A stretch of 62,980 nt of DNA, filler included. It is 13 parts of 13 records of this genome, joined end to end, with 100 filler letters (N's around TTAATTAATTAA, not from the genome) between each part and the next. Parts side by side here need not be neighbours in the genome. Positions count along the whole stretch, not along the records: positions 13,484 to 25,510 come from SRR9670534_517; 12 more parts are not named here. The stretch is one strand, 5' to 3'. This document shows, one piece after another, positions 1 through 62,980 of this stretch; the first letter of the stretch is position 1; the number at the start of each line of letters is the position of its first letter. The notes under the pieces are model-generated. The model saw nothing but the letters and a program-made list of their open reading frames with translations, was not told the origin of the DNA and did no database searches. The position numbers and the translations under genes are program-made.

Positions 1-102
1 CCATTTGATTGTGCCGTGACTGTATTAACATTATACATATCAATAACTGAATGGAGCAACGGATGAACAGATGATTAGTATATATTACAATGTAGCAAAT
101 GA

Positions 103-1722
103 TTATTTACACACATATTCGATTTTTTTTGTTGTACATTTCTTACACTCGACTTCACAACACCAATGAAATTTACAGTGACACTCTTCCTCCACAACCT
201 TCTCCATCTTGGTATAACCTCTTCCACAACACAAAAGATCACAACCATTAAGCATTTGGCTATTGGGATCACATGTTCTGAAGGTTGTGCCAGGAAATCC
301 CAATCTTGCGTTTTGTTCGCAAAAATCTGGTGAATCTTTCAGATATATAAGATCCTTGTCCTCTGGTGCTTTTTCTTGTGTGTTTCTGGGCTTGATGACC
401 AGCTTATTTTTCTTGTCCTTATATCTGATTTTCACTTTTGTTGCCCCGTTAAACTTATCCTTCAAATGGTTGCCCACATGTCTAAAATCTCCCAATGCCC
501 TCCAGCAATACTTTAAAGCACAAGAAGCACTGACCCCATGACATTTACAGTTGAGACGCCTAGTATCCAGTAAGGACTAAACAATACAAAGGTGAATTAG
601 TTATAGATGGATGATTGGATGTCATCTTGTTTGTATGTATTGTTATATTGTATCTTATCAAGATGTAAACGCTAACTCTACGACCAGCTTCATTATTGTG
701 AAGGTTCATGATGTCTTTCTTTTCTATCCTAACTGGATCAACTTCATGAAAATCCACTGTATCAACAAAGTCCTTTGAAAACTCAATTCCATCTAGGGAT
801 CAAGTATTGATTAATAAAGCTTCAGAAATCGATATTTTGCCAGAAGCGTTACAGTATATTGCTAAGCGTCTTAAAATGAAGTAAATATTTATTCACACTA
901 TGAATACTTACAGGACACATCTTCTGAGCAGCCACCCCAAACAAAACTTTGGGCACTGTCTTTGTCTTGTATTGACTCAAATTCGGGAATTTCATGGATT
1001 TTTTGCTCGTGCATCGAAGTGTCACAACTGCAGCCCTTCAATTTGCCCTCGGTGCACGCCCTTGTGATTGCCCACCCTGTCAAAATGATCAATTCAATTT
1101 GAATTCATAGACAAATAATTATTGGGATAGGTAAATAAACACCACTTACCTACACCAGCTGCTGAAACTGCGTAAATATATGCTGTTTCTCTGGTTTCTA
1201 CAATTGATAAAAAAATTGTAACCTTTTATTAAAATTTAGCAAAATTTCATACTTAATTCAGACATTTTGCCAAAAACATCGGTGGAATTGGAAGTTGAGC
1301 AATTCCATCTTCTACTGCGGAATTGAAATTTACACTCTTCAATTCCCTGTCTGGCACCCTCAGCAACAGCTCCAATGACTCCTGTTTGTCTGTCGCAAAT
1401 TCTTCTTTGCTTGGGATTTAAAAATGCCATATTGTCACAAGACTCAATTCTAACTGTTAGTGAGTCATGAGTCAACTCATGACTCAATTCAGGGATTCCA
1501 TTTTCACCAATGATCACTTCTTTCTGGTAAAAATTTCCAGTGCTTTGAATCCCGAGGTACCTGAAGTTAATTATCTAATAAAGCTTCAAACAATTTTCTC
1601 ATATCGTAAATGTTCTCAACTTACCACCAACCACTTGAAAATGCATCAACTTGTGGTAAGAATGGTGAGGATATGATGAAGACAATTATTATTAGATTTT
1701 TTCTCAGCAAACTGCTCCTCAT
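103..1722 (-). CDS. Wnt: Wnt family ligand, complete, 6 exons (1722-1625, 1560-1253, 1197-1150, 1076-912, 792-677, 576-103); Wnt4/WntA/Wnt5-like, subfamily unresolved
   Basis: Signal peptide MRSSLLRKNLIIIVFIISS..WWYLG; motifs ECKFQFRSRRWNCST, TRETAYIYAVSAAG, WGGCSED, MNLHNNEAGR, CKCHGVSASC, CHCKFHWCCEVECKKC; all introns GT..AG and in phase. Confidence 0.96.
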
Positions 1723-2383
1723 GGTAGTTGCTAAGTCGAATATACGATCATAATGAGTATGATCCATACATAGTAAATACATAAATACATAATGTTGTAC
1801 CGTGGCTAACTACTCAGGCAAAGTTATACATATATTGGAAAAGGTTGCGCAAGCAGATTTGCCAACACAATAGTGCTATCGACGGAAATAAATACGGTAG
1901 GCAAACTCAGTAAAGAGGTGCCGCAATGGAGATTTTTGCCAAAAGGTATCTTTTGCTTACTTGGTTACTTATATGTAATTATGCTATGTTTCTTTCACCT
2001 AGTGAACGAATGAACAACAAAGAATGAACTACCTAAAAGGGTTGGTTTCCATAATCCTACCCAGTTACTACATAATAATAATCTCCCCACTTTAGCTGGG
2101 AGAGCAAATGAGCGAGAACTAGGTAGGCACTATATATAGTAAAATTATACCCTTCAGCTTATCAAAATAAAGATTATTACATTCCACAAATTTAATTAAG
2201 TTTACACAGAAGCAAAAGTTTCCCACAAGAAAACACTTTATTGTTGTGATCATCTTTTGACAAATAACATAACAGCTAATTACACATTTATGGTATCATG
2301 GATCATCAATAATCAAAACAAGAAGAATCCAACAACAACCAATAATGAAGAGAAAGAGAGAGTAAATAGGTACACAATAGCAA

Positions 2384-3350
2384 CTACTCGGTTGAACGAG
2401 ATTTCTTTACTACTTCCTTTCTTATTTGCTCCAAAATATCCTAAATAGATGAACTTTATTATGTCAGCTCCTCTCAGGTAAAAGAACAATTAATATTATT
2501 ATTTATTCAGTGAATGAACAATATTCACCTTTAGATCATTATAGCAAAGATAACCATCTTCATCGATAAATTCACCAACAGCTTTTGTGACTTCTTCATC
2601 TACCGTTTGATTGGATTCGCCATGTGTATATTCAACTTTCAAAGAGTACGTTGGCTCGAACTTTTTCAACGTGGAGAAAATTCGGAAGATGTTATCTGGA
2701 TCTAATCCAGTCACGTCGGATTCAACTGCGACCAAGAAGCAATTCTTTTCAACATACATAACATAGTAAGTCAGTATACAAGCCAACACGAAATACCTGA
2801 AAAACAAAACATTATTAGTGTTTAAATTTACTTACATTACCAAGGCGATACTCACACGTACTGTATAATGTACACACGCAAATTTTATCTGTACGATACA
2901 ACCAGATACCGTATGTGCATAACCAAGACTTCCTACGGCAAAGGAATATGTACACTTTATTATAAAGCCTCGATTGGTATATTGTAACCCAGAAAAGAAA
3001 ACACTAGATTGTAAAAAGATGTCAGTATTAATAATATTAGCGAAGGATACGAATATGCTGTTTAGCCACGTCACGTTATCAAGTACCAATAACGTATGGT
3101 CACCATACTGTAGGGTACAGTATGTACCTACACAAACCTAATGCACTGTACATCAGCTTATTCGTAATTTACAACAACGAAACTCATACCCTAGTACACA
3201 AATTATCAGCACCAATTTACTTTCTGGAAATGGCTTAATGTAGTCATAGCCCAACGCAATGAGTGCAATCAAACAAGCCATAATTGACAAGAATAATCTT
3301 CCATTAAACAACTTGTGTGATTCTTTCATCTTAAGGTCTTTCAGAAAGTA
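2384..3350 (-). CDS. SPCS2: Signal peptidase complex subunit 2 (SPC25); 5' exon(s) lost at contig end; exons 3350-3190, 2796-2529, 2440-2384
   Basis: GRLFLSIMACLIALIALGYDYIKPFPESKLVLIICVLGYFVL..EKNCFLVA..DVTGLDPD..STLKKFEPTYSL follows the SPCS2 pattern (DYxxPFPESKxVLxxCV; DPTGMDPD). Confidence 0.92.
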
Positions 3351-3441
3351 CTAAAAAGTAAATGACTTTTGCATCTTTACATATTTATAAACTTTACGTC
3401 ACAAAGCGTTCACAATATATATGTACGCAACGAGTAACTAA

Positions 3442-3541
3442 NNNNNNNNNNNNNNNNNNNNNNNNNNNNNNNNNNNNNNNNNNNNTTAATTAATTAANNN
3501 NNNNNNNNNNNNNNNNNNNNNNNNNNNNNNNNNNNNNNNNN
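3442..3541. other. Artificial contig-joining spacer, the first of 12 (others at 8098-8197, 13384-13483, 25511-25610, 31058-31157, 33289-33388, 35535-35634, 41067-41166, 46456-46555, 50744-50843, 54391-54490, 60711-60810)
   Basis: Every copy is 44 N + TTAATTAATTAA (stops in all six frames) + 44 N; genes are cut off at these junctions. Confidence 0.98.
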
Positions 3542-4075
3542 TAAAATATAAAAATTTGAAATTTAATAAAATATAAAGCCTTTAGGGAAGGTTCCAAGAC
3601 TTTTCTAGGTTTAGGTATCGCCTTTGTTCACATTCATCTATAAACTGTTCAAAACCTTTTAGAAGGACTCAGTCAGTACCATTTGTGAAAGCCTTGGCTG
3701 AAAGGCCAAAGGGTTTACTTTGCGTTTACCTAACACCTTAATTAATAATTCATAATAGAAGAGAAGCCGTAGTGTTATTTCAGTCTCATTATGCTTTATG
3801 GACTCGTGGTTATAGGATTAGGCTTGTTAGTCTTCCTGTACAGCATTTGGTAAAAGTGTACCTGCCTCATTACGTACCCCAGGTGCCATCTGTATCATAG
3901 AGAGTGTATAATAAGCCTGACTGTTCATTCGATGTTATGTGCACATCATCCCAATTTGATTGTATATTATGTTAATTTGAAATTGATTTGACGAATGAAT
4001 GTCATTTTCTCATGATTACGACGATTTAATTCATTTGAATTATGTCTAGCGTATAATATGCCACTTTTATTGTAG

Positions 4076-6651
4076 GGTTTTCTATGTTTCCCATGATTCT
4101 GAAGATCTTAAGATATTCAGCTATATTGCCAGAGAACAAGCAAGCAATACGTTTAAGTGCAATGTGTTCAAGTCAAACAAGAGGGTAAGGTCTTACCTCT
4201 TAATTAATAAAATAAGTCCTTTTATTTACTCATATTACGTAATGCCTATATATTGTTGTTTAATAAGTTTACCGATATTTGTGTATTAGACTAATAATCA
4301 AGCAATTTTGCGTAACAAGTTTATCGTTTATTGTGTAAATGTGTTTAGTTGTACGGTAATGTGTATATTAATGGTCGCGGCCATCTTGGATTTTCAGCCA
4401 ATCATCAATAGCTTTCATTCGAACTCTATGGTTGATTGGTTGAAAATCCAATATGGCGGCCACTATGACTACGAAAACTTCTGAAACTCGTTTCAATACA
4501 TATTCATGTTCAAATTGCATCATTTCTTGTAATTTTGTCAACTAGTTTATTACAAAATGTTGTAGAACCAAGCCATGCGTATTGTGCGTACCATTGGTCA
4601 AGCATTTGAAGTTTGTCATAGGATTAGTAGTCAGCAACAACAACTGCCAAACGCACAAAATTTATCGGTTTCTGAACAGCAATATCCTAGTGGCGGCAGT
4701 AGCAACATCGTGATAAAAGCAAACAACCAGGACGTGATGGATCTGATTGACATGGAAACGGAGAGCAATAGAAGTGCAAATGTCCATAAAATGAACAATT
4801 TGGAAAAATACGCAGGTGTTGCGGGTTAGTATGTAACAATTATTTTTAGAAATCATTAATTACTAGTGACATCTTTTAGGACCTCAATCTCACATTACCG
4901 ATTCTGGCATTGAAAGCAGCTCAGCTGCTGCTGCTGCCAATTTATTCATGGATGGGGTGAGTAATTTCGTTATTCCTTATGAATTCTTGACGAGGCTTTT
5001 CATTATATTAATGAGGTAATTTAATTAGCGAGGACAAAATGTCCCTGCGAGCATAACGGCAAGTATTGAACATCAACAGCATCAGCAACAAAGTCCGTTT
5101 CATCAAGCCAATTTTGCCAATGTTGGTGATGAGCAAATGCCTAAGCAGATGCAAATGTACCAGCAACAGTTAGAATTCTACCGACAGCAAACACAATTAG
5201 CAATCTCTCAAGTTCAAACTTTGAAGGAGCAGCTTCAGACCTCAACTAATGAAAAGCTGGATGCACAGGTATGTTTTGTGTATTATTAATGTGTCAAGTT
5301 TACGCGTGTATCACCTGCGTATTTGTATTGATTATTAATTTGCACGCAACATAATCCTTTTGTCATTAGGCTAGGATTAATCAGTTGTTGATTAATAACA
5401 AACAACTCTTGGATTATCTGAACCAAGTGGTCCATCAATATAACAGGATTTCGGCTACTCCATTTGTCCCACAGGGTATTGCTGGTGGTTCAATCCCAGT
5501 TTGGGCACAGAATGGCTTTCCCAGATCGGTACGTTCATTTATTGTCCGCAATATAATTTATTGCTTGAACATTTCTTGTTTACGATTTCTCCTTAGGGAA
5601 TTTCATCATGAGAGGCGCCATCTTAGATTTTAAACCAATGAAAATAGAAGTTGCTAAGCAACGTATTTTTATTGGTTAAAAATCCAATATGGCCGCATTC
5701 TAATGCAATTAACTCAATTCTTTAATAGGCGATGGCAAGCGGAAGCGGTAGGATTTTTAGAGATGAATCCGTGGATTCTGGTCATAAGGAAATGTCATCT
5801 GACAGCATTAGTTCTTCTTACCATCATCACCATCAACCCCATATTCACCATCAGCAGCAGCAGCAGCAGCACCAGCATCAACCGCAGCAGCATCAACCGA
5901 ATAATAATGACATGACTTTGTACAACTATCATCATGTTAATTATGGGCAATACGTTACTTCTAACGAACTACAAAAGTTAATTGCAGCAGGAGGAACAAA
6001 TAATAATCCTCTGAGTACCAATTACCATCCACAACATCAAAGCAACTCGGGAATTAATTCTATGACAAGTAGTAATAATCCAATTCCTTACGGAAGCAAT
6101 TCTTTTCAAGTTGATAAGCAGGTAAAGTATTTACTGCTGTCACGTGACCTATAAGTTCAACATATCGACATCTATTTTTGTAGTTGCCACCTATTCCACA
6201 TGGAATTACAGCGACTTCTACTGGACTTATGTTCCTAAATGGTGTCCCAATGACAAGTTCAATCTCAGCAGTTGTTCAAGGCCATACCAAGCCTGGTCCT
6301 CAAACAGTGGAAGTTCCGCCCTATAATCCTCCACCACCCTATCCTTCGTATTTAAAGCAGCAACAGAAAAATGTTAATAATAACGACAACAACAATTCTT
6401 TATCCACTCAAGCCACCAATAACAACAATAACATTAACAACAAACTTAATAACGATGTTGATGACAATGAGGATGACGAAGCTACATCTAAACAGATGGA
6501 CAATTTCTCCCTATCTGATGAGCAGGACATCGATGATGAACCCTCCAAATTTATCAGCCATGGTAAATCTGCTACGACACCAAATGGCCTCGGCCATGGC
6601 TATTTTCAGCAACAGCAACAACAGCAACGTTCGACCATCAACTCTACTTGA
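4076..6651 (+). CDS. NOS1AP: NOS1AP/CAPON (dyc-1-like) PTB-domain adaptor, multi-exon, 5' part missing
   Basis: FYVSHDSEDLKIFSYIAREQASNTFKCNVFKSNKR|NQAMRIVRTIGQAFEVCH (end of the CAPON PTB domain) plus coiled coil QQTQLAISQVQTLKEQL..LDAQARINQLLINNKQLL; Q/N/H-rich tail. Confidence 0.92.
4378..4461. mobile_element. Short palindromic MITE-like element in a NOS1AP intron (copy 1)
   Basis: GCCATCTTGGATTTTCAGCCAATCA...TGATTGGTTGAAAATCCAATATGGC imperfect inverted repeat; related copy at 5617-5692. Confidence 0.65.
5617..5692. mobile_element. Short palindromic MITE-like element in a NOS1AP intron (copy 2)
   Basis: GCCATCTTAGATTTTAAACCAAT...ATTGGTTAAAAATCCAATATGGC; same termini as 4378-4461 but a different core. 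Confidence 0.62.
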
Positions 6652-8067
6652 AAAAAGATTGTTGTAATGAAGTACAAATTAGGTTTCATATTTTTGTTTC
6701 CTGTTTAACGCGTTCTTGTAAACAACGTGAGAAAATTTCAGTCGCAACTTTGAGGACTTCACTTTTGTAGAAAAATTGACGTTATTAAATTTATGGTCGG
6801 TGACGATTTTTGCATTAAAATGCATCATGACCTTTGTAATTTATTAAATTGATAATGCCATCTTTTATTGATAATATTACGAACTTTGTGTTATAGAATA
6901 CAAAGACTTTTTTCGTTACATGTTATTTAACATTGATTATTATTAATAACAATGTATTCATTTTTTTCATCGTTGTATTTCATACCTATTATTATTAATT
7001 ATGCATTCTTTTTACGTAATCACGAAAATTTTACTTGAATAATTCATATTTAATAATAACATTTAGTTTGTAAAAGGTAGGATTATTATGTTCAATATCT
7101 AGTTTTAAAACACGAATTTTTGTACGTAGCGTACGTTACAGTACGTCTTACATAACGATTATATATTTACATAGGTTTCCATTTGTCACATTTACACTTA
7201 ACGAATTGTACTATATTCTTTGAATTTACTTGTCCGTTTTTAATGTATGTATGGTGTTTTGTCGTGCTTTAATGAAAAATACAGTAAATTTTATCGAAAA
7301 ACAAGTTTTTGGCAAAACTTTTTGCATGAAATGGTTTAAAACACGTTACTTTGGCATTGTTTTGCAAAAACTGTTTGATTTTCTTTGAAGTTTCTGTAAT
7401 CCGTGTTTTAATAATGACATACTTAAATTGTATTCACGTGATATCTTTAAATGCAAAACTAACGAATTGATTGTTCTTATTATTATTCGATATTTTTCTA
7501 GTCTACATTTGTCCCTGAGCATTACTCCTTACAATACTGTATAAGTTATGCATACTACTTTTTGCTTCCCCATGAATCAGATTCTTTTGTTGAAATTCAG
7601 TTTATCTTTACTATATTATCAATAAAATTCTGTACTCTTTATTGAATATGGATATATCAAATAGTATGAATCATACTATTATGATATTATTATCAAGTTG
7701 ATCATCATGAATACTGATCCAGATAAATTATAATATTGTGTATCATACTGTATGATTTATATGTAATATTCACTGTATAGTTTAATAAATTACCAATCTA
7801 TTCGATTATAAGATTAGGAAAAATTATTTAGCATACCTTATTACGTAATTAAATATAACAAAACGTACATACGTAACATTACTAAAAATATTTGTAAAAG
7901 GCAATTTTTAAGGGCTACATAATAAGACTTATATTATCGTTTGTACTGTACACAGTTTACGTGTATACATGGATACTATATACTGTTACAGTCTGTATAT
8001 TAATAATATATTATATTTATTTAAAATATATTATACACGATGTTACACTGTAAATTAATCTTCAATA

Positions 8068-8097
8068 GTCTCATGCGTATTATAATACGCATGAGAC
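8068..8097. repeat. Perfect 30-bp palindrome at a contig end
   Basis: GTCTCATGCGTATTA|TAATACGCATGAGAC. Confidence 0.85.
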
Positions 8098-8284
8098 NNN
8101 NNNNNNNNNNNNNNNNNNNNNNNNNNNNNNNNNNNNNNNNNTTAATTAATTAANNNNNNNNNNNNNNNNNNNNNNNNNNNNNNNNNNNNNNNNNNNNCTG
8201 TTGAGCTAATCCTCAATCGCTCACAGTGGTCCTCCACCCACTAAACTCTCACGCGGTAGTGTTTTTGGTGGTGTTTCTAAGAAA

Positions 8285-9607
8285 TTGAGTCCTTCCCAAT
8301 CGAGAGAACTCATTGCTTACTTTCAAGGCCTTACAGAAGAAGAGAAAATGGCTGTAATCCCACAGGGTGCTACCATAACAGTTGGCATGACAGTTTCCTT
8401 CCTGATTAACAACCCTGATATGCTTGCCTTATTCGTGGATAAATTGAACATAAGTGAAGTGTTCACAGCATTAAATGCTGTGAAGAAAATTGGCGAAACT
8501 ACCTTGGATGAAATTAGTGGTCATTTTCGAACCAGGAATTTGAATGGTCATCTTATTTTTAAAACTGCTAAAGCTGGTCAAGTATGGGATGCTCACCCAA
8601 AGGAAGAAATTATTAAACCAGTTATACTTGGCATGAACGAGCAAGAGAAAGCTTGTAAGAAGAAGTTTGTTGATGGGTATGGAGCCCCCCCAGATGAAGA
8701 CAAACATGAGAAGAGAAAAGTTGTGTGGAACAACTACAATGATGTTCATGGTATACCACCGTGGATTGCTATGTACAACGATTCTGATGGAAAGGATCCA
8801 AAAGCTTGGCATACATATATGGTGGCAGACCATTCGATACAGAGAGATAAATGCTTTTGGATTATCACTGATATATTCCAATTAACTACAAAAGTGAATG
8901 ATACTGCACTAAAGCTGAGTTCAGACCTGGTGGTCATTCACAGGAACATTGTTGACTGGAAGTCCCTCGAATTATTGTTTAATAACTTTATACAGACTGA
9001 TGGCCGCCTTGAAGCTGTAATCATCATCGTTCCTTGCTCACTGTACCTTGATGGTAGCGAATTGAAAGATGTTGTTAATGGACTGACCAACACTATGGAT
9101 AACTTCTGTTACAAGAATGGAAAAGCCATCAAAATGATTCTGATGCCTGCCTGGGTCAATGACATGAGTGGACAGTACTTCAAATGGAAACAAGTGAATG
9201 AGGTTCTTGAAGATATGGCAAAAAAGACTGCCAGACGTCGCCAAGTGTACCTAATGGATGCAATGCTTAAACCTGATGAGGAGAAATTGAAGGCCCAGGA
9301 CTGGAAGAGCCATAGTTATGCCGATCCGCAAATTGCTGGACTGAAATACATAAGAAACAATCCATTGAATGGCTATGTATTAACTCAACTAGTCAATATT
9401 TATTGGGGAGCAATCAGAATCTGTATTCAGAACATTAAAAATGGCCAAACCCTGACTTTGCATACCATACCTAACGAAGGAGGTAGGTTTGAAAATTATG
9501 TAAATTTTAACGAACTGTACAACAACTTTTCTAAATTTAGTGGCCAAAAGATCATATGGAGGAAAATCAAAGAGAAATTTCTATCCTTAAGCACCGGAAA
9601 GTGCTAG
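8285..9607 (+). CDS. LINE ORF1; C-terminal half possibly a degenerate SGNH/GDSL esterase-like fold; true start uncertain
   Basis: Intronless 440-aa frame directly upstream of ORF2; alternating pattern WIITD / AVIIIVPC / KMILMP / KQVNEVLEDMAK / VYLMD. Confidence 0.6.
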   Translation: MSPSQSRELIAYFQGLTEEEKMAVIPQGATITVGMTVSFLINNPDMLALFVDKLNISEVFTALNAVKKIGETTLDEISGHFRTRNLNGHLIFKTAKAGQVWDAHPKEEIIKPVILGMNEQEKACKKKFVDGYGAPPDEDKHEKRKVVWNNYNDVHGIPPWIAMYNDSDGKDPKAWHTYMVADHSIQRDKCFWIITDIFQLTTKVNDTALKLSSDLVVIHRNIVDWKSLELLFNNFIQTDGRLEAVIIIVPCSLYLDGSELKDVVNGLTNTMDNFCYKNGKAIKMILMPAWVNDMSGQYFKWKQVNEVLEDMAKKTARRRQVYLMDAMLKPDEEKLKAQDWKSHSYADPQIAGLKYIRNNPLNGYVLTQLVNIYWGAIRICIQNIKNGQTLTLHTIPNEGGRFENYVNFNELYNNFSKFSGQKIIWRKIKEKFLSLSTGKC

Positions 9608-9693
9608 GACACACAATCTGCTTCTGTTTCTTTTTTTAGTAATAATCATGTTTTTGAAAATTTTGAATTGTCTTTTTTGAAACTCTACTGCAT

Positions 9694-12600
9694 ATGACCA
9701 ATTATAAACAAAACCAAAATTTATCCGTAGTGTACACCAATATCTGAAGCTTATGCAAAAAGTATTGGAAGATACAATATCACATTGTTGCTTCTAATTT
9801 ATTCTTCATAACAGAATCGTAGTTGGCATCAAATATGAACTTTGCCGAAAGTGATCATACCTTTTGGAGACTTGATAGAACCAATGTACATGGAGGTATA
9901 TGTATTATTACATGAAATGATTTAAAAACTAAAATTTTTTTCAGCACAAACATGATACCGATCCAGTGCTTAGCAATTACAATGGCCAAGATGGTACTTG
10001 CATGCTTTTATATCTGAAGTGGTGTAAAAGAAGACGATTTGATGGAAGTTTTTGAGAAATTGCAAGACGAGATTGATCAAACCAACAAACAATTGGTTTT
10101 CATAACAGATGATTTTAATGAATGTGCCTTGACAAGCACAAGATTTCGTAATGTCATTACCTTTTTAGAAGATACTGGACTTGTGAATAGAACAGCCCCT
10201 GAAATCCGATATGGGAGCAAAGGGATAGACTGGGTTTTCGTCAATTTTAGCAAATTCACCTTGAGAAAACACAAGGTCTTACCAAAAAGATACAGCAACC
10301 ACTATTTGCAAACTATGCAATTGAAAACACGGCTAAATAAACTGGTTTCCACTTGACGAACCTCCTGGAAGTCTCTTGATAAACCGCAGCTCACTCAAGA
10401 CTTCAAACTTTACTATGGTGAGTTAATTGATTTCTTAGCAATGGATGATTGGATACTAACTGAACGAGATAGCACCTATATAGATGAATATTTAGATATA
10501 ATCAACATGTCACAGAAGAAGGCCCTTTTGGATCAATCTTTGAGTAAGGTGAAGGTAAATTCTGGCAATCACCAGCTATGGAAATTTGGGCAAGATGAAG
10601 AGGTAAAAAAAGCTAAAGTGAAGATACAAGCAGCAGTTACGGCTGGTGACAACAGCGCCAAAGAGTTTTGGGTAGGTGTCTTACTTAATATCAAAAATTT
10701 ACACAGACGAAAAATTTTGTCAGAAATACGTGACAACTGTCCTAAGAAATATTATTGCATCTTAGACAATTTAACAGGACAATTATGACAACAGAAACAT
10801 CGAATTGATGTAATTCAAGTGAATGGTCGCAAATACACAAAACTGGCTGAAATTGCCAACCATTTTTGTAAATACTATTCGAACATAGTTAAGACAATGT
10901 TAATTAACAGGAACTTAATTGTTCCAAAAATTAATTTGGACAAGTTCTTGAACACCGAACTATTGTTTATGAGGAGACTGACTATCAAAAGTACAGGTCT
11001 CAAAAAAATTGTTCAAAAAATTGATACTACAAAAGCAGGTCCTCCAGATAAACCTCCGAAATATATAATTAAAAATTTCTGGTTATATAATTTGGATGTA
11101 TTAGTACATATTGTACAGACTATGTTTAATACTAGATGCTTCCCATCTGAATGGAAAATCAGCTCAGTCACACCCTTGCATAAGGGTGGTGACAAAGAGA
11201 ACATGAAAAATTTTTGCCTGATTAGTCTCCTTGATAGCACCAGTCTGGTAGCAGAAAAAGTGATATTACAAGAGCTGAAGAAATTGGAACTGAAATTACT
11301 GCATATTGACCAATATGGGTATCGTACCCATATTGGTACCATGGACGCCTTGGTAAATGTGCAGCATTATGCCTTTAAAATGAAGCTAAAGCATAGATAT
11401 GTTGTTATAATCTCGCTTGACAGCAGTAAAGCGTTTGATTGCATTTCAGTTGAAAAGTTTATCACCATATTGCTAGACAGAGGCATTGATTACCAATTGG
11501 CACAATTGCTTTGGTCTTATTTAAGGGGAAGACAGATGGCAGTAACTATCCAAGATGAAAAATCGTATACACAAGACCTAGAATTTGGAACACCACAGGG
11601 TAGCTGTCTTGGTCCCTATCAATACAACATCTACCATAGTGATATGTTGAGCATGCAGGACACATGTTCTGCATGTGAAACAGATTGCTATGGTGAATGT
11701 GATTGCAATAAATTACAAACTTATGCTGATGATTCTTTGATTTTTAGTAGCCACCCCAATGCCAATGTTGCCCTCAATGCTGCTGAGGAAAAATTGAAAG
11801 AAATTTCAGGTTATATGAAAGATCAACAACTTATGCTTAACTCTGAAAAAACCCATTTGGCTATTTTACCCCCAGTTGGTGAACCAATGGAAGGTATATA
11901 CAAAATACATTTAGATGGACAGGATATTACTAATGTAAATTCATTTAAGTGTTTAGGTGGATATGTTGGTAAATTTCCTGATACTGAAGAACAACTTAAA
12001 GTAATATCTGACAGGATAAAGTATGGCATTCATTGAATAAATTAGGTGAATGAATTTGGTAAATTGCATGTAATAAGAGATTTATTTAATTCTTACATTC
12101 AACCACATTACTTAAATTCTACTTTTGTGTGGACTTCGGCTACTATTAAAAAACTAGCCACACATTATCGCATAATAGCTAAAAGAGTGTTAAATTTACC
12201 GAATTTTGTAAGCACTGCTGCCACTTTTTACATACTGAACATAGTTGATATTGAGAGCCACCTGATTTGGATTAAAGCAAGGTGGCTCTTAAAAGATCTT
12301 ATTAATAAAAAGCAAACACACTTTTTTTAGATCTATGGTGCAATAATGTAAAAAATCAAACACTCCAGCTGCATTTGGAAACTAATGATTACATAATGAA
12401 CAAAGCAAAGCTGCTCCTTAACAAAGAAGTCCTACAGAGAAATTCTACCTGGCAAAGCTGGAAAACAATAGGGCAGCTCAGTAAGAATGAGTTGCAATTC
12501 TTTTCAGATTGGACAATGGCCAACCTCACAGCCTGGAAAACCAAGAAGAGGAACACCAACCACCTAGATGCCCTGCAAGACACAGGCTTAAAAGACAACC

Positions 12601-12755
12601 AACTAACATGGCTCTTTCAAGGTACACTGAAAGAAGAACGAAAATTTAGACGGATCCCCCAAACAACAAGTCGGGCCAATTGGAAATCTTTATTACAAGT
12701 GGCCAATGTGAGAGTTAGAAAGAGAGAGCAAGACATTGCGAAAGTTAACACATAA
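9694..12755 (+). pseudogene. LINE ORF2 (apurinic endonuclease + reverse transcriptase) with in-frame stops and a late frameshift
   Basis: APE motifs VVYTNI*SL, FFITES*L, DRTNVHGG, TDDFN, IDWVF, SNH; RT motifs WKISSVTPLHKGG, QYGYR, SLDSSKAFD, GTPQGSCLGP, YADD, LNSEKT; one frame from 9694 to 12330. Confidence 0.92.
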
Positions 12756-13132
12756 TTAATCATAATTAGTGCCAATTTTATTGTTTTTATTGTAAATTTT
12801 ATCAATATTTATTATTAATACATGTCTATGTACCTGTTTAGTTTATTTCATTGTTTAGTTATAACAATTACTATATTGTAAGAACCAATGCACAAAGCCT
12901 TGTATAGGGCTTTGTGCAGCTCTTTTGGTCTGCTCTTTTATTCTCGATGATTCAAATTTTATGGTGTCAATTTTATGATTCAAATTTCACAGGTGTCTAT
13001 AACATGACTAGAATCATTGTTCCCCTATTGTTAGGGAGATTTTTCATTTGTATTAGTTCAGGCCATTGCACTTTCACTTAAACTTCATGCTTTGTACTTT
13101 TTTATTAATATTCTCTGTAAAGTGAATGAAAT

Positions 13133-13161
13133 AAACTTAAACTTAAACTTAACTTAAACTT
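13133..13161 (+). repeat. (AAACTT)n 3' tail of the LINE
   Basis: AATAAACTTAAACTTAAACTTAACTTAAACTT at the end of the 3'UTR. Confidence 0.8.
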
Positions 13162-13287
13162 ACCTACCAACCATATATGACCTACTATGTTCAATAAAAG
13201 CGTCTACAAATATCATACACTAACGACTCCGGAAGCCTATTTAGGTACCTGTACCTCTTACGTTGGCCTAGTACCTATCAGTTCGAA

Positions 13288-13315
13288 CATAGAGTAAGAA
13301 GAATCTTACTCTATG
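13288..13315. repeat. 28-bp CATAGA...TCTATG palindromic mini-insertion
   Basis: CATAGAGTAAGA-AGAA-TCTTACTCTATG; flanks AGTTCGAA / GGTTCAAA match at 6/8. Confidence 0.7.
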
Positions 13316-13539
13316 GGTTCAAAAGTACAAACTGCAGTACGGAAACAGATGCACATGTGTTTACATATATGTAATTTTTGCATNNNNNNNNNNNNNNNNN
13401 NNNNNNNNNNNNNNNNNNNNNNNNNNNTTAATTAATTAANNNNNNNNNNNNNNNNNNNNNNNNNNNNNNNNNNNNNNNNNNNNAAAAAAAATAATAATAA
13501 TAATAATAATAAAAAATTTTAATAACAATAAATAATACT

Positions 13540-16500
13540 ATGGTGGTAGGAATGGAAAAGAAACCAAGCCGCGTAACATTTGATGCTGAAGCAAATAATC
13601 AAAGGTATTGATAATGTACATTAACGTTGCCATTATTATTAATATGTTATTATAATAATGTTAATTAATATTATTATTAATAATCGCATGTATTATGTAT
13701 TGTATTTATAATGTTATACTATGTACTATGGATAATAAATAAACTTTATTATTTTTTATTAATAATAACCAATAATAAGAGGTCGATATTACGTGGGGAT
13801 ATGCTCACAAATGTTGATGAAACAAGAGCCTTTTGATGACTTTTGGCTCTGTTAACGTATTAATTTTAATTATTAATGATGGTATTTGCTGCAAATATAA
13901 TCTAAACGGTAGAATTTCCATTATTTAGTGGTGAAGAAGATGTTTCAACCGCTACTTCACAAAGATACAAAATTTTTTCTCAGACTCGAGGAAGTTTGGA
14001 TTTTATGGTACATGAGTACAGGCCAAAGTGGGATGTCTTCAATAGTGGGACTAGTGAAAACCAACCATATTCGTTATGGTGCCGTAAAATCAAAATAGTC
14101 AGTGTAACTTTGGCAAAATTGCTTGCTATGGTGGTAGTCCTTGTGTTAGTTGCTGCAACATCATTTATCAGTACTATGACTCTGTTAATCGCCACTGCCA
14201 GCACTACTATCATGAGTGTATCAGAAAGCGCCGAAAACGCCACTAACGCCACTGCCAGAAGTTCTTTGACTACTACTATTGATGGCAATACTGCTAAGGT
14301 TAGTATTTCAGAAAGTAGCGAAAACATGAGCAAAGTTTGATGGGTTATTTGTAACAGTACTCATAGGCATAGAGTACAGTACTTGTAGCGCCATCTACTT
14401 AGATAATTGCTTTCCCGCTGTTTCGAATTATCATAAAATTTACATAATGAAATGCAATAATTTTACTAATCATTACACTAGCATTTTCAGTTTATTTTAA
14501 TTTTAGCAAAGTTCTAATATACCCATATGTTCTGACTACAGATATGCTTGGCAACTTGCCCTCTTTGGCATCGTTTGCATTCCATATGGCTTTGGTGTCT
14601 TACTTGGGCTGAAGCAAATATGTTTTAAGAAGTTTCGTATTCCAAATGGTGACAAATGGTTGCAAATCATTTTCGTAAGCTTATTAATTTTCCATATCAT
14701 GTCTTTGAAGTACCAACTAACTAAGTAATATTTAGGGTTTTATAATGGAATTTCTGCATACAATAGGTAGTGGTTTTTTGATTTTTTACTTTTTCCCTAC
14801 ATTTCTTGAGCTACGAATGCATTACATGGCAACATTTTCGCTGGTTTGCGTGGGGATTGTGCCTGCCTTTTGCAGAATACTTTATTTCATCATTCATTTC
14901 AAGTCAAAGAAGTTTGCTACTTTGTTAGATAGACTCAAATTTGCATTTGCGATCTTTGCGTGTTTGGTATTTGCGTTCACGCCATTGCTACCTATTTCGC
15001 TAATAAAGACTGACCGTAATTTTTTTAAAATTGGATTTGTTATACAAGACGAGTCCTACCAGAAACAGAAAGCTGCTATGGTAGTATTATACTTTATTTG
15101 CATAACATTAACATCTTGCAAATGGTGGCATATATTTGCACAAAATTCACCCAGAAAACGCCCCAACAAGGTGCAAAGATGGCTTTATGTCGCTAAAACA
15201 GTTATGCAAGATAATGGCATCTGTACAATTTTTGCAAATTTTTTAAAGATTGTTATAGTTTTGTTATTATTTATTTGTTCTACCTCTATCAAGCTTGGTA
15301 TTCATAACTTCAATATCAGTCTGAAGGATTGTTCAACCAAGTCTTCCAGCGAGGGCGTCAATGTCAATGTAGTTTATGAAAGCTTTCCATTTATTGTCAT
15401 GGGGGTAAATATTGGGTGTAGTATAATTTGTTACTACATATCTAGAATTGCAGCGAAATTAAGGATGTCATTTGTTGGTTTTGTACTGCCTTTAAGTTTG
15501 GGATTTATCGCAACGTTAGCATTGGAAATAGTCGGCGATAAATCTAAAGTATTTTCGAATGTGTTGAAAGGCTTCAATCATACCTTATGGCCATTTTATG
15601 GTGATGGGACATTGGATAGCTCAGATACTTTTTCTATGATGCTACCGATTACCATGTACATTGTCACTTTTGTATTTTGTGAATATTTATGGTTTTCACC
15701 TGGTTATATGTTGAAAAGTAAAAAGTGAGTTACGGATATAATAGTATTAATACATTCCTAAAAAATACCAAAGATAAGTGAAAACATAGCTAAAGTAATG
15801 AATTTTAGAATATTTTTTGATCCCGTCTTCCCAACAACTTTCTTGCCAGCTAGTTTATTGTTTAACAGAATGCTGATTCGAGACAATACAAAGAACAAAT
15901 CGCGAACGGAAGTAATGTACAATTATTATTATTAATAATAATCTATGAAGATAATTGACACCAATGATTGCTGTCAATTGTTTCATATTTATACCAGGAA
16001 GTAAATACAAAATGTGACTATGGTGTCACGTGACATATACGTACATACATGCATCGTAAATAGCGTATACTGCAATACATACTGAAGAGGAATGATTATT
16101 ATTAATAATCCTTACTAATGATTTATTACCGCTTGTTGTTACGTGTTACACAATCTGTATACACTCCTTGCAACGATACAATATTATTATTAATCATAAT
16201 AATAATGCTATGATGTAACTTTATATGTATGGATTTGTATATTAAATATGATATAGTATATTATTAATAAATATGCCATGGCTATGCCACGGTTTTGCTA
16301 TGTATTAGTATACTGTACATAGATTTTCCACTATATCAATGATATATTCAATATTATTGTATCATATAATATAGATATATTCTACATTTGACATGTAACA
16401 TTTAGCCAATATTTATGCCATAATTTACTCTGCCTTACACTAGAGCAATGCAGAACAACAAAACACCATGTTGTATCTTTGTGCAACAATATGGCATGAA

Positions 16501-19500
16501 ACAGAGACTGAAATGGCGCAAATTATGAAATCATTTCTCAGAATGGACTTGGATCAGAGTATAAGAGATACAGCCAAAAGTCGAAGATTCCAGATCAATC
16601 AATACTACGACATGGAGGGTACAATATCACATTCATTATATTCATCATTTTGACTAATAATGATAACAATAACAAAGAGACATATAAACTATAGATTATA
16701 ATGAATGTTTGTAGTTCACGTTCTTTTCGATGATGCTTTTGTGAAAAATGCTGATTCTGATAATAGTTACCGGATAAATAATTTTGTGAGACAATTTATG
16801 CGGATTGTGCCTGAAACCGTACAGTAAGTTTTCTTTATTTGCAATGACAACACAGTCTATGGAATTCTGTTCTATTTTGTATAATTTTTAGCTCCTTCTA
16901 TGGTGGGAAATGTAAGCTCAGATCCTTTGAATTTACTGAAACCAGTTATGGCGGAAAAATTGGTGCGTCTTTTATTTTAATTTGCTGGTAATATCTAATT
17001 ACTAACAATTGTAAGTCTAAACACATATTGTAGAGTACTTACTGCCAGGTGAAAATAAGATGGTTGTTCATTTAAAAAATAAAGATAAAGCGCGCCATAA
17101 AAAGAGGTGGAGCCAAGTCATGTACATGTACTATTTGATTGGCTACCGCATTTATGAGAAGTATGAAGAAGACGATAACCCAACTGCAGCGAAAGACATT
17201 GCAAGGAACACGTATTTACTTGCTCTAGATGGTGATGTAGATTTTCGCCCAGAATCTGTTCATCTTTTAATGGATCTGTTGAACAAGAATGATAAAGTTG
17301 GCGCATGTTGTGGCAGAATTCATCCAGAAGGAGCAGGACCAATTGTTTGGTATCAAAAATTTGAATACGCCATGGTTGGTATTTGTAGTTATTATTCATA
17401 TTAATAATAATTATAGTAAAAACTGTTGAAATATGGTTATGATATTAAATTTTAACCCTTGCTTTTTAGGGGCATTGGTTTCAAAAAGCCACAGAGCATG
17501 TGTTTGGTACAGTGTTGTGTAGCCCAGGTTGCTTTAGTTTGTTCAGAGCCAGTGCCCTTGCTGATGATAATGTGCTCAAAATGTATACGAAAGAACCTCA
17601 AGAACCGAAGCATTTTCTGCAATATGATCAAGGTAATAAGTAACATTTACTAAAGCACATTTTTTATTAATAACAAGAAAAAATAGGCTACTAATTAAAT
17701 AATGAAACTATAATAATGCATGTAATATAATAGGAGCCTATGTATTAATAATAATTATGAAAATTCAAAACCAATAATAAGTTAGATTTTCATAAAAATC
17801 AATAAACAATTCTCATAAAATATCAATAATAGGGGAAGATCGATGGTTATGCACACTTCTAATAATGAAGGGGTACAAGGTTGAATATTGTGCAGCTGCT
17901 GATGCTTTTACCTTTGCACCAGAAAGCTTTGGTGAGTTCTACAATCAAAGAAGAAGGTGGATACCCTCCACAATGGCAAATATTTTGGATTTACTACTTA
18001 ATTCTGCAGCTGCTACCAAAATTAACCAAAGTTTATCCATGCCTTATACCATCTACCAGGCCATCCTATTTGCTTTTGGAGTATTAAGTCCTTCAGTCTT
18101 GCTACTTATGGTAATTGGTGCATTAGACAAAAGCTTACCAATCAAATTTTGGCAGTCCTTTCTGACAAATGTTGCAGTACAAGTCATTTTTGTATTAGTT
18201 TGCCTTAAAGTAAAGAAATCCGCTATACAGGTAGAAAAACACATGTGATAAAATACGTACATAGCTTTATTAATAATACTGCAATTTTTAGCTACGATTT
18301 GCCATAGTTTTTTCGACAGTTTATGCATTGGTGATGGTAAGCGTAATAATTTCTATGGTGATACAAATTGTGCGCGATGGACCGTCTTCGCCAGCTGGTG
18401 TATTTTTGATAACTACTGTTGCGTTATATGTTAGTGCAGCAGTATTCCATCCTCAAGAATTTTTAAACATATTGCATGGCCTAGTCTTTTATTTAATGAT
18501 TCCATCAATGTATATTTTGCTTATGACTTATGCAATCACAAACTTAAATTGTGTTTCATGGGGTACAAGAACATCTGCGGTAGCCACGCCCACCAAGGCA
18601 AAGGCGGCAAACAACAATGGTGACAATTTTATTAAAGGACTGTTTATGAGGGCTTTAGAGAAAGCATTTGGAAATGATATATTTCCAAAAAAACAACCTC
18701 AACCAGGTAATATTGCACATTACTATCGTTGACATCTTTTACATTAGAATTAATAATAATAATAATAATCTAAGTAATTTTTAGAAGTTGTCATCAATGA
18801 TGACAATACCTCCGAAAACACCCAGAGTCGGGCCGACAGTTCAACTTGGGATACAATAGAGATGGTTAGGATTAGAGAAGAAAATGATGCTAAATATATT
18901 ACAGCAAGAGACGAATTAGAAGAAGAATTTTGGAGTACTTTTATTGAGAAATATTTGAAACCTGTAGATCCTAAAGGTTCTGCACAATTAGAGATGAAAC
19001 ATGGATTGGATGAACTTCGAAACAAAGCTACTTTTGCATACTGCTTTTTGAACGGTTTACTTTTAATAACAGTTTTTATATTGGAATTTACCAAGGTTAA
19101 AAATTGCTTACTGATTCCTTGGATGTTCGATAGTTCTAGAAAAATGTCTGATGTTATAAAAGATGTCTCTCTTCAAGAAACATATGCAGCGAATTGCACA
19201 TTTTTACGAAGTGAGATAAATGGCGAACTTTATATCAGCAATTCAATAGATCCCATTGGTGCCTTATTCTTCGTTACATTCTGGATACTCTTGGTACTGC
19301 AATTTATAGGGCTTTTAATACATAGATTATCAACCCTTATTCATATTTTGGCAAAAGCTACTTATGGAGATGATAGTAAAGATGTCAAAGGAGATGACCT
19401 ATACAACTACCTAAGGGCTGGCGTTATGGACGAGATAAACCCTTCTTATCCTGATGGCAACCCACAATTGCCAGGTGGAGGCAGCAGAAACACTTCAATA

Positions 19501-21301
19501 TCAAATATGTCTTCGAAAAGTAGCTTAGCTGATGTGGTAAAGAAAAGTGAAACTAGGAAGAATACTATCAAATCAGTATTGTCAATCAAAAGAATGCTAG
19601 AAAAGCGTTTAGACAGGGAAGTCAATTTGGATTTCACAGCAACTGAAGAAACTTTGGACCAACAAGAACAAGAAGTTCATATGTCACATAAGAGAGTGGT
19701 AGAAATGTCAGTTATGAACAAGAGTTCCTTTAAAAGATCATTTTGTCAAAAACTTGAAGACAACATTGATAGCAATACTATTGATAAAAATGATGAAATT
19801 CAATTACTACAAAACAGTGAATGGATAGATGATGAAGTAATGTCATGGGTTACAACAAAGCTCAAGGAAAGGTTTGTAATGTTGGAGGGATTACAACCAA
19901 CGACATTTTGTGAAAGTCCTGACAACTTTCATAGAATAACAAAACTGCCAAACGTTCAAATTGTTTTTGAAGCAAGTAGAGCACATTGGTTTTTAATTGG
20001 TCAAGTAAAACCAGGCATTATAAATGTTTATGACAGCATGCATGAAGATGATTCTTATTACCAAAATGATGACAAATTAAAGGAAATATTTACCAACATT
20101 TTTGGCCCAAGTTATGAAGTTGTAGTTATTCCTATTATGCAACAAGACAATAGGCATGACTGTGGTTTATTTGCCATTGCGAACGCTATTGAAATTTGTT
20201 CATTCAAGTGGACATCTATTAGCAACATAATTTGGGATAACAGCATAACTATGCGTCAGCATCTGAAAAATTGTCAAAGAGATGACAATTTGATGCCCTT
20301 TCCAAAGGAATTTTGTGGCAATGATTTGGCATGTACCAGTTCAGAAACTAAATGTTCCTTCCATGGCAAAAATGAAAACCTTGTACCATCAGATAAAAGA
20401 AAAGCCAGTGGAAAAAAGAAATATGTTATTCAAAAAGGGATGTTGTTGCGGCAGAGAAGAGTAAGTGGCTCTCGCCATCATTATAGAATTAATTCTGGAG
20501 AGAAATCTGTCCCAAAGATCGAACCATCAACTCCTATAAGCCAAGTTGATGTTACAAGTTCGCACCTTGCAGAATTTCCGAAGCAAAATGATATAAATAG
20601 TGGAGATAATGAATTTTGTGAAGATATAATGAAGTCTGTTGAAGCTACTATTTGGAAGAGAAAATCTTCTACCTTTGGGAAAAATGATAAAACAAAACTG
20701 AACAGTCGTTATGTAAAAATCTCAAAAAAGAAACGCGCTGCACCAAAAATGAACAAAAGTATTGTCAATAGCACCAAATGCCTGACTGATTCTGGAGATG
20801 ATTCCATTTGCAGAAGCCATAGTATTCCTCTCAGTGTTGTACCTGATCGTCAGGTTGATAATCACAACAAGAACGATGGTAACTATTACTCGTTGAAATT
20901 CTTATAACTTGTATATTACGTTTTTAGGTTTAGACAACACTAGTAATGAACTTTCAGAAATCTCATTTTCTGATGATGTTATTAACCAAAATCAGGATAG
21001 AGAACGTTTTTCAAACAATTCTGAAGATAATGAGGAATCATTGAATTCTAATAAAAACAAAAGTGAATGGGCGTTTGAAGCACAGTTAGATGATCTGAAT
21101 ATTGACAACGGGAGTGTGATATATTCTGTTCCAGAAAAACTGTCTTATGCCTCCATGGAGAAAAACAAAAGAAGTTCATGTATTTCAACTGAAAGTGAAA
21201 ACCGAAAGGACAGTGGTTTTCAAGGCTTGAGTATGGTTGATGTTGATGTTGATAATTCATCTCATGCTATTATTAATAATAACAATGGCATATTCGTATA
21301 G
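13540..21301 (+). CDS. CHS: Chitin synthase (GT2), about 14 exons, with a C-terminal Ulp1/C48-like cysteine protease domain and a low-complexity tail
   Basis: CATIWHET, FDDAF, HKKRWSQVMYMYYL, LALDGDVDF, GACCGRIHP, WYQKFEYAMGHWFQKATEH, LCSPGCFSLFR, QYDQGEDRW, QRRRW, SWGTR, EEEFW..KYLKP, ELRNK; long exon 18785-20878 and final exon 20928-21301; first exon (13540-13604) tentative. Confidence 0.95.
19790..20306 (+). other. Ulp1/SENP-like (clan CE, C48) cysteine protease domain inside the chitin synthase ORF
   Basis: WIDDEVM..GLQPT..VQIV..AHWFLI (His 19984)..INVYDSM (Asp 20032)..QQDNRHDCGLFAIANA (Gln 20143, Cys 20161)..MRQHLKNC..PFP. Confidence 0.85.
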
Positions 21302-21893
21302 TAATAAGTTATTTATGTGCTAGGTATAATTAGTTGCAATAACCTGAGTTTGAGAAAGCAGCGCACCAAGGGCTCGAATTTTCTCGCACGAGGGTAGCAA
21401 CGAAGGTGATAGCTAAACGTTTAGGTATCACCTTGGCAGCAACTATATTTACGATTTGCTTATTATTATAAAGATTTAGTTTGTTAATGTAAGGAGATTT
21501 TTAATAAAGAATAAAAATTATAGAAAGTTTAAATATAAATTTAAACATGTCTTTCTAATAATATAAGGCAGTATACGAAATTATTGACGCTAATAAAAAT
21601 TGCAAATGCATGGTTTTCTATATCAATAATTCATGCACAAAAAGATGTCGGTAGTGTCAACGAGAAATTCTCCAATATATGACGGCTTTCCTGCACTTCA
21701 TATCACTAATTATGTTATTGCAGTTATAGTAGCACAATGACTTGGTAATGTCTCAATTGCTTGAGAATACTGTAAAACAAAGCACCAAAACTTCTTCACA
21801 AATAAACAAAAAAACCCATCCACTTGTCGTTCTATTAAACAGCGCATGATCGTTAGGTGATAATTAGTTTTTATTATTACGCCAATCAGAACA

Positions 21894-24800
21894 ATGGTAG
21901 GTGTTAATTAAGAATATTTCCCTAAAATGCATGTGTGCCAATTTGTGTGCTATGAATTTAAAAGTATTAATTATTACAATTTGTAGTATGGTTATTTGGT
22001 AAATTGCATTAAGACATACTTGGTTGAGCATCATGGAGAGAATGTCTGGCTGGAGATAGTGTAAGTATGAGTGAGTTCTTACATGAAATTATTTCCATTC
22101 TTCAATTCTAGAAAAAATGCTAAAGTTCCAAGTGCATTTAACGAATATGACAAATATGGAGATCCAATCCTACAGAGAATTATAAATACTGCATCCAAGG
22201 TTCTAAAGTTTGAAAGGAAAAGGCTTCTGACTATGATAGGAGAATACTATTTAACCTATTGTCAAACAGTACCAGGTCATGCAGATATCCTAACAAATCT
22301 GGGTGGAAGTCTTATTGACTTCTTGCAAAATCTGGATTATGTGCATACCTTTGCAAGGAGTAGGTATGAAGACATGGATGTTCCTTCTTTTAGATGTGAA
22401 GACGATTCAATTGAAGAATTCATCTTATTGCACCACTATACAAAATATCATGACTTTTATCCATTAGCTGAAGGTTTATTATTATTAATTAATAAATATT
22501 ATAACAAGCATACCTAACATATTTGAATATATTGCATTTATTTTCAAAGGTATTATTTTGCAAATTGCTCGAGTGATTTTCAAGGTGCAATGTAACATGG
22601 AAGTGTCGCAAAAGAATTTGATAAAACTTCAAGCAAATGGTCCCAACATTCAGCACATCCTCTGGAATATTACAATTAAAAAACCAAAAAAAGTAGCTCC
22701 AATGGCACCTCCAACGTTTGTTGCACAAACAAAGAAAGGATCAGAACAACAAATTTTAAAAACTGTATGTTCTTATATATTAAAATGTGCAGCTATGGAT
22801 GTGTTACAATTTTTAGTAACAAAATACAATCATAGATAGCTATGGTATTTAGGATGTTGATGCCATTAAAACGAAAATCGCTAAACTGATGAAAGAAAAG
22901 GGTGCTAAAGCATTTGGTGTTTCAAGAAAGCGACAATTGAGAGCCAGATGGAAGGCCATCTCAAGAACTGTTGGCAAATATAGAAGGATGACAGGCAAAA
23001 ATCCTGACATAGGTGATGGTACTAAAGCATTTGCAGCTTACTATCCTAAAGAACTATACTTAACCTCCAAATCATTCTGCAACCTTGTTCCATACCACTT
23101 CATATTTGATGAGTACCTCTTCATCAGACAAGCAGGATTGTCACTTCAAGTTTATATGCCTACCATAAAAGGTGCAGACGCTAAAGTGCATGATTTCTTT
23201 GAATTAGTACACCCTCCAAATGTTGACATCACATTTAACAACTTATTGAATATGATTCAAATGCCCATGATTTTCCAAAGCAAGATAAGTGTTTTGCAGA
23301 AGGATTGGGGTGACAAACCGCCATTGATTTTCAAAGGTACCTACTAGTGTATGCATCATCATAATATTGTATCATTACTACTGTAAACATGTTACAATGT
23401 AGGGCAAATCTTCAAAGCTAAAGAAGGGCATCTTGGATTTATGGGTTCACCATATTTAAGAAGTTTCAAGGATCTTAAAGAAAGGCAGCAATTTTTAGCT
23501 GATATTCCACTGTGGGATACAACTAGAGAACTACTAATAAAGCTTCATATGGATGACATATTTGAAAAACAAGGAACAAAGCTTGCGCCAACAAGCACAA
23601 TTAATGTGCACACTACAGAAATTATAAAGGTAGGACCTGATCATGATAATTTCGAAAAACTACAACTAGTTCAACAAGAAGCTGAAGCAGAGCGGGTAAA
23701 AGAGCGACAACTACATTCAACAAAATGTGCACAATTAGAGAAGGAGTTAAAGGCAGCGAAACAAAAAGCTGCTGAAATGAAAAAAGAGCTTGACAAATTC
23801 AAGAATATAATGCCTGAAAAAGAAGTAGTAAATAATACCACCCACACCAAAAAGGTGATTATAGTTTCCAAAACAGTAGAAGATCCAAGTGCTAGTAAAG
23901 ATCCCAATGTCGATAAATGTTCCATAGATGAGACTAAGTAAATTCACTCAGTTAGTATAATAATCTATTGTTATACATGTATAATATGCACATTATTTCA
24001 GTCAAAAAATCGAGTTAGATGAACAAGTCAAAAAGTTAAAAGCCGACATGAAAAAGCGGCAAGAAGAATTAGATGCAGAAAGGAAGCTGAATGAGTGCAT
24101 GGCAAGAAAATTTTTGCCACGCCCACTGGTGAAGGATTGGCGGGAAGGAAGATTAATGCAAGGGGGTAAGATAAACTCTCTCCACCAATAATAGTCTATC
24201 ATTAACGGATCTTCGCAATAGGTGAATTTCCTGGAGTATCATTACTGTTTTGTGATCTCGTTGGTTTTGTCAAAATGGCGAAAGAATGCAAGATAACAGA
24301 AACAGTCAGTTTAATCAACAAACTGCATCGAAAGTTTGACAAATTGTGTGAGCATCATGACGTCTTCAGAGTATGTATCTTGCTACTTATGTAATCTTTC
24401 ATGACGATATAAATTTTTTATATAGAATGAAACAGTTGGTGACGCTTACATGGTAGCGTCAGGGATACTTGACTGCACCCCTGCTTCAATAGAAAAAATT
24501 GCTAACACAGCGTTAGCAATGGTGGCAGCATCCAAGGAAATGAATCACCCGCTTAATAAAACAGAAACGTTGCAAGTAACAAATATAACTATGTTATGTA
24601 ATTCACCTAAAATATTCACTAACATAATAATTACAATGCCTTACATATTACAATATGATATGAAATGCCATTTCAGTGAAATGATTTCACTGTGTTACAG
24701 TAGCACCAAAAGTATTGTTAATCATAATATTATGTTAATAAAAATATTACTAATATATCCTTATATTGTAAGATTATTGTTAATATTTTGGTTATGCTGA

Positions 24801-25223
24801 TTAGTAATCAGTGATTACGGCAACACACTATTACTATCCAATAATTAAATTAAATACTTGATTTATGAAATTTCTTAATTTTACAAGATAAGAATTGGAA
24901 TACATACCGGTTCAGTGCTAATTGGAGTTACAGGCAACAAAATTCCAAGGTTACTGATGCTGGGAGAAACAGTAACATTAACCTCAAGATTGGAGAGTCA
25001 TGGCATTGGAGGGAAGATCCATTTAAGTCCAATTTCACAGAAGTTACTAAATGATACAAACAAGTACTTAATAACAGAACGGGGAGAAATCGTCGTACGT
25101 GGATTTGGATCTATGACTACATACATACTTGTTTCACATTTGGCTTTGGATGAGAAGGATCTACTTGGTGGCGTTGAAATTGTTTATGAAACCGTCAAAA
25201 GCAGCAAAGTCCCCTCAAAGTGA
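21894..25223 (+). CDS. Soluble guanylate cyclase subunit, atypical (H-NOX, PAS/HNOBA, coiled coil, cyclase), multi-exon
   Basis: ATG-only first exon then YGYLVNCIK..HGENVW; LGGSLIDFLQNLDYVH; PSFRCE; FCNLVPYHFIFD; LFCDLVGF; ETVGDAYMVASG; IRIGIHTG; SRLESHG. Confidence 0.92.
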
Positions 25224-25481
25224 AATTACTTCATCCTTTGACATTTCATTTATTCATTATTCAGTATTATAATACAATATTATGGTAAAACAAAGGCAAA
25301 ACTATTAAAAAGCAGTGGTATCGCTATGGGCTGCAACCATGGTCTAATGTCATTGTTTTAGGAAACAAACAAAAATGTAAGGCAAATTTGCCGGTACTCT
25401 ATCATGTTACTTCATAGCAAAACAGTAAAATGAGTGTTACACTATAGTTACTATCAAGGATATTACACACTGTGTAATATC

Positions 25482-25510
25482 CATAGACAAAGAGAATCTC
25501 TTTGTCTATG
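25482..25510. repeat. CATAGA...TCTATG palindrome at a contig end, abutting another hairpin (25458-25482)
   Basis: CATAGACAAAGAGA-A-TCTCTTTGTCTATG, preceded by GGATATTACACA-C-TGTGTAATATCC. Confidence 0.75.
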
Positions 25511-26245
25511 NNNNNNNNNNNNNNNNNNNNNNNNNNNNNNNNNNNNNNNNNNNNTTAATTAATTAANNNNNNNNNNNNNNNNNNNNNNNNNNNNNNNNNN
25601 NNNNNNNNNNTCCAATAGTGGACCCCCTCTAATTGTGGACTCTTCAAAAATATCTTATGAAGAAATAGTGAACTTAGTCCATGAATGGAGAAAATATGGT
25701 AATTGAGTTTACAAATATGTCTGCTTAAATTTTGTGTACTTATTAATAATACTGGTTATGGCTAGGTAGACATTAAAACTTTTTAAAAAAATTTTTATAA
25801 GAAAGAAATTTCAAAAAATTTTAAAATGTTAAATTTTTAAATTGTGCCTAGATAAGTTTAGATAAAGTTCTTGTAGTTTGCTTTAATAACTTATATACTA
25901 ACATTGTATTTTGTCAATGATTGTGTTATGTAGTACCAAGCCTCTCTATAACAACTGTTAAAGAGAGCCTTGGTAGTACATAATATGTACCTACATAACG
26001 TTTTGTTACCTACATACATTTTGTTACGTATGTTACATAACGTTTTGATACATACCTATTCATATATGCACAGTAAACCAATAAGTGATTTGATATGTGT
26101 TAATAACCAGTAGGTACCTAGCTAGGTATGTATTATTAAGTTTGCAATTGATAAATATGCAGTTGAACTTTAATAAATCTGGAAAAGATCAGAATGTACT
26201 TTTAGGTGCGTATATCTGCCAAAGAAATCGTAGCTTCAATTTGAA

Positions 26246-29200
26246 ATGAATAGTAAGACAGACTCTTTCCTCAAACCAGGCACTCCTAAAACTCCAAAAG
26301 CAACTGCACAAAGCGGCAATTTTTCCAGAAATACCAATGAAAGATTGGTATGTACATTGATTGCTACGTAGGTATGTACCTACTTACTCTGTACCACCGT
26401 ACTTCAAACGAACGGGGTTAATTTAGCAAAATTGCCAATTAAATTATGTATGGATACGTTGTACCCTACTATGTATTACGTATTATTTATTATTACTAAT
26501 GATTCAATGATACCGTATCATACCTATGTGCAGTGTACATTGTACACGTATCGGTATATCATATAGGTATGCATTGCCTAGTACCTACGTTACGTTATTT
26601 ACGTATGTTGATTACTTGTTAATAAAGCAAACAAACCAAACTTGTACATACTTGCAAAATAATTTAGCGTAGATTAGTACAATAATTACACGTGTTCACT
26701 GAACACTGTTCAGCAATCAAGTGGAGTATCATTACTACCAGTATACATGAACTGGCCGGTACTGACAGTACCATACTGTCAATAATGATAAATTATGTAC
26801 TGTACATCGTACAGTACATATGTACAGTACGTATGTAGTACACACGTGCTAGCCATAGATATACCTAGGTACCTACTGTATTACGTATCACTAACGTCGT
26901 TTATTATTATTACATAATTGGTAGGTGCCACCTATGTACTACACTGTATCTGAAAAGACAAGCTGTTTTTCTTATTATGTACATATGACGTATTTAATAC
27001 ATAATAAGATAGGTATGTAATATTTATTTATGTAAGGCTGGCTTCACACAGTGTGTGAATCACGCTTATAAGCTACCTTGTCGACAAATTTGCGTTCTCA
27101 TGTACTTAGCGCCGCTATTTGCACGGAGGAGTTCTTGTAGTGCATCATGAAATAATTGCTATAAGTAGTACTTATTAAGTACAGTTCGTGTTACGAACTT
27201 ACGAACTCCGTAAATAGGTAGTACTACTATTTACATATTGCAATACTGCAGTGTATCATACACTGTGTATGTACATTGCATATGTATATGCATGTACATT
27301 GTATGTTCGTCATACACAGGTGTAACATTTCAACATGTGTCTTTTATAGGGTTGCCAACTTTTTCAATTTAGCAAGGAAATGTCCCGCATTTTTTACTAA
27401 TATGCTTACTCTTGACTAAAACGCTAAAAAATAAAACGTTCTCCCCAAAATGAAAGAGTTGGAAACTCTAGTCCTTTATATACTGTTAGGCATTTTTATA
27501 TTTAGAACAAAACTGTAAATCGAATACCAGTAACCAAAGGCCTTTCTAGAAGTCAGGATAATTTAGCAAGAAAAAGAAATGTACATGAATTTATCTTATT
27601 ATGTATTAGTTGTATTAATTGTATGTACATATTTGTTATGCCGAAGATTGCTGTTATTATTGTAATTAACATAAAGAATCAAATAGCGTTTTTAAATTAA
27701 CAGTGAAATTCACTGTTATACTATGCACCATACACACACATGTACCCATACACATACTATGCACCAATTCTTTATTAATAACAATGCAGCAACCAGTAAA
27801 CTAACATTTTTAGTAGTAGAAGCTTGTTACCCTAACATTTTATTATAGCCAGCTTTGGATGTTAGAAAAAGTAGTATGACATCAATAACACCTCGGAAGT
27901 TTGGTACACCCAAAAAACTGCCAGTTGAATTAGATTCAGGAATGTTAATCGAGTTGAAGAAAAAACATAAAACCGAAATCGATACGTTAACGAAAACTTT
28001 TAAGGATGAAATTTCTGAATTATGCAAAAATTCTGAAAGTCGAAAGGCAGAAATTGCTAATTTGAAGATGCAAATTAAGAAACAAGATGGATTAGGAACC
28101 GAATTAGCAAGTCTTAAACGGGAAAATGCAGTTCTTCGTTCTAAACTCACAGAAACTGGGTACAATGTTGCGTCCATTGACATACAGAAGGCTGCTGAAG
28201 AAATTTCTTTTCAAGGGTCTGACTCTGAAGTCATGTCTATTTGTACAGTAGATCTAATAGTTTCATCAGAAAATGACTCTGGAAGTAATTTGAAACTTCA
28301 TCACGGTTCTGAGATTAAAGCTGATCCAGTAGTTGACCTTTTGGCAACAAGTTCCTCATTCCCCATAGGTAGGTACTTATGTGTGACGTTGTGCTTTGAA
28401 CCGAATTTTTATTGTTAAATATCCTATGTACTGTTACAGAATTGCTTTTAATTTAATTTTTTGTTATTAATAAATTTACGCTTTTAAATTAGAAAGCAAT
28501 GCAACAAGTGACAGACTGAGCATGACAGACCAAAGTGAAATCAGCATAGCCTGCTTACAAGATAGAATATCACAAATGGAAGAATCTCAATATACTACCC
28601 AGGAGGAACTACAAGCAACTTTCTTTGAATTAGAAGAAAAACAAGATGAAGTAGAGGCAATCAGGACTGAACACGAGAGACTTTTAAGTAAGTTGTTGCG
28701 TTTTAGCAATACAGTTACAATATTATTAATATACTACATATTATATAGTATGTAATGATCGATTGTAAATATCTTATTGAATACATGCATCGGTAAATAC
28801 ATTTATAGATGAAAAAATGCTAGTCGAAGATTCGCTATGTAAAAATAATGAAATGTTAAACGGTTACCGTCGTGAAGTGCAATATTATCGAAAATTGATT
28901 GGTCTTGAGAGTGCGGATGGTTGTGGTGGTGCTGGTACTCTAAACGAACATGACCAAAATCTTGTCGCAATGATAGAATCCCTTTCTGTACAAAGAGATG
29001 AACTATACATGAAGAATAATGAACTTAATTCAGCATTTCAAGGCGTCGAACGGGATAGACGCGAAATTGGGGAAATTAATAAGGCTTTGAAAGAAAAAAT
29101 TGCCTTGCTTGAAAATCAAATGGAAAGCCTTTATGGAGAGAAACGTTCTTTGGAAAGATCCGTCACTTCGTACAGAGACAAAAGTGATGATTATGCTTTA

Positions 29201-31057
29201 GAAAATAAACACTTGAAGGATCAAGTTTCAAAGTTAACATTAGAGAAAAGCAAAAAGTTGTCCTCCTCTATTTCAAATGATGAACTTTTATCAAGAAATC
29301 ATGAATTGGAGACCAAAGTTAGTACCTACGAAAAGGAACTCTCTCACTTAAAAAGTCAGCTATCAAAGATGGAAGATTCCAAGACATCTGTATGTAAGCA
29401 ATACGAGGAAAAACTTTCTTCATTATCCACAAAATTTGTTGATCTGGAAAAAGATTTGGCTGCAAATGAGGACCAAAGATTGTTTCTTAAGAGAAGAGTT
29501 GAGGAAGGAGAAGTGAACCTAAACAACTTAAACGAAATTCTGGAAGAATCTCGAAAGGAGAAGAAAAAGTATGAAAGTACCATTGGTGAACTTAAAGAAT
29601 CACTTTCCAAAGTCAAGGTAGCTAATAAGTCTTTTGAAACTGAGCTCAAAACATTTAAAGAACAGTACAAAACTGATAAAGATGAATGGGAAACTTTCAA
29701 AAATGATTTGCTAGTTTCTGTCAAAGTTGCCTCTGATATACAGCATCAAACGGAGGATGAAAATAAGACGTTAAATGAAGAATTGAAGATGTTGAATGAA
29801 CGCTGTGATTATTTGTCGAAAGAATTGTCAATAAATCGGGTAACGATTGCTCTAGAGATTATATTTTCAAATGTTAGCCTAAAAAGGCAAAATTTGTAGC
29901 AGGGAAAAGTAAGCCGTGAGATTCGACGAACGCCATCGCTTGAAGTTCAGTCAAGAGTGAAAGCGTATTTGCAAAACGCCAATACGTCATCCCTTCAAGA
30001 GGTGGAGGGTGAAACGAGCAGTGATGATACGCTTACAACTGGTTCAACACCTAACGTAAAGAAGTTTGTGCAAAGTTTCGAAGAACTAACGACTACACCT
30101 AGTCCTCCTCTGCTAAGTGATGTTCAAGATAGTCCTACAAAATATGCACGTAGCTCGTCTTTTCACAACGTGGAATTCAAACGGGCAATCTTTGCTCAAA
30201 CTAGACCCTACTCGTTTACCTCTGGGAGTAAGATTATATTCGAAAGCGTTAACAGTAATTAATAACATTGCCTTTTTTAGGTGGAAATACCAAAGGAACA
30301 ACTTCGGAAAGAGATGTTGGAAATTTCACCCCTACCGGTTCTGGTAGTAGCTCTTCTACTAGTACAAGAACCCATCAAAATACTCTTTCCATGAACATTA
30401 CACCAAGGCAGAAGTAATAGTGACATCTTTTTGTTGACTGAGAAACATTTTAATTTGTGACTTTTAAGTGACAATGTTATTAACAATCTGTTAATAATTA
30501 TCAATAAACGATACAGTTGTTATTGCTGTCTAACACTGTTATGATTCATGTACATTTAGAGAGCTGGTGGATCCAATTGAAAGCTTGGCCAAAAGATTTA
30601 GTAGTTCTAAACGAAATGCTCTATTGAAATGGTGTGAACAGAGAACGGCAAATTATTCGGTTAGTTACATAATTTTATATTTTAGATTATGAAATACATT
30701 ATATCTTGCACTTAGAACATTCACATCACAAACTTCAGTTCTTCTTGGAATGATGGATTGGCTTTATGTGCTTTATTGCATACATATTTGCCTGGTGCTA
30801 TTGCCTATGATAAACTGAGCGCTGAAAACAAAAAAGAGAACTTTGAGATTGCTTTTAAAGCTGCTGAAGAAGCAGGGATTGATACAACATTGGTACCTTC
30901 ATTGAAATACATCGGATGTTATTGCATATTTATGTATAATTCGTTTATGTGATCTTAGAGTATTGACGAGATGGTTTCAATGGACCGGCCAGATTGGCAG
31001 AAAGTGATGGCTTATGTAGCTTCAATTTATAAGCATTTTGAGCATAATAGTATATAT
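26246..31057 (+). CDS. SPECC1L: Cytospin (SPECC1/SPECC1L family): coiled coil + C-terminal CH domain; stop codon just beyond the contig end; first exon tentative
   Basis: [26 protein letters not shown]; long coiled coil; [68 protein letters not shown]. Confidence 0.9.
27347..27470. mobile_element. hAT-like MITE in a cytospin intron
   Basis: TIRs TAGGGTTGCCAACT / AGTTGGAAACTCTA (2 mismatches); 8-bp flanks GTCTTTTA / GTCCTTTA (7/8) fit an hAT target-site duplication. Confidence 0.75.
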
Positions 31058-34000
31058 NNNNNNNNNNNNNNNNNNNNNNNNNNNNNNNNNNNNNNNNNNN
31101 NTTAATTAATTAANNNNNNNNNNNNNNNNNNNNNNNNNNNNNNNNNNNNNNNNNNNNTATTAAACATTTTCATTTTTTGTTAAGGCCATAGAAAAGAGCT
31201 CAATTTAAAGTATAACTCTATTTAAGTAGATATACTATATAGTTAATAGTTAATATTTAGTTAAATATATAGTTACTAGCTTTTAATTAAATATAATTAT
31301 ATGCTTACTTAAAAATATTAATCTTTAAGTAAATATAACTACTTGTTAAACATCTAGCCTACTTACCTAGTCCATATTCTATGTCTAACTCTATTGTCCA
31401 GAATTTTAATTAAATCTTTAATGGAATTGGATAACATATTTATCCTACTTTTGGTTACATTTTAGTAACAGTTTTCATTAAAGTTTTCTGTATAACACTT
31501 AAACTTAATATAATATTAATAGTTTTTAATAATTTGTTAATGGCCCAACATTATAACAAATAATGTTCACTAATTTGCTATAATAAAATTATTATAATAA
31601 TGATAATTTTTAGTAATTTCATTAAGAGTTTTCATCAATGGCCTTCTTTACAGTTTTTTTTGAAGATCTGTTAGCTTTAAGTTAACTATTTGTCATAAAA
31701 AGTGGAATGAAAATGTTATTCAATATCATTATGAATCTATTAGGTTTTGGGCAAATAGAGAATAGTTTGTTCTACCTTTGCAGATTTTGATTTTCTTTTC
31801 TTTTATTTACAAGTATAATACTTAGAAATATTTTTGCTAGTCTACTATTTTGCTAATACCCTATTATCTTTTTGATAGTATTCTATTATTCTTTGATGAT
31901 ATTCTGCTATATTCTAGTGGTATTCTACTACAGTTAATGATACTTTATTACTCTTCATGGTATTGTTGCTTTTAGTAAGCTATTATTATATTTTTTAAAC
32001 AGATTTTAATGTTATTCTTTAATATTGATAATCTGTACTTTCATTGTATTTATTGTGTTTATTACAATACTATAATACAATGCAATTATTATCTACATAA
32101 TCATGTTTTGTGCTTAATATCTGTTTTGGGTTGTGAATTTTAATGTGAAATCCCTATTCTTCTTCTTCATTATCTACATAAAGTAGTAGAACAAAAATCA
32201 TTTTATAAAATAAAATAAATAGTTACAAGTTTAAAGATAGCTATAACTTTTAAATTTATTAGGCAGTAATATAATTTATATAATATAAGTAAATAAAACA
32301 GTAATATAAGTTATATATATTATATAACAATTTTATTTGTACTTAAAGTAATAATAAAATTCATGACATAGTAATATAAATTCAATAGATAGTAATATAA
32401 TATAAGTAATAATAAAACATAAGTAACTTTTGTTTTATGACTTTTTTGCTAAATAGTAACCATGACTGTTTGTTAATAAACCCATAAAACATAATAACCA
32501 TTATTAGTTATCAATAAAACCATAAAACATAGGTTAAATGTGACATTACTATAATCTTACTAATTTGATGTTTATAACATTATGTTACTATCATATGTTA
32601 TCAATTTGATATACTAATATGTTATTGAAATACACTGAAATACATTTTACCTATAAAGTTCTCAAGCTTATCAGAGAGTAATTGGCATATAACTGTATAT
32701 AAATTCAAAGTCTGTACTTCAACTTTAGGTTGAAGCTGATACAATATATGTAGCATATGTAGCATTGTTGAAAAATATTATAGATTTATAGTATTTGTAG
32801 CTTGTTTGCAAGTGATCTTCAGTTACCATTTTAAGTTGCATTTGTATCAGTTTATTAATAATAATGAGAATTACAAAAATATTGTTTGAGAAATTCTTCA
32901 TACTATATATAGTATACAATAGTCTTTATTATAATAATATAGTAATGCTATAGTAATCTGTAAAATATAACAGAGTTGTTTCAGTAATTGCCAATAAACT
33001 TTTGAAATGGAAAAGAATGTAGAAACCCTGATTACAACAACAACTTTCAAGCCCATGTCCAAATCTACTCCTATGATGCCTTATATTGCACAAAGTTCAG
33101 TTCACTATTCAAGCAATGTAGAAGAAACTATAAAGTGCTTAATAAATGGGGTTATGAATTTTGTTTTAGTATTATAGTGTAGTGCAATATTATGCAATAT
33201 TATATAATAGATAGATATTATTATAAGTAATGCATTGGAATACAAATTATGTGATGAATTTATTAATAATAATATTATTATTAATAATNNNNNNNNNNNN
33301 NNNNNNNNNNNNNNNNNNNNNNNNNNNNNNNNTTAATTAATTAANNNNNNNNNNNNNNNNNNNNNNNNNNNNNNNNNNNNNNNNNNNNGGGCGAAAGGGT
33401 TAAGTTCCTTTCAATAGTTTTATCTACAGTCATTTTTTAGTCAATAGTTAATCTATATTATGTAAGTTTCTTTTAATGTTTTATAGTACAAAATATAAAA
33501 TATAATGATATAATAATATAATATTAATATCTAATAGGATAACTTTGATACCTTGAATTTGGAGCTAGATATAGTATACTATGAGGAAATAGACCTTCTA
33601 CAAAATAGTATACAGATTACGAATAATATAGACTTTAATATAGTCTATAGCATGTAATTTATTACACTGCTAGTAATATGATTATTATTGCCATTAGTAA
33701 TATAATTATTATTGCTATTAATAATATAATAAAAAGAAATTTTAGACATTTAATCAAACTTTTGGAATTCTATTTAATAAATTACTATTTAACAATAATA
33801 AAAATTATTAATAATAACAATTATTGTTATTAGTAATATAGGTAGTTATTATTTAGTAATATAAATATCATTTCTATTAGTAAGCTAATGTAATAAAAAA
33901 TTTTTATTAATAATATTGTATGTTAAATTAATCTTTCATAATTTTCATTATTAAATTACTAATTAATAATAATAATATGCTAATTTTGTCTATTATAACA

Positions 34001-34155
34001 ATAAAATAGTAACTTTAATCCAGCTTTATTTTATTTTACAAAATAGTAAGTTTCTTAAGAATAAAGTTTTTACCTTACATAAGGCATATTATAATTTAAC
34101 AAAGTACAAATGTAAATTTTATAAGATAAGTAGTTTTAATAAAACTTCATCATTA

Positions 34156-34335
34156 TTATTTGATATTACAATACCAAATGCTAAAGATGTTATTAGGAAG
34201 AATAGCTTATATACTCCTTAATAGAAGGAATTCATTGTCAAATTTATTTGATATTATAGTACCAAATACTGAAGAGATTATTAGGAAGAATAGTTTATAT
34301 ACTCCTAAATGAAAGGAATGCATTATCAAATTTTT
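34156..34335 (-). repeat. Two diverged tandem ~90-bp units; possible relic of a 30-aa repeat protein
   Basis: Minus-strand reading FDNAFLSFRSI*TILPNNLFSIWYYNIK / FDNEFLLLRSI*AILPNNIFSIWYCNIK. Confidence 0.5.
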
Positions 34336-35634
34336 TCTTGATTAAAGAACTGAAAGATTTCTTTGCTTTGGCAATAGAAATCATAATAGTATTTTGCTTT
34401 CATATATTAAAAATTTACTTAATAATAAAAAGAGATAACATTCAGATTGTAAAGTAGAATATTGTAGCCAAAGTATATCAAAGTAATTTTTACAACCATT
34501 TATAACTAGTGACTTCATCTATATTCTTTTTGATGCTTCTTAATCTTTATGCAAACAAATCTAATTATCTTATACTGTTCAATTAACTTTACCAAAAAAT
34601 TCTTTTTATTAAAGAAAATTTCTTTTATGGCTAATATGCTTAATCTTATCCCTGGTAAGAGAACAATATTAATGGTAGCTATTTATGCAGAAAGAGAAGC
34701 TAATTTTGATAATATTTTTTTAATTAAAAGTACTACCAAATTTAGTGGTAAGAAAACTAGAGAATTGGCTATTAGTAGTAATATATTTGCTTATCTAGAG
34801 TTTATAGCTTTGCATTGAAATAGTAAGCTTATAACAGATAAGCTTTATTAAGCAAATGATTATTTAGCAAAATTTAAATCTATATAATATAGTTAAATTA
34901 CAGTAAGTTACTAAACAACATACTTATTTAATTAATATTTACCATAACTTTTTCTTCTATGTTTATCCTTATCTTTATCATACTGTAATAACCAACAAAA
35001 GTTAGTAAGCATTACTAAACTACATTTTTTTATATCTTTTTTTTCATAATAGCTATATCCTAATGTTGATCATGTAGATCAGAAATTTACCTAAGATTAT
35101 CATGAAAAAATAATAAATGTAAATGTAGAAAATGTAATTTTAGTAAAATGTTGCTAGTTATAGCTTTATAAGCTTTTATTAGATCATTAACAAACTTTTT
35201 GTAATTAACATCTTTGTAACTTTCAAGAAAACCTCTGAAAATATTTTTAAAAGCTCTTTATGCATTCAACTTTATTTTACTCACTACTTTTTCAAATTTA
35301 TATCTAATATCTGAGCTGGACACTTCATATGAAAATGGACTTACTGAAGACATGAGGATCATACAGAAAGACTTCAACAAGAGATTTGGCTACTGTATTG
35401 TTCCATTGGATAATGTGGTGAGTTTTCCTAGAATCAGACCATAAACTACTAGAATATTAGATAATTTTTATGATATTATTTAATACATGTTTTAAATTTT
35501 TGCATTTCAGAGTTTTTATTGATTGAAATGATACNNNNNNNNNNNNNNNNNNNNNNNNNNNNNNNNNNNNNNNNNNNNTTAATTAATTAANNNNNNNNNN
35601 NNNNNNNNNNNNNNNNNNNNNNNNNNNNNNNNNN

Positions 35635-38600
35635 TACCACATGGTTCCAGATTGTAATCAAGGCTATTGGACAATGAGCCAAAATCATTTGAAAGCCATA
35701 AGGTTACATTAACAGGTTCAAAGCATGTAAAAGGACCCTTTTTTGGAACTGCTAAGTCGATGTTATCTGTACTAACATCCTTGTTTATTGTTCCATCCCA
35801 ATCAAAATACTTATCAGGATCATCGAGAGATTGGGCATGTATATGATACGACAGCGAATAAGATCCCCAATTGTTATGTTGTGGCAACTATGCATTTAAA
35901 AAGGCAATAATATAATAATAGCGCAATAATTAATAAATTAGTCATAACATTAGTCATTAGTCAAAGTTATTACAAATTTTTTATAAAGTATATACTTGTA
36001 ATTAATATGTATTATAATAATTATAATTAATAACATCATTACAATATTTAAAATATATGAATAAATATAATGAAAATGTAAATATCAATAATTATAATAT
36101 TGTAATAATATTAATAATAATTGTTAATAATTAATACTAACTAATAACGGTATATCAATTAATAGTAAAAATTATTATTATACTGATAGTATTTAAAACA
36201 TTGAAAATTATTTCAACATTTTTTATAAAAAATATTTATTATTACAATAATAAATATTTCTGGAAAATTTAAAAAGTATGTTTCTATCACCTCAGCATCA
36301 ACACCAATGTACACTTCATTTTCTTTTTTATCAAGGTTTTGTGTTATTTCTGATATTTTTATTTCCCCTGATGGCTCTAAATATACCAAAGTGTAAATGA
36401 AGCATAACAAATTTAATATCATATTGAAAACTTACTACAAGACTCGGTCGTTATTGATTTATCAGAAATCAAAGTATACTCTTCTGTAGATTCCAAATAA
36501 ATAAAAATACTAATACTGTATTTTGTTGAACAAAATAGATCTTCAAAGGTAACTATGTTGTCTGTAACATTCTTTATTAAAGTCTGAGTTTTGTCTTTAT
36601 CTTCAATTTTAACTCTGTAGTGGACATTGCTTGACGTAACAGCCTATTTGAAAAATTGGAGTCACATAATAATTCAATGATATTCCACTATGCAAGATTA
36701 TGCAGATGTTCTTACTGTCCATGTTATCTCCAAATTAGCAGCCGTATGATCTTCATTAACAGACATGCTGACATCATTGAAATCATAAAATACTTCTGTA
36801 TAATCTACAAATATCATATAGTTACATATAGTTGTCGCACAAATTCACGTAAAACTTGTTGTTGGCGTGTATATATGCGACAATTATTTGATAATACTAT
36901 CGATCGACAACTATTTGCTAATAATATTGATCGATATTATCGGAGCGTATTGGGCCAATAGCATAACAAACTAGCATTAAAATCATACTGAAAGGAAAAT
37001 ATGATTTTGGAATAATAACAATTCTTCCCAAAGCAACTTCGTCCAAGATAACTTCCACATAGTTTCCACTTGGATCCCAAGGAATATTGTCTAATTTCAT
37101 TTTGTTGTTTGTAGTGGTGTACACTTGAAACCCATCAAATATGATTTGATAGTATGAACCAAGATCTCGGATCTCCTAATATTGAATATTGAACAGTATA
37201 CTGAATTAAACATATTGAATTGTATAGGTCCTACTGAATTAAATTGTTAAAACATAAAACATCACAAAAGTTATACATCTGCTTCAAAATCCATTGAAAC
37301 TGTTCCCAGGACGTCAATTTTAAAATTGCTAAAGACTTCCTCTGGTGCATAAAAAATAGTAGGAACTAAAAATTGGCAGATCAGCTATATTGCAATAATC
37401 TAGTTTTTGCCGCCCTTTTAGCGACATCTTTTTTAATTTTTATTAATTATTATTAATAGTAGCAACAATTACATAGTTATAAAGTTTATACCGATTCTCA
37501 AGGGTGGTCCAAGATGTTTATAATATTCACCATCATCTGAAAGTAGTTCCAAACTTCTTCTCAAGCTAATGATTGAGTTATTGAATTCAGGATAGTAGAA
37601 GCCATTGAATTCAGTCTCGTTAAATTTGTAGTCTTTGCATAAAACGTCATCTGTTAAGGCTATATCATGTATACATAGCTGTATGAAGTCATCTTCAGAG
37701 AATTTTGTAACTTGGGATGGTTGCTAAAGAAAACGTTCATAGGCCTAATGGTCTTCGTTAAAATAAGTCAAAAGTAGCGAAACCTCTATTGTTAAGTGAA
37801 AATCAGTTTCAGTGAATGTTGCTGCTTCCAGCTGAGGAAAATATGGGTCATCAACACACTGCCCATTACCGTTACAAAGTCCACCATATACACAATTGCA
37901 GCTGGTACAACTGTCGCATTCTAAAAATACAAAGTATATTATGTTAATATAATAGGCCTAAATGTCATTATTAATTATAATAATAATCAGGCATCATTAT
38001 TGTTAAAAATATCCGATAGATATTACCTGCTGCGTATACTTCAATTTCACAAATAACAATTTTATGCTTGACCTTTGAATAATCCTTTGATAGAACAAAA
38101 TATCTGCCTACAAGTTCTTCATCACAGCTAAATGTATGTTCATGATCTATAATATCAAAATCTGCTTTGCATAGCTTCCCCTTGTAACGATCGTCATCTG
38201 GATGCAGTTTTCTATAATCATCAATTTGTTTAGGTTTTGGGTTCTCTGTCCATAATCTGTCAGCGGTGAGGGGGTGTTCAGAAACATAGACATAGTAACC
38301 GATGCTGTAGTAATCTAGTAAAGAGAAGAAAACTGGTTGAAGATTAATTTTCCAGTAATAAATGGATTAAACATAATGAAATATATTAATAGTACATAAT
38401 CCGGGGGTTAGTCTTGCGTTGACATCTGTGATTTTAAAACCATTGATTTTATAACTCTTTCCGAGATCAACAACAATATTTGCAGCATAACCGGGATGAG
38501 ACAATGCTGTTGAGGCGCAACTTCCATCGCTGAAATTTTCATCGTTGTATCCATCAGTAGCTTTTGGTGCATGGCCATACACATCGTAGCCCCACGACAG

Positions 38601-39575
38601 TATTTCTGGAGATGCAACTGGTCTGTGGGTTGCGATTTCAACTAAATTTTGCAATATAATGGCTACTATTTTAAACTTAATTACACAATTTTTAAAATTT
38701 TTACTTATTAGGAACATAACTTAAATTTATAAAAAAAAACGAATTTCATTCAAATTCAATAATGTGACAATTTAAAATTTTTAACATTTTTATTGAAAAA
38801 ATTAAAACTATTTTTAATGAAAAAATTAAAATGATATCTAAATTAAAACATGAAAAGCTTTAGTAACATTTTAAATGAAACTAACCAAATCTGACCGTAG
38901 AAACTTCGCATAATGTGCCTTTGCTTACTCCTTGAGCTAATTTTATAAATAGATATCTTCCAATGGAACCATAAGCACATGAGTAAAATTGAGTCTCGTC
39001 ACCATACATGAAATCACATGCATGAGATTTTGAACTTACAGTATCCTTTGCTATTCTTAATTCATATACTAAACATTTTTTTATTTATTATTAATAACAT
39101 TATTACTAATGGCAAATACTGAATTATTTCGAAGAAATATTATTACCCCGTAAGTATAATTATAATTTAATAATTATTAATTATAATAATAACATAATAA
39201 GATTTTAATATGAGTGATACTATAGTATATAATCAAAAATATATATTTTCTAACATACTGGCAGAATCTGAAGTTGTTAAGGTCACATCATGTATCCAAA
39301 CTAATTTTCCAAAATACACAACAACTTCTTTCAGATTATCATCAATCAAATTGACACATGTCGATTCTACTTTATCAATGATCCTGGTTAAATTTTGAGT
39401 AGTTGAACAAGTTTCACATTTTACGACATCTTCTTGGACAAATACAGGTTGAAAATCCCCTAGTGAAAATGGTTGAAGATAAATATTTGCGAAACTAAGG
39501 ATTACCTAAGGTCGGCCAGATGAAAGTCGTTAGTAAAAATGATAAAGGTAATAAGATTTTTGAGGATCCAAGCAT
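35635..39575 (-). CDS. Secreted or cell-surface protein: signal peptide, two F5/8-type-C/F-lectin-like domains, EGF-like module, FN3-like regions; 3' truncated
   Basis: MLGSSKILLPLSFLLTTFIWPTL; GRYLFIK..LCEV; KATDGY..SCAST..VVDLGKSYKI; GRYFVL..ICEIEVYA; CDSCTSCNCVYGGLCNGNGQC; TFEDLFCSTKYSISI; many short GT-AG introns. Confidence 0.65.
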
Positions 39576-41224
39576 GCTACAATCAAATGATGAAGAGAAA
39601 TTTTATTTGCAACTCTTGTAATACATATATATTATTGTCCTGATTATGCAACACATGGACAGATTTATTACTCCAATAGGATTTTAATAAATATAGCAAT
39701 AAGTAATAATGAACTATGATCATAGTTACCGAAGGTATCATAAACAAAAGTATACAATGCTTATTATTAATCATAGACGTAATACATAATACATCAATAA
39801 CAATAAAGGCGACATCTTTTGATAATAGCTTTAAGTAGGTCAATACTTCCCATTTGTAAACTTGAGAAATTCAACTATCAGTCAAAGAGTGCCTTCAAAT
39901 TATAGCACAAGCCTATTGTGGTTTTTTCGAAAAGAAGACAGATTTCTCCAGATTTACAATCTTTTTGCCTTCTGCAAAGAAGACTGTCCTTACCAAAAAT
40001 CTACGAATATGGCGTTTATAAAATTATGTTATAAAATTATGCAATTCTTACGTCAAAGTTTTTATAACGAGTAGCTGCATTAGCAATCGTTGAAGCCGAC
40101 ATGAATATACAAAGAATGACCAAGAGTCCAGTAAAATTCATTTAGTACTGATGTTGTTATTGGTAATAGCAGGTATAAGGTAAAATGAAAAATAAATATT
40201 ATTAAAAACTGCAAGTCGAACATTAATAAATACCATATTATGTCTGTCAATCGTCATGATCATCATGATAAAAATAATTAACGGTTGGAGTCTCAGGATT
40301 ATGATTTAGAAAATGCCACAGAGTAAATAACATCTTTAAACTAGGTGCGAGTGGATCCACCTACTGATTAATAATATTCCACTCAAAAACAAATTCTGTT
40401 AATGCCTATTCAATGGGAGACTTTATCATGCACAAGTCCACTTGGTTTACTTAATAATTTCGTAGTACGTAATACATGGGCCGATCAGGCGGCCTACGCA
40501 AAATATAATATGTAAATGGTGCTCTGCTATTTTTATTGTAAGTCTACTGTATCAAATTATTCATAATACCATAAACACCCACTTGTGACTTCTATTTATA
40601 AGACAAATTGAAAGCGGTAAAAATAGCGACATCTAGAAAAAGATGCTTTAAATTTTTGCTATATTATAATATATTCACGTATTACTAGTATATGAATATA
40701 TTCACGTATTAGTAATAGGATATGTCATTTATTATTTATTCTTATCAAAGGTAATAAACACATTATTATTAAATAGGCAAGAGCTTCATGTGGCTAAAAC
40801 ATAAGCCCATATCATAATTTTTTCTCCAATAAACGCAAAATGAACCTTGCTTGCAGTCTGTATCATCCTTGCACAAAAGGCTGGTGCTCTTCATAAATAG
40901 CTAAAGAACCATGATTAATTCATAAGTATTGTATCATGCAAAATCATGAGAAATAACGCATAAAAAATTTCAATTTTCAAATTTATTGGGAAAACTTTGA
41001 CTAGGGTACAACGGTTGAAGCCTACCTAAGCTTTTGCAAAAACTGATTTTGTATAGAAATCCCATANNNNNNNNNNNNNNNNNNNNNNNNNNNNNNNNNN
41101 NNNNNNNNNNTTAATTAATTAANNNNNNNNNNNNNNNNNNNNNNNNNNNNNNNNNNNNNNNNNNNNTATCAATATAAATAATTATTGTTATTATTAATAA
41201 TATTATTAATTATAATATATATAG

Positions 41225-41661
41225 GGTCTAATTTTAATGATAATGGCTTCCTGGATAAGACGTGGTGGCCCAATGACACAAAAAGAGCATTTTCAAAAGA
41301 AGCTCAATGTCTCTTAAAATCAGCTAATAAGAAGCCTTGTCTGGGTGATATTGGTGGTATAAGAATAGCTTTTTATGCATTAAAGCAGTGGCAAAGACTA
41401 GCATTCCTACTTAAAGGAGCCAGCAGTGATGAAGCCCTAAAGTTACCTAATCTTCCCCAGGACTTAAATCAACAAGACAAGATCTTTTTCATTCAAGCGG
41501 CACAATCATATTGTTCTGAAAAAAGGGATGTTTTATATCCACACTATCAACAGGTTATCAATGATGTCATGGCAAACTTTGAGAAATTCTCTGAAACATT
41601 TGAATGCCCAGTTGGGTCGAAACTGAATCCGAAGAAAAAATGTTCTCCTTGGGGACAGTAA
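41225..41661 (+). CDS. Neprilysin/M13-like gene, copy A (last exon only)
   Basis: FNDNG..WW..TKRAFSKEAQC..DIGGIRIAFYA..LPNL..FFIQAAQSYC..NFEKFSETFECPVGSKLNPKKKCSPW. Confidence 0.85.
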
Positions 41662-42151
41662 ATATCATAAAATTAGTAATCAAATTTTAATAATGAAATA
41701 AAGAAACAACAAAACTGTTCAGCACAGCCTGGCTTTCCGAAAGAGTCTTTGAGATTTAATTAACAATACAATGTTTATTAATTAGTCTTGAAGCTGTTGA
41801 TATTATAGTATAGTCATAATTGTATTCAAATTATGGTTAAAATTACCAAAGTTTCTTACTATTTAATGATATATCTTTTATTCAAAAATGTCTGGTATTT
41901 GTGTTGCTAAATAATACTTACCAATGGTATTTTACCAAAATATAGTCATCTAGTATATTGTTATTATTAATAATATTATTATTAGCATTGAATATTATAT
42001 ATTTGTTATAGTTTATTACAATAATTAAATTATTATAATTTGCTTATTTTTTGCAAATTAATAGCGTTTTTGACATATTCGTATGTACAAAACGCACAAT
42101 TTTTAAAGTATTTTTATTTTACAAGAAGATTTACCAAAAGCTCACAATACT

Positions 42152-45100
42152 ATGGCAGAAGATTTATCAAAATCTATTGGGGGTGCGAGAAGAGGAACAC
42201 CACCTTCCAGCAAGTCTGTTAAAACCCCAGAAGTACCATTGGTAGCACCAGTTGCACAGCTCTTGCAAGCTCCTCCTCTCGCGCCAGCTCCTCCTCCTGA
42301 AGTTATTCAATACCCAGTAATTCCTCAGGTAACTCAATACCCAGTAATTCCTCAAGTAGCTCAATACCCAGCTCTTCCTCCTCCTCCTCCACCACCTCCA
42401 CCACCTGAGGAAACACTCACTAAACCTGAGCAATTGTCTAACGAACCTCCATCAGAAAAAGATGTCGCTGGTGAAGAGCTTGATGAAGAAAAAAGTGAAA
42501 TACTTGAGAAATTGAGAAAAAGAAGACAAAAGTTCCATATTCTTGGTTCAGTTATCATTTTCTTGGTATCAACCCTCTTTATAATCTTTGCTGTTCTTTA
42601 TCTTACGAAAGGAGTAAAAGAAAGACTTTATCAAATGACCTATTTTTACAATACAACAGGTGATGGCATCTGTAACTCACCTGCCTGCTTTGAAGCCGCT
42701 GAAACCATACTTAAGCATGCAAATTTAAATGCTGATCCTTGCAAAGATTTTTACACGTACTCTTGTGGAAATTACAAGAATCCTAATCCTCCCCTTTCTG
42801 CTGCATCGAAATATTTAGATAGTAACATAGTTCAGTTACTAAAAGGGGAGAAATTGGGTAAAGATCCTTATTATAAACCCCAAAAATTTCAAAGTATGAA
42901 GAAGTTCTACGATCTCTGTGTGAAAAAATTTGGCAAATTGAAGGACATTAAACAGCACAATCAATCGATCGTTTTTAAATTAGAAGCTTTGAAGAATGTG
43001 ATAAAGGACAAAGAAGAGGTTCTAGCCTTTTTTACAAACTTGGGATATTTGTTTAAAAGTGGTTTACAAATTGATGCTTTTACCCATCAGACCATGTATC
43101 CAACCCTTCGCCAAGGTGAGCTCTTGATACCGTACCAGGATTACAAAGAACAAAAAAAATCGTCCATTGAGTTTGCTAAACAAACTTGGAATAAGTGGGT
43201 TAGAACATTGGCACCAAAAAGCCCAAATATTGAAGAAAACACTGAAAAGGTAGCTAAATTTGAAGAAAAGGTAGCAAAATACATGTTTGAAAGTGGTTTT
43301 GAAGCGTCACATCAGCAAAATTTCAGAGTTGGTGAACTAGGTATTTTCTACTCTGCTTTGAATTTTTTGAAATTTTTTAAAGCGTTTTTTAAATGGAGCC
43401 AATATGAAACATTTTTGGAAAACAAAACCAAGGAGATGATTATGGTATATGAGGATTTTAAAAATCACCCCTTTGTAAATGCATTTATAAAGCTCTTTAT
43501 CTCTGAAATTTTACCCAATCCTGAATTGGTGCACCATTTGGCTTTGATAAGATTAATACAAATGTACCAGAATTTCTTGTTGGAAAGCCCAAAAAGAGCA
43601 GAATTACAGTGTGTTAAGGAAGTAAATAAAGGAATTCGTTTTGGATTTCCTCTTGCAGAAGTCTATGATAGGGAGTTTTTAATAAAGGAAGAATCCAGAC
43701 AATCCTTAGAAAAACTGTTCAACATTTTGATCCATTCTAAAAAGAATAAGTTGACAACAGTACCATATCTCAAAGAAGAACACGAATGGATGGTTGAAAG
43801 ATTACAGAAAAAAGCAGATGAAATGAAAATGGTTGTAATTGATGGTAAACCATGGACTTTCATGGACAATATTTATGATTTGCAAATGAATGATAATGTC
43901 AGCTTGATAAAGATTGTGGACACTCTGGAACTTGGTCATGCAAAAAGTCAATATGAACAGGTTGTGGAAGAAAAGAAATTTGATAAGAGCAGCCATTGGC
44001 CAGATGGTATATCGCCACTGGGAAATGAAACATATTATATTCCTTATGGAAATTCCTTGGCTGTACAAACTGGATGGTTAATGCCACCTTTCTTTTATAA
44101 AGGAGGGGCAGAATTTCTCAATTTTGGTGGCTTAGGGTTGAAAATGGCAGACCTCATTGATGAAGCCCTAAGTTTGGCAGGTAAGATTTTGCGTTTGAAG
44201 TACCACCTGCCAGTAATGCACTGGCTATATTAGTGGTACTATCATAGTGGTTTTGAACTTCAAAATTTGAGCTTCAAAAGCTAAGCTGATTCAGCTTATA
44301 GGCCTATAGTATAGTATATGCGGCGCATATATTGCATATAGTATACGCGGCGCATATTATGCCCATATAAATATTGATTAATAGCATAGAGATAAATTTA
44401 TTTATCTCTATGATTATTAGTAGTAATGTAATATATTTATTTATCTCTATGATTAAAAATAGTAATGTAATATATTCAATGTATATACAACAGTAAGTTA
44501 CTATTGTACTACTAAATCATATCAGACTGATAGTTAGACTATATTATAGTTAGGCTATATTATAGTACTACAATGTATGGTTACCATGGTAATATACCAT
44601 ACATTGTGGAATATTATACTATAATACTATTACTATATCATTATACTATATTATAGTAGTATACTATATACTGTGGAATAATGCAATATATTACTACTAG
44701 TAATTACTATAATATAGTAATTACTATTAATAGTCTATTACTATAATATAGTATTTACAATTTGTATAGTATATAATGTCTAAGTTTACCATTAATGAAT
44801 TCTATACACTACAATAAAAATAGATAGTAGTTATTAATATCTTAAGATTATATTATAAGATATTATAATAATATCTTATAATATAATTTTACAATATATT
44901 GCACAATTAATAAAACTGCTTTAGGATCCTAATAAGTCGATTACTTAGAAAAATTTATATTACCAGCTGTATTACGTAGAAAAATTTATTGATATCTTAT
45001 ACATCGCTTACATAGGGGGCATGTTTAACGAAAAGGGTTTGTTAGTAGAAGACCCTTATTGGCCAGATATTATTATCAAGGATGCATTTATCAACAATTC

Positions 45101-45389
45101 AAAATGCTACAATGATCAACATTTCCTATGCAGAGGCTTAAGGGCTGGTTTTCATACTTTAAAGCAATGGCAAAATAATGCTAACAATAATGAAAATTTA
45201 AAACTACCAAAACTTCCAAAAGGTATAAATGATCTGGAAAAGATCTTTTTCATTCATTCTATTCAAAGTCATTTCTGTGCCAGTAAAGATCATGTGGACT
45301 ATAATAAATATAAAGATGGTGCAAATTATTTGGTGAAAAATTTTGACAAATTTTCTGAAACCTTTAAATGCCCAGTCGGTCAAGCATGA
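42152..45389 (+). CDS. Neprilysin/M13-like type II membrane protein, copy B (exons 42152-44180 and 45016-45389), lacking HExxH
   Basis: Pro-rich cytoplasmic tail, one TM, CNSPACFEAA..ADPCKDFYTYSCG, PPFF..LNFGGLG, FSETFKCPVG. Confidence 0.88.
44385..44412. repeat. 28-bp CATAGA...TCTATG palindromic mini-insertion with probable 8-bp TSD
   Basis: CATAGAGATAAAT-TT-ATTTATCTCTATG; flanks ATTAATAG / ATTATTAG match at 7/8. Confidence 0.72.
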
Positions 45390-45665
45390 ATCTCAAAAAG
45401 CAACTACAGACATCAAACAACTGCTATTTTCAATATATTTATTATGAATAATAATAATAATCTTCTTTATGATTATAATAATAAATATTGTGATAGTAAT
45501 TATATTTTAATTTAGAATCATACTAATCTTAGATTAGTAATCTAACTTACAGTTAAGCTTCTACGAAAAATACATTATAAAACCTCTATTTAAAATTATA
45601 AAAGAAAACGCTATTTTATTAAATTTGAATATACAGCAAACTTAGCAAAAACTTTTGTTCTAAAT

Positions 45666-46455
45666 ATGTCAGAAGATCCGTCAGTATCCATTGGTGGAAC
45701 AGACAAAAAGAAAACGCCACCTTCATTTAGTAGATCTTTCAAGTCAACAAAAACACCCTTGACACCCGTAGCTCCGCCACCATCAGTACCCACACAAGCT
45801 CCTCCTCATACGCAGAATGTTTATCCAACACCTAGGGTTGTTGAAAGCCCAGCACCACCTCCACCTCCTTCGAGTGCAGTTCTTCAAGACCAACCTGTAA
45901 ATGAACCTCCGCCAGATAAAAGTATTAAAAGTAAAGATGTCGCTGATAAAGGCGAAGAAAAAGACGAAAAAGCAAGACAATCAAGCAAAGGCACCAAAAG
46001 ATTGTTAATCATTGGTTCCTTGATAATTCTGTTGCTTTCCTTTCTGTTCATAACATTTGCTGTCCTTTACCTTACCCATGGGATTGAAGAGAGACTGTAT
46101 GGTGTAGCATATAGATGGAGCACCAAATCAAATGGCACCTGTAGTACAGCTGCTTGTTTGCAAACAGCTAAAACGTTGCTAAAATACATGGATTTCAAAG
46201 CTGATCCTTGTAAAGATTTTTATCAATATTCTTGTGGCAAATATCCAAATGATATGAACATGCTTGTAGCTAGAGATTATTTAAACAGCAAGGCAATGCA
46301 ATTATTGGATGGCAAAAAGTTAGGTAGAGGTCGCTATTCAGCCAAAAAGTTCAAAAATACTAAAGATTTCTATGATGTTTGTATAAAGAAAATTGTTGAC
46401 ATTGAGGAACATAAAAAGTTCATCTTTGATAAGTTATCAGGTTTGGACAAATTAA
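45666..46455 (+). CDS. Neprilysin/M13-like gene, copy C (5' part, truncated)
   Basis: Paralogue of copy B: MSEDPSVSIGG, Pro-rich tail, TM, CSTAACLQTA..ADPCKDFYQYSCG. Confidence 0.85.
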
Positions 46456-46663
46456 NNNNNNNNNNNNNNNNNNNNNNNNNNNNNNNNNNNNNNNNNNNNT
46501 TAATTAATTAANNNNNNNNNNNNNNNNNNNNNNNNNNNNNNNNNNNNNNNNNNNNGCCCCTTGCACGTACTTATTATTGATAATACACTTTCAATAGTGT
46601 TGTCAATACTATTCTACCATAATAATATTATATTATTAATATACTATCAGTGTATGACGCATC

Positions 46664-49357
46664 ATGTTTTACGTAACATCTCCTTCTTTAGATGTTAACC
46701 TTATGAAGGATCTTCTAAAACTACACCTGAGAAACTTCTATATGAATCAATATGGTATTGTGAAATCCCCATACGAATCCGCTGGTAGCAAAGGATTTGT
46801 CACAGCAAATCTAGAAACTACAATTGACATTGGTGAAAAGTATGACCCAAATCAATTTTCAACCATTTCAATCATAAGTTCATATGAACAACTTTTCTTT
46901 CATGAAAATGCAAACTACATCCTATTGGTTGGTTCCAAGGGCATTGGTAAAAGTACTTTGTGCAGAAAAATGGTCATAGACTGGTCTTCTGGAAGTGGTC
47001 TTTTAGCAGACAATTATGACCTAGTTTTTCTTTTAAACCTTGGAGACTTATCAAAATTAAAAGTGACAAGATTTTTATACAGAATCCTACAATGTTCAGG
47101 TCTGATTCCAAAAGATATCAAACATGAAGATTTTTTGGATATAGCTCCATTTTATTCCATCCTAATTATAGCTGATGGTTTTAATGAGTATGACTTTGAC
47201 CCTCTCAAATCGGATTGCCTACTTTCATTGCTGAGGGGTGAAATTTTCTGCAAAGCCATTGACATAATTTTGAGCTGTAGAGAAGAATATTTGAAAGATG
47301 GTTATTCTGTAATAGATTTTGAAAACATGAATGTCCAATATGACAGGATAGTTGGATTTAGCCAACAACAAATGGAATCTTCAATTGTTAGCTACTTGGG
47401 TAAAGCCCCCACTATTGATTGCAGTAGGTATTATGATATTTTCAAATCTTCACCTTCCCTTCTTTGGTTTCTATGTTATTTTCTTGAAAATGCAGAAAAA
47501 GAATCAAACCCAAGATCACTCCTGCATATCTATGGCTTTGTGTTAGCTCAGCTACTTAACAAAATGCCTAAAGATGTTGCACAGCAAACATACAAAGAAG
47601 TTTGTGAGATGGCATGTAATTACTTACTCAACCCTGAAAAGCCACCAGAAATGGAATTTAACAATGAGCACTTGATGTTGGGACAAATGAAAACATTCAA
47701 GGAGCACCAAGAAATTAAAGTGGAATTTTTTTCATATTCCCTACAGGAATACTTTGCATTGGAGTTTTTGCTATTAAGAGCAATTTCTATGGGTACATTT
47801 CATCTGCATGATGATTACAAACTAACTGAAATGTTTGGTGAAAATTACATTAATAAACTTGGATATATCTTCCTGAGCTACATTAATTACAATAAGGAAA
47901 AATTGATTTCATACAGCAATGGAAATGTTAGAGGTGGATACCAACATGGATACTTGAAACCAGTTTTAAGAATGTTTGATGGAAGCAATATTGCAGAAAA
48001 GAAGAAAGATTTCATAACTGGTTTCTGCTGCCATCTATTTGCAAATACATCAAATCAACAAATCCTTCCCAGAAGTTGTAATTTTCAAAATTTGGACAAT
48101 TGTTTAAACTCCACAATTCCATGGAATTTCAAAAGTAGTGAAGAAATCATATATTTGGTAAAATCAGCAACATTTGGATTAAGTGTTGGTGCAGATGGCT
48201 ATTGTTTGTTAGCAATTATTGCTCACTTGTTTGGCAAAGAATTCAAAACATTTCAACTCATTCAGCTAGTTTTGGCAATTAAGTCCAGCAGATTTAGCAA
48301 ACTGATGTTTCAAGTAGACTCCCTATCACTTTCTGGCACAGTTGATATAGAAAATAATGAAGTCCTAATTTTTGAGGATGAAATAAAATGTTCTACTTTG
48401 AGCAGTTCCATAGAACAATTCTTAAAAGCATGTTCCTGTAGATTTATAACCATCAGATGGGATGGTAACTTGACAGACAAAATAGCTAAAAAATTTGAAG
48501 ATCATGAAGTTCTAAGGAAAATTTCTTCAATTTCAACTCTTACTTATGATGCAGAGTGGAAGAAGATTTCAAATATTTACATTGGTAAAATGAAGATTGA
48601 TGATGATCCCTTTGAAATAGTTGGATGCTCACAGCCTGATTATTACATATGGGATAGTTTGGCTCATGAGGGTATAATTTCAAGAATTACTCCATATTTG
48701 GCATTTATTGATAATGATATTACCTTTCAAAATATGGAACTTTTGTCAAACTTTGAAGATAAATATAGATATGTTGGATTTAGAAATCTTCAAACTTTTC
48801 AAAATTGGACTTTTAATTTGCAAATTTTTGAAAGTAATGTTTTGAATAAAAATTTCAAAAATGATGAAGATTTGTTAAAAGCTAAAATTTTGCTGCCAAT
48901 CAAAGCTGTTTCAGATATTTATGCTACTTTAATTTCTAAGTTCATGAAAAAAGTTTCTGTTGAAGATATAGTAGAAGCAGATGTCATTATTTTTAGCAAC
49001 AAAAGATATTATGAGGAATTTTCATTTCAAAATATCCATGTTAAAAATAGTAAAGTGATTATCATGGGAGTTTCATTTTCTTCAATTATGTATGATTTGT
49101 CACATTTTATCAACAGTAATATTGTTATTGTTAGTAATGCACCAACTGATAAACTAGATGATGTTCTTAATCATGCAAGAATGTACTTATATTCTGAAAT
49201 CATAGATCAGTTAGAGATCTTTACAATCTCTCAAAGTTCAACAGATCAAAGAAAGAAAAAACAAGTCACATTTGATGATAGCAGAGATATTGAATGGTAT
49301 CAGCTTGATGTACCAAAATATCTTAAAAATATTAGAAAAAGTTGTTTAGTTAGTTAG
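46664..49357 (+). CDS. NACHT-domain (NLR-like) STAND NTPase; one long exon, possibly missing upstream exons (acceptor near 46691)
   Basis: Walker A LLVGSKGIGKSTL; YDLVFLLNL; Walker B ILIIADGFNE; ILSCR; IVGFS; PSLLWFLC; FFSYSLQEYFA; ends KSCLVS. Confidence 0.88.
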   Translation: MFYVTSPSLDVNLMKDLLKLHLRNFYMNQYGIVKSPYESAGSKGFVTANLETTIDIGEKYDPNQFSTISIISSYEQLFFHENANYILLVGSKGIGKSTLCRKMVIDWSSGSGLLADNYDLVFLLNLGDLSKLKVTRFLYRILQCSGLIPKDIKHEDFLDIAPFYSILIIADGFNEYDFDPLKSDCLLSLLRGEIFCKAIDIILSCREEYLKDGYSVIDFENMNVQYDRIVGFSQQQMESSIVSYLGKAPTIDCSRYYDIFKSSPSLLWFLCYFLENAEKESNPRSLLHIYGFVLAQLLNKMPKDVAQQTYKEVCEMACNYLLNPEKPPEMEFNNEHLMLGQMKTFKEHQEIKVEFFSYSLQEYFALEFLLLRAISMGTFHLHDDYKLTEMFGENYINKLGYIFLSYINYNKEKLISYSNGNVRGGYQHGYLKPVLRMFDGSNIAEKKKDFITGFCCHLFANTSNQQILPRSCNFQNLDNCLNSTIPWNFKSSEEIIYLVKSATFGLSVGADGYCLLAIIAHLFGKEFKTFQLIQLVLAIKSSRFSKLMFQVDSLSLSGTVDIENNEVLIFEDEIKCSTLSSSIEQFLKACSCRFITIRWDGNLTDKIAKKFEDHEVLRKISSISTLTYDAEWKKISNIYIGKMKIDDDPFEIVGCSQPDYYIWDSLAHEGIISRITPYLAFIDNDITFQNMELLSNFEDKYRYVGFRNLQTFQNWTFNLQIFESNVLNKNFKNDEDLLKAKILLPIKAVSDIYATLISKFMKKVSVEDIVEADVIIFSNKRYYEEFSFQNIHVKNSKVIIMGVSFSSIMYDLSHFINSNIVIVSNAPTDKLDDVLNHARMYLYSEIIDQLEIFTISQSSTDQRKKKQVTFDDSRDIEWYQLDVPKYLKNIRKSCLVS

Positions 49358-50894
49358 AATATATAAAATAACATTTATCAATTTTATTATTAATATAACC
49401 CAAAGTTGCTATTAGTAATTGTATAATGCATAACAACATTTTTAATTAAAATGTATATCATAAAACTACGCTTATTATTTGCATATGTATATGTCATAAA
49501 ACTTTGTTTCTAACATTTATGTATAGTGTATAGTTATCATGTGACTAATATTATGATTATCAAAGTTTCTATCATATTAATTACTCAAATAGTTTACTTT
49601 CCTATATAATTATACATTATATTTACTATATAATTCTAAGATTATTTTGAAGTAATAGAATTTAAGAATATTTTGAAGTAATTTTTCCCAAAAAGTGATC
49701 ATAAAATGTATTATAAAAATTGCAGAATATATACTACATTATATATGCTATGTACTACAATATACTTTACTATTATTTAAAATAAAATATTGCAACTATA
49801 GCTTTATAATTATAAACACTGCTTATAAGCAATATTTTATACATATGTATTTCATTCTTTTTTAGTAAGAAATTAAAATAGTAAAAATTGTTTACATATA
49901 ATTATTACTATTAATAATAATTATTAATAATATATAGTAACTATATAATTTTTAGCAAGCTTGCATTTTTCCTCAATAATATCTTAAATAACTTAAATAA
50001 CAATTCAACTCAGTTCAATCCAATTTTTGAAAAAACTAGTTATTTCCATGATTGATATGATCTTATTAAGATGCATACTACATTGCACATTTGTTTTTCT
50101 GCATAACTTTAGCATTATTAATAATAAGCATTAGCTGTTATTGTTAACATTAATAATTATTAGCTCTTATTTTTCATAGTTTGAAAATTATTTATACAAC
50201 ATGAATATTTATAAAACATTACAAATGTATTGTAAATCAAAAATATACTAGTATAAGTAGTGGATTACATGATAGTAAAAAAGAGACTGACTTTATTTAT
50301 AAGCTTCTAGCTAAGATGCAATATTGCATCTATTTGAAATTCACTAGCTCAAATTTCCATTAATGATTAGTATTCTATGATAGATCTTTTATTTTTGAAA
50401 CTACTATGAGAAATAAAGTTTATATCTGCAAATGATAGCATTTATATAATTTAGTGGCATAGTTAATAAATAATGCAGCATTATTAATCCTATTAGAAAT
50501 ACCAAATAAGCATAGCATAACTCTGCTATAATATAGCAGATTAAATATTATATACCTAATAACATTGAATATAGCAGCTATATTCAACGTTATTATATAA
50601 TATTTAATCTATACATCTAAAGTTTTATATTATTCATTTAAATTATTATTGATATTATATGTAAAAAGAAAATATTATAATGTTTAAAATTTTAATTAGA
50701 AATAGTTTCAAGAATATATGCATATATATATATATATATATATNNNNNNNNNNNNNNNNNNNNNNNNNNNNNNNNNNNNNNNNNNNNTTAATTAATTAAN
50801 NNNNNNNNNNNNNNNNNNNNNNNNNNNNNNNNNNNNNNNNNNNTCGCAACAACTGTTTGAGAAAATATATTATTTTTATAGAGTTCCTATTCAC

Positions 50895-53295
50895 CTGCAT
50901 TTCTTTGAATAAGATGGTATTTTCTTCTCCATCAACCACAACTGTAACATATGATTCATTTCCACATTCAGATTCTAAATAAAATTAAATAATCAAAAAC
51001 TAAAAGTTAATATATTAATTCATTTTATAATTCTATAATTTTATGATAATTCATTTTATTACTGGCAAGTATTGTATATTTATTTTGAATAAAATTATTA
51101 ATGATAATAATAAGCTAAAAATGTAGATTAGTTCTCAATAATTGTAGGTCAAAAAGTAATAAAAATATTAGTTTCAGCAACTGCAACAATAAGTGGTCCA
51201 CTTGACCATACATAATTATCATTGAAAAGCAATTATCTTAATGCTTGAAAACAAAGTAGCCCAATGATTTTGCCACACTATAATTATTATTTTTATTAAT
51301 AATATGTAATGGTGTTTTTTTACTATTATTATTAATAAGAATGGATTTTTATCATCCTTACAATTTTCCATGGGACAATATCAATTTACTGCTGGTCATA
51401 ATAATCAATAATAACAAGCAAGCAGTGCTAGCTTCTCTTTCCTTCCAGAATGAGGAGGTTGGGAAGCAGTTCCACAACCCTCATCTCAATAATGTCTTAT
51501 TTTTATCACTTCAATCTGTTATTTGTGATAAGCATCTTTTATAATACATAGGTACAATGTATCATGTAGATAATTAAGCTCAGTGCAGTAATTAAAATTG
51601 ATAGTATATGCCTGTAGCACCAAGCAAATTTTCCTTTGACTCTTTCTAAATTCACTTTTGCCCCTTTGTTATATCCAGTACCTATACTACAGGATTATTA
51701 TCATAGTCCAGCCTGCATGTTTATGCTAGTTTGAATTAATTAACACATTCAAATAGTACATGCTTGAATTGTGCATGTACTAATAGTACTAGCTTGAATT
51801 AATTAACACAAACAAATAGTATACTATTAGAATAGTATACTATTCTATAAAATATATTCAATTAATTTTATAATAAGTTTCATTTTCAAATTTTAAAAAT
51901 TAAATTTTGAATGAATAGTTTAAAATTCTTATTTCAAATTAAATTTTGAATGAATAATTTTATATTTTGCTAGTAAGTTGTAGTATTTATTAATATACTA
52001 ATAACGTATTATAATAAAATTATAATAATAACTTTGTAATTTTAATTTTGTAATGCATATAATATATTATAGTACATATGTACTATAGTATATACTATAG
52101 TATTTATAAATAAAAATTATTGATATAATATAATGTAATGAAATAACAATATCTAAATAAATTTTTAAATTTTAGTGATAGAACTTTAAATGCACAATAA
52201 TTCATAGTAAATAATAAATTAAACTATAAAATACATTAAAAATTTTCATTTTGTAATAACATAAATCAAATTTATTAATAACATATTGTTGAGTGGCATC
52301 ATTGGGATACAGTGGTGAAAAATAAACCAAATAAAGTACCTATGTTGTATAATAAATAATAATAATAAAACACTCAATGTTCAATGAACATTGTTCATAT
52401 TTGATTTACCTATGATAAAATAACTATTAATAATAAAATATATTAATAATAATAGTAATGATGTGCTAATGTCAATAATAACCCTACCTATACTAACACA
52501 TCTGTTAATCATATCCTCTGAGGTTTGAAATTGATTGACAAGAGATTTTTTGCCCACATCAGGTGCACCAAATATGCCAACCATATAGCAGGGCTCTTTC
52601 TGTGGCTCCTCACTTTCTTCAGAAATATTAATCTCTATACCTGGAGATTGAGCCTCAGGGATACCAGGTGAACTCTTCTCACTTGTTGTTCTGCTTCTAA
52701 ATCCATTTTGGCCATGAACACTATCTGCCTCTGAAAGACCAGCAGGACTTCTGGATCCCGACGGCACCAAAATATCGCCTCTATTGACTATCCCCTTAGC
52801 AGTGATACTAAAGTTCCTTAATCTCTGGTAAATCTCAGAAGCCGTTTCGTTATTATCCTCAAGAGTCGCATCTCCATCCAGGGCAAGATTATTTTGAGAA
52901 CTCACTCGATGAGCATTCTTGAATACATCAAAGTCATCATAACCATCTGATGGCTGAGGGCTTCTTCTAATTCTCATTGATTTTGTCCTTCTGGCTGTTC
53001 TGCTGGGAATTGAAGTGGCGGAAAGAAAGGGTTGAGGGTAAAACTTCTCATCTTCTCCAAGTGACCCTTCATCCGTTTCCAAGACTGTTCTATCTTGTGG
53101 AAGTGAAAGTTGATTAGGACGAGGACATTTCTGAGACCCAACACGTTTGATATGTTGGAAATCTTTATTTTCTATGGAATAATGTTCATACATTATTGTT
53201 CCAACATATTTCGGATGCAGGCCAATTATTCGTTTACGCCTATGAGCAGATAGATATTCTGGGTTTGTAAATGCTCTTTCTCTGATAAAATACAT
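50895..53295 (-). CDS. RGK-family (Rad/Gem/Rem-like) small GTPase with a long N-terminal extension; exons 53295-52488 and 50974-50895; 3' truncated
   Basis: RLRNFSITAKGIVNRGD (typical of invertebrate RGKs); YMVGIFGAPDVGKKSLVNQFQTSE; VTVVVDGEENTILF. Confidence 0.78.
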
Positions 53296-54612
53296 TTCCT
53301 TTTATAATCTGCTTATATAGTTAGTAGTTACGTGTATAATTTATAAATGGTTGCTTTTCCCTAGTTCAATAGGCAGAAAATACAATCTACCGTAAATTAT
53401 TGAAGAGTAGGTAAAAGAGAGAGAAAAGGTGGTGCTTGAAATTGATTTTCTTGCATCATGTAGCTACATATAAATTCAATGAGCTCTAGTAGTCCATAAA
53501 AAGATAGACATCAAATTTATCATTAATAATAATTACATCGACGATGACAAAAGTTGTTACCAATTTCTTACCTAAAGTATTTTGGGTATAATAAAGGGGT
53601 ATTACCCTTTAGGTACGGTACAAACACGTAGGTGTCAAATTTGAAACATAGTAAATTCGTCCTACATTCTCTCATTAGTAGTGATGTACATAATTAAGTA
53701 GCCTAATTAGTAAAGAAACACGTTCAGCATAAAAAAGGATTATTCATACCTGTATGGTTAATAAAATTTAATGATGTTTTAATTATTAATTTTATTACTA
53801 TGAATGTTGTACATGATAAATGCCTCGTTATCATAAACGTCAAAGAAATGTCGTAAAGCAAATAATTGCTCAACGTTGGATGTTATTATGGGCAAGAATC
53901 CTCTTCAACAGGGTTGTGAATCCTCTTCAACACCATTATTAATTTGTCATGCATCAAATAAAAATTTAATTAGCATTTTACCACAAAAAATTAATGAGAA
54001 ATATAAATCAAAATAGTTACGTTTAAAATTAGTCATTATTTGAAGTTAATGCAATTAAAATTAATTTTAATAAATTAAATTTTTTAAATTAATTAATATA
54101 CTTTATTATTAAACTTATTATATAATATAATTTATATTTATTAATAAAATGTTATTATTAAATCAGATTAAAGTTATTTTAAAACTAAAATTGGTGTGTT
54201 TAATAAGAAAATGGACTTTAGAGATCTTTATTATCATTATAATTATTTTTATAACAGTATTAAATTTTTCTTTATTATTATTAATAATAAATACAATTTC
54301 GTTCGATTAGTGCAGTGTAGATGTAATAATTATACCGTAAGATAATGAAATTATTATTTCATGAAGAAATACTTTGCATTATAATGCAAANNNNNNNNNN
54401 NNNNNNNNNNNNNNNNNNNNNNNNNNNNNNNNNNTTAATTAATTAANNNNNNNNNNNNNNNNNNNNNNNNNNNNNNNNNNNNNNNNNNNNACCAGCAGTT
54501 AGGTATGGTCCATACCGTATTGATATGTAGATCAGATATTATCATATTACTATTACAATATTACTGTAATATGTCTTTTGAAAACACTGTTTTCTTGTAT
54601 TTGTTGGTACAG

Positions 54613-56708
54613 CCATTCTTCCAAGCATTAAGTAAAGTGAAAACAATCCACACAAATAGCAAGGAACTTTTGAAAACAAGTTTTCAGTCAATTGCACTAG
54701 AAATAATGGAGACAATGGCAGTTCACCAAGAAGCTGCATACGAGAAGCTTTATCGTTGGTGTCAACAAGAATGTAGATCACTGACTATGGATTATCCAGA
54801 ATTTCCATTAATTCTTCGCAAAGGTCTTTCTTACATGGAAGAAAGACCAGTTTTATTAAAATACACCTTTGATGAGTACGGTGGTGCTCGTAGAACATCC
54901 GTAGTCAAAGGGTTTATAGAAGCGTTGACACATGGAGGTACAGTACTATTGATACTATTTGTATGAATACATGTAAAGTACTTATTATTATACTATATGT
55001 ACTACAGAATCCTAAGAATTAGCGACATCTTTTTTCATTTCTAGGCAACAATGCGAGACCAATTGAGATGTATTCTCACGATCCGCTTCGTTATGTTGGA
55101 GATATGTTAGCTTGGCTACATCAGACCGCCGTTTCTGAGAAAGAATACATTAAAGTTTTATCTAAAGAAATTAGTGGTAAGTTATATCAGCTTTTTAAAA
55201 ACTCCTGGTATTCATTGTTTCAATGTTTACAGAAAAGAGTGAACTTCCTTCTGATTGTTTAAATAATATTTTGGAAGGACTTCATCATCCTTTGAAAGTT
55301 AGGATTGAACATGTGCTATCCCGAGATTTGGGACCAGTCATACTATATAAATTGACATATCTATTGCAATTTTATGGCAATGTAATGAGGTAATGTGTTT
55401 TTTGTACAAAGTAGGTAAATTAGCGTCTCTTACTAAGGGCCTTACATTTTGTTCTGTTTTAGAGATATTGTTTCCCGGGAAAAAGCAGGACAAATACTCC
55501 TAACTCTTGAGGAAATGTTGTCTTTAGCTGAAAAATTATTTTTTAGCAGTTTAACTAATTTTGTTACAGCATTGGGAGATAAAATAGAAGCTCCCGAAGA
55601 AGATCTTAAACCTGGAAAACCATTAATACAAACATTGCAATTACTTAAGGAGTTGCTTGAGTCTAGATCATCTACCTTAACACTTAATGTTAACAAATTG
55701 AAAGCTGACAACAAAAAGGTTATTAAACTAAATATTTCATGCATTGTAATATTCAACACCAATGATTAGTGTTGATTAACTTCTTGTATTATTATAGATT
55801 ACCGAAATGTTGCTAACGCCGATGTTGCAGCAGTGTTCTGAAGCAGGAAAGTTGCTTGATAAGCTTGATATGGCTACCTTCTTTGTCAACTGTTTGTATT
55901 CCATCCATTGTACATTAGCTTTATACGAATTTATGGATGACAGACTGAAGGCTATTCAGGATCAGGTATACATGTTTTTCCTCAGGTTTTAATTGGAAAT
56001 AAGTTATTAATAAACAATGGTTCATCATTAGATTGATATTCATATGGAATTGTTAATTAGTGAGCAAACTGCTTTTATCCTGAAAACGACTAGTTTACAT
56101 AACATTTATGCATTTATAATGGACAATGTTAATACAACAACACCAATTAATTTGTTTGATCATGTTGATGAAGCAGAATTTAAAGTGGCAGTTGTGAGCT
56201 TTGTCTTGTTTGATTATTATTATTATAATTTAGTGATTATTTATATTTGATGATTAATAATAAGAAATTATCTTCAAGCGTTATTTTAGGGTCATTTTGA
56301 TGGATTTCTAGCTCAACCTGATTCTTTTTCATTGAATCAATGTGCCCTTATTTCCAGTACCAATCTCAGGTATTGTTATTATAAATATATTATAATTATA
56401 TATAAAAATATAAATATATAAAAGTATTATTATAATATTATTATAAATATTATTGAAATATTATAAATTATAATTATATATAAATTTTTTTATTAAAAAT
56501 ATAAAAATATAAATTATTATAAATATAATAAATATAATCAATGATATAGTAATTGTGATGTTGCAGGGAGAAGTTAAAGTTGAAAAGCGTTGAAATGTTA
56601 TGCGAGTCCTATGCCTTAATATACAATTCTTTATCCAAATTTGGTATCGAGAACATCTCAGTGTTTATGATTAGATCTCCAGAACAAGTTAAACAACTTT
56701 TGTTATAA
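54613..56708 (+). CDS. COG6: Conserved oligomeric Golgi complex subunit 6, multi-exon, 5' truncated
   Basis: [84 protein letters not shown]. Confidence 0.93.
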
Positions 56709-56819
56709 AATAATGTTTCTTGTTTGTTTTGCTTGTATTGATGTTAGTACAGAATAAATAGTAGGGAGTAAATAAATTACCGTAATTGATGACCAGTTTC
56801 TAATTTGTTAATTTGCCTA

Positions 56820-58282
56820 ATGAATCAAAAGACCAAAACCTATTGCTTAAAAGTTGGTCTTATCGGCTACAATGCTTTTTTCCTGATTTTGGGCACATTT
56901 TTGCTTTTCTTTGGAAGTATATTTGTGACAAAATCCAGGACATGGTATTATTTGAGTGATTTAACAAAATTTGTGCTGTCTCCTTGGATTTCTTTTACCC
57001 TTGCTAGTGGTTTAATTGTTGCTGTATCGTTTCTGGGGACATTAGCGACAGTGAGGAAAAGTCCACCACTGTTGATTCTTGTAAGGTACAATTTTAATGA
57101 ATAGTGCTTATAGTATTACATTTACAATACAATTTCCTCATAATAGTACTGTGTCGGTACAAGTGTACGGACGTTTCCTTGTACGCATAATACGTATAAT
57201 ACGTACAAAGAAACGCGCGTACACTTGTACCGACACAGTGCAAATTACATAATAATACAATATGAATATTTTGTATTCCCCTATTATAAGACGTACACAA
57301 TATTACTGCAATATCTGAGAATTAAAAACAGTGATGATCATATGACATAAGCCTACGTTGTACAATATGTATACACCTACTAATATATTTTAGTACAGCA
57401 TTTCCATGGTAATTTTATTCTTTACCGAATTGACTTTTGGATCCTTGGTATTTATATTTAGAGACTTGGTAATGTAATGTAGATAATAATAATAATAATA
57501 TAGATACTATACGCATAAGCGATTCATTTAATAGGCGAAAACGCGTTTTGATGCGCAGCTTTATGGAATGATTGACTTGTATGCAGAAGACAACGCCATG
57601 GAAGCACTTCTGGACTGGATACAAAAGGATTGGGTTTGTAAATGGCATACATCATAAATGATATTGATAAACATTTAGCTAAAATGTTGCGGTGTATCGG
57701 ATTATACAGATTGGGAAAGAAATCCATATTTTAATTGTTCTTTGGGTCGCAAGTATCATTCTCCTTACGCATGTGGAGTTCCATGGTCATGCTGCAAGTC
57801 TCAAGTACGGAAATTCCATACTTTAAGCTTCCCTAATTTCCCCATTTTAATAAATAGGTTGTTTATGTCGATCGAACTTGTGGGCAAAATATACTATCCT
57901 TGCGAAAACGCGTATGTAATTATATAGTATTACTAATATATACAATATACACTACAGCTGTTATATTGCAATTACAATATATAATACATGGAATAGTTGA
58001 CAACTTGTATCTAGGACGACGTTGTATCAAAATGGATTAACACAAACGGATGCAAGATTGCAGGCAGGGCGTGGCTCAGAAGACATTTTGTTCCGGTTGC
58101 TTCGGGCATTGTTGCAATTGCACTATCGCAGGTTTTAAACATTGCGCTTTGCTATTACTTATTTTGCAACTGCATTATCGTACTAATGAAGTACACAATA
58201 TTACCAATTTTTTGTACTGATTTAGATCATAGGAATTTGTCTTGCCCAAATGTTTAAAGCTAATATTGTGAAGTCCATTTGA
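56820..58282 (+). CDS. Tetraspanin of the TspanC8 subgroup (Tspan5/14/15/17/33-like), 7 exons
   Basis: Four TM segments; large loop CCGVSDYTDWERNPYFNC..CGVPWSCC..CG..GC with 8 Cys. Confidence 0.9.
57148..57239. mobile_element. ~92-bp palindromic MITE-like element in tetraspanin intron 1
   Basis: ACTGTGTCGGTACAAGTGTACG...CGTACACTTGTACCGACACAGT; 22-bp perfect outer stem plus an imperfect inner stem. Confidence 0.7.
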
Positions 58283-59467
58283 AGAACTACCATAGGCATG
58301 TTTATTAGCTAAATTATTAATAAATGTTCCTAAGGTATTTATATTACAAAAACTCTGTAGGCTCGAGCCTAGATCTACATGGATTTTATTTATTATTAAT
58401 AACATTTTGCAAATATTATTATTATTAATAACATTTTGCGAATCAAAGATCATGTACTCATCATTTTAGTAAAGAAACCTATTACATTATTATTAAGTAT
58501 TAGAATAATACGCTTTAAAATGAGCTAACATTAATAACTCATTGATATTGGAATAAACTTATCACAGATACAATGACTTGAGTGCTGAATTACGATCATT
58601 ATTATTAATAATGAGAAAGTGCAAAGACATTACATTCGTAATGAGTTAGTAATGAGTTAAAGCGTGTTAATAAAATAACAATTAATTTCAATTTATGTTT
58701 TAAAAAATGCACATAAATAATGATTATGATGATTTAAATTAATAATTAGGAAGAAAAGGAAACGTAACAAGATATTAGCTCACTACTAATAAATTATTAA
58801 TAACGATATAACAAAAATTTCAATCATATAAAGAGTTCATTAAATTAATAAGCTTATGAATTAAACAAAAGTGGACAAATTTCTGAGATTTTCAAAATCA
58901 GTGGTAAAAAGTACAAGACAAATACATATTTAGTACATACCGTATGGTACCATTGATTTCTGGTATCATACCAATAACTGAATTATTAATAATAATTACA
59001 TTTAATAATAACTGTATTAATAGAATGCATTCAACAATTATCAAAAATTAATGATCTAATGGAAGAAATACAAAAGAAATGCAAAAGAATACACATGCTA
59101 AATGGGCCTAACCTATATTGTAGAAATGTACAAAAGAGGAAACTACGACGTGCAGTATTTTGGACCAAAGTCTTTCGTACACAGGACCAAAATAAGATAC
59201 ATAAAGCTACATGCTACATGAGAGTAGAAAACTATAACTATGTCATACTACATGCAAATCTAAATCCATAACATGCAAAACTATAAAAACATGGCTACAT
59301 GATTGCTAATACATTTGCAGCTATGTATTATAAATATGAAATATTGATTACATATTATGTAATAAAAAATGATGCTAAATATGAAAGCGTACAAAAGCAG
59401 TGCTAAATGAAAAATGCTAAAACATTTTATAGGTCCTACAAAAATTCTCTAGAACTACAGTGATACC

Positions 59468-60091
59468 TTACTTCTTGACGCCAATTTTACCCTCCATTTC
59501 TAGTCTCTTCTTAGCTTCGGCAGCCTTCTTTCTTCTGGCTTCAGGACAATGTCTCAACGTATGAGCAAAGTCACCAGTGGTCTTGCAGACCGGACATCTA
59601 TACTTTCTAAGGACTGGACACTCGACCTTACCAGTTACTGGATTATGAAGTCGATGACTGTGGTAGATGGTTGCATTTTCACCGTTCTTCTTGCACAGAA
59701 TGCAAACCATTTCTTCCTGGGAAACATTCGTGATAGATTTTTTTTCCAATTGGCTGTTTTCAGAAACTTTGGCTTGTGCCTGTGGTGTAAAAATCGGAAC
59801 GGCACCACATGTCTCCTGTGCTTGTGGTAGTTGAATAACGTAAATCGGCGGTGGTAGCGGTGAAAGTGGCAGCACTTGGACTGGACGTGGCAAGAAGTCT
59901 CCAGTTCTAAATAATCCATCACGGTGACTATGGTGGTCATTCTCCAAATCTCTTTCAGTGGCTTCCAAATCCAATCTTCTATTGTCTTTAATGATAGGTC
60001 TTCTACCAAGACTGTGATTGCAGTTTGGACAACTTGAGTGCGCGGAATTGTACAAACTTTCATTGCGGTTAGTAAATGGAGTTCGATTCAT
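59468..60091 (-). CDS. nanos: Nanos (tandem CCHC zinc fingers), single coding exon
   Basis: CILCKKNGE..YHSHRL..VECPVLRKYRCPVCKTTGDFAHTLRHCP; probable 5'UTR intron at about 60100-60147. Confidence 0.95.
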   Translation of the reverse strand: MNRTPFTNRNESLYNSAHSSCPNCNHSLGRRPIIKDNRRLDLEATERDLENDHHSHRDGLFRTGDFLPRPVQVLPLSPLPPPIYVIQLPQAQETCGAVPIFTPQAQAKVSENSQLEKKSITNVSQEEMVCILCKKNGENATIYHSHRLHNPVTGKVECPVLRKYRCPVCKTTGDFAHTLRHCPEARRKKAAEAKKRLEMEGKIGVKK

Positions 60092-61850
60092 CTTTTTGCC
60101 TAAAAAATTCTGTTAATAATAATAAGTTTATTCACTTGGCAAGTTACCGTAAGAGAATATGAAGGAAAACAAGGAACAGGTCTTCATATATGTATGCAAC
60201 ATGCAATAGCTGTAGATGACATAGCGCGCGCGCCAAATACTGCAATCTGATTGGCTGGTAAATGCAAGCTGTCAATTGATAGCTCAACATTCCACAGCAT
60301 AATCCCTTGATAAGCAATAGAGTCTATGCTACATAGACTATGTATAGGGGCAGCATCTGAAAGCAATGCTTTCAATTTGAAAGTTTCAGCGCATTTGCCA
60401 CATTGGTAACATTGTTATTATTAATTTGTTAACATAACAATAAGAATCTTCTTGTCTATCATTGATAGTCTTTCGGCCTTATAAGGTATTGTAACAACGG
60501 GACCATGGTAATATCATGGAATCCTGCAGGATTCCTGCAGAAATCCTTGCACCAAACTTTCAGTAACTGTGCAAATGCCGCTAAGAAATCCTGGCAGAAT
60601 CCTGCTGGAATCCTGTTCAGGATCTACCACTAGCCTAGTGGCACAAGGGTAGGTATGCGTTAGGGTGCTTCAAAAATAAAATTTTTTTTTAAATTTTGCT
60701 AGAACATGATNNNNNNNNNNNNNNNNNNNNNNNNNNNNNNNNNNNNNNNNNNNNTTAATTAATTAANNNNNNNNNNNNNNNNNNNNNNNNNNNNNNNNNN
60801 NNNNNNNNNNTTGGAATGACCAGTTTGACAATTTTATGGAAGGAACCTTTGAAAATGAAAGTCTGATGGCTAGTTTTCAAGTTTATGTTGTGTACTATGA
60901 ATAGTGCCTAAATTTGGATTACTAATTTTAGAATAATATCTATTATATTATGTTTTGATATATTATATAATTTATAATATGCTAGAGTAAATTTAGTAAT
61001 AAATATTGCATAATAAAATTGTAATAATTATTTTTTAGATATCTTTATAGTGTATGAATAATTATACTTATATATGAAATGTATAAAAGATAAATTACAA
61101 TAATATAATTCCTCATTATTATTATTAATAACCATGGTTTAATAATTATTACATAAAAATATATTTACAAATGTTATAAAAGTTAAATTATTTGAAAATG
61201 TCAAATATGTATAATTATTATAATAAATGAGTAAATTTAAATTATATATATTTAAATAAATTAAATTTTTACTTTAAGATGGCCTGCAATTTATACAATA
61301 GTTTATATGATATTACTAGTATAATTTTATTAATGAATATATGCATACCACAGACATTTATGCATGCCATAAATGTATAATAACTTTAATTTGTAAGAAA
61401 TTGCTATCACTATTTATTTTTTGTTTCTTTACTTCACTGTCCAAAGTACTAATTGTTTTCAGGTTGTATATTACGTAATCATGTTTCCATTAACATTTTG
61501 AGTACATTTAGTACCTCTATCATTCATATTATTAGTCTTTTCATTGCTCTAATATACAGAGCTTGTTTGTAATAATTACCTCAGGAATGAAATTTTTATT
61601 CTTATAAATATAATCTTTCATTTGAATAAAAAATTTTATTGGTGTTTATTATGAGGTCCATATTATGAACCAAAATGGTTACATCAGGTAATGTTGCATA
61701 ATTGGTAATGAATAACATGTAATATTATGTAACTTTAATAAAAAATCCATACAAAAGCTGTAATATAGTCATACTTTATAATTACTGTTACATAATTGTG
61801 CATAATGCAGCATTATGTCATAATTAGTTATAATAGAAAAGTAGTCAGAA

Positions 61851-62103
61851 TTATTCAAAGTAGAGTGCATAAGCAGTGACAGATGCTGCCAAAGTCGAAT
61901 TTTCATATACAGCTTCAAAAAAGCCATCATATTGATCATGCCATAGAGACCTTGAAGCTTCAACAATATGTTGCCCCAGCTTTTGGGTAATTAAACCAGT
62001 GCATACTATTTTGTGCCTAATTGCAACCCTTTTGTCAACAAGTTGTCTTCTAACTTTGTCCAAAATTGACCTGAGTTTAATTGAAGCAATTGTGGGATCA
62101 TAC
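61851..62103 (-). CDS. Isolated exon-like coding fragment of unknown function
   Basis: Polypyrimidine-AG acceptor followed by an open, helical-looking frame (YDPTIASIKLRSILDKVRRQLVDKR..) inside a very AT-rich contig. Confidence 0.35.
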
Positions 62104-62980
62104 TAAAAAATAAAAAAAAATTTAGACAGCAAATATTCATGAAGTCTTGCATTTATATGTAATTGAATGAACTATAAAAAGGATTATTATGTTTACAGAT
62201 ATAAGTAAACAATTTAAAGATTAATAAAATATATTAAATTAATTTTTATTGGATAATATTAAATTATACATACATTATTGAAATATAAAATTAGGAGAGT
62301 TATGCAAATATTAAATTTCAAATTACCATAAGATATTAATTTATTATAAAAATTATTATATAAAAAATATTATGTAAATTACATGTTATTAATATTATAT
62401 AAAAAATAATTAAAAAATATTAATATATTAATAAAAAATATTAATATTAATTTATTGTAGAAATATATAAATTAGATAGGTCGTACAAGATATAAAACAT
62501 AAATATTAAGTAAGTTGTCAATTTATATTATAAATATTTAAAATTCCGCCATATATATGGAATAATATAATGATATGTATCATTATCAATTAAAAATTAT
62601 TACACATCAAATTTTCATAACTGCATAATGAAATTGTAAATAAAGAAATATATTAAAATAATTATAAAGCAAACCATAGTTTAAATATTTAATATTACAA
62701 GAATGTAAATGAATTACTATGGTTATAATAAATTTGAATTATTATAAATATAAATGAGAATATAAGACTACAAAATAAAAATACTATGCATAAACTATTG
62801 AATATTAAAATTTAACAAATTATTATAATATTATATTTATAATGTAGCAATTAATGATGCTAACAGCTGCAAAAATATTAAAAAATTCAAAATATTAATT
62901 TTTAGTAACATCTTATTTAGGAAAAAGCCCTGGCTTTTCAGTGTAATTTTATTCAAATTCAAAAATTTTAAAATTACCTT

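Follow-up and report, generated by a model that had tools for sequence, protein, structure and literature searches.

A chitin synthase gene whose last large exon appears to run in frame into a transposon-type Ulp1/C48-like protease domain

Does a chitin synthase (CHS) gene encode, past its last transmembrane (TM) helix, a protease of the Ulp1 type, and if so, is that protease a working part of the synthase or a remnant of a mobile element? The question is raised by a locus in the window (the whole stretch of DNA analysed, 62,980 nucleotides), in which the initial annotation had described a synthase fused in frame to a Ulp1/SENP-like cysteine protease. We therefore set out the gene model, the identity of the domain and the continuity of the join, and then weighed what the fusion may mean. 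The locus is organized as follows:

13906–18706, + strand: upstream CHS exons, encoding the multi-TM N-terminal region as well as the catalytic core (ORFs, tblastn, Pfam)
17375–17469, 17633–17832 and 18231–18291, + strand: introns, read from the sequence
18707–18784, + strand: phase-1 intron (GT..TTTTTAG); its removal puts the SWGTR exon in frame with the large last exon
18785–19368, + strand: CHS C-terminal module, the EEEFW..KYLKP stretch followed by two hydrophobic TM-like segments
19369–19785, + strand: linker of ~140 codons, open, polar and without hydrophobic segment
~19786–20403, + strand: Ulp1/C48-like clan CE cysteine protease domain (family HMM, alignment A1, AF2, Foldseek)
20404–20878, + strand: basic, Ser/Asn/Lys-rich, low-complexity tail, in frame
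20879–20927, + strand: putative 49-nt intron GTAACT..TTTTTAG, phase 1 (sequence and splice scan)
20928–21301, + strand: putative terminal coding exon, acidic/Ser-rich, ending ..GIFV with stop TAG at 21299–21301 (ORF 20897–21301)
21503–21515, + strand: candidate poly(A) signals, the first AATAAA hexamers past the 21301 stop (hexamer scan)

The upstream part of the gene has the features of a metazoan type-II CHS (GT2): a Chitin_synth_2 core (Pfam match of 4.9e-12 on the GEDRW/QRRRW exon, frame 17796–18248), the EDR, QRRRW and SWGTR motifs (the last in frame 18292–18732) and flanking TM clusters. Its catalytic-core exons carry CATIWHET, DGD, GEDRW, QRRRW, five hydrophobic segments and SWGTR. With two arthropod CHS as tblastn queries (P0152 and P0153), 16450–18636 was covered at 31–71% identity per segment, and the catalytic core (17030–18600) at 46–71%. 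The synthase is intact-looking, as had been claimed.

The large last exon begins at 18785 and lies in a stop-to-stop frame of 709 codons (18778–20907, + strand) that is open throughout, so that the uninterrupted frame from synthase to protease is confirmed. The motifs cited for the two halves fall where they had been placed: EEEFW at 18919, IDPIG at 19246 and HILAK at 19342 for the synthase; WIDDEV at 19822, AHWF at 19981, VYDS at 20026, HDCG at 20155 and MPFP at 20293 for the protease. This frame is the second longest of the 8709 stop-to-stop frames in the window. Since the background stop frequency is 0.0742 per codon (all frames, window), its openness is not a matter of chance: arithmetic from this frequency gives ~1e-24 for 709 stop-free codons, and ~2e-5 for the 141 linker codons alone.

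Similarity to known CHS stops short of the domain. The two TM-like segments of the C-terminal module (~19024–19116 and ~19240–19350, hydropathy scan) belong to a region aligned by tblastn with residues 1232–1360 and 1264–1395 of the arthropod CHS at 32–34% identity; the alignments end at 19353 and 19368, and no match to arthropod CHS was found by tblastn beyond 19368. A database search with the CHS C-terminus returned only two arthropod CHS, at 32–33% identity. The linker, which contains an LPGGG sequence (19468–19482), gave no Pfam match above cut-offs and no usable ESM Atlas match (residues 195–340), and the same searches on the tail (residues 512–709; 189 codons without stop, counted from 20311) returned no Pfam family and no usable match. 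If the putative intron at 20879–20927 is not spliced, the frame ends at TAA 20905–20907; its removal would link the frame to 20928–21301, which accounts for the end coordinate (21301) of the fusion in the initial annotation. In the putative terminal exon, 123 codons are free of stops, the codon score is weak (0.002, frame 0) and Pfam gives no match. Note that the introns of the adjacent guanylate cyclase gene, read by eye, are ~56–65 nt long.

In the predicted protein, the CHS core would thus be followed by five hydrophobic segments and the SWGTR loop, then by a conserved helical stretch and two TM helices, and finally by a polar linker of ~140 aa, a complete Ulp1-like domain and a low-complexity tail. 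This tail would measure ~160 aa when counted up to the donor at 20879 or to the stop at 20905, and ~280 aa with the putative terminal exon spliced on.

As judged from its sequence and from a structural model, the domain is a complete Ulp1-like domain of clan CE/C48-type fold. Residues 337–542 score 150.7 bits with a family HMM from which the window sequence had been left out; in a ranking against the HMM of its own family, the domain comes 91st of 111, i.e. among the lower scores. In alignment A1, it retains all 17 conserved family columns (3/3 invariant and 14/14 near-invariant), and the putative catalytic residues, His (19984–19986), Asp (20032–20034), the oxyanion Gln (20143–20145) and Cys (20161–20163), occupy invariant or near-invariant columns in C48 order, in agreement with the earlier statement that the order and all catalytic residues are present. 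The HW, YDS and QQ..DCG motifs of the domain line up with SENP8. The A1 profile, which includes the window sequence, matches a Ulp1-like SUMO protease in the PDB at 8.3e-10, and the Ulp1-like, SENP8, Ulp1 and SENP1 entries at about 8e-10 to 1e-7. The fold check proposed at the outset gave a consistent picture: the AF2 model of the domain (pLDDT 85.3, pTM 0.81) has 40 Foldseek matches in the PDB at E<=1e-3, headed by SENP5, SENP1, Ulp1, SENP3 and NEDP1 (probability 1.00, TMq 0.55–0.62; E of 2.5e-7 to 1e-4 for SENP5, SENP1, Ulp1 and NEDP1), with bacterial CE-clan deubiquitinases and YopJ-type acetyltransferases further down.

The Pfam check that had also been proposed did not succeed: PF02902 (Peptidase_C48) gave no match at E<=1 on the window sequence (P0001), and the sole Pfam signal on the domain, RickCE_cat, lies below its cut-off (E 0.037, 14.8 bits versus 27). 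Among the 20 relatives scanned, 9 passed the Pfam C48 cut-off. An adenain-like (C5) identity was also considered and rejected, all top sequence and fold matches being C48. The domain thus has the CE-clan fold and the His-Asp-Gln-Cys order in common with SENP, Ulp1 and NEDP1 (PF02902, MEROPS C48; SENP5 at E 2.5e-7, TM ~0.6), but it is only 12–20% identical to the solved structures and, as a single sequence, fails Pfam C48. Moreover, these enzymes occur in the cell as soluble proteins of the nucleus or cytosol, whereas the domain described here would form the tail of a polytopic membrane enzyme.

The fusion is very probably real in the genome. The window consists of short contigs strung together with 44N-TTAATTAATTAA-44N spacers and represents a fragmented draft, as would suit a chimeric contig in which the 3' end of a CHS was joined to an unrelated Ulp1-containing sequence. 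We consider such an artefact highly improbable: the join would have had to fall by chance in frame within a stop-free stretch, composition is uniform, there is no N at the junction, no repeat was found at 19369–19790, and the nearest spacers are far from the locus (13384–13483 and 25511–25610). The upstream exons and the fusion frame share the same contig block, and the whole gene is contained in that single gap-free block (13484–25510). N runs as gaps near the locus were considered and rejected: the runs are spacers between contigs, with 0 within 13484–25510.

The coding signal is continuous as well. GC1/2/3 values are 0.40/0.34/0.28 for the CHS C-terminus, 0.42/0.33/0.33 for the linker and 0.43/0.30/0.29 for the domain, the tails being alike, and frame 0 is preferred in 5/5 segments when codons are scored with a table trained on the CHS core. 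Between the last TM helix and the domain, we found neither a good splice donor nor an AATAAA: the sole donor scoring 7/9 in a splice scan of 19369–19790 is AAT/GTCAGT at 19707, the only GTAAGT donor-like site (20461) lies in the tail, downstream of the domain, and the + strand is devoid of AATAAA from 17807 to 21049, with one at 21050. We infer that exon and mRNA are colinear, and translation of the domain as part of the synthase is likely.

These data also bear on the idea that the domain is an independent or nested gene, producing a Ulp1 protein from an internal start or its own promoter, with CHS read-through being incidental. Ahead of the domain, 19400–19720 offers several ATG codons in frame, and stand-alone relatives of 150–400 aa form the majority among the 150 best of 1029 matches. 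However, the first stop in the CHS frame comes at 20905, so that a CHS mRNA can lack the domain only by splicing it out, for which there is no strong donor. This reading is accordingly very improbable in our estimation.

Where, then, would such a domain come from? A search with the domain retrieved 1029 relatives at E<=1e-3, of which 37 at E<=1e-10, with a best identity of 32%. Mobile-element-type partner domains were found in 9 of the 22 relatives scanned: MULE and FLYWCH (P0054, P0112), DDE_1 (P0087), SWIM (P0092), YqaJ (P0075) and integrase C-terminal domains (P0009, P0016), with weaker matches to a Tf2-1 SH3 domain (P0019) and an endonuclease-RT (P0117). Other relatives combine rve, C48 and PHD (P0166) or MULE and PHD (P0161). 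At the sequence level, kinship with the Ulp1(+PHD) modules of Ginger1-type and MULE transposases is established. Ginger1 and Mutator transposases are described as carrying Ulp1(+PHD) at their C-terminus (Bao, Kapitonov & Jurka 2010, PMC2836005), with a role that this source treats only as speculation on transposition and DNA repair, and the transposon origin guessed at initially fits these relatives. The CHS-fused domain belongs to the same sequence family as the Ginger1/MULE modules of that source and has in common with them the WLxD, GLQ, VQI, HW, YDS, QQ..DCGLFAIA, MRxHL and PFP motifs. It differs from them in that its upstream partner is a CHS instead of a transposase, that the window contains no convincing terminal inverted repeats (TIRs) and no second copy, the domain being present once in the 63 kb, and that the PHD finger of many relatives is not kept (in alignment A2, the tail retains just one PHD Cys column). 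Indeed, Pfam detected no transposase on the ORFs of 18778–21298, the upstream sequence being CHS, and no convincing terminal inverted or direct repeats surround the domain within 18000–23000: the longest inverted pairs there are 14–26 nt with 71–100% complementarity, and those bracketing the domain (19434/20991, 22 nt, 73%; 19552/20819, 17 nt, 82%) are of chance quality.

The combination of a CHS with a transposon-type SUMO-protease-like domain appears to be unreported. No protein with both a CHS and a Ulp1-like domain was present in the databases searched, and the fusion is therefore lineage-restricted at best, without comparative support. None of 102 candidate long proteins (1242–3545 aa) carried the domain at E<=1e-3, which is weak evidence given that the search was word-indexed; the full 709-aa query gave 14 matches among near-length proteins, each covering <=26% of the query and none with both halves. 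No CHS–Ulp1 or CHS–Peptidase_C48 fusion is reported in the literature searched, as judged by titles and abstracts, and the initial remark that no such fusion was known thus agrees with both searches. The accessory domains listed for CHS are myosin motors (lophotrochozoan and fungal), SAM, IQ, Cyt-b5 and DEK_C (Zakrzewski et al. 2014, PMC3942024); the main text of that paper does not use the word 'protease' (0 occurrences), and its supplements may list further CHS architectures. The CHS of that paper likewise pair a conserved core with a terminal extra domain acquired by domain shuffling, but its main text has no protease, whereas the extra domain here would be transposon-derived and C-terminal. 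Transposon-borne Ulp1 domains have likewise entered host gene models in plants, where ULP-like genes were spread by KI-MULEs (Hoen et al. 2006, via PMC2836005), but in another kingdom and, as far as that account goes, without fusion to a membrane glycosyltransferase. Gene models joining a host gene to the domain exist elsewhere, such as P0022 (CytochromB561_N and a Ulp1-like domain); these may be merged predictions.

The main competing explanation is that the domain is a neutral passenger: a fragment of a Ulp1 transposon, or an mRNA retrocopy, that recently landed in frame in a poorly conserved CHS tail, the protease being perhaps translated but useless to the host, or removed by an unconventional splice. 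The family's ties to mobile elements agree with this, as do the lack of detectable conservation of the CHS tail past the last TM helix (no match after 19368), the lack of an orthologous fusion in the databases searched, and the loss of the PHD finger and low complexity of the tail, as expected of drifting sequence; for the splice, there is a weak donor (19707), with several acceptors beyond 20800. By contrast, the ~450 non-domain codons (141 in the linker, 189 in the tail, 123 in the terminal exon) are also stop-free, which at 0.074 stops per codon means that the insertion is of very recent date unless it is under constraint. Identity to the best database relative is just 32%, neither terminal repeats nor a transposase remnant was found at the locus searched, composition is that of the host exons, and the contig is continuous through the domain, whereas a young high-copy element would usually be expected to break a short-read assembly. 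Taken together, we regard the passenger explanation as unlikely.

On balance, we find it somewhat probable that the CHS–Ulp1 fusion is real, translated and of transposon origin. An intact-looking type-II (arthropod-like) CHS gene would have gained a transposon-family Ulp1/C48 domain in its last large coding exon, the domain deriving from a mobile element that would since have lost its transposase part and PHD finger. That the protease function has been selected is rather unlikely. Note that the intact frame could reflect a very recent insertion instead of selection.

The location of the protease would condition its possible role. In hyaluronan synthase, WGTR forms the gating loop, and chitin synthase loops are said to be similar to it (PMC11750622). 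By analogy, the tail and the protease are probably cytosolic, because SWGTR would correspond to the gating loop that, in related synthases, shuts over the active site on the cytosolic side, and is followed by two TM helices, an even number (the hydropathy scan shows two hydrophobic segments past SWGTR and none further on). In the classical topology model of insect CHS, five TM helices precede WGTR and the C-terminus lies outside the cell. That model counts against a cytosolic protease; outside the cell, no ubiquitin-like substrate is known.

With a cytosolic tail, the domain, if active, would be a membrane-tethered isopeptidase acting on SUMO, NEDD8 or ubiquitin attached to the synthase or to its neighbours. 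By removing these modifiers from the synthase, or from nearby partners of trafficking or septin-like type, the tethered protease would set the site and duration of chitin production. Alternatively, it could cut its own chain at the adenain-like L-P-G-G/G site in the linker (19468–19482), releasing the protease or maturing the synthase; in a predicted complex, the Ulp1 domain and the linker segment containing LPGGG (residues 205–260) scored 0.09 against a mark of 0.34, which speaks neither in favour of self-cleavage nor against it. Self-processing, or control of trafficking by deSUMOylation or deubiquitination, as first suggested, is pure conjecture, and a CHS equipped with its own domesticated cytosolic protease for ubiquitin-like modifiers, regulating the synthase by demodification or self-cleavage, seems distinctly unlikely.

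If the domain is neutral or unexpressed, it is ordinary transposon debris in the 3' end of a gene. The trafficking, activation and turnover of animal CHS are poorly understood, and zymogen-type activation of CHS has long been discussed. A built-in clan CE protease would offer a testable handle on these processes, a single Cys codon against localisation, stability and chitin output. If true, the proposed role would be a novel form of control for a processive polysaccharide synthase, as well as a new fate for a protease from a transposon, and the locus would be a clear case of a host membrane enzyme recruiting a transposon-borne Ulp1 domain.

The chitin synthase (CHS) gene and the Ulp1-like domain that follows it lie inside block 13484-25510, which has no gaps and also holds the remaining, upstream part of the CHS gene. 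The DNA is animal and AT-rich (GC about 32%), with short introns. The window is discontinuous, being built from contigs of 2-12 kb set end to end: N-run spacers occupy 3442-3541, 8098-8197, 13384-13483, 25511-25610 and eight other intervals, the fillers consisting of 44 N, TTAATTAATTAA and 44 N, i.e. six-frame-stop spacers. Gene order across the spacers may not be real. The neighbouring genes are:

103-1574 (-): Wnt gene (wnt, 4.1e-57)
22071-25223 (+): soluble guanylate cyclase gene, downstream of the CHS-Ulp1 locus in the same block (HNOB, 6.3e-21; Guanylate_cyc, 3.9e-22)
41182-46511 (+) and 46658-49357 (+): two tandem neprilysin-like genes
59468-60112 (-): nanos homologue (zf-nanos, 9.1e-19)

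The first neprilysin-like gene matches Pfam Peptidase_M13_N (5.9e-18 on 42107-44233) and the second was assigned by eye; both have proline-rich N-termini, and they are followed by a single-exon ORF of 899 aa with a NACHT domain (NACHT, 3.3e-10). A non-LTR retrotransposon at 8210-12755 (+) occupies the whole of its own contig block, with a 465-aa ORF, for which Pfam gave no match, preceding ORFs with reverse transcriptase (RVT_1, 6.1e-25, 10789-12033).

Using the arthropod chitin synthases P0152 and P0153 as tblastn queries, we aligned six blocks between 16450 and 19368, with 46-71% identity in the catalytic core and 32-34% in the last block (18910-19368), which corresponds to residues 1264-1395 of a spider CHS (1603 aa). 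The exon carrying GEDRW and QRRRW matches Pfam Chitin_synth_2 (4.9e-12). A hydropathy scan recognized five hydrophobic segments from QRRRW to SWGTR and two more past the EEEFW..KYLKP stretch, and no hydrophobic segment in the last 500 or more codons. Since neither frameshift nor stop was seen in the homologous CHS exons, the synthase half looks functional, as judged from its sequence. A 15-nt string, TACTGCAATTTTTAG (18277-18291), lies ahead of the acceptor of intron 18231-18291 and recurs with one change at 19295-19309; its recurrence in the coding sequence of the last transmembrane (TM) helix is probably due to chance.

The last large exon starts at 18785, after an intron (18707-18784, GT..TTTTTAG) that joins it in phase 1 to the SWGTR exon. 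It belongs to a frame of 709 codons without a stop (18778-20907 (+)), which ranks second among 8709 stop-to-stop frames against a background rate of 0.074 stops per codon. No stop occurs in the CHS frame ahead of 20905, the linker between synthase and protease (141 codons) and the basic tail after the protease domain (189 codons) being likewise stop-free, and each of the five segments agrees with frame 0 both in codon-position GC and by a codon score for which the CHS core served as training set. Could the protease be spliced out, or the transcript end before it? In the stretch that separates the last TM helix from the domain, the sole donor-like site is AAT|GTCAGT at 19707 (score 7/9), which differs from the G|GTAA or G|GTAG donors of the CHS gene; the sole GTAAGT (20461) is 3' of the protease domain, and the + strand has no AATAAA between 17807 and 21049. 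The sequence thus favours reading the CHS-protease stretch as one colinear exon. Its 3' end may take either of two forms: without splicing, the stop at 20905 closes the frame and an AATAAA lies at 21050, while splicing of a putative 49-nt phase 1 intron (20879-20927) would carry it on to a TAG at 21299, with AATAAA hexamers downstream at 21503 and 21510. A palindrome (21394-21443) of 25+25 nt, perfectly adjacent and 80% complementary, lies about 95 nt after the stop of this extended frame (21301), in what would be either 3' UTR or intergenic DNA.

For the protease half, the evidence for a C48 assignment is weak from the single sequence and strong at the family level. Pfam returned no Peptidase_C48 match on the window sequence, only RickCE_cat at E 0.037, and a single-sequence phmmer search of the PDB gave SENP8 at E 0.11. 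An exhaustive HMMER search of 1.84 billion representatives, by contrast, recovered 1029 relatives at E<=1e-3, 37 of them at E<=1e-10, the top one at 6.5e-21 with 32% identity; of 20 relatives scanned, 9 passed the Pfam C48 cut-off. Aligned with 40 relatives, the window protein keeps 3/3 invariant and 14/14 near-invariant columns (start Met aside), including HW, DS, Q, DCG, A, MRxHL..C and FP. A family HMM built without it scored 150.7 bits over residues 337-542 (rank 91/111; family median 187 bits), indicating a full-length, rather divergent member. The AlphaFold2 model computed on the relatives' alignment (pLDDT 85.3, pTM 0.81) matched SENP5, SENP1, Ulp1, SENP3, NopD, NEDP1 and XopD in the PDB by Foldseek (E 2.5e-7 to 1e-4), and the alignment profile matched an Ulp1-like SUMO protease (8.3e-10), SENP8 (2.3e-8) and Ulp1 (6.6e-8). 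The putative catalytic residues are in place (His 19984, Asp 20032, Gln 20143 and Cys 20161). On the family search, conserved columns, HMM and structure matches, we therefore take the domain (19786-20403) to be a clan CE protease of C48 type.

Most of the relatives are short, and they come from many different animal groups; those named are from Xenopus laevis, a krill, a caecilian, Mytilus and the sponge Ephydatia. When two giant relatives (3852 and 4446 aa) were scanned besides the 20, mobile-element domains were found in 9 of the 22: MULE+FLYWCH, DDE_1+HTH_psq, SWIM and YqaJ, with retroviral-type integrase C-terminal domains in the two giants and, as weaker matches, Tf2-1 SH3 and endonuclease-RT, both scoring under the Pfam cut-offs. 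Precomputed Pfam lists add relatives with rve+C48+PHD and MULE+PHD. These architectures match what is described of Ginger1 and Mutator transposases, which bear C-terminal Ulp1(+PHD) modules (PMC2836005). Whereas many relatives carry a PHD finger after the domain, the window protein has not kept it, 1 of its Cys columns remaining. In the 63-kb window we found no transposase adjoining the protease domain, no convincing terminal repeats round it and no second copy of it. What is left of the element appears to be the protease only, inside a host exon; presumably the synthase gained a mobile-element protease module in the exon that encodes its variable C-terminal tail.

The combination of domains is new, both component families being already known. 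Among the best 150 of the 1029 relatives there was no CHS, all five above 800 aa having been domain-scanned; a word search of long proteins for the domain gave no match, and every match to the full 709-aa query covered <=26% of it. Listings and abstracts hold no record pairing chitin synthase with Peptidase_C48, and the listed co-mentions with Ulp1 are unrelated, as in yeast, where septin sumoylation steers a chitin synthase III activator. The accessory domains named in the main text of a broad survey of animal CHS are myosin motor, SAM, IQ, Cyt-b5 and DEK_C, and the word 'protease' is absent there (PMC3942024). One database protein with the same Ulp1 family domain, P0022 (584 aa; domain at residues 403-569), has a CytochromB561_N (TMEM209-type) N-terminal half and appears to be a second host-gene/Ulp1 chimera, or else a merged gene model.

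The initial annotation, whose quoted motifs were all located at their positions, had a CHS reading in frame into an Ulp1-like domain; the 709-codon frame, the CHS homology and the C48 fold and family matches confirm this. Of its interpretation, the intact-looking synthase, the C48 domain and the kinship with transposons found support: at the level of sequence, the CHS frame is continuous with an apparently intact C48 domain of transposon ancestry. The fusion as a protein, and its function, are candidates. Self-processing of the synthase, which it had also proposed, seems less likely than an isopeptidase role directed at the synthase or its neighbours. An L-P-G-G-G stretch in the linker that leads from the last TM helix to the protease (19468-19482) resembles the clan CE adenain-type consensus (M/I/L)XGG|X and may be a chance occurrence, estimated at about 7% for a 140-aa linker.

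In hyaluronan synthase the gating loop is described as being WGTR, and it is said to resemble the cellulose and chitin synthase loops (PMC11750622). In our hydropathy scan, two TM segments follow the WGTR loop; the stretch joining them carries an NCT sequon. This gating loop shuts over a cytosolic active site in those synthase structures, and with two TM segments after it the fusion tail should therefore be cytosolic. An older topology model of insect CHS would place the tail outside the cell, which would argue against a role in ubiquitin-like modification. SUMO, NEDD8 and ubiquitin are located in the cytosol. Speculatively, the domain might be a tethered isopeptidase whose targets would be the synthase itself or its neighbours. 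If cytosolic, the tail would share a compartment with all three modifiers, as any such role would need.
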